Positions 1-64,000 of a stretch of 64,000 nt of DNA are shown piece by piece. The stretch is from Promethearchaeati archaeon (lineage in GTDB: Archaea > Asgardarchaeota > Heimdallarchaeia > Heimdallarchaeales > Heimdallarchaeaceae): contig JABLTJ010000007.1 of NCBI GenBank assembly GCA_013166775.1, positions 1-64,000 of the forward strand, written 5' to 3'. Position 1 is the stretch's first letter. The number at the start of each line of letters is the position of its first letter. The translations under genes and the position numbers were made by a program. The notes beneath the pieces were generated by a model. It saw only the letters and a program-made list of their open reading frames with translations. It ran no database searches and was not told the origin of the DNA.

Positions 1-195
1 ATAAATCTTGTAGGATGAGAGATCCTCAAGTACAAAATAATTGTGTGCTTCGACTGTCGCAAACTGATTGTCATGAATTGCCCCATCGTCAAGGGATAAA
101 CCGATCAATATCCCTAATGGTATTGCAGTTACACAGACAAACACGATTGAAACAATCGCCAGTGCATTCAGAAATTTTAATCCTTTTCGTGCCAT
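1..195 (-). CDS. 5' part of a secreted/membrane-anchored protein, divergent from trmB; runs off the window edge
   Basis: Manual translation from ATG at 195: MARKGLKFLNALAIVSIVFVCVTAIPLGILIGLSLDDGAIHDNQF..., open to base 1; basic N-terminus plus hydrophobic helix; SD-like GGTGG just upstream. Confidence 0.7.
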   Translation of the reverse strand, partial: MARKGLKFLNALAIVSIVFVCVTAIPLGILIGLSLDDGAIHDNQFATVEAHNYFVLEDLSSYKIY

Positions 196-200
196 TTTTT

Positions 201-293
201 TACCACCGTAAGATTTTTCTCCACCGTAGTGGTGTAGAAATTTTCTTCACTATAGTGGTGAATGTTTCTAAACCTTTATAAATGTTTGCAAAC
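201..293. promoter_or_regulatory. Divergent promoter with candidate operator repeats and TATA box
   Basis: CACCGTAGTGGTG (222-234) and CACTATAGTGGTG (248-260) are 26 nt apart; TTTATAAA at 275-282; palindrome GTTTGCAAAC at 284-293; ATG at 308. Confidence 0.5.
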
Positions 294-307
294 AAACTAT
301 ATACAGA

Positions 308-1279
308 ATGACAAAAAAAGAGGCGTTAGTGGAAAAACTAAGATTAATGGGTTTCTCAGAATATGCCGCTAAAACATATCTTGCAATAGTACGTGTTGGA
401 AATTCCACACCAACAAAACTATCAGAAGCAGCAGAGGTTCCTAAAGGAAAGATATATGAGGTTTTAGAAGATTTATACAAAGATGGATTTGTTGGTAAAG
501 ATGAAAAATCTAAACCTATGAAATACTTTGCTGATAAACCAATTAAGCGATTTAAAAAATTTCTCAAGCAATTCAGTGAAGCTTCTAATGATCTGTTAGA
601 TGAATTGGAAAGATCATATGAAACGGCAGGTGGTGCTCATGACTATGGTTTCTATTCTGTAGGTAATTTTACTGATAAGCTTAATACTGAAGACTATACC
701 TATATCTTTGCAAAGGATGACAGTCTGTTCAATCGCTTCTTCGAAGGCAAGAAAGTAGTAGTAGAAGGTACATCTAGAGCACATAACTTCTATACAGTAG
801 GTGGGAGTTCAGATGCTTTAGTAGCATTTACAAGACATAGAATGATAGTTTTAATTGAAAAAGATGATAGAGTACAGTTTGTTTCAATAGAAGATCCTGT
901 ATTTGCTTCAGCAGTAGATCAATTGATGGCTTTATCTTCAATTAATAGAACACTTACAACAGAGATGGATGACATTCAAGAATTAGCAGGAGAAAAAATA
1001 CTTTATGTAGACTCTCTTCGACATGCAGAGGGGTCTGTATTCGGTCAAAATGGTACCCTTTGGATATCAAATAAAAGATTTTTTGTAAAGATTCCAGGAA
1101 AAGAAACATATGCTGTACCTGTTTTCGCAATCGAATCTTGTAAAGTTAATCCAGATGGAAGATTAGAGTTAATTGTAAAGGGTAGGGATAGAACAGAAGA
1201 GATTATCATTTATCCTGAATCAGATTCAGTAATAATAGTTAATTTAATCGATTTCATTTTGGAAAATGGAAAAAAATAA
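308..1279 (+). CDS. TrmB-family transcriptional regulator with C-terminal PH/GRAM-like domain
   Basis: N-terminal LRLMGFSEYAAKTYLAI...LSEAAEVPKGKIYEVLEDL..GFV...P.KY is the TrmB wHTH; C-terminal GEKIL..GTLWISNKRFFV..VPVFAIESC resembles a PH-like fold. Confidence 0.8.
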   Translation: MTKKEALVEKLRLMGFSEYAAKTYLAIVRVGNSTPTKLSEAAEVPKGKIYEVLEDLYKDGFVGKDEKSKPMKYFADKPIKRFKKFLKQFSEASNDLLDELERSYETAGGAHDYGFYSVGNFTDKLNTEDYTYIFAKDDSLFNRFFEGKKVVVEGTSRAHNFYTVGGSSDALVAFTRHRMIVLIEKDDRVQFVSIEDPVFASAVDQLMALSSINRTLTTEMDDIQELAGEKILYVDSLRHAEGSVFGQNGTLWISNKRFFVKIPGKETYAVPVFAIESCKVNPDGRLELIVKGRDRTEEIIIYPESDSVIIVNLIDFILENGKK

Positions 1280-1280
1280 G

Positions 1281-3224
1281 TTAGATTTGTTGTTTAAATT
1301 GAAACCTATCTGAACTTCTAATCTCTTCAAAACCATTTTCAATCTTTATGATTTCCATTCTTTTAGAGATTATGTCTGATTTTACTTCTAGTTCTTCAAG
1401 TTGGATTGTTTGTTCTAACAATTGTTCTTTTGCTTTGATAACCTTTAAAGCTAGAATATTGTATCCTTTCTCTTCTGCAATTTGCTGTGTTTCGGTTAAG
1501 ATTTTCCTTGCCTCTTTTGAATTTAATTCGAGTAAAGAGAGTTGAGATTTAAGCCATAAAATTTCGATTGAAAGATAGGGATTATCATTTAAACTACCAA
1601 TTTCGATTAGTTGGTTGAGATTTTTTCGAAGCTTAGTTAAAATCTTCTTGTCAGAAGTTTCTTTTAGTTCTTTTAGGAGGAGTTCACAAAGATTGAAAAG
1701 AATCTCTATGCGATCCAGATGATGTAAATCAACCTTGAGTAGTTGATCAAATATTAGTTCAGCTCTTACCCTCTCTCTAGGTAATTCACTTTTCTTGAGT
1801 ATTATTGCTTCTGCCATGAGTGCTTGATCTTTATATGGTTCATATTCAATTTCTTCTGTAATTTTAACTAGCTCTTCATAATATTCCTCAGCAAGTTCCT
1901 TTTTCTCAAATTCTAGTGCTAATTTTATGAGTAAATACAAAGCACCTGCAATTGCTGGTTTTATATTAAGCTCCCTTACACATCTTAGATACTCTTTTGC
2001 ATACTCACATGCTTGCTTAAAAATCCCTTTTCTTCTGTAAACAAACCCTATGCTGGCAAGTGTTCCCGTTAGCCCTCTTTTATCATTAATCTGTTCATAA
2101 TAAGCTAAAACTTCTTCTAACAATTTCAAGCCTTTATCCAACTCTCCTCTCCGAATGTATATTGTACTCAAATTTCGTAAATTTAGATTTGCATATTCCA
2201 ATCTTCCCAAGTTTTTGTTGATTTTCAAAGCTGTTTCCCAACATTGTAGTGCTTTTTCATCGTTTCCTAGAGAAGAATGCATTGCACCAATATTATTTAG
2301 GAAGTAACCATACTCCTCTCTTGCTCCTTTTTCAGACAAAATATCGTAAGCTTTTTGGAAATATTCAAGACCTTCTTTACGGTCTCCGATTTCAACATAA
2401 TAAATACCTAAACGATTGAATATATACCCAGTAAAACGTTCATTTCCTAGTTTCTCACAAATCTTCAAAGCTTTCTTTTGATATTCAAGTTGATATTTAT
2501 ATTCTCCCCTCACCCAATGTATCCCACCTAATTCATAAACTGATAAGCACTTATGATAATCGTTACCTATCTCCTCAGCAATACCTAATGTTTCCTCATA
2601 TAATGCTAGAGCTTTATCATAGTCATTAATCTCACAAAGATACTTAGCCTTATTATGCAAAAAACACAGTAGAATTTCCTTATCATTACTTTCTTGGATA
2701 AGTTGTATTGCTTCATCTAACATGCCAAAAGTTTTCTGATGATCCCAAATATAGTTCTTAATTATTAGCATCTTAGCTCTATTTTGTTCACATAATACAG
2801 ATAGAATTAATGCTTCTTGCGCCTTTGGTAAGGAAATCTTTTTGCTCTTAATTTCTTTATAAATCTGTTCTAAGAATTTTACTTCATTTAGGAACAATTG
2901 AGGATTGAAAATTTCTTTCAACTTGTATGTCGATAAATACCAAGCTTTTGTTTCTGCTATTAATTGTAAACTATCTGCTTTTTTGCTGAGTTTTGACGCT
3001 AGTGATGAGATCTGACAACTCCTCTCTAAATAATTATCCTCAACTTCAAACACACCTAATCTTGCATAACACTTACTCATAAGTATTAAAGCACGAATTT
3101 CGTCACTTATATTTAGTTCTTGCACTTCAATGCTTTTTTCTAGCTTTTCTAATGCATCACGATACTTTCCAATAATAATTAAGCTATTTACATCCTCTAA
3201 TTCTTTGGCGATTAAACCTGTCAC
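1281..3224 (-). CDS. Large tetratricopeptide-repeat protein
   Basis: Repeated ~40-aa TPR units (LNNIGAMHSSLGNDEKALQCWETALKI; YDKALALYEETLGIAEEIGN). Confidence 0.85.
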   Translation of the reverse strand: MTGLIAKELEDVNSLIIIGKYRDALEKLEKSIEVQELNISDEIRALILMSKCYARLGVFEVEDNYLERSCQISSLASKLSKKADSLQLIAETKAWYLSTYKLKEIFNPQLFLNEVKFLEQIYKEIKSKKISLPKAQEALILSVLCEQNRAKMLIIKNYIWDHQKTFGMLDEAIQLIQESNDKEILLCFLHNKAKYLCEINDYDKALALYEETLGIAEEIGNDYHKCLSVYELGGIHWVRGEYKYQLEYQKKALKICEKLGNERFTGYIFNRLGIYYVEIGDRKEGLEYFQKAYDILSEKGAREEYGYFLNNIGAMHSSLGNDEKALQCWETALKINKNLGRLEYANLNLRNLSTIYIRRGELDKGLKLLEEVLAYYEQINDKRGLTGTLASIGFVYRRKGIFKQACEYAKEYLRCVRELNIKPAIAGALYLLIKLALEFEKKELAEEYYEELVKITEEIEYEPYKDQALMAEAIILKKSELPRERVRAELIFDQLLKVDLHHLDRIEILFNLCELLLKELKETSDKKILTKLRKNLNQLIEIGSLNDNPYLSIEILWLKSQLSLLELNSKEARKILTETQQIAEEKGYNILALKVIKAKEQLLEQTIQLEELEVKSDIISKRMEIIKIENGFEEIRSSDRFQFKQQI

Positions 3225-3297
3225 TATCTTCCCCTTAGTGAAACATATAAACTAGGTTTAACAGAAATAAAACTTTTCCCCTGATTTGGAATTTATA

Positions 3298-4125
3298 CTA
3301 TATTAATACTTCAAGCCCAAAAGCAGATTCTATTAACTCAACGGATCTAGCAATAAAACGTGCAGCAGGAGCACCGTCAACAATATTGTGATCAATAGTG
3401 AAAGTCATATTGAGTATATCTCAAGGAACAACTTTTCCATCACTATAACCTGGTTTTTCTTTTATTCCACCTAATGCTAAATCTACAGTTCTTGTTGGAA
3501 AGTGAATTGCTCATCCTGCTACATTTTTTCCATACATTCCTAAAGCTGTTACACCAACAGTTCCGCTGAATTTAGTGATGAATTTCTTGTTCAATGCTAT
3601 CTTCTTTAGTAACATTCTACTGATAATATCAGGGACTATTCTGTACAGAATAAGTTGAAGCTTCCTCATTAGATTCTGCTCCCCCATCATCTGGTCTTGT
3701 TCCTCGATAACTTCCTCTTGTATCTTTCTGATCTCATCAGAGATTTCTATAACGTTTCTCTCCTCTGTTTTATCAATTACAGCCATAAAGGGAACTTTTT
3801 GCCCTTCTTTGGTCTGTTTCTCAACCATAATTCCAAATCTAATTTCTTGAGGAATAATGATCTTTCCTTTTTTAACTCTATAAGCATGAACAATTTTGTT
3901 TTCTTTGATAGCTTCACTAACACATTTGCTTATCCAACCTGTGAAAGAGATTCTTTTGTTATTTTTATCGTAGTAATCCTTTATGATTTTCCTAGCCTCA
4001 GTAACATCAACCTCTAGAAGACCTCTCATGTAAGGTAGAGCTGCAATTAACTCATTATAGGTCGAAAGAATTTGTCTTGTTAATGAGAAATTCTGGATTT
4101 CTTTATCCTTGTCTTTTTTAACCAT
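3298..4125 (-). pseudogene. Stand-alone 2-oxoacid dehydrogenase E2 acyltransferase catalytic domain with two in-frame TGA codons
   Basis: The ORF stops at TGA 3511-3513, but the frame continues: NVAG*AIHFPTRTVDLALGGIKEKPGYSDGKVVP*DILNMTFTIDHNIVDGAPAARFI...VLI, TAG at 3298-3300. The catalytic DHxxxDG lies after both stops. Confidence 0.8.
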
Positions 4126-4256
4126 AAATCGAAGAAATAAAACTTGTTTTTAAATGTTCTATCTCATTTAACAATCGCTGAAATAGTATAGGATAGAAAC
4201 GAAGCACATACATTTATAAGGTCCTTACTTTTTTTACATCAAAGGAGTGTTAGAAC

Positions 4257-4793
4257 TTGGAAGATGAGCTCAAAACCAAAAAAAAGGAAAAGCTCCAGAA
4301 AAAATCGGAACATCAAATCGAAGATCTAACGAGAGAGACTGTAGCAGAAATCAGAAAAGAAAACGGAAGTTTGGAACTAGAGTTGCCTGAAATTGAACGT
4401 GAGATACCTAAACTTGATGAAATAGTGAGAGAATTATATATCAATTCTTTACAAAGAACTGAAATATCAGCTCCTTTTGGTTATTATATTAAGAAAAACA
4501 AATTACACATAAAGAAAGAAGAATCTGGAAAAATAAAACTAATCTTTTCTTGGTTTTATAAACAGAAAAAGAGTTTAGAAGAAATCTCAGTGAAAGTTCA
4601 GTTAAGTATAACAAAAATCAAGAATATCTTGATAAACCCAGTATACTTTGGTAAAGTTATTTCTAATGGAGAAATTCGAAAAGGAAAACATCCAGCAATT
4701 ATAGACAAAAAATATTGTAAAAAGTACAATATAAATGCTGAAAAAATTATGAAAAGATATTTGTCATTAAGCTTAGAATCTAAAAATAAGTAG
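4257..4793 (+). CDS. Protein with the DNA-binding recombinase domain of large serine recombinases; no catalytic domain
   Basis: APFGY...IKLIF..F....SLEEI......IKNILINPVYFG......GKHPAIID pattern; no N-terminal YxRxS resolvase motif. Confidence 0.7.
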   Translation: MEDELKTKKKEKLQKKSEHQIEDLTRETVAEIRKENGSLELELPEIEREIPKLDEIVRELYINSLQRTEISAPFGYYIKKNKLHIKKEESGKIKLIFSWFYKQKKSLEEISVKVQLSITKIKNILINPVYFGKVISNGEIRKGKHPAIIDKKYCKKYNINAEKIMKRYLSLSLESKNK

Positions 4794-4846
4794 ATACATC
4801 AAGTTGATTATAACTATATCACATCTTTAGCAACAGATAGATGAAA

Positions 4847-5619
4847 TTAAATGCTACTGTTATTAGTCAGATTCCCTCCGCAGTTTCTACAAAATTTATA
4901 TTCCGTAGATACTATAGTTCCGCAATTTTCACATATTTTCTCTTTTATATGAGTTGAGTTTCATTCTTCAATTCTGAAGTTACTTGTTTAATTATCCAAT
5001 TGTCTTCAACAATGTTCTCCTTTAAACTCTTAAGATTTTTTCTTGCTGTTACAACAAATATAAAAATCATTATTAATTGAAAGAATAACAAAGTCCATAT
5101 CTCAATTCCAGTTGCTACTAAAAGAATATCTTCCCCTGATTCATCAACTGAACCTATCATTTTAGGAAAAAGAAAAAGTGATCTTAAGAAACCATATGCA
5201 ATAAATATAATACCTAATTCTGTGATTTTATTTTTTTTCAATATAATTCCAACTATTGAAAAGAAAAAACAATATAGCATATCCTCAAAAGGGAATATGT
5301 AATACTCTAAATTAATGAAACTTCTAATTGCTATAATTTGAAAAACAGCGCTAATTAATAGCGCAATTATTAATAGACTTTTGTATTTATCTATTTTTAA
5401 ATTACTTACAATAACAAGTAAGAATAGAAAGCACATAAATGCTAAAAATATACAAAGACTCACAATATAATATGTGTTTCCTAAAAAGAACATACTAATT
5501 GAAAATTCTTCTTTAGAGAATCCTGCATAAAGATCAAATATAGATTTTAACACTAGTAATATTATATTTATGCTGTATAAACTAACAATAGCTATTTTTT
5601 CTTGTTTAGTTTTTGACAT
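4847..5619 (-). pseudogene. Multi-pass membrane protein with C-terminal double zinc ribbon, frameshifted by a 5-bp duplication
   Basis: The 224-aa TM ORF ends at 4945; the shifted frame gives KICENCGTIVSTEYKFCRNCGGNLTNNSSI* (TAA 4847-4849). Removing one GAGTT of GAGTTGAGTT (4951-4960) fuses the two. Confidence 0.75.
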
Positions 5620-5738
5620 AAATTACTCTTCTAAAGCATATAAATTTAATGAAATAAAAATATTTCTAAATAAAAATACCAATAGTCTTTTTAATACTAT
5701 GAATTGCTATTAGAATTTAAATATATTTAATTAATTAA

Positions 5739-6629
5739 TTAATTAATATTCTTAAAAACAACTGAAGGTTCAGGTCTAGAAACTAATCTTCTGAATTTGT
5801 TCTTAGGTTTTCCAACTGCTAAACAAGCATGCAATAGATGATCATCTGGTAAATCTACAATATTTCTTATTTTCTTAGAATAATACCAGCTCTTATGGAG
5901 ATAGCCTATGAAAGTAGACCCTAATCCTAAGGTTTGTGTACCTAATGCGATATTTTGTGCAGCAATATTACAGTCCTCAATCGGAGATGGTACGTCTTTT
6001 GCAGCATGAAGAAGGATGAGTGTAGATGAGTTGTGAAATACTTTATCGATACCTTTTTCCCAATGATAGATGTGACTGTTTAAACGATAGAGGTTCTCTT
6101 TTGCTCTCATATAAGATTCTCTTTTACCTAGAAGTGTAATAAGAATCATCCAAAAGGGACTACTTAATCTTGATTTCATTTTCCTAAAAAGCTCAATCAC
6201 ATTATCAAGTAAGTATTCTATTTGTTCCCTTCCATCAATGATTGTATAACATACTTTCCTAGAGTTATGACCAGTAGGAGCATATCTTCCTAATTGGATT
6301 AGTTGATTGATTTCTTCCTTTGTAATCTTCCTAGTAGAGAATAATCTTATCGATCTTCTTTGTCTTATTGATTCTAAAATCTCATCATAAGATACTTGTT
6401 TACCTATGAGGGGAAAGTCTTCATCGATAGTACTAACATTTAATCTCTGATGTATAATTGCATCAACAGGACATACTGCGATACAATGACCACAATCATG
6501 ACAAGGATCAAAATCAGTGATAACTGCTTTCTTATTCTCAATACTGAATAAATATCTAGGACATACATCTACACATTTATTGCATCCAATACAACTATCT
6601 CGAATTTCTATTAGTGGAGAAGAACTCAT
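5739..6629 (-). CDS. Nitroreductase family protein with N-terminal 2x[4Fe-4S] ferredoxin
   Basis: CIGCNKCVDVCP and CHDCGHCIAVCP; RRSIRLF; APTGHN; LGLGSTFIG. Confidence 0.9.
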   Translation of the reverse strand: MSSSPLIEIRDSCIGCNKCVDVCPRYLFSIENKKAVITDFDPCHDCGHCIAVCPVDAIIHQRLNVSTIDEDFPLIGKQVSYDEILESIRQRRSIRLFSTRKITKEEINQLIQLGRYAPTGHNSRKVCYTIIDGREQIEYLLDNVIELFRKMKSRLSSPFWMILITLLGKRESYMRAKENLYRLNSHIYHWEKGIDKVFHNSSTLILLHAAKDVPSPIEDCNIAAQNIALGTQTLGLGSTFIGYLHKSWYYSKKIRNIVDLPDDHLLHACLAVGKPKNKFRRLVSRPEPSVVFKNIN

Positions 6630-6681
6630 CGCTTGATATTAAATTGACTTTTAAAAAAAGATTTTGTAAGAAATACTTCAT

Positions 6682-7257
6682 TTATACCTTGGAGAGTATT
6701 TCTTCTGCAAATTGCTTTGCATTTTTTATATCTTCATCATCAGGATGTATTTTAACTACTTGAATGTAATCATTCCATTCATCTTCTTCTGTAATAATCT
6801 GTTTTCGGATGAATTTCTCAATTGCATCAGAAGGTTTTCCCATACAATTAAAGTACCCTAGACATTCAATTTCCTTTTTCTTACAAGTCCATTCTAATGT
6901 TTTAGAAGCTTTTCCTGCCCATTTTTCGTAAAGGAGTTGCTTCCTTTCATCTTCATCAGGTAAATATGTGGAATGAGTAAGGAAACTTGCTAATTTGAAT
7001 CTAGGTGATTCAGGTAAGTCAGATAGTATATCCAGTACAGGTTTAGCAAAATCCGCGCTATGACAAGCAGAACCAATAAAAACTAAATCATAATCATCAA
7101 ATTCTTCTTTTTTTACTTCTTTGATGTCTTTCAGTATCGACTCATTGTTCTGGGCTGTCACTTCATTTATTGCTTCAGCTATCCTCTTAGTATTGTCTGT
7201 CTCACTATAATAAGTAACTAAAATTTTCATTTTCAAATCACTAATCAGATAAATCAC
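6682..7257 (-). CDS. Flavodoxin family protein (probable start ATG 7230)
   Basis: KILVTYYSETDNTKRIAEAI; YDLVFIGS; HPDDEDIKNAKQFA. Confidence 0.85.
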   Translation of the reverse strand: MIYLISDLKMKILVTYYSETDNTKRIAEAINEVTAQNNESILKDIKEVKKEEFDDYDLVFIGSACHSADFAKPVLDILSDLPESPRFKLASFLTHSTYLPDEDERKQLLYEKWAGKASKTLEWTCKKKEIECLGYFNCMGKPSDAIEKFIRKQIITEEDEWNDYIQVVKIHPDDEDIKNAKQFAEEILSKV

Positions 7258-7279
7258 TGTTTAGTAATTAAATGCTTGC

Positions 7280-8281
7280 TTATAGAGGAACAGGAAAGTC
7301 TTCCGGATGGGTTAAATCTTCTATGATCTCTTCTCTCTGCATTATAGGTTTAAAACCAAGTTTCTCTAATTTGCTTATATCGAACACCCATTCTTTTCCA
7401 ACCATTCGAGCATATTCTCTATTAACTACTGGTTCTTTCTTAGGAAAAAAAACTCGAGATATAGCTTCAAAAGCCCAAACAGCAAAGAAGAAAATAGGAT
7501 AAGGTAGATAAAATCTGAATCTATTTCTTCCTATAGTATGCATTTCTATATCTTTGATTAATTCTTTCCAAGTAACATCGCAGGAGATGGTGTTAAAAAC
7601 ATCACACTTTACTTTATTGGAATTGGAAACAACTTCTAAAGCTCTGCCTACATCATACGGATGAACTATTGAAAACCTGTGATCTGGTTTTCCCAAAATC
7701 GGGAGAAGATTTCTTTTGATGAATTTACCAATGACGGGGTAAACATGTCTATCTTCTTTGCCAAGAATCATAGGGAGACGAAGGATATTCCCTTTAATCC
7801 CCCTTTCCTTACAAACTTCAATAATTGTCTGTTCTGCTTTATATTTTGATTTTGTATAGATTCCGTGTGGTTTCAATCTGTGCTCTTCAGTTGTAGGAGA
7901 ATTTTTTATTCTGCCATAAATACTTGCAGTACTTGTATATGAGAATGTTTTTACACCATTGTTTATTGCAGCTTCTAGAAGATTTTTTGTACCATCAACA
8001 TTTATTGTAAAATATTCATTTCTTTTCACACTTCGATGAACTGCAGCTGCCATATGCCAGATATGATCTACATGAATATCACTAAAAATTTCATCTAATC
8101 TTTGTTTGTCAGTTAAATCTCCAACAATGTAGTCAACATTGGTTAGAGGTTCTTCAGGTTCTTTTCTTACGAGAGCATAAATCTCAGTATAACCTCGAGA
8201 AAGGAGATATTTGAGAACACCTTTTCCAGTGCAACCATTAGCTCCAGTAACAAAGATTGAATCCATGCAGATGTAGAACAA
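7280..8281 (-). CDS. NAD-dependent epimerase/dehydratase (extended SDR, 3-beta-HSD-like)
   Basis: IFVTGANGCTG; HMAA; NVDGTKNLL; YTKSK (YxxxK). Confidence 0.88.
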   Translation of the reverse strand: MFYICMDSIFVTGANGCTGKGVLKYLLSRGYTEIYALVRKEPEEPLTNVDYIVGDLTDKQRLDEIFSDIHVDHIWHMAAAVHRSVKRNEYFTINVDGTKNLLEAAINNGVKTFSYTSTASIYGRIKNSPTTEEHRLKPHGIYTKSKYKAEQTIIEVCKERGIKGNILRLPMILGKEDRHVYPVIGKFIKRNLLPILGKPDHRFSIVHPYDVGRALEVVSNSNKVKCDVFNTISCDVTWKELIKDIEMHTIGRNRFRFYLPYPIFFFAVWAFEAISRVFFPKKEPVVNREYARMVGKEWVFDISKLEKLGFKPIMQREEIIEDLTHPEDFPVPL

Positions 8282-8353
8282 ATCTACTATTAAAAAAAGG
8301 TTACTCTACATTTAATACAAAAAAACGAATTTTATGTGATATATCTAACTCGA

Positions 8354-8519
8354 AATATAAGACGACCAGGTGATGCACTTGTTGCTGCTTATTCAGCAAG
8401 GGATACAAATGACAGGAGAAGCTTTTTACGAAAAACTTGGAGATTGGAAACCACTCTATTCTTGGAAAGATGGAATAAAAGATGCTACTGATGACCATCT
8501 AAAATCAAAAGAAAAATAA
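8354..8519 (+). pseudogene. C-terminal remnant of a GalE-like nucleotide-sugar epimerase
   Basis: IRRPGDALVAAY (RRPGD at 8360-8374), then after a frameshift EKLGDWKPLYSWKDGIKDA...* (TAA 8517-8519), matching the RRPGD...LGWKPxYSLxxGI end of such enzymes. Confidence 0.5.
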
Positions 8520-8611
8520 TCTTTCTTTAGGTAGTATACTTGAAATTTTCAATTAGAAAAAAATTATTTCGATTAGAGTATTTATTTGTCATTTTTTAAA
8601 GAAAATTAAGG

Positions 8612-8657
8612 GTTTGTGCGAAAATTATCCACAAACGCATTTAGAATGCTTTATAAA
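8612..8657 (+). promoter_or_regulatory. Hydrogenase promoter: inverted repeat and TATA box
   Basis: GTTTGTG-N11-CACAAAC (8612-8636); TTTATAAA 8650-8657; ATG 8681. Confidence 0.5.
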
Positions 8658-8680
8658 GCCATTATAGATGGCAATCGCAG

Positions 8681-9727
8681 ATGAAAACTTATAAAATGGA
8701 TAAGGAAAAATTTCCAGAATTTGTTAAGTTAATTCAAACAAAAGGAAAGCTTTATGGTCCAGTCAAAAAGAATAATTTTCATTCTTTTGAAGAGATTAAT
8801 TCTTATGATGATTTGGTTTTTGACTACGAAAGGACTCAAATAGCACTTAAGAAATTCCTGACACCACCTAAATATACAACTCAAAAATATAGCAAGGATA
8901 AGGTTGAAGAGGTTTTACCTGATGCTAGAAAAACAATTGTTATAGGACCTCATCCTTGTGATATCCACGGAGTTAAAATTCTAGATCGTCTGTTTTTAGG
9001 TAATATAAAAGATCCATATTATGCAAAAAGAAGGGAAAATCTAATCATCATTGGCCATTCTTGTTTTCCAGATGATAAATGCTTCTGTCACTCCACTGGA
9101 ACAGATATGGTCGAAGATGGATTTGATATGTTCTTAACCAGTTTAAACGGTTATTATTTAGTATGGGTTGGTTCAGATGAAGGACTTAATATCGCAATAG
9201 CTGCAGAGGACTTGTTAGATGAAGATATTAATGAAGAAATGATTCAAGAATACGTTATTTGGCAACAACTCAGATCACAAAAATTCCAATCAGAAATACC
9301 ATATTTCAAATATCTCGCTGATATAATTGAACTGAATTATGATAGTGAAGTATGGGAGCAATTCGGAGAGAAATGCCTTTCTTGTGGAACTTGTAGCTTG
9401 GTATGTCCAACCTGTAACTGTTTCAATGTTACAGATATAATTTCCATGAACACAGAAGAAGGAACTCGTGAAAGAATGCTAGATAGCTGTATGTTACCTT
9501 ATTATTCTATGGTAGCAGGAGGCCACGACTTCAGAAAATCAAGAACAGATAGAATAAAATTGTACTACACTCATAAGCTGAAGGAATACATAGGCAAATG
9601 GGGAGGTCCCTCTTGTGTAGGCTGCGGGAGATGTGTAGATTACTGTCCAGTTGATATTAATGTTCTTACTGTTGCTAAGGCATTGTATGACGAAGTCGGT
9701 CAAACAAAGGAGGTTTTAGACTTATGA
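8681..9727 (+). CDS. hydB: Group 3b [NiFe] (sulf)hydrogenase beta subunit (Fe-S, AsrA-like)
   Basis: CLSCGTCSLVCPTCNCF; CVGCGRCVDYCP; HPCDIHG; operon context. Confidence 0.88.
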   Translation: MKTYKMDKEKFPEFVKLIQTKGKLYGPVKKNNFHSFEEINSYDDLVFDYERTQIALKKFLTPPKYTTQKYSKDKVEEVLPDARKTIVIGPHPCDIHGVKILDRLFLGNIKDPYYAKRRENLIIIGHSCFPDDKCFCHSTGTDMVEDGFDMFLTSLNGYYLVWVGSDEGLNIAIAAEDLLDEDINEEMIQEYVIWQQLRSQKFQSEIPYFKYLADIIELNYDSEVWEQFGEKCLSCGTCSLVCPTCNCFNVTDIISMNTEEGTRERMLDSCMLPYYSMVAGGHDFRKSRTDRIKLYYTHKLKEYIGKWGGPSCVGCGRCVDYCPVDINVLTVAKALYDEVGQTKEVLDL

Positions 9728-10581
9728 AAAATCAAGATACTGGTGAAGAAATAAATACATACGAAGCTTATCCTTCAAAGATTCTTGCAATGAAGGATTT
9801 AACTGAAGATACTCGATATTTCAAGGTCAGATTCTTAGATGAAGATATCGTTCATGAGAATTACAGACCTGGTCAATTCGCAATAATGTCCATCCCTGGA
9901 GTCGGTGAAGCAGTATTTTCAATTTCATCTTCACCAACAAGGAGAGGATTCATTGAGTTTGGAATACGAAAGGTTGGTTCTTTCACTGAAGCATTGTTTA
10001 AGCTAAAAGTAGGGGATCAGATATTCATTCGCGGACCATATGGTGATGGTTTCGACATGGAAGGACTTCAAGGAAGAGATTTGATTATTGTATCGGGGGG
10101 ATTAGGTGCAGTTGCACTAAGATCAGTCTTGCTTTATGTAGAAGATAAACGTGAAGATTACAATCAAGTATTCTTTTTGAATGGAGCTAGAAGCCCTAAA
10201 GATATGCTTTTCAGAGAAGACTTCATGGCAATGGCACAACGAGGAACAATTGAAACACATCTCTCCGTTGATAAGGATGATACTGGGGAATGGCCATATA
10301 ACGAGGGTGTGGTAACAACATTATTTCCAAAAATAATTGACAGAGTAGTGAATGAAAAAACAACTGCATTAATCTGTGGTCCACCAATTATGTACAAGTT
10401 CGTTATTCAAGAATTATTGAAACTCAAGATTCCCAAAGATCAAATCTTAATGACTCTTGAGAGACGAATGAAATGTGGACAAGGACATTGCGGACATTGT
10501 GCAGTAGAAGGTAGATACACATGTCTTGAAGGACCTGTATTTACGTACTATGATGTGCAGAGAATCAAGGAGCTGATCTAA
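9724..10581 (+). CDS. hydG: Group 3b hydrogenase gamma subunit (FAD/NAD(P)-binding, 2Fe-2S)
   Basis: RPGQF; RGPYGDGF; GGLG; CGPPIM; ERRMKCGQGHCGHC..CLEGPVF; ATGA overlap with hydB. Confidence 0.9.
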   Translation: MKNQDTGEEINTYEAYPSKILAMKDLTEDTRYFKVRFLDEDIVHENYRPGQFAIMSIPGVGEAVFSISSSPTRRGFIEFGIRKVGSFTEALFKLKVGDQIFIRGPYGDGFDMEGLQGRDLIIVSGGLGAVALRSVLLYVEDKREDYNQVFFLNGARSPKDMLFREDFMAMAQRGTIETHLSVDKDDTGEWPYNEGVVTTLFPKIIDRVVNEKTTALICGPPIMYKFVIQELLKLKIPKDQILMTLERRMKCGQGHCGHCAVEGRYTCLEGPVFTYYDVQRIKELI

Positions 10582-10582
10582 A

Positions 10583-11380
10583 ATGTGGCAAAGAAAAAAG
10601 AAACCTGTAGTTGGTGTGTTTGGTTTCTCAGGTTGCGCTGGAGATCAATTAGCTATCATTCATATGGAAGATGAACTTATTGACTTCTTTACTAGCGCTG
10701 ATATAAAGTTCTATCACATGGCTCAATCTCATCAAGAAGTTGATCATGTAGATATTGCATTGGTTGAAGGAAGTATCAATACATCGAAGCAAGAAGCTGA
10801 ACTCAAAGAAGTGAGAGAAAAAGCTGACATTGTAGTAGCTCTTGGTACATGTGCTGCTTATGGTGGCATACAATTTCTTGGTGATGATGAGAAAGAATTC
10901 AACGAACGAATGCAATATGTTTATGGTAAAGATGGTAAAGTTCCTGAATTCTTAGACATGGTTGGTCAACCTCAAGGGGCTAGACCTATTAGTGATTTCA
11001 TCCAGGTAGATTTTACTGTCCCTGGATGTCCAGTAGCTAAAGAAAACTTAGTTCCAATTTACACTAAGCTAATCAGTGACCTCCAACCTGTTAAGTATCC
11101 ATACTCTGTATGTCTTGAATGCAAGTATCAAGGTAATGATTGTTTCTTACTTCATGGAAAGTATTGTCTTGGACCAATAACCTCAGCTGGATGCAATGCT
11201 AGATGTCCATCACTTAATGTTTCATGTGTAGGTTGTTTTGGACCATTTGAAGCTGCAAATTATGATTCATTGATTGATAAATTGAAGGAAATTGGATTAT
11301 CAGAAGAAGAAGTGATTCGAAAAATAATGATGTTTGGTGGGAGTATCGCTAAGGAAGCTTTAGGAGGATTGAAAAAATGA
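10583..11380 (+). CDS. hydD: Group 3b hydrogenase small (delta) subunit
   Basis: SGCAGDQ; LVEGS; GTCAAYGG; PGCP; VCLEC..C..CLGPIT.AGCNARCP..CVGCFGP. Confidence 0.9.
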   Translation: MWQRKKKPVVGVFGFSGCAGDQLAIIHMEDELIDFFTSADIKFYHMAQSHQEVDHVDIALVEGSINTSKQEAELKEVREKADIVVALGTCAAYGGIQFLGDDEKEFNERMQYVYGKDGKVPEFLDMVGQPQGARPISDFIQVDFTVPGCPVAKENLVPIYTKLISDLQPVKYPYSVCLECKYQGNDCFLLHGKYCLGPITSAGCNARCPSLNVSCVGCFGPFEAANYDSLIDKLKEIGLSEEEVIRKIMMFGGSIAKEALGGLKK

Positions 11381-12657
11381 AAAATCTAAGCGTTGATGTT
11401 CTATCAAGAGTAGAAGGAGATGGAGGAATAAAAGTAATTGTAGAAAATGATGAAGTAAAAGATGTTTTAGTAGATATCTTTGAAGGACCCAGAATGATTG
11501 AAGCTCTTGTTCGTGGAAAAACTATCCATGAAGATATATCTTTAGTCTCTAGGATTTGCGCAATTTGTACAGTATCACATCGATACGTTGCTATCAAGTC
11601 CATTGAAAAAGCACTTAAGGTTGAAGTTCCGGAAAAAGTCAAGCTACTTAGATACTTAATGCATCTTGCTGAATACATAGAATCTCATGTCTTACATATT
11701 TACTTCCTCGCAGTACCTGATTTCTTTAAACAACCCTCCGCTATAGCACTTCTTCCTACACATCAAAAAACAGTTGTCGAAGCTGTAACAATGAAGAAAT
11801 ATGGGACAGAATTGATGAAGCTCTTGATGGGTAGAAAAATCCATGGAGAAAATCCACAAATTGGTGGTTTCGGAAGAGTTCCTACAAATGAAGAATTAGA
11901 TTACTTTGCAGAAAAAGCTGTTGAATATAAAGAATGGATTTCAAAATTCATTGATGTAATGGCAACATTGGAAATTCCCGATTACTGTGAAAGACAAACT
12001 CAATTTATGTGCTGTAATCCACCTGATGGTAAATTCGGATTTGAAGGAGATTCAATACTTGTCTCTAATGGAGAAGAACATCCTGTCGAAGATTATAAGA
12101 AACTGACTAATGAAAGAGTAGTTTCTCACAGTTATGCTAAACGTTCAAGATACAATGACAAACCCTTCTCTGTAGGAGCATTAGCAAGATTAGTTCTCAT
12201 TGGTGACAGATTAACAGGGAAAGCTAAAGAACAATTTGATAAATACTACAACGAAAAATGGAAGGATAATCCAATCTACAACAATCTAGCTCAAGCAATT
12301 GAAACACTTTGGGCTTTCGAAGAAATACCAAGATTAATAGAAAAGATTAAAACTTTGCCTGATGCAGAAATTATTGTTCCTGACTTGAAAGATGGTCTTG
12401 CTACAGCAGCTGTAGAAGCGCCACGAGGGATACTTTATCATACATATGAGATTAAGGATAACAAAATAGTAAATGCGGACATAATTACTCCAACAGCTCA
12501 ATTTTTAGATGATATAGAAGAGTACATCAAGGTAGCTGCAGAGAAACTTCTTAAAGAAAATAATCCTGACACTGAGCTGAACCTAGAAATGATTGCTAGA
12601 GCTTATGATCCATGTATCTCCTGCAGTTGTCATATGGTTAAATTGGTGAAAAAATAA
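11377..12657 (+). CDS. hydA: Group 3b [NiFe] hydrogenase large (alpha) subunit
   Basis: RVEG; L1 RICAICTVSH; EAPRG; L2 DPCISCSCH followed by short cleavable tail MVKLVKK. Confidence 0.93.
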   Translation: MKNLSVDVLSRVEGDGGIKVIVENDEVKDVLVDIFEGPRMIEALVRGKTIHEDISLVSRICAICTVSHRYVAIKSIEKALKVEVPEKVKLLRYLMHLAEYIESHVLHIYFLAVPDFFKQPSAIALLPTHQKTVVEAVTMKKYGTELMKLLMGRKIHGENPQIGGFGRVPTNEELDYFAEKAVEYKEWISKFIDVMATLEIPDYCERQTQFMCCNPPDGKFGFEGDSILVSNGEEHPVEDYKKLTNERVVSHSYAKRSRYNDKPFSVGALARLVLIGDRLTGKAKEQFDKYYNEKWKDNPIYNNLAQAIETLWAFEEIPRLIEKIKTLPDAEIIVPDLKDGLATAAVEAPRGILYHTYEIKDNKIVNADIITPTAQFLDDIEEYIKVAAEKLLKENNPDTELNLEMIARAYDPCISCSCHMVKLVKK

Positions 12658-13116
12658 GTGTCATCTCTCTCCTCTTTTTTTACTTCTTTTGATGCAAAAG
12701 AGTGCGCTTTTATTTGTCTTGGAAACAAAGATAGAGCTGACGATGGAATAGGTTTAATCATTGCTAATAAGCTATCGAAAGTTTATCCTAAGAACGTGTT
12801 TTCTGAAGAAGAAGAGGATATATCTACAATACTTCTCTATATTTTGGAAAAAGAACAATATAAGCAAGTAATTCTGATTGATGCAGTGGAATTTGGAGCT
12901 GAACCTGGCTCATTACTAGTGTCACCAAACATAAATACAAATGTTAAACAAATATCCACTCACACAATACCATATCACGAAATATCCCGATTACTAGAAT
13001 CCAAAAACAGAGAGTTTCTTTTTATTGGTATTCAAGTTAAGTCATTGACGTTTCTTGAAGATATTTCAGAAGAGGTTATGCATGCAGCAGAGAAAGTTAT
13101 GGAATTGCTAATCTGA
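12658..13116 (+). CDS. Hydrogenase maturation endopeptidase (HycI/HybD family)
   Basis: LGNKDRADDGIG; LIDAVEFGAEPG; STHTIP; directly follows hydA. Confidence 0.88.
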   Translation: MSSLSSFFTSFDAKECAFICLGNKDRADDGIGLIIANKLSKVYPKNVFSEEEEDISTILLYILEKEQYKQVILIDAVEFGAEPGSLLVSPNINTNVKQISTHTIPYHEISRLLESKNREFLFIGIQVKSLTFLEDISEEVMHAAEKVMELLI

Positions 13117-13200
13117 TAGGAAATTCTTCATCGTGTTTTAGGGAAAATTATTTAAAACAGACAGAAAGAAAGAAGTTGAAATTAAGCTAAGATTGATTTC

Positions 13201-14001
13201 TTGAGACTATGTGATGAAAAAATGAAAACAGTTATAATTTTGACACAACCTCGAAGCGGATCTTCTTTATTGGCAGGTATACTACACAAACTAGGAGTAA
13301 GTATGGGTGATAAGGAAGAGGAGTTAATTGCTACATCTCATGATAACAAATTTGGTTCATTTGAAGATCAAGATTTTCAAATTCTTCACCATAGAATGCT
13401 TTTCAAAGCTAATATACTAATCAGATACCCAAACAGACTCAAAGAGGATGAAAGTAGAATCGAAAAAGCAGTTAAGAAATACGAGGATAAACTTATCACA
13501 TTAATTCGCAAGAAAGAAAGGGAACTTTGGGGATGGAAGGATGCTGTAATAATTTATACTCTACCATACTTCGAACAATATCTAAAGAATCCTTACTACA
13601 TCTTTCTAAAAAGACCACCTGAGAGTGTAGCTAATTCCCAAATCCAAGCTGGAAGGTATGGAAGATGGTGGAAAGAAATTAAATTAGAATATTCTTATCA
13701 ACCCATCCATCGATGGATTCCTTTAGCACTAAGAACCTTTGGTGTAATTCTGAGATATGGTTTCATTTGGCATAAATTAGAATATTTATCAAAGATTGTA
13801 GAAAACGCCCATCAAAGAATAAAGCATTTTACAAAAGATAAGAAATGCATACAAATAGATTTAGAAAATCTCATAAACAATTCAGAGGATGAGATTAGTC
13901 AAATTATAGAGTTCTTGAAAATATCACCAACTGAAAATCAAATAAAAGATGCTTTCAATTTTGTTCATCCTGAACTCATCAAATCTGATGTTCACAAGTG
14001 A
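13201..14001 (+). CDS. Sulfotransferase family protein (probable start ATG 13222)
   Basis: 5'-PSB loop QPRSGSSLL; WGWKD; RPPESVANS. Confidence 0.8.
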   Translation: MRLCDEKMKTVIILTQPRSGSSLLAGILHKLGVSMGDKEEELIATSHDNKFGSFEDQDFQILHHRMLFKANILIRYPNRLKEDESRIEKAVKKYEDKLITLIRKKERELWGWKDAVIIYTLPYFEQYLKNPYYIFLKRPPESVANSQIQAGRYGRWWKEIKLEYSYQPIHRWIPLALRTFGVILRYGFIWHKLEYLSKIVENAHQRIKHFTKDKKCIQIDLENLINNSEDEISQIIEFLKISPTENQIKDAFNFVHPELIKSDVHK

Positions 14002-14045
14002 TTTTACTCTAAACTTTTTATAGGAGTAAATTTTATCCAATCTGT

Positions 14046-15557
14046 TTGAGATTCGAACGAGATAAAAAAACAGTTAAAATGTTCTCTTATAGCACTATGG
14101 CTATGTCTTATGGGATAATGATTAATTTTCTTAATGTAAATATTTTTAATTTTTATACTGATGAAGTGCTTCTGAATATTAATTATATTCCCATTATTAT
14201 GACAATTTATGCTATCTGGAACGCTTTAAATGATCCTCTCTTTGGAATAATATCAGATAAGATAAAAACTCCCTGGGGGAGGCGTTTTCCTTTCATTCTT
14301 TTCGGTTTTATCCCATTTACCTTATCCTTTCTAGCTATTTGGTTTCTTCCTCCTTCATTGATAATTAGCAAAACGAACATTAAATCAGTAATAGGATTTA
14401 CAAATTTTCTGTTCCCCTCATTCATAAGTGCAAAATCACAATTGCTTCAAAATACAGTCAACATCCTCTTCCATCCATATGTTAGAGGAGTCAATCAAAA
14501 CTATATTTTCATTTACATGGTTTCCTTCCTACTAATATTTGACACTCTCTTTACAATGGTTGTGATGTCATGGCAAACACTATTTCCAGAGAAATTTAAA
14601 GAAGATAAAGAGAGAAGCTACGTTGCTGCAATCACTCAAACTATTAGATTGCTAGGAATTGTTTTTGCTTTAGTTTTTCCTCCTTTATTAATTGAATACG
14701 GTGATATAGATTCCTATAGATTACCAATTTTGATATTGGTAATTGTTGTATTTCTTGGTTTCTTATTTTCATTATATGGAAGTAGGGATGAAGCAAAAGA
14801 AGTAGACAAAGAAATAGAAGTAAGGGAAGAAAAAGAAGATGAGAAGAAAGGAAGAACAAATTTACAGGCAATAAATGATGTTCTGAAGAACAAGAATCTA
14901 ATGGCTTTTACAGTTGCAATAGGTATGTCTAATATCGCTTTCCTAATCTTAATGGCAATGGTTAGATATATGAACAAGTGGGTTCTTGTTCAAGAAGCGC
15001 GATTTGAAACTTACATTAATGCTGTTGCTTTTGCTGTAGGATTATTAACGTTCATCGTTTGGGCTAAAATATCGATAAAACGAGGACCGAAGCTTGTCTA
15101 TATAGCTAGTGGAGCTATGTTCTTCTTATCACTCTTACCTTTAGCTTTTGCCGGAGAAGGTTGGGGATGGGTTGTTTTGATTCTAATGGTTTTTGTTGGT
15201 TTTTCCATATCAGGATTACTGTTGATTCCAGATATTCTGCTGGCAGAAATTATAGATGAAGATGTAAAAAAATCTGGAGAAAAACGAGAAGGTCTCATTT
15301 ATGGAGTATATGGCTTTGCAATTCGGATTGCGATTGTTTTTGAATCTTATTTGATTACTTTTGTATTAAACAGAACGAAATTTGATCCTTTAGCTTCAGA
15401 GCAAGCTCCTCTAGCTAAAACAGGAATAAAAATGCTCATGGTAGGAGTTCCTGCAGTTTGTTTTATAATAGGAATAGTGCTGATGATTTTCTATTATGAT
15501 CTCTCTAGAAAAAAGATAGAAAAGAAATATAACAGAAACTTCTCAATTTTCCACTAG
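14046..15557 (+). CDS. MFS transporter, GPH (Na+/melibiose-like) family
   Basis: WNALNDPLFGIISDKIKTPWGRRFPF; EIIDED...GEKREGLIYG; ~12 TM. Confidence 0.88.
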   Translation: MRFERDKKTVKMFSYSTMAMSYGIMINFLNVNIFNFYTDEVLLNINYIPIIMTIYAIWNALNDPLFGIISDKIKTPWGRRFPFILFGFIPFTLSFLAIWFLPPSLIISKTNIKSVIGFTNFLFPSFISAKSQLLQNTVNILFHPYVRGVNQNYIFIYMVSFLLIFDTLFTMVVMSWQTLFPEKFKEDKERSYVAAITQTIRLLGIVFALVFPPLLIEYGDIDSYRLPILILVIVVFLGFLFSLYGSRDEAKEVDKEIEVREEKEDEKKGRTNLQAINDVLKNKNLMAFTVAIGMSNIAFLILMAMVRYMNKWVLVQEARFETYINAVAFAVGLLTFIVWAKISIKRGPKLVYIASGAMFFLSLLPLAFAGEGWGWVVLILMVFVGFSISGLLLIPDILLAEIIDEDVKKSGEKREGLIYGVYGFAIRIAIVFESYLITFVLNRTKFDPLASEQAPLAKTGIKMLMVGVPAVCFIIGIVLMIFYYDLSRKKIEKKYNRNFSIFH

Positions 15558-15700
15558 CTATGCTATTCGAAACTAGTTAGTTCTAAGAGAATTAATAAGC
15601 TGATTTTTCAGTAAAAAATGAATCAAAAACTCTAGATTTCATTAGAATCTTCTAATTTACCCGAAATTCTTAAATAAAATAATAAGAAAATTGGAAGTCT

Positions 15701-17167
15701 ATGAAGGATTTAAAGGAGAGAGATAGTAGAATTAGTCTTGTAGTGTTAGTTCTATCAGTAGGATCAGGAATTTTCATAACAACTTTAGATACTTCAGTTA
15801 TTGTATTATTATTAGACACAATTAAAGATGATTTTGGTATTCAACAGAATGAAGTTCAGTGGGTAATCTTAGTCTATCTAATGGTTATGATAGCTTTCAC
15901 AGTAATAGCAGGGAATCTAGGAGATAAATTTGGACACAAATTGCTTTTTCAAATAGGATTAGGAATTCTAATTCTAGGGTGTATTTTGTGTTTTTTCTCT
16001 AATTCATTCGTTTTCTTAATAATGTCAAGAGTAATTGTATCGATAGGTGTTTCCTCTATAATCTCAAATGGAATGGCTATATTAACGTATTTTACTACGA
16101 CTGATAATCGAGGATCAATTATAGGATATACAAATCTATTGATTGGTCTCTCAGTACTTATTGGAGTTGTATTAGCGTCAGTTTTAAAGGATAAATTTGG
16201 ATGGAATAGCACATTTCTTATTAGTATACCAATTGGGATTATGAGTTTAATTTCCGTACAACTTTGCATCCCAAAGATAACAATCGAAAGTGAAAAAAAA
16301 GGCGCAGATTGGATGGGAGCATTTGCTTTTGCAATTTTCTTGTCTCTTTTAATTCTAAGTTTTAGCTTTTTTGTTGAATTGCAGATAAATAGATATCTTC
16401 TCTGGGCAGGGATTTTCCTTTTACTTAGTTTTGTTTTTTTTGGAGTTTTTATTCTTATTGAAAATAAGACTGGAAATCCATTTATAGATCTTAAATTAAT
16501 AAAAAACAAAAAGATTGCAGTTGGGATAATAACAACAATTGTAGCTGAATGGGGAATGATTGTTATTGTCTATCAATATCCCTTTTATTTACAAGATATA
16601 CAAGGAATGGACAACATTATGCTTGTGGGGTTAACAATTGCAGGACTACCTGTATCAATGCCTATTTTAGCTGTAATCGCTGGGAAAATATCAGATAAAA
16701 TTGACGCTAGAATAATCTCTACAATTGGTTTGGTAGGTATGTCTCTAACTTTTCTTATTTTAATATTTATAATTAGAGTAGATACACCAATATGGTTATT
16801 GGTTCTTGTTTCTGTTTTGATGGGGTCGACTTATGGTATATTTATGACTCCGAATAATAATTCTGTGATGACTGCTGCTCCGAAGGACAAATTAGGCGTA
16901 GTAGGAGCTTTAACAAGATTAGCAATGAGTGTAGGAATTAGTTTAGGTACAGCATTATCAGCATGCTTATTTGTTTTGTCAGGAAATATTCTAGAAAAAA
17001 GAACAGGATTAGGAATAGAACATCCTCCACACTATATTATTTCTCTGCGAGTTGAATTTATCATATTCTCTATAATAATTTTGCTAGCGGCTTTCTACTC
17101 ATACAGTAGAGGACCTGAAGAAAGAGGAAGAAAATTCCTGAAGGAAGATAATAGATCTTTCACATAG
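15701..17167 (+). CDS. MFS efflux transporter, DHA2 family
   Basis: LDTSVI; GNLGDKFGHK; PFIDLKLIKN; PNNNSVM; ~14 TM. Confidence 0.88.
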   Translation: MKDLKERDSRISLVVLVLSVGSGIFITTLDTSVIVLLLDTIKDDFGIQQNEVQWVILVYLMVMIAFTVIAGNLGDKFGHKLLFQIGLGILILGCILCFFSNSFVFLIMSRVIVSIGVSSIISNGMAILTYFTTTDNRGSIIGYTNLLIGLSVLIGVVLASVLKDKFGWNSTFLISIPIGIMSLISVQLCIPKITIESEKKGADWMGAFAFAIFLSLLILSFSFFVELQINRYLLWAGIFLLLSFVFFGVFILIENKTGNPFIDLKLIKNKKIAVGIITTIVAEWGMIVIVYQYPFYLQDIQGMDNIMLVGLTIAGLPVSMPILAVIAGKISDKIDARIISTIGLVGMSLTFLILIFIIRVDTPIWLLVLVSVLMGSTYGIFMTPNNNSVMTAAPKDKLGVVGALTRLAMSVGISLGTALSACLFVLSGNILEKRTGLGIEHPPHYIISLRVEFIIFSIIILLAAFYSYSRGPEERGRKFLKEDNRSFT

Positions 17168-17768
17168 CCAGAAAGTATTCATGTATTCTATAATCTTCAG
17201 TAAGTTCAGGATGGAAAACCATTGCTAAAATTTGTTGATTTTTAACCATTACAATTCTTTCGTTATGTTTTGCTAAAATCTCAACATCGGGTGAATTTAC
17301 AGAAAGAATCTGTGGTGCCCTGATAAATACACCATGAAATTCAACTGGATTTATATCTTTAATTTTCAGTTTTGCTTCAAAAGAATCTACTTGTCTTCCA
17401 TAAGCATTTCTAGCAGTAGATATATCAATTAAACCTAATCCCTCAAAAGGATCATTTTCAGAATTGCCTTCTATTTTTGTACTTATAAGAATAACTCCAG
17501 CACAGGTACCTAAGATTTTCATGCCTTCTTCATATTTCTTGAGAATCATTTTTCTTAGATTATCTTCAGACTGGTGAACCATACTAAGCTTATTCATCAC
17601 AGTAGATTCTCCACCAGGAATGATAAGATGAGTAATAGGAAGAATATCTTCTACAGTTTTTACAAGAGTAACAGGATAATTAGGGTTGTTCATAGCTCTT
17701 TTAACAGCTACGACATGCTCACGAAAATCTCCTTGAAGAGCTAAAACCCCAACTATCGGTTTATCCAT
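17160..17768 (-). CDS. pdxT: PLP synthase glutaminase subunit
   Basis: GVLALQGDFREH; IPGGEST; GTCAG; RNAYGRQVDSFE; FHPELT. Confidence 0.95.
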   Translation of the reverse strand: MDKPIVGVLALQGDFREHVVAVKRAMNNPNYPVTLVKTVEDILPITHLIIPGGESTVMNKLSMVHQSEDNLRKMILKKYEEGMKILGTCAGVILISTKIEGNSENDPFEGLGLIDISTARNAYGRQVDSFEAKLKIKDINPVEFHGVFIRAPQILSVNSPDVEILAKHNERIVMVKNQQILAMVFHPELTEDYRIHEYFLAM

Positions 17769-18718
17769 TAGATATCTGCACCTCGTTCTTGCATGCTTAA
17801 TTCCATCTTATCAGTTTCAATACCAAACATAGTTTTCTGTTCATCTACCATTGCTTGAGCCTCTAAAACTTTGTCTGGATCGTTAAAGTGAGTAGTAGCT
17901 AAAACTACTGCTCTAGCTCTGTTTTCTGGATCATCAGCTTTGAAAATTCCACTACCTACAAATATCCCATCACAACCCATGTACATCATTTGAGCTGCAT
18001 CAGCTGGAGTGGCTATTCCACCAGCTGAGAAATTAACAACAGGAAGTCTGCCTAGCTTACATGTTTCTATTAATGTGTCTAAAGAAACTTTTATTGAACG
18101 AGCAAAATACATGAGTTGTTGTCCATCTTTGTTTTCATAGAGCTTCTTAGCATGTTCAATTGAATTCAGATATTTTCGCATGTGTTTGATTGCATGAGCA
18201 ACATTACCTGTTCCAGGTTCACCCTTTGTTCTAATCATTGCAGCTCCTTCTTCGATTCTTCGAAGAGCTTCTCCTAAGTCTCTAGCACCACAGACAAAAG
18301 GTATCTGAAAAGGCCATTTCCAGATGTGTCTCTCTTCATCAGCAGGAGTGAGTACTTCACTCTCGTCAAGCATGTCTACACCAGTAGCCTGCAAGACCTT
18401 AGCTTCGTAGGTGTGGCCAATTCTACATTTAGCCATAATCGGAATACTAACAGCAGACATAATTTCTTTGATCTTCTCAATACTAGCGGTGCGAGCAATA
18501 CCACCAACTTTACGAACATCATAAGGAAGTTTGTCTAAAACCATAACAGAAACAGCACCAGCTTTTTCAGCTATTCGAGCTTGTTCAGCGTTAGTTACAT
18601 CCATTATAACACCGCCTTTAAGCATATCAGCTATACCATACTTGACTTTGATTGTTCCAGTAATTTCTCCATCAACCTCTATTTCTCCAAATTTCTTATA
18701 ATCCCAATAATCTTTCAT
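17768..18718 (-). CDS. pdxS: PLP synthase lyase subunit
   Basis: [10 protein letters not shown]; MAKCRIGH; DESEVLT; RTKGEPGTG; [11 protein letters not shown]. Confidence 0.96.
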
Positions 18719-18884
18719 TTGAGTAACCTCACGAAGAATCCGTTTATACTAAAGATTCTACTTGTATACAAGATTTGACTTGTTGTTTTAAATTTATTGG
18801 TGTGACTTCTGTTATCTAAAGTGTTCAAACTCCATTCCATAGGCTTTAAAACCTTAAAAAAACGCGCTTTGAAACATTACATTT

Positions 18885-19019
18885 CTAGACTGTAAAAATA
18901 GTACCATTATCTATTTCAATAATAGGTCCTCTCAAATATAGTGCATTTCTTGTTAATAGGCATCTATTTTTGGTTGTATCATAATCTCTTTCTAGTTCTT
19001 CAATTGAATAGTGTCGCAT
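18885..19019 (-). CDS. Small ORF, 44 aa, unknown function
   Basis: MRHYSIEELERDYDTTKNRCLLTRNALYLRGPIIEIDNGTIFTV*, preceded by SD-like AGGTGA. Confidence 0.35.
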   Translation of the reverse strand: MRHYSIEELERDYDTTKNRCLLTRNALYLRGPIIEIDNGTIFTV

Positions 19020-19076
19020 TGCTATTCACCTATATTATTACTCAAATTATCCTATAAAGATAGTGATATTTTCTTT

Positions 19077-19196
19077 CTACTTAGGAGGAGTGAGGTTAAT
19101 AGAAAGGTCTAAAGTAAAATCAATAATCTCTCGCTGTTCTTTGACCATCTCAATTCCTTCTTGCAGATACTTTAGAGTAGAAAGATACTTTCCCAA
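19077..19196 (-). CDS. Small ORF, 39 aa, or gene remnant
   Basis: TTG start after AGGTGG: MGKYLSTLKYLQEGIEMVKEQREIIDFTLDLSINLTPPK*. Confidence 0.25.
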   Translation of the reverse strand: MGKYLSTLKYLQEGIEMVKEQREIIDFTLDLSINLTPPK

Positions 19197-19302
19197 TTTT
19201 TCCACCTTCTTTCTTTTCTTTCAGTGGGAAGAGGATAAGAAAAGCACACGATCTATCTATATAATCTAAAATTTAGAAATTTATAATTACAATTTTTTAA
19301 AT

Positions 19303-19884
19303 GTGATTGATATGAAGTCACCCTCAGTCAGAAGGTTCTTTTTTGTTTTATCAATTATCATGCTAATCTTAGTCCCTTATCCTGCACAAGCAGCTAAAAA
19401 AAGTAGATCTGTTAAAGACGAAAATGGGATGAAAATTACTATTACTTGCGGAACTAATGCTAGTTTCATTTCAGAGGATTTTAGAATTAATCTTACACTC
19501 GAACTTACGAAAAAACCTGATAATGTGGTAAAACTCTTCAAAATTGAGATGAGAATCAGACTTCTAGACATCAATTCTACAGAACGTGTAAAACAGACGA
19601 TAAATTTTCCTGATTTATATCCTAATGTAACTCAAAGAAAATCTCCTTTAATTCAGTATGACAGTGAATGGGGGGAAGTTAGGCTCGAACTTAAACTTTC
19701 TTTCTTTGTTGACAAAACAGAACCTTTACCTAGTATTGCAACGGTCACTAATTGGATAAGTTTTTTAACTCTTCGGACTGGTTCATTTACTTCCAACTAT
19801 TATTGGATTTATATTATTCTTGGATTGATAACACTCATTGGCATAGCAGTTGTAGTAAAATGGGGTTTTCTAAATAGAAAATAA
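19303..19884 (+). CDS. Secreted beta-rich protein with C-terminal TM anchor
   Basis: Signal peptide ending AQA; C-terminal YWIYIILGLITLIGIAVVVKW. Confidence 0.7.
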   Translation: MIDMKSPSVRRFFFVLSIIMLILVPYPAQAAKKSRSVKDENGMKITITCGTNASFISEDFRINLTLELTKKPDNVVKLFKIEMRIRLLDINSTERVKQTINFPDLYPNVTQRKSPLIQYDSEWGEVRLELKLSFFVDKTEPLPSIATVTNWISFLTLRTGSFTSNYYWIYIILGLITLIGIAVVVKWGFLNRK

Positions 19885-19963
19885 TCTTGAGTAAATTGTA
19901 TCACTTTTTATAGTAATCAAATTGTACTTTTATAGATGATAAAATATTAGAGTATAGAGAATA

Positions 19964-20677
19964 ATGAATTGGAAGAAGATTAGTAGTTGCATAAACAAAA
20001 AACCAACAACAAATATGAGAGTGAATCGAAAAATAAAAATGAAAATAATGCTCTCTTTATTGTTCTTTTTGATTATGTCACCTTTGCAACTATGTGCAGA
20101 AGATGAATATCTTGTAATTAGTGTTATTGATGCTAGCTTTCCACCGAGATTTAGGATTTACGAGGAATTGAACTTCACTCGATTCAGTTTCGATATAGAT
20201 TATCAAGTTAATAATCCTACTCATTCAGATGTTGTAATTACATTTATTTGTACTCCTTTTCCATTTCCACGTTTAAAAGTAAATTTAGAAAACAAGACTC
20301 TTCTTGTTCTACAAGCTTTTATTATAGAGCCGTTTCCTGGGGAGTATATACTATCTCCTGGAATTTGGTACGAGAGCTACTTATTCAGCTTTGAGATAGA
20401 TAATTACTTAAATGAAAGTCCTCCACTTGGTGAATATGAAATGTGGTTTGATTACACGAATTGCAGTACCTGTCCTGTTCCTGTAGTGACAGAAAAGCTG
20501 ATTATTGATGTTACAGAAACAAACATCATCTATTTTTTTGAGAACAATAATGAAACCAGAGTAGTTTCTCCTACACAAACTATCGAAGTAGCAGATTTCG
20601 AACTACCATTTTATGTCTTTTCCCTTCTGTTATTAGTTCGAGTGTATGTTAAAAGGAAACGAAGAACAAGAGTTTGA
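19964..20677 (+). CDS. Secreted Ig-like protein with C-terminal TM and polybasic tail
   Basis: Signal-like KIMLSLLFFLIMSPLQLCA; C-terminus FELPFYVFSLLLLVRVYVKRKRRTRV. Confidence 0.7.
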   Translation: MNWKKISSCINKKPTTNMRVNRKIKMKIMLSLLFFLIMSPLQLCAEDEYLVISVIDASFPPRFRIYEELNFTRFSFDIDYQVNNPTHSDVVITFICTPFPFPRLKVNLENKTLLVLQAFIIEPFPGEYILSPGIWYESYLFSFEIDNYLNESPPLGEYEMWFDYTNCSTCPVPVVTEKLIIDVTETNIIYFFENNNETRVVSPTQTIEVADFELPFYVFSLLLLVRVYVKRKRRTRV

Positions 20678-20832
20678 CCTAAACTTTTTGCTTTTTCCCT
20701 CTAAAAACCAGCGTATAATATGAGTGAATTATTCTATTGCCTTATTTGCTTCTTTCACTTTACTTCAAGCAATCAGAGCTGAGTTTCCGAAAAAAAAAGA
20801 AAAAAAAATAAGGTGATTAGAGGACTATATTA

Positions 20833-21594
20833 TCAGAAGTTGTAGTCATTTGTTAATTTGGGATTATGGAATGGAGAGAATTGGAATAAGTGGTATGCTT
20901 CATAAACATCGTATGAAGTATATTGGGCATAATAATCCAGAAAAACTGTTCTATCAATTATTGAATTCAATTGAACTCTAAGATCAGTATCAAAGAAAAC
21001 ACGACCTTTCAAACAATTATAATTCAATACATCTGTTCTCATAGAAGGAACACCCCATTCATCAGAGGTTTCTGTTTCAAATTGAACAAATACTGATTCG
21101 TATTGTTTTATCCAAAGACGTTTTTCAACTATATTAAATGCATCAACCATCTTGTTTACGAAATCTTCATCATTTATCAGATCAGGATTAATCCATGTAG
21201 CTTCAATCCATCCATCCACAAGTATTTCAGTTTTAGTAAAAATCTTCTTGTCTGTATGTAGAAGTACAATACTGAGTATCCATGAAATGTATGCAATTTC
21301 AAGTATATCCATATCTTTAGGTAGAGTCATAAAAGGACCATAAATTAAGTCATAATCTTGTGTTTCATGTGCATACAAAGCCCAATCATCAAGAGTATCA
21401 ACATATATGGTATTTACTTCTAAACCTAGACTTTCGGTTTTTTCAATCATTTCATCAACGAGGACTTGCCTTTCTGGTTCCATTAACCAAATTACAAAAT
21501 CAACTACAGGAGTTGTAGTTTGTGCTGCGGGTAGCCAAGCGAAACCTACTAAGCCGATCAAAATCAAACTAAATATTAGTTTTTTGTGTTTCAT
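20833..21594 (-). CDS. Secreted protein resembling one permuted lobe of a family-5 solute-binding protein
   Basis: Signal peptide; ESLGLEVNTIYV...DW....DYDLIYG early; LNYN...FFDTDLRVQLNSIIDR late. Confidence 0.55.
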   Translation of the reverse strand: MKHKKLIFSLILIGLVGFAWLPAAQTTTPVVDFVIWLMEPERQVLVDEMIEKTESLGLEVNTIYVDTLDDWALYAHETQDYDLIYGPFMTLPKDMDILEIAYISWILSIVLLHTDKKIFTKTEILVDGWIEATWINPDLINDEDFVNKMVDAFNIVEKRLWIKQYESVFVQFETETSDEWGVPSMRTDVLNYNCLKGRVFFDTDLRVQLNSIIDRTVFLDYYAQYTSYDVYEAYHLFQFSPFHNPKLTNDYNF

Positions 21595-21725
21595 TTATTT
21601 CACCTCTGGAACCTTAAAGATTCCATTGAGTAAAAGAGAAATCGATTGCATAAAGCATATACGTGAAATTTAATAGTAAAACTATTTTGCAACTAATTTA
21701 AGTCATAGTTTCATTAGATTTCCAC

Positions 21726-23372
21726 TCATTCTCTTTTAATTTCATGTGAAATTATTTGAGTTAAATTGAAGAATAGAAGCATTACATAATAATATTCAAT
21801 ACTAAGATGGTTTTTTGCACAATAACCTGTTGATCTAGTTAGATAACTTTCATACTCTAATCTGATAGAAAACAATATATCTAGTGGATATTCAATAAGA
21901 CAATATGGATCCTCAGAATTAGCGGGACCATCGATAGAATAATTTCCAGAACCGATCCAATCAGACCAGAAGTTGCCTTCTTTTGTCATATTATCGTACC
22001 AGAGATTGCCTAAGCTTTCATCATATCCTTGACTTGTTCCACCCAAATTATTATCGATAAAGCTATTGTGATGAATTAAATTGTTGCTTGAATTTCCAAA
22101 TATAGATAAACCATAGAATTCAGCATTCTGAATTAGATTATTTGTAATATGATTTGAAACTGAATCAGTTAGGTGAATGCCTTCTTTATTTGTATCTATA
22201 GTGTTGTATTGCAGAGAACAATTCGAACTATCATAAATTTCGATCGTATAATTTTCGCTTTGCAACCAAAGATTGGATGAGATGTTAACTCTTTGAGAGC
22301 TTTCTACCCAACAACTACCATAATTATTGAAACCTTGATTGAAAAGAATAGAAACATCAGAAGAATATAAACAATAAATTGCATGACCAAGGATATATCC
22401 CGAATCGCTGTATCCAGCATGGTTGTATATTATATTGTTAGTGATAATACAATTATCAGAACTTTCAAGAAAAATACCATTACCAATATTTGAACCAATA
22501 GTATTTCCTGTCAGATTACAGAAAGGTGAATTATATAGATCAATTCCATGGCTTTCTAATACAAACCAATTTCTGTTTCTTAAACAAGTGTTATTTGTAA
22601 TTGTGGAATAAGGACTTGAGGTAAGAAGAATTCCTCTACGTTCATTTTCAATACATGTGTTGTTAACTAATGTAGAATAGGAGGACACACTGATTTGAAT
22701 TCCAAACCATTTGTTTGAACTACAAGTATTATTAACAAGTTTATTATTATCAGATTGAAATAGATAAATACCTGCACCACGAATAATACCTGTATTGTCA
22801 GTACATGTGTTATTGTATAGATAACACGAATTGGTTTCTTCAAGTTTAATTCCATAGAATTCGTAATTAGTACAAAGATTATTAGTTATATTGCAATAAG
22901 ATGAATCTGAGATAACTATACCACTACCAGTAGGACCTTTGTTATTGATACAAGTGTTATTTGAAATAACTACATAATCAGAGTTAGAGACATAAATACC
23001 AATTTCACTCTTAGAGAAGACATTATCATTAATGATAGCTCTTCCATCTGCTATATCATCAAAATAAATACCATATTCTTTTGCATTTAAGTAACAGTTT
23101 TGAATTATAAAATACTTGAGAGTATTTCTAATAAAAATGCTGTACTTACTATCTGTTGTGATGTTATAATTCTGAATAATATATGGATTATTCACACTCC
23201 CATCTCCTAAAAAGTCAAAGTCTCTGAAATCTTCATCTCTCCAAATTATGATTGGTTCGTGCGCTATTAACCGATCTTTTGTTTTTAGAATAACGTAAAG
23301 TGTGACAAAAGTAGATAAAACTATCACTAAACCTAAAGTGATACTAAGTATTATTTTGTTGTTTTTCTTCAC
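21726..23372 (-). CDS. Membrane-anchored right-handed beta-helix protein (NosD/CASH/PbH1)
   Basis: N-terminal TM; HEPIII..D.DF; G.GS..NPYIIQNY; repeated NNTC..N...GI.L; GNFWSDW. Confidence 0.85.
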   Translation of the reverse strand: MKKNNKIILSITLGLVIVLSTFVTLYVILKTKDRLIAHEPIIIWRDEDFRDFDFLGDGSVNNPYIIQNYNITTDSKYSIFIRNTLKYFIIQNCYLNAKEYGIYFDDIADGRAIINDNVFSKSEIGIYVSNSDYVVISNNTCINNKGPTGSGIVISDSSYCNITNNLCTNYEFYGIKLEETNSCYLYNNTCTDNTGIIRGAGIYLFQSDNNKLVNNTCSSNKWFGIQISVSSYSTLVNNTCIENERRGILLTSSPYSTITNNTCLRNRNWFVLESHGIDLYNSPFCNLTGNTIGSNIGNGIFLESSDNCIITNNIIYNHAGYSDSGYILGHAIYCLYSSDVSILFNQGFNNYGSCWVESSQRVNISSNLWLQSENYTIEIYDSSNCSLQYNTIDTNKEGIHLTDSVSNHITNNLIQNAEFYGLSIFGNSSNNLIHHNSFIDNNLGGTSQGYDESLGNLWYDNMTKEGNFWSDWIGSGNYSIDGPANSEDPYCLIEYPLDILFSIRLEYESYLTRSTGYCAKNHLSIEYYYVMLLFFNLTQIISHEIKRE

Positions 23373-23385
23373 TTTGTCATCATCT

Positions 23386-24483
23386 CTATATTGTTTTTTC
23401 CTCTTTTGAGATATTGGATTGATTTAATACCTCGGAATTTTGCAACTCTTCTGCAACTATTTTTTTTACCACTTTCTCTCCTTTCTTAGTCAAACTGACT
23501 TTGAACTCCCTGCCCCATTTTTCTTTTATAATCAAGCCATTTTCTTCTAACGGAGTCAGATTTCTTGAAGTTTTAGATTTTGAAAAATTTGTTATATTAA
23601 TTATTTCTTGTTGAGTAATTTTACCTTCTTTTTCATTGATTAGTTTCAACAATATTTGTTGATTTTTAGTAAGGTATATTTGTTCAATTTCTTCTTCTAA
23701 TTTGCTTGATCCTCTCTTCATCCACACATATACTAAAGAAGCTCCTAAAATTAGGCCAATAAATGGACCAACAACATAACCCCAGATTCTTGGGGATTCT
23801 GGTTCATCAAAAAGCATCCAAAACGGAACTAAGGTTGACTGTTCTAAACTCGCTATCTCCCATATTACTGCTAATTGGTTATTTGGCCATATTTTTGTAA
23901 AATCAATAGGAATACATGGAGGATTATTTCCTACTTCATGTAGAGAGCATCCTTCTGGTAGTCTAACTGAAAGTGTATAATTATTAGTAAAATATGTGAA
24001 GAATTTATTAAATTGAAATAGATAGTATGATGTTTCTTCTAAAACAAGTATTGGTAATGTCAATAATGTATATCTCAATTCAATTCTGATTTCACTACCC
24101 AATTTAAATTCAGATTCTAAACTAATATTGAGTAATTTTGTATTAGTGATATTTACAAATGAAAGTGGAATATTATTATCATCAATAATGCTTAGGTTGT
24201 GATGTGTTTGGTTTAATGAAATGCAAAGAAACATAGTGTCTTTCTGATTATTCTCTATGTCAATCTCTTCTTCAACATAAATATCATCAACATCAAACAT
24301 AAAGATGTATGTGGAATGTTTTACAACGGTAAAATTCCCCGAAGAAGACATAGAATTTTTTTCATGACATGAAGAGGTTTTGGAAATAGTCGTTTCTATC
24401 ATTCCACTACTGACTAGAATAGATAATAATAGAATAACTGATGTACAAATCAGTAATCTAAACAGTATGGAATTTCGTTTCAA
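23386..24483 (-). CDS. Single-pass membrane protein: extracellular domain, TM, cytoplasmic winged HTH (COG2512-like)
   Basis: Signal; TM IWGYVVGPFIGLILGASLVYVWM; LTKNQQILLKLI..EGKITQQEI....FSKSKTSRNL..LEENGLIIKEKWGR. Confidence 0.8.
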   Translation of the reverse strand: MKRNSILFRLLICTSVILLLSILVSSGMIETTISKTSSCHEKNSMSSSGNFTVVKHSTYIFMFDVDDIYVEEEIDIENNQKDTMFLCISLNQTHHNLSIIDDNNIPLSFVNITNTKLLNISLESEFKLGSEIRIELRYTLLTLPILVLEETSYYLFQFNKFFTYFTNNYTLSVRLPEGCSLHEVGNNPPCIPIDFTKIWPNNQLAVIWEIASLEQSTLVPFWMLFDEPESPRIWGYVVGPFIGLILGASLVYVWMKRGSSKLEEEIEQIYLTKNQQILLKLINEKEGKITQQEIINITNFSKSKTSRNLTPLEENGLIIKEKWGREFKVSLTKKGEKVVKKIVAEELQNSEVLNQSNISKEEKTI

Positions 24484-24648
24484 TAGTACGATATTGTTAC
24501 GATATCTTAAAAGAATTTCCTAGAATATTTTTGAATGTGTTTATTGACATTTCTAAGAGTTAGATAGAGATTCATGATTGATTTTAAAGTTCTTTAGTTC
24601 AGTATTTAGTTAATTTTCATAGAAGCACACAAAGTTTATATTTTTAAA

Positions 24649-26946
24649 TTGATTAATATATCTATGTTGTCTATTGGAATTCCAAGAAAGAGAAAAAAGC
24701 TGATTATATCACTCTTCTTTTCAATAATTATCTGTTCATCTATGATAAGTACTCAAAATATTGTGAAATCTGATGTACCCATGTGGTTAAACTTGACCTT
24801 AAAAACTAGTGTAGGAGGATGGGGAGTAAATCCTGATATTGCTCTGTATATTGCTGATTATTTAGAAGATATAGGAATTAAAGTTAATGTAATTATTGAA
24901 CCATGGGATGTTTTTCTATATGATACTCTTTTATCTACTCATGATTTTGATTTAGCACTTGTGGCTTCAACTGGAGTAGGAGAAACCCCAGATTGGCAGC
25001 ATTACTATAAGGAAGGAGGTTTTTTTACTTCTATCTTTGGTTTAACAAATGATATGCCTTACCAAAATATTAGTGAGGGGATGTTAGAAGAAGGACTTGA
25101 GATAACAAATTTTGAAGAAAGACAGCAGCACTATTATGATTGGCAACAACTAATGATGGATAAAATAATACCTCTGTATCCATTGTTTTCCTCTCCAGAT
25201 TTTGAAGCTACATGGGCAAACATCTTGGGGTATGAGGGTAAATGGGGAATTGTTGACTGTTTACCTTACATGAGCTATAGTGGATATCATGAAGGTCAAG
25301 AATCTCTTGATGAGTTTAATATAGAAACTAACTGGGTAGAATTGAATCCTTTATATAGACCTACCTGGGGCCTTCAGTTCGATCGTGAAAATACTAGAGT
25401 TTTAGACCTAATACACGAACCTATGATTCAATGGAGTCCAGAACAATTACCTATTAAAACTGGTCTTATTTATGATTGGACGAAGATAGATGATTGTCAC
25501 TACAAATTCTTCTTAAGAGATAACGTTTACTGGAATCCATCTTATAATGTCACAGATCGAGATGCTGGTTCAGATCCTTTGGATATAATTCCAGCTGGAG
25601 AATTGATGCTAGGATTGAAGAATTCTGAATATAGCGATGGGACTAATCAACAAGTTACAGCTAAAGATGTGGTTTTTACTCTATTAACTTTTGCAAATCC
25701 TAATGTTAGTTATGTTCCAGGATATATGGAAGTGTTTTCCGATATCTATGTTGACCCTTCTGATCCACTTGCTTTTCATCTTCATATTGACGGTAATCCA
25801 GAAACTCCTAAATTGGAACCATATGCTGATTTTTGGATGAGACTAATGGAAAGGATTATGCCAGAATTCTTCCTAAACTCGACAAATCCCGCGGTAACAT
25901 ATTCTCTTGGAGGTATCAAAACTGTTGGATTGTACGATGGCATTTGGAGTACTCCTCAATGGTTTGATTATAGTTATTCAGCTTTTGGCTGTGGAAAGTA
26001 CATGTTAGATTATGGTGGTCCCGATTCTTTATCTGTTTTTCAACGTAGTCCATTCTGGTTTGGTGTAGGTGCTATCGATGGTGCAACAGGTTTGACACCT
26101 TTTGTTCAAACAATAAATACTAACGTTTTTTCTAATGATGCTCAGTTAGCTGAATTTAAATCAGGAAAATTAGATTGGATGATTTTAAATCAATTTCCTG
26201 TAGATAGAAGGTTAATGGAAGATGACCCACGTTTTGATATTATTAAAGCTCTCGCACCAAACTTCAGTTATATGGTTTTCAATCTTCGAAGACCGTATAT
26301 AAGTGGTGACTGGAATTATTTTTTTAATCCAGATAAAACCAAAAAAGGCTATACTTTGGCTTGTTCTCTTCGAAAAGCGATTTGTTATGCTATCAACAAA
26401 GCAGAAATTAATGAGGAAGTCTTTGAAGAAGAAAAAATAATCGCAAATAGTGTTTTCTATCCTTACACTGAATATTACTATTACGATGACATAATCAAAT
26501 ATGATAGAGATTTAGAAGCATCTTATGATTGGTTGTATGTAAAGGATTATCTTCCAGACATCACAGTTACTGTAAAGAATCATGATAAAGTAGGTGAAGA
26601 TATGATTGTTAAAGCGCGTTATGATAATTCTTTTGATATTACTTCTTCCATTCTAAAGTATAGAGTTAACAATGGTACATGGATAAATGAAACAATGATT
26701 GTATCTTCGAAGAATTCTTATGAATTTAATATAGGAAAAGAGTATGAGAAGAACGATTTTATAGAATTATATGTTCAATTTCAATCTTCTGATGGAAGTT
26801 CATTCAATAGTCAAATATATTCATTTAACGTTGGAACACTTAATCCAATTCTCAAAGCTTCATTTCCAAAAGCAGTTGTTTCAGTTATTTCTTTGTTAAT
26901 GTTCGTGTTGGTAATTAGACGAATAAAGAAAAAAAGAAGAAACTGA
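24649..26946 (+). CDS. Circularly permuted family-5 (Opp/Dpp-type) substrate-binding protein with Ig-like domain and C-terminal anchor
   Basis: IADYLEDIGIKVNV..PW...DFDL and EERQQHYYDWQQLM..IPLYPL precede LNPL/VTAKDVVFT/GCGKY/LRKAICYAINK; C-terminal TM plus RRIKKKRRN. Confidence 0.8.
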   Translation: MINISMLSIGIPRKRKKLIISLFFSIIICSSMISTQNIVKSDVPMWLNLTLKTSVGGWGVNPDIALYIADYLEDIGIKVNVIIEPWDVFLYDTLLSTHDFDLALVASTGVGETPDWQHYYKEGGFFTSIFGLTNDMPYQNISEGMLEEGLEITNFEERQQHYYDWQQLMMDKIIPLYPLFSSPDFEATWANILGYEGKWGIVDCLPYMSYSGYHEGQESLDEFNIETNWVELNPLYRPTWGLQFDRENTRVLDLIHEPMIQWSPEQLPIKTGLIYDWTKIDDCHYKFFLRDNVYWNPSYNVTDRDAGSDPLDIIPAGELMLGLKNSEYSDGTNQQVTAKDVVFTLLTFANPNVSYVPGYMEVFSDIYVDPSDPLAFHLHIDGNPETPKLEPYADFWMRLMERIMPEFFLNSTNPAVTYSLGGIKTVGLYDGIWSTPQWFDYSYSAFGCGKYMLDYGGPDSLSVFQRSPFWFGVGAIDGATGLTPFVQTINTNVFSNDAQLAEFKSGKLDWMILNQFPVDRRLMEDDPRFDIIKALAPNFSYMVFNLRRPYISGDWNYFFNPDKTKKGYTLACSLRKAICYAINKAEINEEVFEEEKIIANSVFYPYTEYYYYDDIIKYDRDLEASYDWLYVKDYLPDITVTVKNHDKVGEDMIVKARYDNSFDITSSILKYRVNNGTWINETMIVSSKNSYEFNIGKEYEKNDFIELYVQFQSSDGSSFNSQIYSFNVGTLNPILKASFPKAVVSVISLLMFVLVIRRIKKKRRN

Positions 26947-26980
26947 GCTAAAACTTATTATCTTTATAGAACCATTTTGA

Positions 26981-28222
26981 TTGTTTATGAAGATTAATAA
27001 GAAAATAATATTCCTTATACTTTCTTTTGTTGCATATCTTCTTCTTAGTACATTAATAGAACCTAATCTAAGATTTTCTTATGATTATCTTATTCCATGG
27101 TATGCTGCTCTATATATCGTTAAGGGAGTTCCTCTTTATGAACAACCTATGTTTAAAGAGATAAACGGAGAGATAATACGATACCCATATCATTTACCAA
27201 TCTATATCTATTTTTTAGCAGTATTGATTTTCATTCTTGGAGAAAGTTTTATAGCAGGAAAGATTAGTCTCGTTATATTCATTTTCTGTGATGCGTTACT
27301 TCTAGAACACATATTAAAGAATGCTCAGAAGAATAATGAGGAGAAGAATAAGATCTTGGGATATTCATCTCTCATCTTCCTGTTGAATCCTGTAATAATC
27401 ATTACGACAATCAGTGGTTTATTCGATGGACTACCTCTATTATACCTGTTAACAGGGATTTTTTTCTTACAGAAGATTAACGAAGATAAGAACAAAAGAA
27501 ATTTGATTTTTAGTATTCTTTCAGGAATATCAATTGGTATTGGATTCTTAACAAAAGTTATTCCTTTAATTTTCTTACCAGTTGGTTTTTTATGGTTATT
27601 ATCAAAGAAGAAATACCTTGAAACAATTAGTTTTTCTTTAAGCTGTTTGGGAACATCAGGAGGTTTCCTTGCATATCTATGGCTCACATATGAAGATTTC
27701 AAAAGCTTGGGTTTGGGTTGGCAAGTGACGAGGGAAGATAAATCCTTCAGTTTTTACTATTATGTTTTCAATCTAGAATTTAGACCTGGATTAATTCTAT
27801 TGGGAGTAGGTTTAGGAGTTATCTCAATATTAATTATCTATTTCTTGGTCAAAAACGAAAAGCTAGATTTCATTATTATATCAGGTATTTTTTTAACTTC
27901 CTTTTTTATCTTCTATAGAGTCTTTTATCCACATTATCTTATCTGGATTGTCCCCTTCATCAGCTATCTTGGAATTATTTTCATTAATACTAAAAAAATG
28001 AAAATGTTCTACGTTTTAGTTGGTGTATTTCTGATAGAATTATTTTCAATTGGAGTCTACTATGTAGATTTTTTTAAATGGATAATTCTTGGAAAATCAC
28101 TTCTAATTACTGTATCTAGTATTAATCTAATATGTTTGGTTTTCTTTCTAGTATTGTTCTTCATCAATAGAAAAAGGGGATTTTCAACTCCAGCACAGTC
28201 AATCATAGTATCTACAGATTAG
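26981..28222 (+). CDS. GT-C glycosyltransferase (GT87/PIG-M-like)
   Basis: YPYHLPIY; LLNPVIIITTISGLFDGL; TKVIPLIFLP; PHYLIW; many TM. Confidence 0.7.
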   Translation: MFMKINKKIIFLILSFVAYLLLSTLIEPNLRFSYDYLIPWYAALYIVKGVPLYEQPMFKEINGEIIRYPYHLPIYIYFLAVLIFILGESFIAGKISLVIFIFCDALLLEHILKNAQKNNEEKNKILGYSSLIFLLNPVIIITTISGLFDGLPLLYLLTGIFFLQKINEDKNKRNLIFSILSGISIGIGFLTKVIPLIFLPVGFLWLLSKKKYLETISFSLSCLGTSGGFLAYLWLTYEDFKSLGLGWQVTREDKSFSFYYYVFNLEFRPGLILLGVGLGVISILIIYFLVKNEKLDFIIISGIFLTSFFIFYRVFYPHYLIWIVPFISYLGIIFINTKKMKMFYVLVGVFLIELFSIGVYYVDFFKWIILGKSLLITVSSINLICLVFFLVLFFINRKRGFSTPAQSIIVSTD

Positions 28223-28289
28223 ACAACTTCAATTTTCTAAAGGAGAAACTATTCAAATAGACAATTACTGCCTTATTTAGGAGAACAAT

Positions 28290-28694
28290 ATGAAGAACAA
28301 GAAAATACTGATTGGAATTAGTCTTATAGGTTTATTCTTGATAGCTATGCAGTTCTCTATAGCTCAACAACAAGAAGAAGCATACCAAGTATTTGCTGGA
28401 GAAGGATTCTTTGATAAAGGAATCTGTGAACAGGACCGCGATCAAGACCGTGATAGAACTTGTGACTGCGATTGTGACTGTGATTGTGGCTGCGAATGTG
28501 ATTGCAACCCAGATTGTGATCCAAACCAATTCCGTGATCAATTCCGCGATCAATTCCGTGATCAATTCCGTGATGGATCTTGTGATATAGAATTCTACGA
28601 TGCCTGTGATATCGATTGTGATTGCGACAAATACCGTGATCAAGATCGTGATCAAGATCGTGATCAACTCCGTAATAAAACTTGTACGATTTAA
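28290..28694 (+). CDS. Small secreted Cys/Asp/Arg-rich repeat protein
   Basis: SD GGAG; signal peptide; CDCDCDCDCGCECDC; (QFRD)4; RDQD repeats; T-rich terminator downstream. Confidence 0.7.
   Translation: MKNKKILIGISLIGLFLIAMQFSIAQQQEEAYQVFAGEGFFDKGICEQDRDQDRDRTCDCDCDCDCGCECDCNPDCDPNQFRDQFRDQFRDQFRDGSCDIEFYDACDIDCDCDKYRDQDRDQDRDQLRNKTCTI
28527..28574 (+). repeat. Coding tandem repeat, 4 x 12 nt CAATTCCG(T/C)GAT (QFRD)
   Basis: Direct reading; a related CGTGATCAAGAT array lies at 28635-28667. Confidence 0.9.
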
Positions 28695-28761
28695 TACAAT
28701 ATCTAAAGTAACCAACAATTACGATTTAACTGAATAAGAAACTAAATAACGCATTTGCTTG

Positions 28762-28784
28762 GTTTTCTTTTTTTTCTTTTTTTT
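28762..28784 (+). terminator. Archaeal oligo-T terminator
   Basis: Long T-rich run between convergent genes. Confidence 0.5.
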
Positions 28785-28796
28785 AATTGGCCAGTA

Positions 28797-30149
28797 TTAG
28801 ATATAATCGATTAAATCTCTCATTCGTTCTATTGTCTCAAAACCTTTTTTTGTTAATTCGAATTCTTTTCTCTTAGCTTTATTTTCAATTTCTGTTATAA
28901 TACCCTTTTCTTCTAATTCATTCAGATGCTGATAAATAGATTGCAGTGATTGAGATTTTCCAAGAGAAACCCAAATAGAATAACCATAAGTTGCCTTTTT
29001 ACCTGCAATAAGATTTAGAATCTCAAATTTAGTTGTAGAGCTTTCTGATAATCCCCAAACAACCTTCTTCTTCCCTCTTAGCTGTGCAGCGTAAATGTTC
29101 AAAGCATTGAATCCAGAGCCTGTCAGAATTGCTGCTGTTTTTGTACAATCAATCTCTTTCTCGTTAGTTAGTATTCGAGCGGCTGCTAATACTGATGCAG
29201 AAGAGGGTTCAATGAATAATCCTTCTTGTCTTGCAAGCGTTAGAGCTTCATCAATCATGACTCCTGCATTGATCTCTAACTCTTCTCCCTCTGTTTCTTT
29301 AACAAGTTTCTGAACCTCTTCAATCATATAGGGTTTCTTGATTTCTAGTGATTCAGCAAGATGAGCAATTTTCGTTTTCTCTAAAGAAATAGAATAAACT
29401 TTGGGGATTTTCTTTATCCATCCTGATTCTTTAGCATCTTCAAATCCTCTGTAAACCGAGAAAATAAGTGATCCTGATCCTCTTGGAACTATGATTGAAT
29501 CAATCATTTCTGATTGCAGAGCAATTTCTAACCCTATAGTTTTCTGACCTTCAATAGTCAGGATGTTTTGTTCAGGAGTAGCAAAGTAACCTTTCTCTTT
29601 AGCAGAAATAGTTTCTGATTCTTTAATAGCTTCATCAACAGTCTCCCCTTTCTCAATAACTAATCCACCATAGATTTTCATTTGTTCTATTTTTGATAAT
29701 TCCAAGTTATGGGGGACTACATTAGTTGAACTCAAACCAGCTTTTGCCGCATAAGCAGAGAGACTGATACTGAAAGACCCAGTACTCGCTCCAACGATTG
29801 TTTTAGCTTTCTTTTGAATTGCATCAGATACAATCAGTGAACATGCTCTATCTCTAAAAGTACCTGTTGGATTTCTGAATTCGAGTTTAACGTTTAATCC
29901 GCGTAAATCCTTATCTCTAGAAATCTGCAGGAAAGGTGTGTTTCCTTCTGCGAGTGTTACAATCTTCTCAAAATTAGGTAAGAAATCCATTATAGACCAC
30001 ATTGACGATAATGATATTTTTTCCTTCGTGGGTCCTTTTATAGCAGGGATTAATAATAGAGAATTACACTCAGGGCAGCGAAGGTAGGGCTCTTCAAAAT
30101 CTAGACTACAATTACTGCAATGAGGTTTCTCTTTCCACATTATAATCAC
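28797..30149 (-). CDS. Threonine synthase-like (PALP fold) protein lacking the PLP lysine, with N-terminal zinc ribbon and C-terminal wHTH (probable start ATG 30140)
   Basis: CSNC..CPEC; LAEGNTP; NPTGTFRDR (canonical NPTGSFKDR); EGQKTIGLEI; EPSSAS; C-terminal TYGYSIW...SIYQHLNELEEKGII...KEFELTKKG. Confidence 0.85.
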   Translation of the reverse strand: MIIMWKEKPHCSNCSLDFEEPYLRCPECNSLLLIPAIKGPTKEKISLSSMWSIMDFLPNFEKIVTLAEGNTPFLQISRDKDLRGLNVKLEFRNPTGTFRDRACSLIVSDAIQKKAKTIVGASTGSFSISLSAYAAKAGLSSTNVVPHNLELSKIEQMKIYGGLVIEKGETVDEAIKESETISAKEKGYFATPEQNILTIEGQKTIGLEIALQSEMIDSIIVPRGSGSLIFSVYRGFEDAKESGWIKKIPKVYSISLEKTKIAHLAESLEIKKPYMIEEVQKLVKETEGEELEINAGVMIDEALTLARQEGLFIEPSSASVLAAARILTNEKEIDCTKTAAILTGSGFNALNIYAAQLRGKKKVVWGLSESSTTKFEILNLIAGKKATYGYSIWVSLGKSQSLQSIYQHLNELEEKGIITEIENKAKRKEFELTKKGFETIERMRDLIDYI

Positions 30150-30193
30150 TTTTTGGAATTATAGAATATAACTCTATTTGTTAGCATTAACAT

Positions 30194-30394
30194 CTATAGT
30201 TCAGGAATACCCGCAGATTCTTCTTTTTTATCAACTTCTATATCACACGAGGTAAGCTCGGAGAATAATTCTTCTAGCTGAAATGATAAGGGTTCTTCAA
30301 AATCAAGGAAAAAATTAAAATTCTGCTTAATTATATGATCAAAAAGCTGTAAAAGAAGTTTCTTTTCCTTTTCAGAGTGCATTACTATTCGCAT
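30194..30394 (-). CDS. Small hypothetical protein
   Basis: 66-aa ORF filling the gap upstream of the PALP-wHTH gene on the same strand. Confidence 0.45.
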   Translation of the reverse strand: MRIVMHSEKEKKLLLQLFDHIIKQNFNFFLDFEEPLSFQLEELFSELTSCDIEVDKKEESAGIPEL

Positions 30395-30547
30395 AGTACA
30401 AAAGAGACCCTCATAATTGAAAAATATTTCCTATCTCGATATTTCAATAGAAACAAGCCTTAAAAGTAGAATTTAAGAACTTGTTTCAAAAATAGATTTA
30501 TAAATAAGCTATATTGATGCAGTACTAATTTAAAGTTGTGATTATAT

Positions 30548-32251
30548 ATGCCGGAAAAGATTTGGTCTTATTGTGAGGGAATTCCTGATCCAGTTGAAAT
30601 TCCTGAAATAAGTGTTATTGATTTATTCAGACAAACAGCTGATAAATTCCCTGACCGTAATATGACAGAATTTAAGGGTAAGTACAAAAGTTATCCTGAA
30701 ATTGATGAAGAAATAAACAGATTTGCAGATTCCCTAAAAAAACTGGGAGTTGGAAAAGGAGATAGAGTAGCTTGTTTGATGCCAAACTGCCCTCAATATA
30801 TTATTTCCTTTTTTGCAACAAATTCTCTAGGAGCAATATTTACAGCAATTAGCTCTCTTTATACATCTAAAGAAATCAGATACCAACTTCAGGACAGTGA
30901 AGCAAAGGTAATAGTGACCATTGATATCTTCTTAGATAAAATAAGAGATGTAATAGATGACACAAAACTTGAACATGTTATTGTATCTTCTGTTGCAGAT
31001 GAGCTCCCTAAAATTACTGCATTTCTTTACAAAAACGTAATTGGAAGAAAAAATCCAAAAATTAAGGATGAACACAAATACAAAGATTTGATAAAGAAAG
31101 GGGAAAATAAGAGAATTGTCCCAAAAATAGACCCTAAAGAAGATGTAGCAGTATTCCAATATACTGGAGGAACTACAGGTGTAATGAAAGGTGCAATGCT
31201 AACAAACTATAATTTGTTAGCTCAAGCTTCGACATTACCCTACTGGGATATATGGTTACCCGAAAGACCAAAAGGTCAATATAAGATTTCAGGTTGCCTT
31301 CCAATGTCTCACATTTTTGGTTTCTCTACCTCATTCTTATGGACAGTAGCTACAGGTGGTTTATTGTATTTAATCCCTGATCCCAGACAGCTTGAAGAAG
31401 TCATGGCAAGTGTCTCAAAACATGGAATTCATTTCATGTTTGCTGTTCCTGTTTTATATCAGAAAATTTCTGAACATCCAAACATTGACAAATTTGACCT
31501 CTCATCACTTTATTTATGTATTTCAGGTGGTGAAGCACTACCGCTTACAACTGCTGATAATTTTGAAGCAGTATCGAAATGTATACTAGTTGAAGGGTAT
31601 GGATTATCAGAATCTTCCCCCGTAACTCACGTCAATCCAGCTACTTCTGAGTTAAAGAAAGTGGGCACTATTGGAATACCTATACCTAACACCCTAGCAA
31701 TGATAGTCGATATGGATACTCAAGAAGAAATCACTGAATATGGTAAAGAAGGTGAGCTCTGGATAAGAAGTCCTAGCGTTATGAAAGGATATTGGAATAA
31801 TAAAGAAGCAACAGATAATTCTTTAGTTAAAGGATGGTTAAGAACTGGAGATATAGCTACTATGGATGACAAAGGATATTTTTCAATTGTTGATCGAGCT
31901 AAAGATATGATAATTATCAGTGGTTTCAAAGTTTGGCCTAGTGAAGTTGAAGATGTTCTTTATGCCCATCCCGATATAAATGGTGCTGGTGTTATTCAGT
32001 TAAAAACAGAAACAGGTGAGCAAGTCAAAGCTGTTCTTGTAGCTGAACCAGGAAGCAAAGAACTTACACTTAAAGAAATCAGAGATTACTGTAAGAAAAG
32101 CATGGCACCTTATAAAGTTCCTTCATCAATTGAGTATAGAGATGAATTACCTAGATCTACTGTTGGTAAAGTTCTGCGAAAAGATCTCAGAGCTGAAGAT
32201 GTTATTACTCCTCCTCCTGAAGTAAAAGAGGAAGTAAAAGCTAAACAGTAA
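30548..32251 (+). CDS. Long-chain fatty acid-CoA ligase (FadD-like)
   Basis: YTGGTTGVMKG; EGYGLSE; GWLRTGD; DRAKDMII; GKVLRK. Confidence 0.92.
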   Translation: MPEKIWSYCEGIPDPVEIPEISVIDLFRQTADKFPDRNMTEFKGKYKSYPEIDEEINRFADSLKKLGVGKGDRVACLMPNCPQYIISFFATNSLGAIFTAISSLYTSKEIRYQLQDSEAKVIVTIDIFLDKIRDVIDDTKLEHVIVSSVADELPKITAFLYKNVIGRKNPKIKDEHKYKDLIKKGENKRIVPKIDPKEDVAVFQYTGGTTGVMKGAMLTNYNLLAQASTLPYWDIWLPERPKGQYKISGCLPMSHIFGFSTSFLWTVATGGLLYLIPDPRQLEEVMASVSKHGIHFMFAVPVLYQKISEHPNIDKFDLSSLYLCISGGEALPLTTADNFEAVSKCILVEGYGLSESSPVTHVNPATSELKKVGTIGIPIPNTLAMIVDMDTQEEITEYGKEGELWIRSPSVMKGYWNNKEATDNSLVKGWLRTGDIATMDDKGYFSIVDRAKDMIIISGFKVWPSEVEDVLYAHPDINGAGVIQLKTETGEQVKAVLVAEPGSKELTLKEIRDYCKKSMAPYKVPSSIEYRDELPRSTVGKVLRKDLRAEDVITPPPEVKEEVKAKQ

Positions 32252-32255
32252 ATTA

Positions 32256-32954
32256 CTAAAAATAGCTCTCTATTCTTTTTTTATCTTCTTTTTCTAACTG
32301 CTCTAAATTCTCTAATTGTTTTATTTCTAGTCTTGACCAGAAAATACATTTTTCATGGTGCCAACGATAATTTAAATATTGATCGAAATAATAAGGTTCA
32401 CCAATTCTTACTGTCCCCTTTTCAATCTTTAAACCACATGATTTACAAGTCGCTCTACTACTTTTTGCATATTCAATTTTCCATTTATCCTCACGGTCAT
32501 ACAGAGTTAATTTTTGAGTTTCATTCCCAATAATATCTTGTATTCTTTCGAAAGGATTCAAACCATCTAGCATTGTGGAGGAAATTTTTAGATGAAAAAT
32601 ATCATAATTTGATAACATAAAAGCTAATTGAGCAGGTTTATCTTCCTGTAATTCTTTTTCCACTTTCACTTTAGGTGGAAGAGTATCTCTTGCTAGAATG
32701 AATTTTGAACAAGCTTCTGACATTAGTTTACTGATTTCCTTTTTGTTCTTTGTAATGAATTTATTTTTATCAACAATTCCATAAGAGGTTTGAATAACTG
32801 TACGATCAATGTCTTCAATATATTCTTTTTCTTTTACAATCACTAGAGAACTGTCAGGGATATCATTATCTATAGTGAATATGTCAAATGTCTTAGGATC
32901 AACAAAAAATCCCCATTCATTCTCTGAATCCAAAATTAGTTTCATTTTGTTCAA
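32256..32954 (-). CDS. Protein with C-terminal PARP-type zinc finger
   Basis: WKIEYAKSSRATCKSCGLKIEKGTVRIG...RWHHEKC...LENLEQLEKEDKKRI. Confidence 0.85.
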   Translation of the reverse strand: MNKMKLILDSENEWGFFVDPKTFDIFTIDNDIPDSSLVIVKEKEYIEDIDRTVIQTSYGIVDKNKFITKNKKEISKLMSEACSKFILARDTLPPKVKVEKELQEDKPAQLAFMLSNYDIFHLKISSTMLDGLNPFERIQDIIGNETQKLTLYDREDKWKIEYAKSSRATCKSCGLKIEKGTVRIGEPYYFDQYLNYRWHHEKCIFWSRLEIKQLENLEQLEKEDKKRIESYF

Positions 32955-33029
32955 CTATAATTGTAAACTTTATACTATATAAAATTTACAAGAGACTATC
33001 TTTTCAAGAAATACAAGGCTTTAGAAAAT

Positions 33030-33506
33030 TTATCCTCCAGGTGTTCCTTTCGAAATCGAGTCACCCCAAATATATTCCCAGATATCTTCTTCAATTAAAG
33101 TTTCTTTTTCTACTATAGTTTTGTGAATCCATCTTAGAAGCTCATGATGCCTAATTTCATCTTCGTAGATTGTCTTAATGATTATTCTTTCTTTCTCATC
33201 TAGGGGTTTTTCAAGTAGTTCTTTGTATGTCTGAATTGCTTTAGCTTCTAATTCAAGATGTTTTTGCAGATTTTCTGCCAGTTCTTTTGTTATAGTTTCT
33301 TCAATTCCAGGAGTAGGACCTGTCAATCGAGCAATTAAAGCATTTAGCATATTTTCATGTTTTTCTGAATCATTGATAACAGCTAAAATCATTTCTCGTA
33401 CTAATACGTTCTTTATACCTTTTACTGAATTGTAAGCAGTTTCAACGATCTGTTTTTCAACAGCTATTTGTTCTTTAAAGAATTCCAATTTTTCTTCTTT
33501 ACTCAT
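33030..33506 (-). CDS. Ferritin-like (rubrerythrin-type) di-iron protein
   Basis: Paired E..DSEKH and E..DEIRHH motifs. Confidence 0.75.
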   Translation of the reverse strand: MSKEEKLEFFKEQIAVEKQIVETAYNSVKGIKNVLVREMILAVINDSEKHENMLNALIARLTGPTPGIEETITKELAENLQKHLELEAKAIQTYKELLEKPLDEKERIIIKTIYEDEIRHHELLRWIHKTIVEKETLIEEDIWEYIWGDSISKGTPGG

Positions 33507-33632
33507 TGAAGATGCACCTTTAGCGATATTTGCATAAAAATATCATATATAAAGATTTACAGCTTACTGAAAGAATGAAAGATTAAATGAAGCAAATGAA
33601 AATGTTACGAGGGAAAAATATAGAAAAATCTT

Positions 33633-33980
33633 TTGAATGGTTGTTATGGAGTTCTTACTGTAGTAGCTCTCATTATATCTACATTTACATTCAATCCTCT
33701 GGTAATTCTAATAGTTGCAATAGTAGTTATAGTAGGAGATATCTTGCTGTTATTCGCTATTGGATACAATTTATTAAAAAATTCATCGATAATCCAAGTA
33801 AGAATCAAGGAAATTCCAACTCCTTCCAAAGTATATACTCTTGATCAAATAAGAGCTCAAGTACAAGTATATGCAGCAGATGATAAGGTTCAAGAAGAAG
33901 GACAAAGATTCTGTTCGAACTGCGGAGCTTAAATTGAACTTATAGATAAAAAATGTGGAAATTGAGGAATAAGTTTTTAA
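33633..33980 (+). pseudogene. Remnant membrane protein with disrupted double zinc ribbon
   Basis: Two TM helices, then FCSNCGA*IELIDKKCGN*GISF* (TAA 33930-33932; TGA 33963-33965 at the fourth Cys position). Confidence 0.6.
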
Positions 33981-34054
33981 TTTTTTTGTGATTTTTTTTC
34001 TTTTTTACTATATATATGGAAAATGAAAAAATAAAAATACAAGTTTTATCCAAT

Positions 34055-34354
34055 TTAGTACTTTTTTCTACGTTCCTTAATCTTTCTGACAATAAAAGCA
34101 ATTAGAAAAATACCTACTACTGTTGCAACTACCGAACCAAGCGCACATAGAAGTCCAATGATTACTCCCCATCCTAGACCATAAATTGAATACTTATTTA
34201 TCCAGATGTATGTTCTTGAAATAATTATTAGCAAATACGAAACAAATAAAATTGAGCTAATTAAATAACCTGCTACTATTGAACTCCCTAGAAAGACTCC
34301 AACTGTATATCCCCAAGGACTTATTTTTTCAGTAGTCTCAGTTTCTTTTTCCAT
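34055..34354 (-). CDS. Small two-TM membrane protein
   Basis: Two hydrophobic helices and a basic tail. Confidence 0.65.
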   Translation of the reverse strand: MEKETETTEKISPWGYTVGVFLGSSIVAGYLISSILFVSYLLIIISRTYIWINKYSIYGLGWGVIIGLLCALGSVVATVVGIFLIAFIVRKIKERRKKY

Positions 34355-34446
34355 ATAGGGGAGTTTTCATATATTAATTTAAAAGTTTTGCATGAATTTC
34401 ATCATTAAGTTTATATTTTTCCTTGAGAATATTATGATGTATAAAC

Positions 34447-35187
34447 GTGATTGTAATGTCAAAAAGGAATGAGGATGCTTTTGGACATCTGATTCATGAT
34501 CATTATAATGGCATAGAGGTTCTAGAAATTATTGAAAGAGATGATGGTTACATTGATAGTTTTCCTGGTACTAAAGCTTATTTCTCTGAATTTGAAAAAT
34601 GGAAAGACAGTGAAAAAGAAGCTATGTATTATGTCCAAGGGAAGGTCCTAGATATAGGGTGTGGTGCAGGGAGACATAGCTTGTATTTACAAACCAGAGA
34701 TTTTGATGTTGTCGCAATAGATAGTTCACCTTTAGCTATAGAGGTCAGTAAATTACGAGGAGTCAAGAAAGCAGAAGTTAAATCTCTTCATGAAATTGAT
34801 TCTACCTTTGGAGTGTTTGATACTATATTAATGCTAGGAAACAATTTTGCACTAATGGGAAATCCAAAAAATGCAAGTAGACTTCTTAAAATATTTCACA
34901 AGATTACATCAGAAAATGGATTCATCATAGCAGAATGTGCTGATCCATATTCAACTGACAATAAAGATCATACTGATTACCATGAAAAAAATAGGAAAAG
35001 AGGAAGGTTGGGAGGACAATTATCTATAAGAGTAAGACATAGGAAATTTATTTCTAACTGGTTTGATTTTCTACTGCTCTCTAAAGAAGAGGTGCAAGAA
35101 ATAATGAAAGATACAGGATGGAAAATTGAACAATTTATTGAAGGAGATGGTTCGGGTAAATATATTGCGATAATGAAGAAAAAGTAG
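34447..35187 (+). CDS. Class I SAM-dependent methyltransferase
   Basis: VLDIGCGAGRHS; FDTILMLGNN. Confidence 0.9.
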   Translation: MIVMSKRNEDAFGHLIHDHYNGIEVLEIIERDDGYIDSFPGTKAYFSEFEKWKDSEKEAMYYVQGKVLDIGCGAGRHSLYLQTRDFDVVAIDSSPLAIEVSKLRGVKKAEVKSLHEIDSTFGVFDTILMLGNNFALMGNPKNASRLLKIFHKITSENGFIIAECADPYSTDNKDHTDYHEKNRKRGRLGGQLSIRVRHRKFISNWFDFLLLSKEEVQEIMKDTGWKIEQFIEGDGSGKYIAIMKKK

Positions 35188-35193
35188 ATAGAA

Positions 35194-38010
35194 CTAGTCT
35201 ATCTCGATGATTTTTATCTCAAATGGATCAAAATCCATTTCTACTGTGTTATTATTAACTGCACATTTCTTAACTTCTGTTCCGTCTATTTTTCTTTGAA
35301 TGCAATCGTTTATTTGCTTCTCTAATTTTGCGTTTAATTGCTGGTAATTCTCATCTAAATTAAACAGAGTTAACCAGATTTTATTCTCTTTAATTCTTAG
35401 AGAGGAAATCTTAATCCAAGGATTATCGATTTTTATTATTGATTTTATTATATCTGTTGTAACTTGGTTGTCATTGAAGACAATACTTCTTGATTCTAAA
35501 GAACAGATTTCTGCTTGATTAAAGCTATGATGATATGGAGTTGTTTTCTTGTGCACCATGATGCTATAATCAAAGGAATAGTCAGTGTTAATCTCTTGAG
35601 CACCTGGCGTTTCTAAGAATGGTCCTGCATGCATAGGACGTTCTGGAAAATCTGCTCTTGAAAGATAACCTACCGATCGGAGTAGAGTCAGTGCCAATCT
35701 GGAATTATTAACTAATTCTACTTCAGGTAAACCTTTATTCATTAAGGTGATAGCACCATCTCGAACTGGATCCTCTATTATAATGAAATTTTTCTGTGCT
35801 TGAATTCCAGAAGGAGTTTCTTCATAAGATTCATCACCAACAGGATCACTATTCCTTCTTGTAAAACCAAAATGTGTAGAAGTAATTGTTTCTTCAGATT
35901 TAAATGGTAAATCAAAACAAATGCGAAAACGATGATCTTTTGTCCTGTTTGTGAGTTTTGTCTTAATATCAATTCGCGGAACATCTCTATAAAATCTAAA
36001 AGTTGAAGTGATAGGAATAAACGTTTTGCCAATTCTTTTATCTCTCTTTTCGTTAATCTGCTCATATAACTGTAATTTCAGTGTCTGTTCGATTTCACAA
36101 AAAACAGGTCCTTGTATTGTTAGTCTTCTTTTAATTTGTGAAACTTTAACTGATTCAGGTCCCAATCTGCCAAATGTATATTCATCTCCTCTATCCCCCC
36201 AATCCTCAAATTTATGCATTTCTTTGAATTCTAAGACATTTTTCTTGTCTACTAAATCAAATGTCCCATCTTTATTAAAGGAAATCGTGTAAAAATCGTT
36301 TTCAACCATGTTCTTAGTGTATTCAAATAATTGAGATACCTCATCTAGGACTGTTTCCTCTTTTAGTTTAAATTCAGAAAACGCAAAAGAGTTTAGAGGA
36401 GCTAGAGCTGCATAATTCTGCATGTTTCCCTTTGTTGCTTTAACATGGTATTTTTTGTATTTTTTAAGGTCAAGAAGTTCTCTCCCTTGTTTCTTTAATT
36501 CATCTACACTAAAATCTCCTATAGGTTCAGAGCCACAGATAATCCTAATCTCACATACATCAGAGTTTGCACTCTCTGTTATGAAAACTTCGTTAATGAA
36601 ATTATCTCCTGGTATTTTTCTTCCTGGAAGAAGTTTAAATCCTGCTTTCAACATGATTGGATTGAAGGTTTCTTCGAAGATAATCTCTTCTGATGAACTT
36701 ATAGGTTGAATTTGGTACGATATCTTATTTTCAGCTTCAATTGAGTTAATCTTAGTTTGAATAGGAACAGAAAATTCAAAATATATTGGAATATCAGAGC
36801 AGTTAGTTGGATTGTAAACTAGTAAATGAGAATTATTGCTTTTTTCCTTCCTCTTATTATGTTCTGCTAAAGCGTTGTTTATTACTAATTCTGCAATACT
36901 CTCTGCCCAATAAAATCTGGTTTTCATCTCTTCATGAGTTTGATCAACAGAACAACCACAAATTGAATCATGGGGGTGATTTTTCAGCAACCATTTCCAC
37001 GCAATATTAATATAAGAATGAGGATATGAACTCCCAAAAGACAATTTTGAATAAACATTGAGAGGTTCAGCATAATAAACCAACATATCCTCGATTTTTT
37101 GGTTCCATTGTTTAATCCACATTCTTGCAGAATAAGTATCTTGTAACAAATGAGCTCTTGCTGAAGAGCGAAACTCTCCTGAATACTCAGGAGGAGTAAA
37201 ATTATTTTTCTTCATTTGAGTTCTAAGTTCACTCACAAAATCATCTAAAAGACACAAACTGATTTTAGTTTCTTCATCCTCTAATTCCTTAAGTAAATGA
37301 TAAAGCTTAGGAGTTGCAAATTGGTGATCAGTTCCGTTCATAAGTAGATAAATTGGAAATGGAGAATAAGACTCAAGATTAACAATACATTCTCTCACTT
37401 GCTCTTTGAGAGTATCAGAATCATCAATCAAATTTGAAGCATTTCCATAACCATAAGGCATGTATATTCCATTAATAAACTTCTTAGCTGATGAATGACT
37501 TTTCCATATAAACGGAACGGTAGAAATCTCATGACCCACTCCTCTCCAAATAACTGCTGTAGAGATATCAGTTAAATCTCCAAGTATCTGAGGTATTGCT
37601 CTTGAGTGACCAAATTGATCAGGGAGATAACCAATATTCATTAAAGGAATTTCAAACTCTTTAGCTAAATCAAGACTTATTTCAAGGTTCCTTACCAAAC
37701 TTTCTTGTCCAACTAACCATTCATCAGGAAGCAAATACCATGGACCAACTGCCAAGTTTCCTTTTTGGATAAGCTTTACTAAATCTTTTCTTCTTTCAGG
37801 TCGAATTTCAAGATAATCTTCCAAGATAATTGTTTGACCATCAAGCATGAAATAATATTCTTGCCTGGACAAAATATCTAAAAGATCATCAATTAACTCT
37901 ACAAGCTGGTAGCGAAAATACTGGAAAGGTAAATACCATTCCCGATCCCAGTGAGTGTGAGGAACTACAAAGATTTTTTTGATTTCTTCTTGAGATATTC
38001 TCTTAGTCAA
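35194..38010 (-). CDS. GH38 alpha-mannosidase (MngB-like)
   Basis: HTHWDREWY; LDGQT; GPWY; GYLPDQFGH; NGTDH; HPHDSICGCSVD; LTLLRSVG. Confidence 0.92.
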   Translation of the reverse strand: MTKRISQEEIKKIFVVPHTHWDREWYLPFQYFRYQLVELIDDLLDILSRQEYYFMLDGQTIILEDYLEIRPERRKDLVKLIQKGNLAVGPWYLLPDEWLVGQESLVRNLEISLDLAKEFEIPLMNIGYLPDQFGHSRAIPQILGDLTDISTAVIWRGVGHEISTVPFIWKSHSSAKKFINGIYMPYGYGNASNLIDDSDTLKEQVRECIVNLESYSPFPIYLLMNGTDHQFATPKLYHLLKELEDEETKISLCLLDDFVSELRTQMKKNNFTPPEYSGEFRSSARAHLLQDTYSARMWIKQWNQKIEDMLVYYAEPLNVYSKLSFGSSYPHSYINIAWKWLLKNHPHDSICGCSVDQTHEEMKTRFYWAESIAELVINNALAEHNKRKEKSNNSHLLVYNPTNCSDIPIYFEFSVPIQTKINSIEAENKISYQIQPISSSEEIIFEETFNPIMLKAGFKLLPGRKIPGDNFINEVFITESANSDVCEIRIICGSEPIGDFSVDELKKQGRELLDLKKYKKYHVKATKGNMQNYAALAPLNSFAFSEFKLKEETVLDEVSQLFEYTKNMVENDFYTISFNKDGTFDLVDKKNVLEFKEMHKFEDWGDRGDEYTFGRLGPESVKVSQIKRRLTIQGPVFCEIEQTLKLQLYEQINEKRDKRIGKTFIPITSTFRFYRDVPRIDIKTKLTNRTKDHRFRICFDLPFKSEETITSTHFGFTRRNSDPVGDESYEETPSGIQAQKNFIIIEDPVRDGAITLMNKGLPEVELVNNSRLALTLLRSVGYLSRADFPERPMHAGPFLETPGAQEINTDYSFDYSIMVHKKTTPYHHSFNQAEICSLESRSIVFNDNQVTTDIIKSIIKIDNPWIKISSLRIKENKIWLTLFNLDENYQQLNAKLEKQINDCIQRKIDGTEVKKCAVNNNTVEMDFDPFEIKIIEID

Positions 38011-38085
38011 TTAAAGACACCTACAAATAGCAAAAATCTTCTATTGATTAACTTTTTGTAATAAATTAAAACTAAAAGGAAAGTA

Positions 38086-38763
38086 CTATCCTTCGATCAA
38101 TTCCTTCGCAGCTGCGATTAGTTTCTTAGCAGAAGCTTCACCTATACCTTTTATCTTTGCTAGATCTTTTGGTTTTGCAAAAGCTAGTTCAGAAGCAGAT
38201 TTAAACCCAGCTTCTTTAAGTGATGAGGCTTTTTGACCTACTCCTTTGATTTTTTCTACTGGTATCGTGAGAATTTCTTTCTTCTGTTCTTCTTTTGAAG
38301 GTACTTTCTTGATTACTGAATGCTTTATGATTCCATTGAGTTTTGTAAGACTGTCTGTCCTAATTTCTCTCCCGTTTTTCGACAGTTTTTGAATTGTCTT
38401 AAGAATCTCTTCGCTTCTTTCTATCATTTGAGTAAAATCATTTAATTCCTTCTTAGAAGCATCAAAGAGAATTCCTAAACCACTAATTGATTCTAAAAAT
38501 GAAATAGTTGAATCTACTACAAGCAATGGATTTTCTAAATCCATGCTTTTCCTAAAAGCAAATTTCGAGAGCATTAAACTTTTATCAAAATTACCTGTTC
38601 GATTCATGATTTGACTAGTTATTAGCATACAAGCGAGTTTCTCTGTTTCATTTAATTCTACTCCTTTTTCAAGCAGATTTATCTCATGAAGAGCTTGCTC
38701 ATACTCACTCTTTTCCATTAAATCTTCTACTTGTCGTAAACCTTCTAGATATATTCCAAACAT
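38086..38763 (-). CDS. TPR-like N-terminal domain fused to tandem helix-hairpin-helix
   Basis: N-terminus resembles that of 1281..3224; IKGVG...LKEAGF...DLAKIKGIGEASAKKLI. Confidence 0.75.
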   Translation of the reverse strand: MFGIYLEGLRQVEDLMEKSEYEQALHEINLLEKGVELNETEKLACMLITSQIMNRTGNFDKSLMLSKFAFRKSMDLENPLLVVDSTISFLESISGLGILFDASKKELNDFTQMIERSEEILKTIQKLSKNGREIRTDSLTKLNGIIKHSVIKKVPSKEEQKKEILTIPVEKIKGVGQKASSLKEAGFKSASELAFAKPKDLAKIKGIGEASAKKLIAAAKELIEG

Positions 38764-38902
38764 TGGAAAACCTCACAATTATCCTCATATGAAGGATTTC
38801 AATGTCCTCTATCTTATTTGTAAATAATAAAGTTTGTTAAACTGTTAACTGATAAAGATGAATTCTGAATGATTTTTCTCATTTGTACCCATTTATGAAA
38901 AC

Positions 38903-41266
38903 TCACTCAATATAAAGCTCATCTCTAGTTGGTTCAGGAGGTTTCCTTGGCCACCAGTTCCATTTATCTGCAACTGACATAATAGCTGGAACTAATATGG
39001 TTCGAATTACAAAAGTATCAAGTAAGACAGCAATAGTTAGTATGAATCCAAATTCGTTTAGTATCATCACATTGCTGAATATCATACCTGAGAATGATAT
39101 AGCCATGATGATTCCTGCCATGCTGATTATTCCACCTGTTTTGTAAAGTCCTTTTATAACAGATGCTCTTTCAGTATAACCTTTATTTCGAAATTCGCTA
39201 ACTCGAGAGAGTAGGAATATATCATAATCTAGCCCAAGTCCAATTAGTATACTAAAACTCATTGGTATAGTTGCCCAATATAATGAATCTATATCTCTTA
39301 GAGCAGGGAATAACCAATCAAGAATTCCAACATCGAAGATTAAAGCTGATAATCCATATATCCATGATATAGTAAGACCAATAGTTAGTATCAATCTAAA
39401 TGGGATAAGTATTGATCTGAACATGATAGCGATAACAATGTACACAATTGCTACGATGATTGCACAAGTTATGGGTAATAGGCTGTACACTCTTTCTACG
39501 GCATCTACTACTTCTGTACTCCCACCAGCAAGATGGATATTATATGAACTATTTGTTTGGAAATCATTTAGAATTTCTCTAGTATCTTTAATCCAATCTT
39601 CTACATAACTACCAAAGGGATCAAAGTTAGGTTGAATATCTATAAGCACTGTAGAATTATCTTCGTTAGTATATCTTTCAAACATCATTCTATATAATAG
39701 TCCTTCAGTAGAGTTGTAAGAAACAGATAAAGGATTTAAGTAATTTAATGCAATAAAGAAAGGAATCACGAATCCTTGTCCCCAAGAGATCGTAATGAAT
39801 GAATTATTCGTTATTTCCGTTTGTTCTGATATATTGATTATGATATTCCTACTGAATGCAAAAAACTCTGGAGAAATAACTTCATTAGTAGTTTCAGTCT
39901 CAATTATGAGATACATTGGTCCAAGAATTCCTGGTTGAAAATCCTCTTTGAGTATGGCAAAAGCATTTGAAGAATCTGCATTTCTTGGCATAATATGATT
40001 CTCACCTATGGTTGTTCCAATTTTCATTGTCTGAATGGAAATTGGTATTGCAAAAGCGAAAATAATTATAATAATTGGTAAAGCATATCTGGTTGTGAAT
40101 TTACCGAGTTTGAACCAGATACTTTTCATCTGATTCTGCAATTCTATAAGCTTTCTTGGTTGTTCTTTCTCAGGAAGCTTTTTTTTCTTTCTTTCAAGGA
40201 GTGAGAAATTTGAAAAGAATTTACCAAATAGAATCAACAGAGATGGAACGAGAGTAAGATTAACAAGTAAGGTAACTGCGATACATACAACTGCTCCAAG
40301 CCCGATTGAAGCAAGAAGTCCAACAGGAAAGAAAACTAAACCTAAGAATGTTATAGCAAGTGTAATTCCACTTACAGATATTGTGTGACCTGCATGTTCT
40401 AACATTTCTTGAACAGAATCGTCATTAGCTCTTTCCTTTAGTAATTCTTCACGATATCTTGATAGGAGAAATAGAGAATAATCTATCGATAATGCTATAA
40501 CAAGTGACATAATAACAGATGGTACAAAACTGAAAACAGGCATTACTCGAGCTAACGGATACATAAGAAAGAAAGACGTAGCAATTGAAAATCCAACACT
40601 GATAATTGGGAGGATCATCAGCCTAAAACTTCTTAGAACTAAAGCTAAAATAATCAGTGCTATTGGTAAAACTATAGAATCCATCATTATAATGTCTCTT
40701 TCAGCTGATTTTTGCATATCTTCAAAAAGAATCTCTGCACCAGTAAGCAAGATTGTAAAACCTTCAGGTTCAATACTTATTACAAGTTCTTTTAGATACT
40801 CGATAAAATTACTTGTTTCATCTTCTGACCACTGTACAAGACTTATTTCAAGTATAGTTGTATTAGTTGAATCAGATACATACCCAAAAGCTGCTTCAGG
40901 GAGACCGATCTCCATCATGAAGAAATAACCATTTATGTCTGTAACTAAATCACTAAATGATGATGATAAAAGCGAATTCCTTAATGCATAACTGAAATCT
41001 CTCGTTTCATTACACAAAGATGTTCCATTTACATTATAGATGACTACTACAATAGTTGTTTCAGTATCAATATCTGGGAATTCTTCCCTTAGTACTTCAT
41101 TTGCAATGTGTGATGGAGTATCATCAGGAACATTAAAATCAGAACTTGTTTCACCTAAAAATTTTGGTGCAAGCCAAATTGAGAAACCAAGAACAATTAA
41201 CCATAAAACAATTATTAATATTTTGATTTTTTTTATAAAATTGACGTATTTTTCTACTAATCTCAT
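38903..41266 (-). CDS. MMPL/RND family transporter
   Basis: DYSLFLLSRYREE; GLGLDYDIFLLSRVSE; LDTFVIRTILVPA; NWWP. Confidence 0.92.
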   Translation of the reverse strand: MRLVEKYVNFIKKIKILIIVLWLIVLGFSIWLAPKFLGETSSDFNVPDDTPSHIANEVLREEFPDIDTETTIVVVIYNVNGTSLCNETRDFSYALRNSLLSSSFSDLVTDINGYFFMMEIGLPEAAFGYVSDSTNTTILEISLVQWSEDETSNFIEYLKELVISIEPEGFTILLTGAEILFEDMQKSAERDIIMMDSIVLPIALIILALVLRSFRLMILPIISVGFSIATSFFLMYPLARVMPVFSFVPSVIMSLVIALSIDYSLFLLSRYREELLKERANDDSVQEMLEHAGHTISVSGITLAITFLGLVFFPVGLLASIGLGAVVCIAVTLLVNLTLVPSLLILFGKFFSNFSLLERKKKKLPEKEQPRKLIELQNQMKSIWFKLGKFTTRYALPIIIIIFAFAIPISIQTMKIGTTIGENHIMPRNADSSNAFAILKEDFQPGILGPMYLIIETETTNEVISPEFFAFSRNIIINISEQTEITNNSFITISWGQGFVIPFFIALNYLNPLSVSYNSTEGLLYRMMFERYTNEDNSTVLIDIQPNFDPFGSYVEDWIKDTREILNDFQTNSSYNIHLAGGSTEVVDAVERVYSLLPITCAIIVAIVYIVIAIMFRSILIPFRLILTIGLTISWIYGLSALIFDVGILDWLFPALRDIDSLYWATIPMSFSILIGLGLDYDIFLLSRVSEFRNKGYTERASVIKGLYKTGGIISMAGIIMAISFSGMIFSNVMILNEFGFILTIAVLLDTFVIRTILVPAIMSVADKWNWWPRKPPEPTRDELYIE

Positions 41267-41480
41267 GTGAAACCCAGCTAAACACCAGTTAATGAAAAAA
41301 TGCTCTATATCTGCCTTTAAGCATTCGTGTCGCTGTAAAGTTCATTAAATAAACGTTTGATTAAACTATCCGTTTTGGGGAAATATTTAAAAATCAACAC
41401 ACTTGAGGTGGAAGAATTTTCCGGTCTTTTACAAGCTTCATAGAGATTTTGTGTAGAAGTCACCTTTTCTATTAGGAAAA

Positions 41481-42419
41481 TTAAATTTTCTTGAACATAA
41501 TTAATTTTTCAGACGATTTGTCTCTTTCAAAATTTAAGTATTCCAAATTTTCTAATCGATTTGCTCTGTGCAAAGGAAGTCTGATATTTAGTTCTGTAAT
41601 TTCACTACTTTTAATCAAGTATTTTTTAATCGAATACCCTAGGTCTTGAATAAAATCTATATTCCATGTTTCCAGTTTAGAAAAGACTGATACTCGTTTC
41701 ACTTTTTTGTTATCTCTTTCAAATAAATAGCCTACAATAGAATCATTGTGTAAAATTTGAAAAATTCTATTTGCACCCATATCTAGATTTTTCTTGATTT
41801 GAGGATGGTAACCTATTACTCTATTTCTTTTCATATACTCCACTCCTGAACTTCCTGAGATTTCATTAATCTCTTGGAGTAAAATAGTTTCAAAAGATTT
41901 TCTTATACTTTTGTTATAGACTGTTATTCTTTCAAATTTAAGATTATAAGTTTCCTTTTTTTTAATATTATCCACTGCAATTTTAATAAAGGTGTGTCCT
42001 TCTCCCAATGCTTGATAGTTGTATTTTTTGTAGAGCTCAATTGCAGGATCATTATTCCATAAAACTGCTAAAGCTATGAATTTCTTCTTAAGTTTTTTTG
42101 CTCTTTCTTCTGTGAAATTCATCATATATTTCCCTAAACCTTTTTTTCTGAAATTAGGTTCTACTGCAATAGCATAGATGAATACTTCTGATGCCCTATT
42201 TGTTCTAATAGATAATACGCCTGCTTTTTTTCCATCCATATAACAGAGATAATTTTCAGCATTCCTTCTGATCATTCTGAAGAGAAAGAATCTCTCAATT
42301 CGAGATGCATTTCGGAGTTCAGGATCATTTCTGAAAGCTCTTTGGAAGGATCTTTTAAAGCTTATCCAAGAATATCTACCTACAATTTTAAGTACTAACT
42401 TCACAGAAATCTCATTCAT
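41481..42419 (-). CDS. GNAT family N-acetyltransferase
   Basis: IAVEPNFRKKGLG; NDPAIELYKKYNY. Confidence 0.85.
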   Translation of the reverse strand: MNEISVKLVLKIVGRYSWISFKRSFQRAFRNDPELRNASRIERFFLFRMIRRNAENYLCYMDGKKAGVLSIRTNRASEVFIYAIAVEPNFRKKGLGKYMMNFTEERAKKLKKKFIALAVLWNNDPAIELYKKYNYQALGEGHTFIKIAVDNIKKKETYNLKFERITVYNKSIRKSFETILLQEINEISGSSGVEYMKRNRVIGYHPQIKKNLDMGANRIFQILHNDSIVGYLFERDNKKVKRVSVFSKLETWNIDFIQDLGYSIKKYLIKSSEITELNIRLPLHRANRLENLEYLNFERDKSSEKLIMFKKI

Positions 42420-42608
42420 TAGCTTTTCATTTTGAATTCTTTTTTACATGTTATAAAAGAGTTTGTTTGTAAATTTCTTAACACAAAGCAATTGGCCATA
42501 TTTTAAGTCTCATATAATCTATTTCTTTCAACATTTCAAATCATTTATAAGTAGTACGATGATTCCTAAGCAAAGGAAAGTGAAAAAGAATTTTAGAGTG
42601 ATTATCTA

Positions 42609-44276
42609 ATGGCTATAAATGAAAATTATGTTAATAAATCTGCAAATTATGTTAATAAGTATACAAATTATGTTACTATAGGAGGGATTCTTTTTATCGT
42701 TAGTGCGATTGTAAATATAATTGACAAAATGCTTAAGGGTTGGTCTTTTTCTCATGTTTCTTTAGGGTACATTATTTTTCTTTTTACTATCTTAGGGCTC
42801 TTTCCAATCGGTTGGGGGATTAAAGAATTAACAGATATTTATTTTGTAGATCATGTAACTAAAGTAGGAAAACAGACATTCAATTGGTTTATGATCTATG
42901 CTGGTGCAGTTGTTCTTGATATTATACTCCTAGGTTGGGCTTTAACAGCTGGCTTTGTAGGGATAGCGATAATTTTTGGTAGGGTAATTGGTTTCTTGAC
43001 ATTAAATAAAACTTTAGTAAAAATCAGAGATTTGTTCAATATTAAAACAGGCAGTGTTTTTTATCTAATATTCGCTTTCTATGGAGTTATAACAACAGTT
43101 TTTGGTGGAATTGCAAATTCAGTAGAAGATGAAGTGTTCCAAAGAGTTTTGTATGTATTTAATGGACCAATAGATTCTCTAATAATGATATTAGTAGGAG
43201 TAAAATTGATTCTAGATGTATTTAGAATTAGGACACTAATTTTTGAAAAAGATATAAAACCTTATTCAACTAAATCTTCATTGTTTGTAAGAAACAGGAG
43301 AAAAACACCAGATGTTCCAACAACAGCAGCCCATGTTCAATCATCTACTCAAATTACAAGATTACGCGAAGAAGTACAAAAACGAGAAGAAATGGTCAAA
43401 AAACAAGAACAGAAAATCCAAGCTAAAAAAACAATTGATGACATTATGGAAAATTATGTACAGTGCCCAAAATGTAATGCTAATACTGATAAGAATATTA
43501 AATACTGTACAAATTGCGGAGAAGTTTTTCCTAAAGATTTTCTGAAAAAGAAAGAATCGAAATCTACAGTTCAAGCACGGGAAACTAAATCAGAATCTCG
43601 CTCTCCAACAGAAGTTAAAAGAATTCTTTCTCCTAGGAAAGAAAAAATATTTCAGCAAATAGCTATGGTAATCTTTCTAACATCTTTTCTAATTTATGCA
43701 TTTATAACTGATAACTTTACTTTGATTGTTTATTCATGGATTATAATAGCTATTTTTGCTACTTATATAATAGTCAACTACATTGCTCTTTTCTTTGCTG
43801 GTCGCGGTTTTGCTATCACAACTGTATTGAGCGATCTAGCTTTCATGTTTGTTGTTCTACCAACCTTTATAGCGATTTTCACATATTTCATTTTCTTGGG
43901 AATAGAACGTGCTGTTCCTATGAGCTTACCTGTGTTCAGAGGATTTTATATCTCGTCAGTTATAGTTTTAGTAATTATAGCTGATTTACTAATTGTTAGA
44001 TATAAACTGAGAAGTACAAATATGAGTTTGAAAGAATATCTCCAGTATCGATTCGATTTCAAAGAGAGAGCTAAAGAACTTAAAAAAGATAAAGAACGAG
44101 TAGAAAAAAAGCGATCCTATTTTGATAATTTGGATAAAGTAGAAGCTCATATGGCAAAACAAAGATCAGAAAGCGTCATGCAATATGAGGATTTCGACTT
44201 TAAACAGAGATTAAAAGATTTGGGAAGCCCATTAGAAGATAGTGAGGATACAACAGATAATTCAAAAACCGAATAA
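42609..44276 (+). CDS. Membrane protein with internal double zinc ribbon and coiled coils
   Basis: Two TM blocks flanking QCPKCNA...YCTNCGE. Confidence 0.75.
   Translation: MAINENYVNKSANYVNKYTNYVTIGGILFIVSAIVNIIDKMLKGWSFSHVSLGYIIFLFTILGLFPIGWGIKELTDIYFVDHVTKVGKQTFNWFMIYAGAVVLDIILLGWALTAGFVGIAIIFGRVIGFLTLNKTLVKIRDLFNIKTGSVFYLIFAFYGVITTVFGGIANSVEDEVFQRVLYVFNGPIDSLIMILVGVKLILDVFRIRTLIFEKDIKPYSTKSSLFVRNRRKTPDVPTTAAHVQSSTQITRLREEVQKREEMVKKQEQKIQAKKTIDDIMENYVQCPKCNANTDKNIKYCTNCGEVFPKDFLKKKESKSTVQARETKSESRSPTEVKRILSPRKEKIFQQIAMVIFLTSFLIYAFITDNFTLIVYSWIIIAIFATYIIVNYIALFFAGRGFAITTVLSDLAFMFVVLPTFIAIFTYFIFLGIERAVPMSLPVFRGFYISSVIVLVIIADLLIVRYKLRSTNMSLKEYLQYRFDFKERAKELKKDKERVEKKRSYFDNLDKVEAHMAKQRSESVMQYEDFDFKQRLKDLGSPLEDSEDTTDNSKTE
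42623..42675 (+). repeat. 21-nt coding tandem repeat (NYVNKxx, ~2.5 copies)
   Basis: AAATTATGTTA starts at 42623, 42644 and 42665. Confidence 0.75.
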
Positions 44277-44363
44277 GAACCAATTTCTTGTTAAAATAGA
44301 GTTACGGAAACCATAGGAAGAGATATAATCCTTTATTGTTTCTTTGGAATAGAAATGCAATAA

Positions 44364-45308
44364 GTGTTAACCTTGAGTTTCAAATCAGATGTTAGGCGAA
44401 AAATTGAGTATCAATGCAACACATGTGGGAAGTTACGTTTGCTGTTTATTGCTCCAGCTTTACAATCTGATAAAGTAGAACAAACTGGATATATAGAATA
44501 TTGTGATGTTCATATCTGCAAAAATAAAAATCTTAATGCAATAAAATTATGTGTAGATCATAATTACGATGTGAGATCTCAAGTTACAGTAGAAACAAAA
44601 ACAAGTTCTGAAGAACCAGCTTTTACTGAAATTGAAGGACTTAATATTCCTACACCTAAGAAAGCTGAATTAAGAGAACAAGAAATTATTCCAACTAGAG
44701 ATTTTGGTGCTTATAGTTTAAAGCGTATGGTTATTAAGGATAAACTAAGACAAAGTTCCTTCTTGTTAGAGGGTGTAAAAGAAGGAGTGGAAGTTATTGC
44801 AAATTCTCCCCTGAATTTTATAGAAATTGATATTTTTATCTCCGAGGACATTAATACAGAAACAGTGTACGAGTGGTTATTGAGTCTATCAAATATACTA
44901 GAGTCACTTGTTTATTTAGATGAAAGTTTGTTAAGCTATCTTGGAACCTATTTAGATCATATGATCATCAGCCCTCCAAAAGAGAAGGAACTGCTTGAAT
45001 TATCTCTTTTACTCAACTCAACAGTAGCAATCCCTCATTCAACAGATGAACACATAAAAATATTTGAAGAACATGTCAACGAACTTTTCCCTGAATTAAA
45101 TGTAGTGAGCTATAGAATGTATAGAGCAATAATGGAAGCTTGTTTAAAGAATGAACAAAATAGAGTTATTGATATATATGAAGATGTTAAAAAGAAGATT
45201 GTTCAAATCCAAGCTTTCCCTTATTTTATATCAATAATAGGAACTTTAGTTTCATTTGGTTTCATCAATTTAGAAAAACTAGAGTTCTATTCTATTTCAG
45301 AATTTTAA
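44364..45308 (+). CDS. Hypothetical protein with N-terminal CxxC...HxC metal site
   Basis: YQCNTCGK...CDVHICK...VDHNYDVRSQ. Confidence 0.65.
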   Translation: MLTLSFKSDVRRKIEYQCNTCGKLRLLFIAPALQSDKVEQTGYIEYCDVHICKNKNLNAIKLCVDHNYDVRSQVTVETKTSSEEPAFTEIEGLNIPTPKKAELREQEIIPTRDFGAYSLKRMVIKDKLRQSSFLLEGVKEGVEVIANSPLNFIEIDIFISEDINTETVYEWLLSLSNILESLVYLDESLLSYLGTYLDHMIISPPKEKELLELSLLLNSTVAIPHSTDEHIKIFEEHVNELFPELNVVSYRMYRAIMEACLKNEQNRVIDIYEDVKKKIVQIQAFPYFISIIGTLVSFGFINLEKLEFYSISEF

Positions 45309-45325
45309 ACTAAAGGAAGAGATAC

Positions 45326-46612
45326 ATGATGGATTTTAAAGAGGAATTCGATCATATAGCTGCTTTTAGAACAATGAGAGCTTTATGCGAAAGATATAGT
45401 TCAAGAGTATCTGGTTCAACTCAAGAATTGGAAGCTATGCGATATCTTGTTCAACAATTTAGAAAAAAAGTAGGTTTTTATCCTGTTGTGGATCAATATC
45501 CAGTTAAATACTATAAAGGTCATTATGCTAGTATTCAGATTCTTCCTGATGGTGATATCATTGAAGGAAGACCACAATGGATGACAATTAACTCTCCAAG
45601 TACTGGAGTAGAAGATGAATTACAAGTTGTATATCTTGATGGAGAGAATATTGTTGCTTCTGATAATTTTACACATAAAATTGTTATTATTAAATCATCA
45701 AAAGATTATCTAACCCCAGATATATTTATTCAAATAAAAGAGATTTACAAGCAAAAACCAAGCGGTGTAATAATCTTAAGTTCTTATCATCCTGAAGTAA
45801 TAAGATCTGATATTATTTTCAAAGATTACTCAATATTTTCTGAAATTCCAACTATAATTCTTCCAGAAGCAAAGTTCCCAATAGAAAATATTGAAGGAAA
45901 GAAAGGTAAACTACTTATTTTCGGTGAGATCGATAGAGGGAACTTGTTTAATATTTCTCTCATAATTCCAGGTTCAAAAAAAGAATTCATCCTTGTATAT
46001 GCTAATCATGACACTGTAGAAAATACACAGGGAGCTAGAGAAAATGCAGCAGGTGTTGCAATTCTACTAGAAGTAGCTAAGAAAATTTCAAGGTATAAAC
46101 TAAAATATTCATACAGATTTATAACTTTAGGAGGAAAAGAAATGGGTCTAGAGGGGATGAGGAAAATTCTAGATGATTATGATACCTCAAACGTTATTCT
46201 AGGTATAAATATTGACAGCATTGACTCTAATCCAAATAAGATTGTACTATCAGTTTCTGGAGATGAGTATCTCATGGAAATCGTAGAGACAATCAATGAA
46301 TCAAATGATTTTCCCATCGAAACTGAAAAAGGAATACCATTAGGTAAAGATAACTTAGTTATGACTGAAAAAGATATTCCTTCAATTACAATTATGTTAA
46401 AGGATAATGAATCTAAAAATATCTTTCGAACAGAACTTGATTCAATCGATGAGTATGATCCAGAATCATTGAAAAAAGTTGGGGATTATCTCTTAAAATT
46501 CATTAGTAAAATGGAACAAATGAAGGAGGTTGAATTTACTAAAAATATCCCAAGAGATCTTAAAGTTGAAGCAGTAAAATATTTTGAAATTCTACGACTT
46601 TATCAAGAGTAA
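45326..46612 (+). CDS. M28 peptidase homolog with PA-like insert and degenerate active site
   Basis: RVSGS..E; ANHDT..GARENAAGVAILLEVA; GGKEMGLEG; INIDS; FRTELD. Confidence 0.8.
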   Translation: MMDFKEEFDHIAAFRTMRALCERYSSRVSGSTQELEAMRYLVQQFRKKVGFYPVVDQYPVKYYKGHYASIQILPDGDIIEGRPQWMTINSPSTGVEDELQVVYLDGENIVASDNFTHKIVIIKSSKDYLTPDIFIQIKEIYKQKPSGVIILSSYHPEVIRSDIIFKDYSIFSEIPTIILPEAKFPIENIEGKKGKLLIFGEIDRGNLFNISLIIPGSKKEFILVYANHDTVENTQGARENAAGVAILLEVAKKISRYKLKYSYRFITLGGKEMGLEGMRKILDDYDTSNVILGINIDSIDSNPNKIVLSVSGDEYLMEIVETINESNDFPIETEKGIPLGKDNLVMTEKDIPSITIMLKDNESKNIFRTELDSIDEYDPESLKKVGDYLLKFISKMEQMKEVEFTKNIPRDLKVEAVKYFEILRLYQE

Positions 46613-46742
46613 AAACATATTCTTAGAATCAAATTAGATGATTTTTGTCGCAAATACTCGAAAGAATCACTAATTTTCTAGAATTCATTTAAAAAGGAGC
46701 TAATAAAGCTTAAAAATGTGAAAAAAAATATCAAAATGACTA

Positions 46743-47057
46743 GTGTTTTTCATGACTGAAAAAGAAGAACAGAGCATGTGGAAAGTACTTCAAGAAATGT
46801 CTAGAAAGGAAAAAGAAGAAGCAGAAAAATTATACGATATAATCAAAATTTTAATGGTCGAATATAACGGTAAAATTCCAATCAAAACAGTTCTCTCTAG
46901 ATTAGGTTTTAATTCAATTGATGAAATGATAGATTGGGAATTAACATGGTTACCACGAAGGGAACTTAATATTAAAATGGAGTATAATGAAGAGAATATA
47001 AAAATCAAAAAAAATGCTTTTGATGATGATGATTTAAGTGTTTATGATTTCTTCTAA
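46743..47057 (+). CDS. Small hypothetical protein, possibly winged helix
   Basis: GKIPIKTVLSRLGFNSIDEMIDW; acidic tail DDDDLSVYDFF. Confidence 0.55.
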   Translation: MFFMTEKEEQSMWKVLQEMSRKEKEEAEKLYDIIKILMVEYNGKIPIKTVLSRLGFNSIDEMIDWELTWLPRRELNIKMEYNEENIKIKKNAFDDDDLSVYDFF

Positions 47058-47070
47058 CATCATTTAATTA

Positions 47071-48186
47071 TTATTCAATAATTTCCTCTAAGCCTTCTTG
47101 AAATAGTTTTAATCCTTCTATAAGATATTCTTTTTCAGAACCTATCCCAATTCGGAGATAACCATCCATACCAAAACAATCTCCTGCAATAATAAGTAAA
47201 CTTTTTTCGTCTCTGAGTTTGGTTGTAAGTTTGGTTGAGTTCATATCAAAATGATATTTTAGGAAAGCAATAGCAGCTGCTTGGGGGGGAATGAAACTAA
47301 ATAATGATTTTAGACTATCCAACCACTCTGTTAAAACAACTAAATTTTCTTTAAGCATTTTTCTGTTTCTATCCAAAATCTGTAATCTGAGATCAGAAGA
47401 TAGAACCCAGTATGCAATTTGTTGATCCAGAGCACCTGTTGCAATTGTAGTATAATCTTTGTAAGACCAAGCTTTCTCAGCTACTTCTTCTGTTGAAACC
47501 AACCACCCCATACGTAATCCTGGAAGACTGTAAGCTTTTGATAATCCACCAACAGCAATTACTTTGTCATATAAACCATAAAAGGAAGGAGTTTCTATAC
47601 CACTAATTTCCGCACCACGGTAGACTTCATCAGAAAGAATCCAAGAATTAGCTTCATTTGCGATACCAATAATCTCTTCCATTGCTTTCTTAGTAAGTAT
47701 GGATCCAGTAGGATTGTTTGGATTGCAAACTGCTATCATTTTTGTTTTATCAGAAACTAGACTCTTAAGTTCATCAAGATCAGGTTGCCAGTTTAACTCC
47801 TCTTTGAGATGAAAAGGTTTGACATTAACTTCAAAGGATCGAGCTATTCCCCAAATTTGCATGTAATTTGGAAGCATTAATAAGAGTTCATCTCCTGGTT
47901 CCAAAATACTCCAAATAGAAAGAAAATTGGATTCAGCTGAACCATTAGTAACTGAAACATTATCTAGGTTAGCTCCAGGATAAAGTTCGCTTATAGCTGT
48001 TCTCAATTCAATAGAACCGTTAGTTTGACCATAACCTATTCGAACATCTCTGAGCTGTTCAATTTGCTTTTCATTCAGTAGTTCGTTCAAGGTATATGGA
48101 TGAAAACCACTTTCTGTTAAATTGTAATCGACTATATTTTCCCATAAGGATTGACGTCTTTCTAGCTCAAAAATCTCAATTTTCAT
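47071..48186 (-). CDS. Class I/II PLP-dependent aminotransferase
   Basis: NPNNPTG; DEVY; GLSKAYSLPGLRMGW. Confidence 0.92.
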   Translation of the reverse strand: MKIEIFELERRQSLWENIVDYNLTESGFHPYTLNELLNEKQIEQLRDVRIGYGQTNGSIELRTAISELYPGANLDNVSVTNGSAESNFLSIWSILEPGDELLLMLPNYMQIWGIARSFEVNVKPFHLKEELNWQPDLDELKSLVSDKTKMIAVCNPNNPTGSILTKKAMEEIIGIANEANSWILSDEVYRGAEISGIETPSFYGLYDKVIAVGGLSKAYSLPGLRMGWLVSTEEVAEKAWSYKDYTTIATGALDQQIAYWVLSSDLRLQILDRNRKMLKENLVVLTEWLDSLKSLFSFIPPQAAAIAFLKYHFDMNSTKLTTKLRDEKSLLIIAGDCFGMDGYLRIGIGSEKEYLIEGLKLFQEGLEEIIE

Positions 48187-48237
48187 GATATCAGAATTGA
48201 TAGAAATTAAAGGTATATAAATTATTACGAGGATAAA

Positions 48238-48924
48238 TCATTGAGAGTAAGGTTTTGCATCCATTTGAGCTCCTTTCTTTTCTACCATTCTTTTCCAACC
48301 TATATTATTCATCCAAGTTACTATTCTTTTCATAATTCTGGTATACCAAAAATCAGGAAGTATTTTCAGTTCTATATCTTGATAGTTTTCATTAGATAGT
48401 AAAGCATCGGAGATTTGATTTAGAGCTTCAAGTAAGAGATTAGCTACCTTACCAAGTTCATCTAATTTCTTACCACTATCTTTTTGCATATTGTGGAACA
48501 TTTGTCCTCCACCAATTGCTAAGCTTCCAAACCAATCGAGACCAACAGTCTCAGCAAATTTACGATAAATGGGTATAGCTACAGCAGTAATTTGATTAGG
48601 TTCAGGGAAACCACAGTTCATTATTGGAATGAATTTCTTTCCTTCAAGTTGCATCTTTTTCTCAAAAATTATCTCCATAGTTTTGATAACTATATATGGT
48701 TGACAGTCATCAAATAGTGGAGCAGTAAGAATTATTATATCAGCTAAATCAATTGCCTTAACCATTTCTGAGATTTTATCTTCACTCGAAAGCTGATTCC
48801 TGATTATAAGTGAACTAGTTTCAAAACCATTTGGACGAATAGTATCAAGAATATAGTTACCTACATTAGTGGATGTACTTATTCTTCCTCTGGGACTTCC
48901 AACTAACAAGAGTACTTTCGTCAT
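48238..48924 (-). CDS. Flavodoxin-like NAD(P)H-dependent oxidoreductase
   Basis: LLVGSPRG..STS; APLF.D; NCGFPE. Confidence 0.8.
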   Translation of the reverse strand: MTKVLLLVGSPRGRISTSTNVGNYILDTIRPNGFETSSLIIRNQLSSEDKISEMVKAIDLADIIILTAPLFDDCQPYIVIKTMEIIFEKKMQLEGKKFIPIMNCGFPEPNQITAVAIPIYRKFAETVGLDWFGSLAIGGGQMFHNMQKDSGKKLDELGKVANLLLEALNQISDALLSNENYQDIELKILPDFWYTRIMKRIVTWMNNIGWKRMVEKKGAQMDAKPYSQ

Positions 48925-49502
48925 TTTTTCAACTCCATATCATTAATGATTTGCTTCAATTTTGCTCTCAGAGAATCTAAATTTTTCACATCTCTAATGA
49001 TTTCAGATTTGTATTTGGGCGGATAAAAATTCTTGCTATGTCTGTCTATCAGTAATCCAAACAATGCTTCTTCTCCAGAATCTTCTTTCTCTGTAAAAGC
49101 GATTGCAATAAGGGAAGGATAACGTTCATATCTCTTACGATGATGAGACTCGCCTTTGATCAGATTTACACCTGGCAGAAGAAGTCCTAATAACCGTTCT
49201 ATAATTTTCTTCAATTCTGATGAATAACCTCCAAAAGTTAGAGGGGTAAGGAAAACTAATAATTCACTTTGGATTACTTTTTCAGCAATTTCATTCGCGA
49301 TGTCTCCTTTTACACCAGTACAAATACCTGGTGTTGTATCCCAGCATTTGAAGCAACCAATACAGCTCTTAATATCAGTTTGGTGTAGAAGATAAGTTTC
49401 TGGAACTAAACCAATATTCTTCAGCTCTTCTTCCATTATCTTTTGGAGGGGTATCAGATCTTTTTGATTACTTAAACTACCATTAAAAATTACAGCACTC
49501 AT
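48921..49502 (-). CDS. Iron-sulfur flavoprotein-like flavodoxin
   Basis: FNGS; CIGCFKCW..TPGIC; TPLTFGGYSSELKK; ATGA overlap with next gene. Confidence 0.82.
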   Translation of the reverse strand: MSAVIFNGSLSNQKDLIPLQKIMEEELKNIGLVPETYLLHQTDIKSCIGCFKCWDTTPGICTGVKGDIANEIAEKVIQSELLVFLTPLTFGGYSSELKKIIERLLGLLLPGVNLIKGESHHRKRYERYPSLIAIAFTEKEDSGEEALFGLLIDRHSKNFYPPKYKSEIIRDVKNLDSLRAKLKQIINDMELKK

Positions 49503-49602
49503 TGGAAATATTCCCAGTTATGTTTTTTTTCAAAGATTTTTCCTCGTTTTTAAACCTTTTGAGAGAAATTCTTTTTAGTAATAAGGATATAACGTCTTTT
49601 TA

Positions 49603-49795
49603 TTGAAAAAAAAGCGCAAGATAACAATAATCTTTGTTTTGGTATTGATTATGCTTGCATTTTCTCTTAATTTATCTAAAGCTAAACACTTGGGAACTGA
49701 TACCTGAAGATACTTCTTTCTCAATGATTAGTTTCTTGATCTCACTGAATCTTGTAGTTATTGCTATTCTACTGAGAAGAAAAATAAAGAAATAG
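49603..49795 (+). pseudogene. Internally deleted surface-protein gene: signal peptide joined out of frame to C-terminal anchor
   Basis: TTG 49603: MKKKRKITIIFVLVLIMLAFSLNLSKAKHLGTDT*; other frame ...ELIPEDTSFSMISFLISLNLVVIAILLRRKIKK* (TAG 49793-49795). Confidence 0.5.
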
Positions 49796-50028
49796 GAGAA
49801 CAATAATTAAATTATATGAAAAGAAGAAAGGAGCGTATTTTTTTTTATCGTTAGTAATCCTAACTTTGCACTTTTCTTTAACTATTTTTTTACGATTTTT
49901 TCTTAAAAACTTTTGATTGAAATTTCATGCATAATACTTAAATAGATATAAAAGGACTTCAAGATTTGATACTTTAGTACTGACACAGGGGGTTTTGGTT
50001 TCAATTCAACAGTGAATAATTTAAAAAA

Positions 50029-53000
50029 GTGAAAGTAAAAATGAAAAATAAACTAACAAAAAAAATTTATTTTATTTGCTTAGTTTCTTTACTTTTGATT
50101 TCATCTACAGGAACTGTTTTCTGTACAACAACTACTTCATCATATGACTTTACAAACATTACAAAACCAAATTCTCAGACTGAAAATTTTTTAGAAGATT
50201 TTCAATTAACTGATAAACCTTCAAGTGCTATAAATGATTATAATTCACCTTGGACTAACGATTCAACTGGTTTTGAACATTCTGATATAGAAAATAATCC
50301 TAACACTAGACCTAATCCTTTCAATAATCCATTCTTCGAGGATGAAGATGAGATTATAGCATTTGGTAGCTTGTCTGATGAATATCTCTTTTCAGGTTTT
50401 AATCCTGAAGCTCTTGTAAAGAAGATTAGTGGTAATAAAATAGAATTTATTATAGCTTTGCAGCAAGATACCGATCCTTCTATACTTTACGAATACCTTT
50501 CAAGTTTCAATATTGATATATCTGAATATCTACCAGGGATCAATGTATTGCTAGCAAATGTTCCTGTCAATCTTGCCTTTAATCCTACTTCAAACCTCAT
50601 AAATGATATCACAAACAAACCTTTTGTGAAATATGTAGAACCAAACTATTACTGTACTTCAGCATATATTCCAAATGATCCTAGTTGGGATCTGCAATGG
50701 GGTTCTCAATTGATTGGAATGGAATCTGCATGGGACTTCCAATTAGGTTCAACAGATGTTAAAGTTGCTATTATTGATTCAGGTATAGATTATACTCACC
50801 CAGATTTAGTTGCTAACTATTTACCAATCGGTTATGATTGGATAAATGATGATTCCGATCCGATGGATGATCATGGTCATGGTACTCACTGTGCAGGTGT
50901 AGTCGCTGCCTCTATTGGCAATGCATTAGGTATAGCAGGTATTGCAAATGTTTCCTTCTTTGCTGAGAAGTTTCTTGGTTCCGATAATTACGGTTCATAT
51001 GTGGATGCAGCCAATGCAATCATACATGCAACTGATATGGGAGCTGATATTTTAAGCAACAGTTGGGGAGGTTACGGATATTCTGATGTACTTGCTGATG
51101 CTGTAGAATACGCTTTGAGTAACGATGTGATTTTCACTGCTGCTGCAATGAATGATGCAACTAGTATAGCACCATATCCTGCTTCTCTTCCAGGAGTAAT
51201 TGCTGTTAGTGCAACTAATCCCTCTGACACTTTAGCTTCTTTCTCTAACTATGGAGATTGGATCGATATTGCCGCTCCAGGAGTTGGCATTTATTCCACT
51301 TATCCAGGAAATAGCTATGTCTCTTGGGATGGCACATCAATGGCTACCCCTCATGTTTCAGGATTAGCAGCTCTTTTACTATCTCAATATCCTAGCTACA
51401 CTTCAGATCAAATCGAGCAATTAATAATGAACACTGCTGTTGATTTGGGAGATCCTGGTTTTGATATCTCTTTTGGCTGGGGACGAATAGATGCTAGTAC
51501 AGCTATATTTGGATTTCAAGATCATGACTTGAGAGCGATTCTACATGCTTCTTCAATAGTGCCCGTAGATTTACCAACACTGATTATAGGTCAGTGTCAG
51601 AATCTAGGACTAGAAACAGAATACGATGTACCTATAAACTTGTTCTTAGACGGAATTCTTGTAAATTCTACGATAATTCCTGTAATAAACAGTAGAGAAA
51701 TCTTTGAAATTACTCATGAATTCTATCCCTCCGAAGAAAAAGTATACTCTGCATCTATTGAAATCGATGTAGTTCCAGGTGAAATAAACATCGCAAATAA
51801 TATCATGGAAAAAGGAATCAATGCAGTGCATAAGCAGATTACTCCCGAAATTGGAGATAAGATGGGCTATAATGGATTCGGTTACGAATATTCTGATATA
51901 TCACCTTTCTATCTTAATTTCGAAATTGTTGGTATTCTTTCAGATACGGAATATGAAATTCTGATGACATATTTTGACTATGAATCAAAAAGTGAATATT
52001 CAGATTACTATATTTTAAATCCATATACAAGAGAATTTGTTGGAAATTGGGACGCTTTTCCATATTGGATAAATGCTACTAAATTATCTATTGGATCATA
52101 TGTAGATATCTTCACTTATGGAGGACAAGAAGGACAAGTAATAGATGAAACTATCGTCGATTATTACGGTACTCCAATTAATGCTTGGGTAGTTCAATGG
52201 ATTTACGATGATTTCTATGATACTCTAATCTACAGTAAAGGAGATGGTATCCTACTGGATGTAACTATTCCTGATTACGGATCATATTTTAATATAGTTT
52301 ATACTAATATCGAATTTGCTACATGGAATGTTCATAACTTAAAAGGTGTTATTGCACCAGTAACTGCAATATTAAACACTCCAACAACAGTTGAGGTTCT
52401 CCTACATAATACTGGAAATTTTGATGAATACTTAAATGCAACATTGAACATAAATGGCTTAACATATGAAGTGGAGAATTACTATCTCATACCTGATGGA
52501 TATGTCTATCTTTATTTTGACTGGACACCGATGGTAGAAGGAGATTATACAATCACTTTGGAAGTTGATCCAACTTATGATGAATATTATCTAGATGATA
52601 ACTTCGATGAAATGATAGTGGAAATAGTTGACATCTCAGATCTTGGTTTTATCAGTGTCTATGTTTACGATGACAATACGATGTTACCACTAGATTCAGC
52701 AGAAGTCTATGTTTTCGATTCAGATTGGGAAATGGTAGACTATGGATTTACAGATATTGATGGTTTCTACAATGTTACAGGATTGTATGTAGATGAATAC
52801 TATATAGAAATCTATAGAGAAGGTTACAGTTATGCTGCTCAATATGTACAAATAGATTACATCGGTGAAGGAGAATATGTCTACTTCTATCTAATAGGAT
52901 ATAGTGTAGGATATAGCTATATTGAAGTCTATGTCTATAACAGTCTTACTTACGAACCAATGGTGGATGTTTATCTAGATCTATACGAATTTGGAGATTG

Positions 53001-55443
53001 GAGAGATTACGGAAACACAGATATTAACGGATTCTATAATTTTACATATCTTGGAGTAAGTTCATATGATATTTATGCATGGTATCCAGGTTTCTTCGAC
53101 CAGATGGAATCTGTCACTATAAATTGGGATGGTGAAGGAGTAGTAGTTAACTTCTTCCTTGAACCTGTTACCTATGGAGATAGTTTCATTGAAGTCTATG
53201 TATATGATAGTATAACCTTTGATCCAATTCCAGACGCTTATGTCTACACTTATGATGAGTATTGGAATTACATAGGCTGGGGATACACTGATTTTGACGG
53301 ATTCTACAACATCACGAATCTAGGTGTTGGTGGATACTATGTGGAAGTCTATGCATATGATTACTACTGGCAAACTCAATATGCTGTAATTGATTTTGAT
53401 GGAGAAGCTGAATATCTGTACTTCTATTTAGATCCAGAATCAGCTCCAGGAGAAGGATTCATAGAAGTCTATGTTTACGATGATATAACCTATGACCCAA
53501 TCGAATATGCATTTGTTGATGTGTATGATGATTATTGGAATTATATCGACTCAGGAATGACTGATTTTAATGGATTTTACAATGTTACAGGTTTAGGTGT
53601 AAATGGATACCATGTAGAAGTCTATGCAGAAGGATACGATTGGCAATCTCAATATACTACAATTGATTATGATGGAGAAGCAGAATACATGTACTTCTAT
53701 TTATATCAAGAATCAGTTTATCATGAAATTTTCTTATATAACCCAGACGAAGGAGAAACAATAGAAGGTGGAAGCGTTGAAGTCTATTATTATTCAGAGG
53801 ATATTTACGAACTCTATGTTCTAGAAATCTATGTAAACGGAGAATTCATCAGTTACATATATAATGATCCTTACATTCCTCTTTTGATTGTACCTATTTT
53901 CCAAGAAGGAGTGAATACTATAGAACTAGTTGGATATTTCTATGATGGAGGAATTGCTTCTGTTTCAGTATCAATCAATTCCATTAATGTAGTACCTATA
54001 ATAAATGTAGATGTTGGAGATTACTTGTTTATGCAAGTAGATCAATTTAATGCTCCAAAATACCATTACTTCTTCTTCACATTTGATGAATGGGTTTCTA
54101 CATACGAAATAAATGCATCTGTGATTGTCGAAAGATATGAAAATGATGTACTCTATGAATATTCAGAATTTTGGCTTGTAATAAATATTCTAAACGGATA
54201 TATACCTGAAGCAAACATGTGGTGGTTAAATCAGAAATTTATCTTCTTTACCGCAATTGACAGCCCTTCAAATACTGGAGAGTATGCTGACTATGGGGAT
54301 TGGTTCTCTTTCTGGTATTGGAATGATTTGTTTATTATACATGAAACAACATATTGGGGCGACAATGAAGTTTGGATGGCAAATAACACTTATGGTGATT
54401 TTGCATACATAGATAAGAATTCAGCACTTCTGCTCTATTATGAATCACCTGATTACTATTCGATGTATATCTTAGATACTAATATTCTCCAACCACCTGA
54501 TACAGAACCCCCAATCGTAGTTGATACTCCAGACTTATTCATGGAATATGGATCAGTTGATAACTACATTGAATGGGTAGCAACAGATGCATTACCTGAT
54601 TACTACATAATTGTTAAAGATGGAGAATTCATTGATGAGGGTACTTGGTTATCCAATGTTCAAGTGATAATCTGTATTGACGGTTTAGAAATAGGAACTT
54701 ATGAATATATCATAATTTTCGTAGACTTAGCTGGTAACTATGCTTGGGATACAGTAATGGTAACTGTAGTTGATTCAACAGCACCAGAAATTTTAGGACC
54801 ATATGACATAACATACGAAGGAGGAACAACAGGCCATCAACTAGTTTGGATGGCATCCGATTTCCATCCTTATGGTTTCACAATCTTTTTGGATGGAGTG
54901 GAACTGATTAATGGATCTTGGATTAATGATTTTCCCATATTCCTAAACATTGATGAATTAGATCCTGGTGTTTATGAATATTCAATATCATTTGTAGACT
55001 TATACGGAAATGAAATGACAGATTCTGTAATCGTAACTGTAGTAGATACAATTGCTCCTATTATTCCTTATCCACCAGAAGATATAATCCTAAAGCCAGG
55101 AAAAGGAGATGCAAAAGATGGCTTTGAGATAACTTGGATTGCGTTAGACAGTTTTGCATCTCATTACGAATTGTACTTAAACAATGAATTAATCTCTACT
55201 GGTGGATGGCAGTCTGGTATTCCAATTTACATATATATGGTAATCTTCATCCCAGGTGAATACGAGTTTGTACTAAACCTTTATGACTACTCAGGAAACA
55301 TGATAGCTGATAGTGTTTTAGTAACAATCAGTAGAGTTGGAAGAGTTGATGGATTCGCTTCATACTTATCATTCTTCTCACTTATCGGATTAGCAGTAAT
55401 ATTCAACCTAGTAAAGAAACGAAGAAAGAAAATTACAAAATAA
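50029..55443 (+). CDS. 1804-aa membrane-anchored S8 subtilase (thermitase-like) with CARDB/Ig-like and carboxypeptidase-regulatory-like repeats
   Basis: AIIDSGIDYTHPDL; HGHGTHCAG; GTSMATPHVSG; signal peptide; C-terminal TM plus KKRRKK. Confidence 0.92.
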   Translation: MKVKMKNKLTKKIYFICLVSLLLISSTGTVFCTTTTSSYDFTNITKPNSQTENFLEDFQLTDKPSSAINDYNSPWTNDSTGFEHSDIENNPNTRPNPFNNPFFEDEDEIIAFGSLSDEYLFSGFNPEALVKKISGNKIEFIIALQQDTDPSILYEYLSSFNIDISEYLPGINVLLANVPVNLAFNPTSNLINDITNKPFVKYVEPNYYCTSAYIPNDPSWDLQWGSQLIGMESAWDFQLGSTDVKVAIIDSGIDYTHPDLVANYLPIGYDWINDDSDPMDDHGHGTHCAGVVAASIGNALGIAGIANVSFFAEKFLGSDNYGSYVDAANAIIHATDMGADILSNSWGGYGYSDVLADAVEYALSNDVIFTAAAMNDATSIAPYPASLPGVIAVSATNPSDTLASFSNYGDWIDIAAPGVGIYSTYPGNSYVSWDGTSMATPHVSGLAALLLSQYPSYTSDQIEQLIMNTAVDLGDPGFDISFGWGRIDASTAIFGFQDHDLRAILHASSIVPVDLPTLIIGQCQNLGLETEYDVPINLFLDGILVNSTIIPVINSREIFEITHEFYPSEEKVYSASIEIDVVPGEINIANNIMEKGINAVHKQITPEIGDKMGYNGFGYEYSDISPFYLNFEIVGILSDTEYEILMTYFDYESKSEYSDYYILNPYTREFVGNWDAFPYWINATKLSIGSYVDIFTYGGQEGQVIDETIVDYYGTPINAWVVQWIYDDFYDTLIYSKGDGILLDVTIPDYGSYFNIVYTNIEFATWNVHNLKGVIAPVTAILNTPTTVEVLLHNTGNFDEYLNATLNINGLTYEVENYYLIPDGYVYLYFDWTPMVEGDYTITLEVDPTYDEYYLDDNFDEMIVEIVDISDLGFISVYVYDDNTMLPLDSAEVYVFDSDWEMVDYGFTDIDGFYNVTGLYVDEYYIEIYREGYSYAAQYVQIDYIGEGEYVYFYLIGYSVGYSYIEVYVYNSLTYEPMVDVYLDLYEFGDWRDYGNTDINGFYNFTYLGVSSYDIYAWYPGFFDQMESVTINWDGEGVVVNFFLEPVTYGDSFIEVYVYDSITFDPIPDAYVYTYDEYWNYIGWGYTDFDGFYNITNLGVGGYYVEVYAYDYYWQTQYAVIDFDGEAEYLYFYLDPESAPGEGFIEVYVYDDITYDPIEYAFVDVYDDYWNYIDSGMTDFNGFYNVTGLGVNGYHVEVYAEGYDWQSQYTTIDYDGEAEYMYFYLYQESVYHEIFLYNPDEGETIEGGSVEVYYYSEDIYELYVLEIYVNGEFISYIYNDPYIPLLIVPIFQEGVNTIELVGYFYDGGIASVSVSINSINVVPIINVDVGDYLFMQVDQFNAPKYHYFFFTFDEWVSTYEINASVIVERYENDVLYEYSEFWLVINILNGYIPEANMWWLNQKFIFFTAIDSPSNTGEYADYGDWFSFWYWNDLFIIHETTYWGDNEVWMANNTYGDFAYIDKNSALLLYYESPDYYSMYILDTNILQPPDTEPPIVVDTPDLFMEYGSVDNYIEWVATDALPDYYIIVKDGEFIDEGTWLSNVQVIICIDGLEIGTYEYIIIFVDLAGNYAWDTVMVTVVDSTAPEILGPYDITYEGGTTGHQLVWMASDFHPYGFTIFLDGVELINGSWINDFPIFLNIDELDPGVYEYSISFVDLYGNEMTDSVIVTVVDTIAPIIPYPPEDIILKPGKGDAKDGFEITWIALDSFASHYELYLNNELISTGGWQSGIPIYIYMVIFIPGEYEFVLNLYDYSGNMIADSVLVTISRVGRVDGFASYLSFFSLIGLAVIFNLVKKRRKKITK
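52645..53703 (+). repeat. Four ~89-aa (~270 nt) Tyr/Asp-rich domain repeats inside the protease
   Basis: I(S/E)VYVY...P...V...G.TD..GFYN.T.L....Y...Q...I...GE...F(Y/F)L, four copies. Confidence 0.8.
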
Positions 55444-55518
55444 TTCTCTTTTTTTCTTTTTTTTATTTATTTTAGCATACAAATAAATAAGATAAATTAT
55501 AACTCTACTTGATAGATT

Positions 55519-56463
55519 ATGGTTAAAATTGTCAATCTTGAAGAAATAAAGAATATTTTGCAAATGATCAATCCCATCGAGATAATAGAAGAAGGATTTA
55601 TAGCTTATTCTAAAGGAAAAGTTACTGTCCCACCTGTTGGTGAAATGGTTTTTGATGACCCTCCTGGTGAGTGTCATATCAAATACGGTTTCATTAAAGA
55701 TGACGATTATTTTGTTATCAAAGTAGCCACAGGTTTCTATGAAAACCATAAAATCAATCTTCCTGCTTTTGATGGTTTGATGCTTCTATTTAGTCAGAAG
55801 ACTGGTCAACTACTTAGTGTTCTCTTAGACAATGGTCATCTAACTAATATTCGAACAGCTTCCGCTGGTGCTATTGCAGCTAAATACATGGCACCAAAGA
55901 ATGTAAGAAGAATCGGTGTGTTTGGAGCTGGTACTCATGGGAGATTGCAGCCTATTTACTTGCAGAAAGTTCTCAACTGTAAAGATATAATCACATGGGG
56001 TATCAATCAAGAAGAACTAGAAGTTTATAAGAAGGATATGAAAGAGTTAGGTTTCAATGTACAAACGACTCAAGAACCTGAAGATATCACATCAACTTGT
56101 AATCTAATTGTAACTTGCACTCCTTCAAAAGAACCTTTGATTTTTGTTGATCAAATAAAAGAAGGAACTCATATCACTGCTTTGGGTTCAGATACTCCCG
56201 AAAAACAAGAAATTGATTCAGCTATTTTGAAAAAAGCTGATAGATTAATTGTAGATAGTGTTGAACAATGTTTACTAAGAGGAGAGAGTTTCAAAGCTTT
56301 GCAGAATAAGATGATCAAGAAGGAAAAAATGATTGAATTAGGGGATATGATAATCAATAAAGATCTACAAAGACAAACTGATGATGAGATAACTGTTGTT
56401 GACTTAACAGGAGTAGCTGTTCAAGATATCCAAATTTCGAAAGCGATATGGGAAGCTCCTTAA
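55519..56463 (+). CDS. Ornithine cyclodeaminase/mu-crystallin family protein
   Basis: LTNIRTASAGAIA; GVFGAG; GTHITALGSD; DLTGVAVQD. Confidence 0.92.
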   Translation: MVKIVNLEEIKNILQMINPIEIIEEGFIAYSKGKVTVPPVGEMVFDDPPGECHIKYGFIKDDDYFVIKVATGFYENHKINLPAFDGLMLLFSQKTGQLLSVLLDNGHLTNIRTASAGAIAAKYMAPKNVRRIGVFGAGTHGRLQPIYLQKVLNCKDIITWGINQEELEVYKKDMKELGFNVQTTQEPEDITSTCNLIVTCTPSKEPLIFVDQIKEGTHITALGSDTPEKQEIDSAILKKADRLIVDSVEQCLLRGESFKALQNKMIKKEKMIELGDMIINKDLQRQTDDEITVVDLTGVAVQDIQISKAIWEAP

Positions 56464-56579
56464 TCAAAAAAACAGATAGTAACTTATTCAATAGATATAT
56501 AGAACTGTCTCATTATAGTATCATTTTCATTTGCTAGTAAATATTATATATTTCAAGTAAATAACTAGTTACTACATAA

Positions 56580-57865
56580 GTAAGTGAGTTTATAACACCA
56601 CACAAAATAAAAAAACTAAATTCAATTATAAGAGTAACTATTTTTTCTATACTCCTTATTCTATTTTGTAGCAATTCTATGCTAAGTTTTGCACAAGATG
56701 AAAATTACACACCTGAAGATTTATTCAACGAAGTATTTGAGGATAAAATACTTGAAAAATGGAAATAGCAAAAGTTCCTTCAAGTACTATAGGGATAATT
56801 CATGAAGATGAAATAGTCTATATGAATTCTCTAGGAGAACAAACCCATATTAATACTTCATATCACATGGGCTCGCTTCCCAAAAGTATCTGTGCAACAG
56901 CTATTCTCCAGCTTTATGAGGATAATTTGCTTGATATCTATAATCCTATCAACGATTATTTACCTTTCAAGATAGAAAATTGGAAATCACCAGATGTTAA
57001 CATTACAATTTATCATTTATTAATCCACAAATCTGGAATACAAATCACAGATGAATATAATTCGAATCTCTTCTTGTTTAAGAACATCTCATTTCCTGAC
57101 TACTTATACGAATTTTTGCATATTAATGGATCTAAGTATTCTCAAGAGATATTTCATGCAGGAGTAGGAACCCTCTATGAATATTGCAACGTTAACTATA
57201 ATTTGCTAGCCTATTTGGTTCAGATAATTTCTGGTAAACCTTATGAAGATTATCTGCGAGATAACATTTTCAAACTCTTCGGAGTTGACAATTCACGCTT
57301 TAATCATACTGATTATCCAGACGAGATGCTAGCTAAAGTATATTATTTAGATTCTTCTGAAAATTTAGTTGAAGCAGAAAAGTATACAGATCTCAATTAT
57401 GGTGCTGGTTCTCTAATATCAGCTGTAATCGATATAACACATTTTATGGGCGCTCATATGAATGAAGGTATATTTAACGGAGTTAGATTACTTAACGAAA
57501 CTACTGTAGAACTTATGCATTCTAGTCATGCAGATGATTATGGTTTGGGATGGTTCTTAGAGAGACCTGATTTAATTGCTGAACCTAGAATAGAAGGATT
57601 TGGAGGACTTGGTTATGGAGCTAGATCATATATGCAGTTCAATGCAAATCAGAGAGTTGGTGTTGTTCTTTTAACAAATATGTTTGATCAGAGGTATAAT
57701 GATGAAAACAATGAAATCTTCAGATATATTTTCAAAAAGGCTCTCAAACTAAACGAGATAAATACTGAAGAAACAAATTCACTATCAGCAACTCTTGCTA
57801 TCTTAACAATGTTAACATTAGTATATTTTCTAAGAAGAAGAAGAAGAAGAAGAAAGAAACTTTAA
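56580..57865 (+). CDS. Anchored serine hydrolase (class C beta-lactamase-like); signal-peptide region frameshifted from the 56759 ORF
   Basis: SLPK (SxxK); LLIHKSG; YCN; YGLGW; C-terminal TM plus R7KK. Upstream frame ...IFSILLILFCSNSMLSFAQDENY...KILEK joins if one A is added at 56755-56759. Confidence 0.8.
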
Positions 57866-57923
57866 TTCTTTCCTTTTTTTTGCCTTCGTAGTCACTTTTT
57901 TAATTATCGAAGGTATACTCAGC

Positions 57924-58205
57924 TTGTTTCATATGCTTTCAGATGATATGACCTGTCCAAAATGCTTTACAAGTGAAATTACAATTCTTGAGAAAAAAGA
58001 AACTTTTCATCTTGATCAAGGAGTTTTGTACAAAATTGTCCACGTTACACTTGTATGTAAAAAAGGATGCTGGCATAATTGGCTTGAGTATTATAGAATC
58101 AAATTAAAAGATTTCAAAGAAGAAGAGAGGATAACAAGATTGCCTATTTTTGAAGAAGAAATAATTAGTCCAAGAGAAGTTTCATTCCAAGAAAGAGAAG
58201 AATAA
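57924..58205 (+). CDS. Small putative zinc-binding protein
   Basis: TCPKC...CKKGCWH. Confidence 0.55.
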   Translation: MFHMLSDDMTCPKCFTSEITILEKKETFHLDQGVLYKIVHVTLVCKKGCWHNWLEYYRIKLKDFKEEERITRLPIFEEEIISPREVSFQEREE

Positions 58206-58210
58206 AGGAT

Positions 58211-59404
58211 TTAACTTACTTCGGTTTTTATTGCTTTGTAAATCCAGTTCATTATTTCTTCTAGTATTGTTCTTGGACACGCAACATTCAGTCTTTCAAA
58301 ACCTTCTCCACCTAAACCGAACATAGCTCCATTATCTAGAGCTACCTTAGCTTTCTTCAACAAGAATTCTTTTCTATCTTCATCATTCATTCCTAAAGAG
58401 CTGAAATCTAACCAAGCAAGATATGTTCCTTCTGGTGTAACCATATCAACATCAGGCAAATTCTCTTCTAGAAAATTCTTCACATATCTGAAATTATCTA
58501 GAATATAATTCATTACTTGATCCAACCATTCATCTCCTTCACTATAAGCTGCCATCAAAGCAACTATTCCAAAAGCATTAGGAATCATCATACTATTTTT
58601 ACCGACAATACTATACTGAAATTCTTCTCTCATCTTCTCATTAGAAATTACTACATTTGATATCTGTAGACCAGCCATATTGAAGGTTTTACTTGGAGCT
58701 GAGCAAATAACAGAATTATCCATATATTCTTCTCCAAGAGTTGAGAATACTGTGTGTCTATATCCAGAGAGAATTAGATCATGGTGAATTTCATCAGAAA
58801 CAACTAGTACTTCATTTTCTAAACAAATGTCTCCAAGTTTTTTGAGTTCTGCTTCAGCCCAAACTCTACCCACAGGATTATGAGGACTACAAAGAACGAA
58901 CATCTTCGTTCTAGGATCTTTAGCTTGCTCCTCAAATTTCTCAAAATCAAAAGTGTACTTTTTGTTTTCATACTTTAATTGATTATTCAACATTTGTCTT
59001 CCATTATTCTGAACAGCAGAGAAGAAAGGATAGTATACTGGAGATTGAATAATGATTTTGTCACCAGGATTAGTAAAGGTTCTAATCATTACATTAACTG
59101 CTGGCATAACTCCAGGACTAAAGATAATCCAATCTTTGTCAATATCCCAATTGTGTCTTCTTTTCATCCAACCAATTATTGAATCATAAAACTCTGGTGT
59201 ACCGTGCCAACTATAACCATAAATCTGTTCTGCAGCTTTTTTCTTAACAGCTTCTATAACAGGTTCAGGACATTGGAAATCCATATCAGCAACCCATGCA
59301 GGTAGAACATCTTCTGTACCAAAGAACTCTTTCAGCACATGCTTATCCCATTTAACTGAATGAGTATTAGTTCTATCAATTACTCTATCAAAATCATATT
59401 TCAT
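58211..59404 (-). CDS. MalY/PatB family C-S lyase
   Basis: WVADMDF; LCSPHNPVGRVW; SDEIHHD; APSKTFN; EGTYLAWLD. Confidence 0.92.
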   Translation of the reverse strand: MKYDFDRVIDRTNTHSVKWDKHVLKEFFGTEDVLPAWVADMDFQCPEPVIEAVKKKAAEQIYGYSWHGTPEFYDSIIGWMKRRHNWDIDKDWIIFSPGVMPAVNVMIRTFTNPGDKIIIQSPVYYPFFSAVQNNGRQMLNNQLKYENKKYTFDFEKFEEQAKDPRTKMFVLCSPHNPVGRVWAEAELKKLGDICLENEVLVVSDEIHHDLILSGYRHTVFSTLGEEYMDNSVICSAPSKTFNMAGLQISNVVISNEKMREEFQYSIVGKNSMMIPNAFGIVALMAAYSEGDEWLDQVMNYILDNFRYVKNFLEENLPDVDMVTPEGTYLAWLDFSSLGMNDEDRKEFLLKKAKVALDNGAMFGLGGEGFERLNVACPRTILEEIMNWIYKAIKTEVS

Positions 59405-59631
59405 TTATTTTCAATTTAGAATATCTGAACTATTTTTAAAGATATAGAATTAATGAAACATAATAAAATAATGTTCGAAAGAAAAAGAGAAAAACTTAGA
59501 TGTATTCTTTCATTTTTCTCTTTTCTCATTTTTTGCTATCTTAAAGTAAACTGAAAAATATGCAAATCACATTTTTATTCTCTATGAAATAAACTTAATA
59601 AGAGATTACATTATTGTTTTTGAGATAGAAA

Positions 59632-60618
59632 ATGAAGAAAAGAGTGGGGCTACCACGAGCTTTGCTTTATTATAAATTTGAAGCGATGTGGAAAACGTTT
59701 TTTGAGGAACTTGGGGCTGAGGTTATTATTTCTCCAAAAACAAATAAAATAATCAAAGATTTAGCAGTTAGATATGCTCCTGATGAAGATTGTTATTCCA
59801 CAAAATTATATTTTGGACATGCTATTTATCTTAAAGATAAAGTAGATTACTTCTTCATACCAAGATTTGGTAGTGATCATGAAGTTAATGTTGGATGTCC
59901 TAAATTCATTGCTCTTGCCGAGGTTTTGGATTCTCTCTTTCCTGATTTTCCTGAGATTATAATGCCTTATTTTTCACAAGCTAAAGCAAACCATGGTAAG
60001 AGAAGAATTCTTAGAATTATATTCGATATTGGTTTCAAATTCACTTACAATCCTCTAAAAATTCTTAAAGCTGGAATTAGAGCTTTTAAAGCTCAAAGAG
60101 AGTCTGAAGCAAAATTACATATTTCTGAACAACAGTTAGAAACATGGATAGAATCTCAGATTTTTCTCAATGAAAAACCAAATTTAGAAATGAGAAACAA
60201 ACCATTGAAAATTGCTTTAGTTGGTCATTCTTATGTGTTAAATGATAACCTGGCTAATCAAGATATCAGAAGAAGATTATCACAAAAGGGTGTAGATATT
60301 ATAACATCTCTTCAGATGCCTAGATGTACAATTGAAGATCAGATGGAAAAACTTAATTTTAATTTATACTTCCAATATGAAAGAGAGATTCTTGGAACAG
60401 TTATGTATTTTCTAGAAAACAATACAATAGATGGAATATTGCAATTAGCTATTTTTAGTTGCGGACCAGATTCAATTATTTTAGAACTAGCTTCGAGATA
60501 CTCAAGAAGACAGCCTGAGACTCCATTATTACAACTAGTCATAGATGAACTCACATCCGAAGGAGGATTTATAACACGAATAGAAGCATTTCTTGATATG
60601 ATTGACAGGAGGAATTAA
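59632..60618 (+). CDS. Acyl-CoA dehydratase activase-related protein (DUF2229-like)
   Basis: VGLPRALLYY; CYSTKLYFGH; GCPKF; FSCGPDS; IDE...GFITRIEAFLD. Confidence 0.82.
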   Translation: MKKRVGLPRALLYYKFEAMWKTFFEELGAEVIISPKTNKIIKDLAVRYAPDEDCYSTKLYFGHAIYLKDKVDYFFIPRFGSDHEVNVGCPKFIALAEVLDSLFPDFPEIIMPYFSQAKANHGKRRILRIIFDIGFKFTYNPLKILKAGIRAFKAQRESEAKLHISEQQLETWIESQIFLNEKPNLEMRNKPLKIALVGHSYVLNDNLANQDIRRRLSQKGVDIITSLQMPRCTIEDQMEKLNFNLYFQYEREILGTVMYFLENNTIDGILQLAIFSCGPDSIILELASRYSRRQPETPLLQLVIDELTSEGGFITRIEAFLDMIDRRN

Positions 60619-61717
60619 ATTACCTATTACTTATCCACACTTTGGATCTTTAACATATGTTTTCGAAATAATCCTTAGAGAACTTGGAAGAACAGATATT
60701 ATGCTTCCAAAAAAACCTAGCAAGAAAACTTCTGAACTTGGATCACGATATTCACCCGAATTCGTTTGCACACCCTTCAAGTTAACTCTTGGAACTTTTA
60801 TAGAGATGCTAAATCTGGGTGCCGATGAGCTCGGAATAGGTGGAGGGAATATGTATTGTCGCTTTGGTCTTTATTGGCCTGTTCAAGAACTCATTTTAGA
60901 AGATTTAGGTTTTGAGTTCAAATTTATTCCTATTCCTATTTATGATAAACCACTTGGTCTTGTTAGATCATTACAAGCTGAAAGCAACAATTGTACTGTT
61001 TGGGAAACAATTAAAGCTTTTAGAACCACATGGATTAAAACCAGATATATTGAGTTGGTCGACGAGCTACATTTCAAATATAGAACTTTAGAACTTGAAA
61101 AGAATCAAGCGGACAGACTCGCAGAAGAAACTCACAGAAAGATTGTAGAAATAAAAGGTTTGAGAAATTTAAGGGAATATGGTAAAAAACTTCCAGAACT
61201 GTTCGATAAAACAATTGAGATTGATAAGAAAAAAGAGAAAGAAGCCCTTAAGATTGGTGTGTGTGGAGAGATTTATGTAGCTCTAGAACCTGCTTTAAAT
61301 CTTGATATTCACAGGAAATTGAATGATTTGGGAGTAATTACTAAAAACTGTGTTTCTTTTGGAATGCTTATCGATTTTGGACGAAAAATCAATCCATTTA
61401 AAACCTTACCCTATCAAAAAGCTAGAAAAGTAGCTAAACCATATATAGGACAAAGATGCGGAGGAGAAGCTCAAGAAAATATAGGTGATATAATTCTTTA
61501 TAAGAAGAAGAGGTGGGATGGATTGGTTCACCTATACCCCTTTACTTGTATGCCTGAAATAATTACTCGAAGTATAGCTCCTCAAGTTAGTAGGGAGTAT
61601 GAATTGCCTTTCTTATCGCTAGTTATCGATGAACATACAGCAGAGGCAGGATATCAAACAAGATTGGAAGCTTTTGTTGATTTATTAAATAGAAAAAGGG
61701 AGAAAATGGTAGTCTAA
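60602..61717 (+). CDS. 2-hydroxyacyl-CoA dehydratase-related (CoA activase-associated) subunit
   Basis: PEFVCTPFK; CRFGLY; GEIYV; PFTCMPE; DEHTAEAGYQTRLEAFVD. Confidence 0.82.
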   Translation: MTGGIKLPITYPHFGSLTYVFEIILRELGRTDIMLPKKPSKKTSELGSRYSPEFVCTPFKLTLGTFIEMLNLGADELGIGGGNMYCRFGLYWPVQELILEDLGFEFKFIPIPIYDKPLGLVRSLQAESNNCTVWETIKAFRTTWIKTRYIELVDELHFKYRTLELEKNQADRLAEETHRKIVEIKGLRNLREYGKKLPELFDKTIEIDKKKEKEALKIGVCGEIYVALEPALNLDIHRKLNDLGVITKNCVSFGMLIDFGRKINPFKTLPYQKARKVAKPYIGQRCGGEAQENIGDIILYKKKRWDGLVHLYPFTCMPEIITRSIAPQVSREYELPFLSLVIDEHTAEAGYQTRLEAFVDLLNRKREKMVV

Positions 61718-61744
61718 TAAAACTTTGAATTGAGTTATTTGAAA

Positions 61745-61880
61745 GGTGAGAAAAATACTTTCTTGGAGTATTTTTGGTTCTATTAGGATAAAAACTGCAC
61801 TAATAATTCAACAGTATAAAGAGGAAGAACACTTGATTAAATATAAATTCTTTCAGTACGTGTTTATCCCATTTGACTGA
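61745..61880 (+). pseudogene. Eroded 5' remnant of the ATP-dependent dehydratase activase (HgdC/BadF ASKHA family)
   Basis: KYFLGV (to 61770), 5 nt, then GSIRIKTALI (from 61776), resembling YxLGxDxGSxxxKxxL at the expected operon position. Confidence 0.45.
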
Positions 61881-61999
61881 ATGTATATCAGTTCTATCTA
61901 TAAAGCTATCAATATCGTATTGTTTAGCTTATTATACAAATAATGAGATGCTTTTTTTAACGTTCTCTGGAAAAGTTATTCCAATAATTTTTTATTAAT

Positions 62000-63265
62000 A
62001 TGGTTTCAGCTAATTCAATGAAATTAGACCACTTGAATCTTGATGTTAAGATTAATCCAGAAGATTCATCAATAACTAGCATAGCTCTAATAAATCTCAG
62101 TAAAATTGAATCTAAATTGAGTGGAATCTTACTAAATCCAGATTTATTATGGGAGAAAGTTGTTGCAATACATGGAAATCAAGAATTTCAACTCGAACCT
62201 GTTGAAATTGATGTTTCTGAAAATATTCTGTATAATGTAGCTAAATCATGGGAATTTGAACTTCCCTCAGAACTAAAGAACTTAGATTCTTTAACTGTTT
62301 CATTTACATATTCAGGAAAGATAGTTGACACTACTTGGAATTTAAATCGCATTACTTCAACTGAAGTAGAACTAGCAGATTATGCGTTGTGGTATCCATA
62401 TATCAACCAAGCATCATTTTCATTTAATCTGACTCTTCATGCTCCAGAAGACTGGGTCTGGATCTCTAATGCATATTCAAAACCATGTAAGCAATGTTTC
62501 AAATGGAGAAATCCAAATCCCCAGATAGGAATAGTACTAGTTGGTTATCCAGAGAATCAAGCAATACAGGAAAAGAAGAGAAGCATTCTACAAGGATCAA
62601 ACAAAAATTATAATAAATTCCGTTCTTTGGAAATAGAATTTAACAAGATAATTCAGAAACAGATTGACTGGTTAGGATCTCCCCTTCAAGAAAATTTTTC
62701 TATAGTTCTTGTACATAGGGAGAAAGGAGGATCATATGTTCGAGGTAACTTAATGATTTATCCTGAGGTACTACCAGAAGAGTATTTTACTAAATTCAGC
62801 AAAAACGTTATTACATCATGGATTCATGAATATTCTCATCTATGGTTTAATAAATCACCAACTGATAATTGGCATAATTGGATAGATGAATCTTTAGCAG
62901 AATATAGTGCTTATCTAATGGCAAAAGATCATTTTGGTGAGGAATTCTTTGAAACGATAATTAAGAGAAGAAAGGAAATTGTAGAAGAAGCCGGAGAGTT
63001 ACCTCCAATTAATTCTATTAATAGATCGCATGAAAAATCATATATATTGTTCTATCACTGGGGAGCTTTAATTCATGAATCTATAAGAGAGAAAATAGGA
63101 GATAAGCTCATGAAACAGATTATTAGAGATTTTGCACAGAAATCTCTTGAAAAAGAACAAGTTGAAACAAAGGATTATGTTGAGAGTGTAAACCTTATCA
63201 CGAAAGAAGATTGGGAAGATTTTATTTACAAGAAAATATTTTCCCCACCTGAATTTAAAAATTAA
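62000..63265 (+). CDS. M1-family-like gluzincin metallopeptidase
   Basis: HEYSHLWF...WIDESLAEY (HExxH plus downstream Glu); YHWGALI. Confidence 0.85.
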   Translation: MVSANSMKLDHLNLDVKINPEDSSITSIALINLSKIESKLSGILLNPDLLWEKVVAIHGNQEFQLEPVEIDVSENILYNVAKSWEFELPSELKNLDSLTVSFTYSGKIVDTTWNLNRITSTEVELADYALWYPYINQASFSFNLTLHAPEDWVWISNAYSKPCKQCFKWRNPNPQIGIVLVGYPENQAIQEKKRSILQGSNKNYNKFRSLEIEFNKIIQKQIDWLGSPLQENFSIVLVHREKGGSYVRGNLMIYPEVLPEEYFTKFSKNVITSWIHEYSHLWFNKSPTDNWHNWIDESLAEYSAYLMAKDHFGEEFFETIIKRRKEIVEEAGELPPINSINRSHEKSYILFYHWGALIHESIREKIGDKLMKQIIRDFAQKSLEKEQVETKDYVESVNLITKEDWEDFIYKKIFSPPEFKN

Positions 63266-63271
63266 TAAAAA

Positions 63272-63979
63272 TCACTTAATAAAATCAGCAAGCGTTTTTT
63301 GTTTGTAACGTTTGTTATTTGTTCCTTTCAAATCCCTCAGAGTTTTAATATCAGTTAGATATGCTGATGCATTAGGTATTTTGCTGTGATCTTTTCTTAA
63401 GATAGATTTTATTCCCCCATAAGACATGTAGATATCAGAATAATTTGAAACTAGTTGAACAGCTGTTTCTCTTACTTCTTTTTCTTCATAAAATAATGCT
63501 GCTGACAAAGGAGCTATCGCTGAAGGATCTTTCAATTCTTTCAAAGCCTTGATCAAAGCTTTAGCTGCTGACTTACCTATCCTCTCTAGAGCATAAACAG
63601 CATACTCACGAACAATCACATCTTCCTTCTCATCTTTGAGTGTAGCGATTAAAGGTCCAATTGCTTTTGGACTACCTATTTTTCCAAGAGTTTCTGTTGC
63701 ACATATGCGAACTCTACTTCTATTATTCCCTAGTTCAACGATAAGTGGATCAACTGCTTGATAACCTATTTCTTCTAAAGCTTTTGCAGCTATATAGCGA
63801 ATATCTTTGTCTTCATCTTTGAGTGTATCAATTAAAGGTTCGATTATGGGTTCACCTAATCTGATCAAAGCAGAAAAAGCAGATTCAATTTCAGAAGCAT
63901 CTTCGGATCTCAGTTCACTTATTATCCTATGAAAGTCTTCTCCACTTTCGAATCTTTTTATGTATTTGTCTACGCTCAT
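63272..63979 (-). CDS. HEAT/PBS-lyase repeat protein with C-terminal PIP-box-like motif
   Basis: Repeats LIDTLKDEDKDIRYIAAKALEEIG; ends QKTLADFIK. Confidence 0.85.
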   Translation of the reverse strand: MSVDKYIKRFESGEDFHRIISELRSEDASEIESAFSALIRLGEPIIEPLIDTLKDEDKDIRYIAAKALEEIGYQAVDPLIVELGNNRSRVRICATETLGKIGSPKAIGPLIATLKDEKEDVIVREYAVYALERIGKSAAKALIKALKELKDPSAIAPLSAALFYEEKEVRETAVQLVSNYSDIYMSYGGIKSILRKDHSKIPNASAYLTDIKTLRDLKGTNNKRYKQKTLADFIK

Positions 63980-64000
63980 ATCGAACCCTATCTGTTACTA

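Follow-up and report, generated by a model that had tools for sequence, protein, structure and literature searches.

The window analysed here, a stretch of 64,000 nucleotides from a Heimdallarchaeaceae genome, contains a gene with the fold and most motifs of threonine synthase (ThrC), the enzyme-like part of which is joined to a predicted C-terminal wHTH. Fold-type II PLP enzymes require their Schiff-base Lys, and in this gene the codon at that position encodes Arg. The locus raises the question of what a threonine synthase without its catalytic Lys, and with a DNA-binding module, might do. An earlier note, made from the letters of the DNA alone, read the gene as a pseudoenzyme turned one-component regulator and mentioned a link to the pdxST genes as speculative. 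In our analysis, the best reading is that the gene encodes a PLP- or B6-responsive one-component repressor of pdxST and not a threonine synthase. We give this reading a probability of roughly 0.72; there are no biochemical data on PLP binding, DNA binding or repression.

Domain organisation and loss of the Schiff-base lysine

The features of the locus are listed in Table 1. The open reading frame of the putative regulator (hereafter the regulator) extends to a GTG codon, but its true start is likely the ATG at 30140, which would give a protein of 447 aa. A database protein 100% identical to the regulator (P0002) has a length of 447 aa.

The earlier note had claimed that the Schiff-base Lys is replaced by Arg, and this was borne out both by translation and by a HMMER alignment to the solved ThrC structures 6cgq and 2zsj, in which R99 aligns exactly with the Lys of NPTGSFKDR. 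The translated motifs are NPTGTFRDR (residues 93–101), ASTGS (121–125) and PRGSGSL (222–228), so the reported change of ASTGN to ASTGS and the reported phosphate loop are also present. The same holds for the N-terminal Zn ribbon, whose four Cys are all invariant in the homologue alignment A3 and whose region has a pLDDT of 83–94 in an AF2 model. For the C-terminal module, described earlier as a PadR-like wHTH, the Pfam evidence is marginal (PF03551, 28.2 bits versus a gathering score of 27, residues 377–441), and many homologues of the regulator carry precomputed PF03551 matches.

The AF2 model was built on 49 homologues and reached a pLDDT of 88.5, with a short loop (263–268) and the linker (360–367) disordered. 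It combines a ThrC fold with a wHTH module. The best Foldseek matches of the model were the ThrC structures 6nmx, 2zsj and 1v7c (E 1e-23 to 1e-21, TM ~0.8), and the two-domain fold of fold-type II that characterises ThrC is present. The C-terminal module consists of helices 369–382, 389–395 and 402–414, strands 418–421 and 429–432, and helix 434–449; this order of three helices, a hairpin wing and a final helix is that of a wHTH. The C-terminal 89 residues also matched the RosR wHTH (6qfd, E 0.006).

Table 1. Features of the locus, in coordinates of the window.
Feature	Coordinates	Strand	Remarks
Probable pdxT (glutaminase subunit)	17160–17768	−	202-aa ORF, named by size, position and the earlier note only
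pdxS (PLP synthase subunit), inferred target	17768–18718	−	PF01680, E 3.1e-96
Two overlapping 22-bp palindromic operator-like sites	18747–18768 and 18765–18786		Centres 18 bp apart
Regulator gene (Zn ribbon, Lys-less threonine-synthase fold, wHTH)	28797–30149	−	Stop codon 28797–28799; 450 aa from GTG
C-terminal PadR-like wHTH and terminal helix	28803–29045	−	Residues 369–449; Pfam PadR part 377–441 = 28827–29021
Fold-type II PLP-enzyme (threonine-synthase-like) domain, proposed sensor	29118–29960	−	Residues 64–344; PF00291 (PALP), E 3.6e-51
Arg99 codon AGA at the PLP Schiff-base Lys position	29853–29855	−	From translation and alignment
N-terminal Zn ribbon	30066–30119	−	CxxC at residues 11–14 and CxxC at 25–28
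Conserved 66-aa ORF, probably co-transcribed with the regulator	30194–30394	−	53 nt upstream of the ATG at 30140
AMP-binding (acyl-CoA synthetase-like) gene	30548–32251	+	Divergent from the regulator; conserved neighbour in 8 Heimdall-family loci

A word-based search together with an exhaustive search by HMMER gave 268 relatives of the regulator, all of which were aligned. Every one of the 131 full-length wHTH-bearing proteins in the regulator's clade has Arg at the Lys column. Across all wHTH-bearing relatives the column read R in 132, I in 26, L in 16, V in 9, T in 5 and M in 3, with a few others, and K was found in only four true wHTH-bearing proteins. Among the wHTH-less relatives, K was found in 53 and R in six, every one of the latter being a truncated fragment. 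Loss of the Lys is thus a family-wide trait of homologues with this architecture, and a local mutation or error does not account for R99. A full-protein tree placed 132 wHTH proteins in a single clade (support 98), which divides into an Arg clade containing the query and a sister Ile/Leu/Val clade. When the tree was built from the enzyme core without the Lys column, no wHTH-less protein fell inside the wHTH group, but the branch support was only 35. The four K-bearing wHTH proteins nest among Arg sequences in the enzyme-core tree (support 92–98) and are therefore secondary reversions.

The regulator scored below every curated NCBIfam cut-off for ThrC (NF004170, 281.4 versus 421; TIGR00260, 93.3 versus 167.1; NF006050, 122 versus 303), and its NF004170 match spans residues 41–442, the wHTH region included. 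Elsewhere, the genome encodes a true ThrC (NF006050, 575 bits versus the cut-off of 303) and also a second, Lys-bearing paralogue. In ThrC, the Arg of the N-P-x-R segment before EGQKT binds the substrate phosphate. The regulator reads NILTIEGQKT where B. subtilis ThrC reads NPYRLEGQKT, and position 198 in the R clade is T in 58%, A in 12% and V in 10% of the sequences, so this Arg is not kept. Database entries for the family, which come from Heimdall, Loki, Thor, Odin and Baldr archaea and from Bathyarchaeia, are named "threonine synthase" or "PLP-dependent enzyme". Among cultured relatives, Promethearchaeum and Lokiarchaeum have orthologues (P0048 and P0044).

The family-wide loss of the Lys, its tight coupling to the wHTH fusion and the presence of a real ThrC elsewhere support the earlier interpretation as a pseudoenzyme and one-component regulator. 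As far as can be predicted without assay data on catalysis or DNA binding, the gene encodes a catalytically dead copy of threonine synthase fused to a DNA-binding domain.

Vitamin B6 genes and an operator-like palindrome

Neighbouring genes were clustered from the regions extending 8 kb to each side of 20 orthologues. The most widespread neighbour of the regulator was an ECF S component of PF07155, observed in 11 of 21 loci in close as well as distant lineages. PdxU and PdxU2/HmpT, both members of PF07155, are together with P5PA the only characterised prokaryotic B6 transporters, and B6 transporters have been called an open problem (PMC9997740). At the level of the phylum (151 genomes), pdxS was found in 25 genomes and PF07155 in 134; pdxS occurred in 11 of the 17 PF07155-negative genomes versus 14 of the 134 PF07155-positive ones (odds ratio 15.7). 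Of the 34 genomes with an orthologue, at least 19 have a PF07155 gene no more than about 2 kb away from it. pdxS was absent from 18 of the 19 genomes with such a neighbour and present in 7 of the 15 without (Fisher p = 0.011). Fisher p-values overstate the support here because related genomes are not independent; the pattern recurs in several families.

Within the genus of the window, the PF07155 gene adjoins the regulator in six pdxS-less genomes, where it is accompanied by a fused EcfAA' ATPase and a probable T subunit. It is the sole PF07155 match in five of these genomes, and two matches were found in the sixth (G045). The genome of the window and its sister G097 have pdxS and no PF07155 gene. 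In G097, pdxS-pdxT occupies the slot that is taken by the ECF operon in three relatives (G145, G133 and G115), divergent from a Cys-Asp mini-protein gene; at this genomic position, pdxST and the importer take each other's place. The window and G097 share the gene order of pdxS with a 202-aa gene, and the overlap of the pdxT start with the pdxS stop in the window makes a single operon likely. The arrangement of the G097 type is split in the window by a 9.4-kb block of cell-surface genes (19303–28222), which is why pdxST lies 10 kb from the regulator. A Leu-type member of the family was found directly upstream of pdxS in another Asgard genome (G007).

The 10 kb between the regulator and its proposed target in the window counts against the B6 model.

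The association was also seen beyond Asgard archaea. A scan of species-representative genomes returned 80 loci, mostly of ordinary ThrC, and a wHTH was present in seven of them, from Bathyarchaeia, Nitrosopumilales, Nitrososphaerales, other Nitrososphaerota, Ignisphaera and Desulfurococcales. The Lys was absent in all seven (R, I, I, V, L, L and I). An ECF-S homologue was located within about 3.3 kb in four of these seven loci, three times immediately upstream, versus none of the 73 ordinary ThrC loci.

A palindrome, TATACAAG-N6-CTTGTATA, with A/T variation in its arms, was observed in the promoter of each of the six ECF-S genes of the genus, as well as in that of pdxS both in G097 and in the window. 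It lies about 8–10 bp after an AAAAAG-TTATAA-like box and 10–70 nt before the start codon; in the window, the pair of sites closely follows an A/T-rich TATA-like box and precedes the pdxS start by 29–68 nt. This position, which overlaps the expected transcription start, suggests repression by inference. The sites of a pair are 18–20 bp apart in most promoters, a spacing that fits two dimers side by side. Outside the genus, the palindrome precedes regulator-adjacent importer genes in four families (f6, f7, f9 and f26) and pdxS in another (f22). An independent test was provided by four genomes of the family, G003, G026, G074 and G086, in which the importer gene is distant from the regulator (22 kb to 260 kb, or on another contig); the palindrome precedes it there too. 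The sites in these four genomes score 17–30, while scores elsewhere in those loci are 4 or lower, and three of the four carry a tandem pair.

When a matrix was derived only from the importer sites of other genomes, the pdxS site of the window ranked 8th of ~7.7 million genome positions, and most of the matches ranked above it fall within ORFs. Three top matches (C20:17233, C7:13095 and C2:153542) were not counted as members of the regulon because they are inside ORFs. The two sites of the window score lowest among the assigned sites (18.1 and 16.2 versus 20–32 for most others). Exact matches to the core at 14974 and 20292 are below the matrix threshold once flanks are counted and were treated as chance. 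The Asgard matrix scored the related palindromes of Nitrososphaerota and Bathyarchaeia no higher than background.

The palindrome was absent from the pdxS promoters of five order-level relatives (G015, G036, G054, G111 and G148), where the best score was −2.4 or lower, and a search of these five genomes with the NCBIfam model spanning both domains found no ThrC-wHTH gene. Two genomes were left out as negative controls: G007, which has the Leu-type member, and G002, which was not checked for one. A contig of G048 with pdxS, an ECF-S gene and the operator was left out of the counts because it is a possible contaminant (genome contamination 9%). The pdxST link, speculative when it was first noted, is strengthened by the tandem palindrome that the pdxS promoter of the window shares with the regulator-adjacent importer promoters of its relatives, and by the replacement in the same slot; DNA binding remains an inference.

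Proposed mechanism and alternative readings

In the model that we favour, the threonine-synthase-like domain with its PLP pocket would sense the free B6 pool. With Arg in place of the Schiff-base Lys, the inferred ligand, PLP or a related B6 vitamer or adduct, is proposed to be held only non-covalently and reversibly. The PadR-like wHTH, probably as a dimer, although the dimer state is itself inferred, would bind the palindrome, and in this genome binding would take place at the tandem pair that follows the TATA-like box and precedes the pdxS-pdxT start codon. Under B6 sufficiency, the ligand-bound protein would occupy these sites and transcription of the PLP synthase genes would be blocked, repression being inferred. 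In most relatives, which are without pdxST, the same protein and operator would control the S component of a PdxU-like ECF importer instead.

Pocket residues are observed to be conserved equally in regulators and enzymes (N93, P94, T95, F98, D100, R101, G124, K203, T204, G224, G226, E314, P315, T343, G344 and G346). As the pocket is kept and the Lys is gone, selection has retained a PLP-shaped pocket while removing the sole residue for covalent PLP. The Asn of ASTGN contacts PLP O3' in enzymes; its change to Ser and the altered phosphate loop mean that the ligand could differ from PLP. The protein could regulate B6 genes while sensing an amino acid, a phospho-amino acid such as O-phosphohomoserine or a PLP-amino-acid external aldimine, and would then report amino-acid or nitrogen status. 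The fold descends from an enzyme with O-phosphohomoserine as its substrate, and fold-type II proteins without the Lys can keep external aldimines, as in PDB 1d6s, according to its entry title a K41A O-acetylserine sulfhydrylase with a PLP-Met aldimine. However, all genes of the inferred regulon serve B6 synthesis or uptake, and the conserved motifs are those that contact PLP and not those that contact the substrate. An amino acid or phospho-amino acid is less likely as the ligand because the targets of the regulator are inferred to be B6 genes and the NPxR Arg has given way to NILT in the regulator and is not kept in the R clade. We consider this alternative unlikely, with ligand binding of either kind inferred.

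The assignment of the palindrome to the regulator has to be weighed as well. No operator was found in the regulator's own promoter, where the best matrix score was −12.1 (30395–30547), and autoregulation was rejected on this basis; this is also the intergenic region common to the regulator and the AMP-binding gene. An 8-bp inverted repeat, GAAACAAG-N22-CTTGTTTC, in 30395–30547 was discarded since its spacing does not fit and it is not shared by G097. What connects the regulator with the palindrome, and makes it the inferred binder, is therefore co-localisation and co-occurrence in relatives. Another factor might bind the palindrome while the regulator controls, for example, the acyl-CoA-synthetase gene or its own operon, so that the proximity to B6 genes is merely inherited synteny. 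Besides the missing operator copy, the conserved divergent position of the AMP-binding gene is compatible with this, and a [NiFe] hydrogenase operon and GINS-MCM genes also recur as neighbours. Nevertheless, the regulator adjoins a PF07155 gene in at least six Asgard families as well as in Nitrososphaerota and Bathyarchaeia, in varied orientations, which exceeds expected synteny; the operator is found with the regulator and is missing from pdxS promoters of genomes without it; and no other transcription-factor gene recurs in the surveyed loci. We regard this alternative as distinctly improbable and retain the B6-responsive repressor as the preferred reading.

In 11 of 11 Heimdall-family genomes examined, a conserved ORF of 64–66 aa precedes the regulator on its strand, at a distance of 11–56 nt. 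The family of this ORF is Heimdall-specific (63 homologue clusters, all from Heimdall archaea), and no Pfam match was found for the 66-aa ORF of the window. A complex prediction for the regulator and this protein scored 0.00, and no verdict was drawn from it. The B6 model does not account for the upstream small ORF or for the divergent acyl-CoA-synthetase gene.

For the family as a whole, we think there is a reasonably good case that it represents the missing archaeal B6 regulator, in which the Lys was lost for reversible cofactor binding independently of MocR/PdxR, and that its PF07155 targets are the B6 importers of pdxST-less Asgard archaea. No description of a family with a Lys-less ThrC fold and a wHTH, and no published name for it, was found in the literature searched, nor was a B6 regulator described for Archaea in the literature that could be searched. 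If the proposal is correct, most sampled Asgard genomes (126 of 151 are without pdxS) would belong to community-dependent B6 auxotrophs, and B6 auxotrophy and cross-feeding in Asgard archaea would become directly testable. A B6 vitamer would be assigned as the substrate of a large group of archaeal ECF S components, and hundreds of archaeal "threonine synthase" database entries would need correcting. The Lys-less ThrC fold as a cofactor sensor would further provide a clear example of a pseudoenzyme turned receptor, convergent with PdxR.

Comparison with known systems

The regulator meets the definition of the family proposed here: a Zn ribbon, an NPTGxF motif followed by a residue other than K and then DR, a C-terminal wHTH, and a pdxS or PF07155 gene that is nearby or bears the operator. 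It resembles ThrC (TIGR00260, NF004170/PRK05638) in its fold, in the NPTGxFxDR motif and G-rich loop, and in an N-terminal Zn ribbon as in archaeal ThrC, and differs from it in the replacement of the catalytic Lys by Arg, the sub-cut-off score, the substrate-phosphate Arg that is not kept and the extra wHTH. That the protein is still an enzyme, either a threonine synthase or another PLP enzyme with an unusual mechanism, and possibly bifunctional as is archaeal RbkR, which is both enzyme and regulator (PMC5397151), agrees with the database names and with the intact fold and most pocket motifs but is barely tenable, as the required Schiff-base Lys is replaced by Arg in the regulator and by Ile, Leu or Val in the sister clade, every ThrC cut-off is missed and the genome has a bona fide ThrC.

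With PadR proteins (PF03551), the regulator shares a wHTH followed by a C-terminal helix, and the palindromic operator with two 8-bp arms and a 6-bp spacer is also PadR-like. Classic PadR proteins are small and stand-alone with an N-terminal wHTH, whereas the PadR-like module of the regulator is C-terminal to a sensor domain of 360 aa.

Among archaeal vitamin regulators, ThiR is an enzyme-derived regulator of thiamine genes. RbkR, the riboflavin regulator, combines a wHTH with an enzyme domain that retains kinase activity (PMC5397151). Common to these systems and the regulator are a wHTH joined to a domain derived from vitamin metabolism and promoter-proximal palindromes that serve to control synthesis and transporter genes, a role that is inferred for the regulator. 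The regulator differs in its sensor fold, in its proposed vitamin, B6, and in the absence of the catalytic residue, whereas RbkR keeps its kinase activity.

The closest functional parallel is PdxR of the MocR family, the regulon of which comprises pdxST, pdxK and pdxU; MocR regulators have been reported as not present in Archaea (PMC5320631). Both PdxR and the regulator are one-component proteins with a PLP-enzyme-like domain and a wHTH, and the target genes inferred here are of the same kinds. MocR proteins are defined by a GntR-type wHTH at the N-terminus together with an aminotransferase-like domain of fold-type I in which the PLP Lys is kept, a definition which the regulator does not meet: it has an N-terminal Zn ribbon, a Lys-less ThrC-like domain of fold-type II (PF00291) and a C-terminal PadR-like wHTH, in the opposite domain order. 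The palindrome in pdxS and PF07155 promoters matches the B6-gene regulon of PdxR, which indicates functional likeness only and not membership. The regulator and PdxR are analogous, not homologous.

Organization of the proposed regulator's locus and its neighbours

In the sister genome G097, the pdxST genes, a gene for a secreted Cys-Asp repeat mini-protein and the gene of the regulator, the Lys-less threonine-synthase-fold protein with a winged helix-turn-helix (wHTH) domain, form one compact locus. Comparison with this genome revealed that the locus is split in the window because a block of genes for exported or membrane proteins intervenes between the pdxS promoter and the mini-protein gene. 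In both G097 and the genus relative G145, the mini-protein gene is conserved as a neighbour and is divergent from a promoter bearing the predicted operator; no operator was found near this gene in the window.

Directly upstream of the regulator lies a 66-aa open reading frame (ORF), which is retained without stops in 11 Heimdall-family genomes at 41–67% identity. Its homologues fall into 63 clusters, every one from Heimdall archaea and all labelled "hypothetical", and no match was found in Pfam. The regulator and this ORF are probably co-transcribed. The position of a gene for a 232-aa protein, in which a C-terminal PARP-type zinc finger but no catalytic domain was detected, is also kept among genus relatives (cluster 11).

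Features of the window and of compared loci
Feature	Location	Strand	Remarks
Exported or membrane-protein block	window 19303-28222		~9 kb
Cys-Asp mini-protein gene	window 28290-28694	+	
66-aa ORF	window 30194-30394	-	
232-aa zinc-finger protein	window 32259-32954	-	PF00645, E 1.2e-15
Palindrome, Ile/Leu-type clade	L060 3940; L061 3944; L063 3960; L068 3945		always ~40-60 nt before regulator gene
Second ThrC-like paralogue	L005, G000 C107:121219-122427		Lys retained, NPSSSYKDR

Two gene groups recur beside the regulator gene in the loci fetched for comparison. A group-3-like [NiFe] hydrogenase operon, encoding an Fe-S protein, an FAD/NAD subunit, small and large subunits and a HycI protease, adjoins or is near it in L027/L028, L033, L040, L023, L024 and L031; this proximity was observed in Heimdall genomes and also in the distant family f18. 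A GINS–MCM–Hel308-like helicase cluster is divergent from the regulator gene in several distant lineages (L033-L042; e.g. L036 10637-16853). The MCM genes of L035, L036, L033 and L040 are unusually long (1127–1748 aa), and an intein was found within that of L036, the sole one scanned.

B6 synthesis and inferred uptake across the phylum

pdxS was present in only 25 of the 151 sampled Asgard genomes (9/72 of those of high quality), and S components of the PF07155 family were found in 134/151, which suggests that members of this phylum are as a rule B6 auxotrophs that take the vitamin up. One 6.7-kb contig (L049, contig C242 of genome G048) carries pdxS together with an adjacent PF07155 gene preceded by an operator pair. 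As G048 is 9% contaminated and pdxS occurs in only one of the four genomes of its family, this contig may be foreign to it.

Variation within the family

Upstream of family members with Ile or Leu at the Schiff-base Lys position, from Nitrososphaerota and Bathyarchaeia, we found a related palindrome, TATATAAG-N6-CCTATATA, which did not exceed background when scored by the Asgard operator matrix and is possibly the operator of this clade. A second ThrC-like paralogue, in L005, scored 181.7 bits against TIGR00260 (cut-off 167.1) and is flanked by a 359-aa ORF upstream and a 454-aa ORF with a Cys-rich motif downstream; it may be something other than a plain threonine synthase.

Lys is back at the Schiff-base position in four wHTH-bearing family members, P0112, P0115, P0133 (Bathyarchaeota) and P0130, all nested within Arg-bearing sequences; the codon change from Arg to Lys (AGA to AAA) involves a single base. 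By analogy with MocR proteins, these four may hold PLP through a covalent bond.
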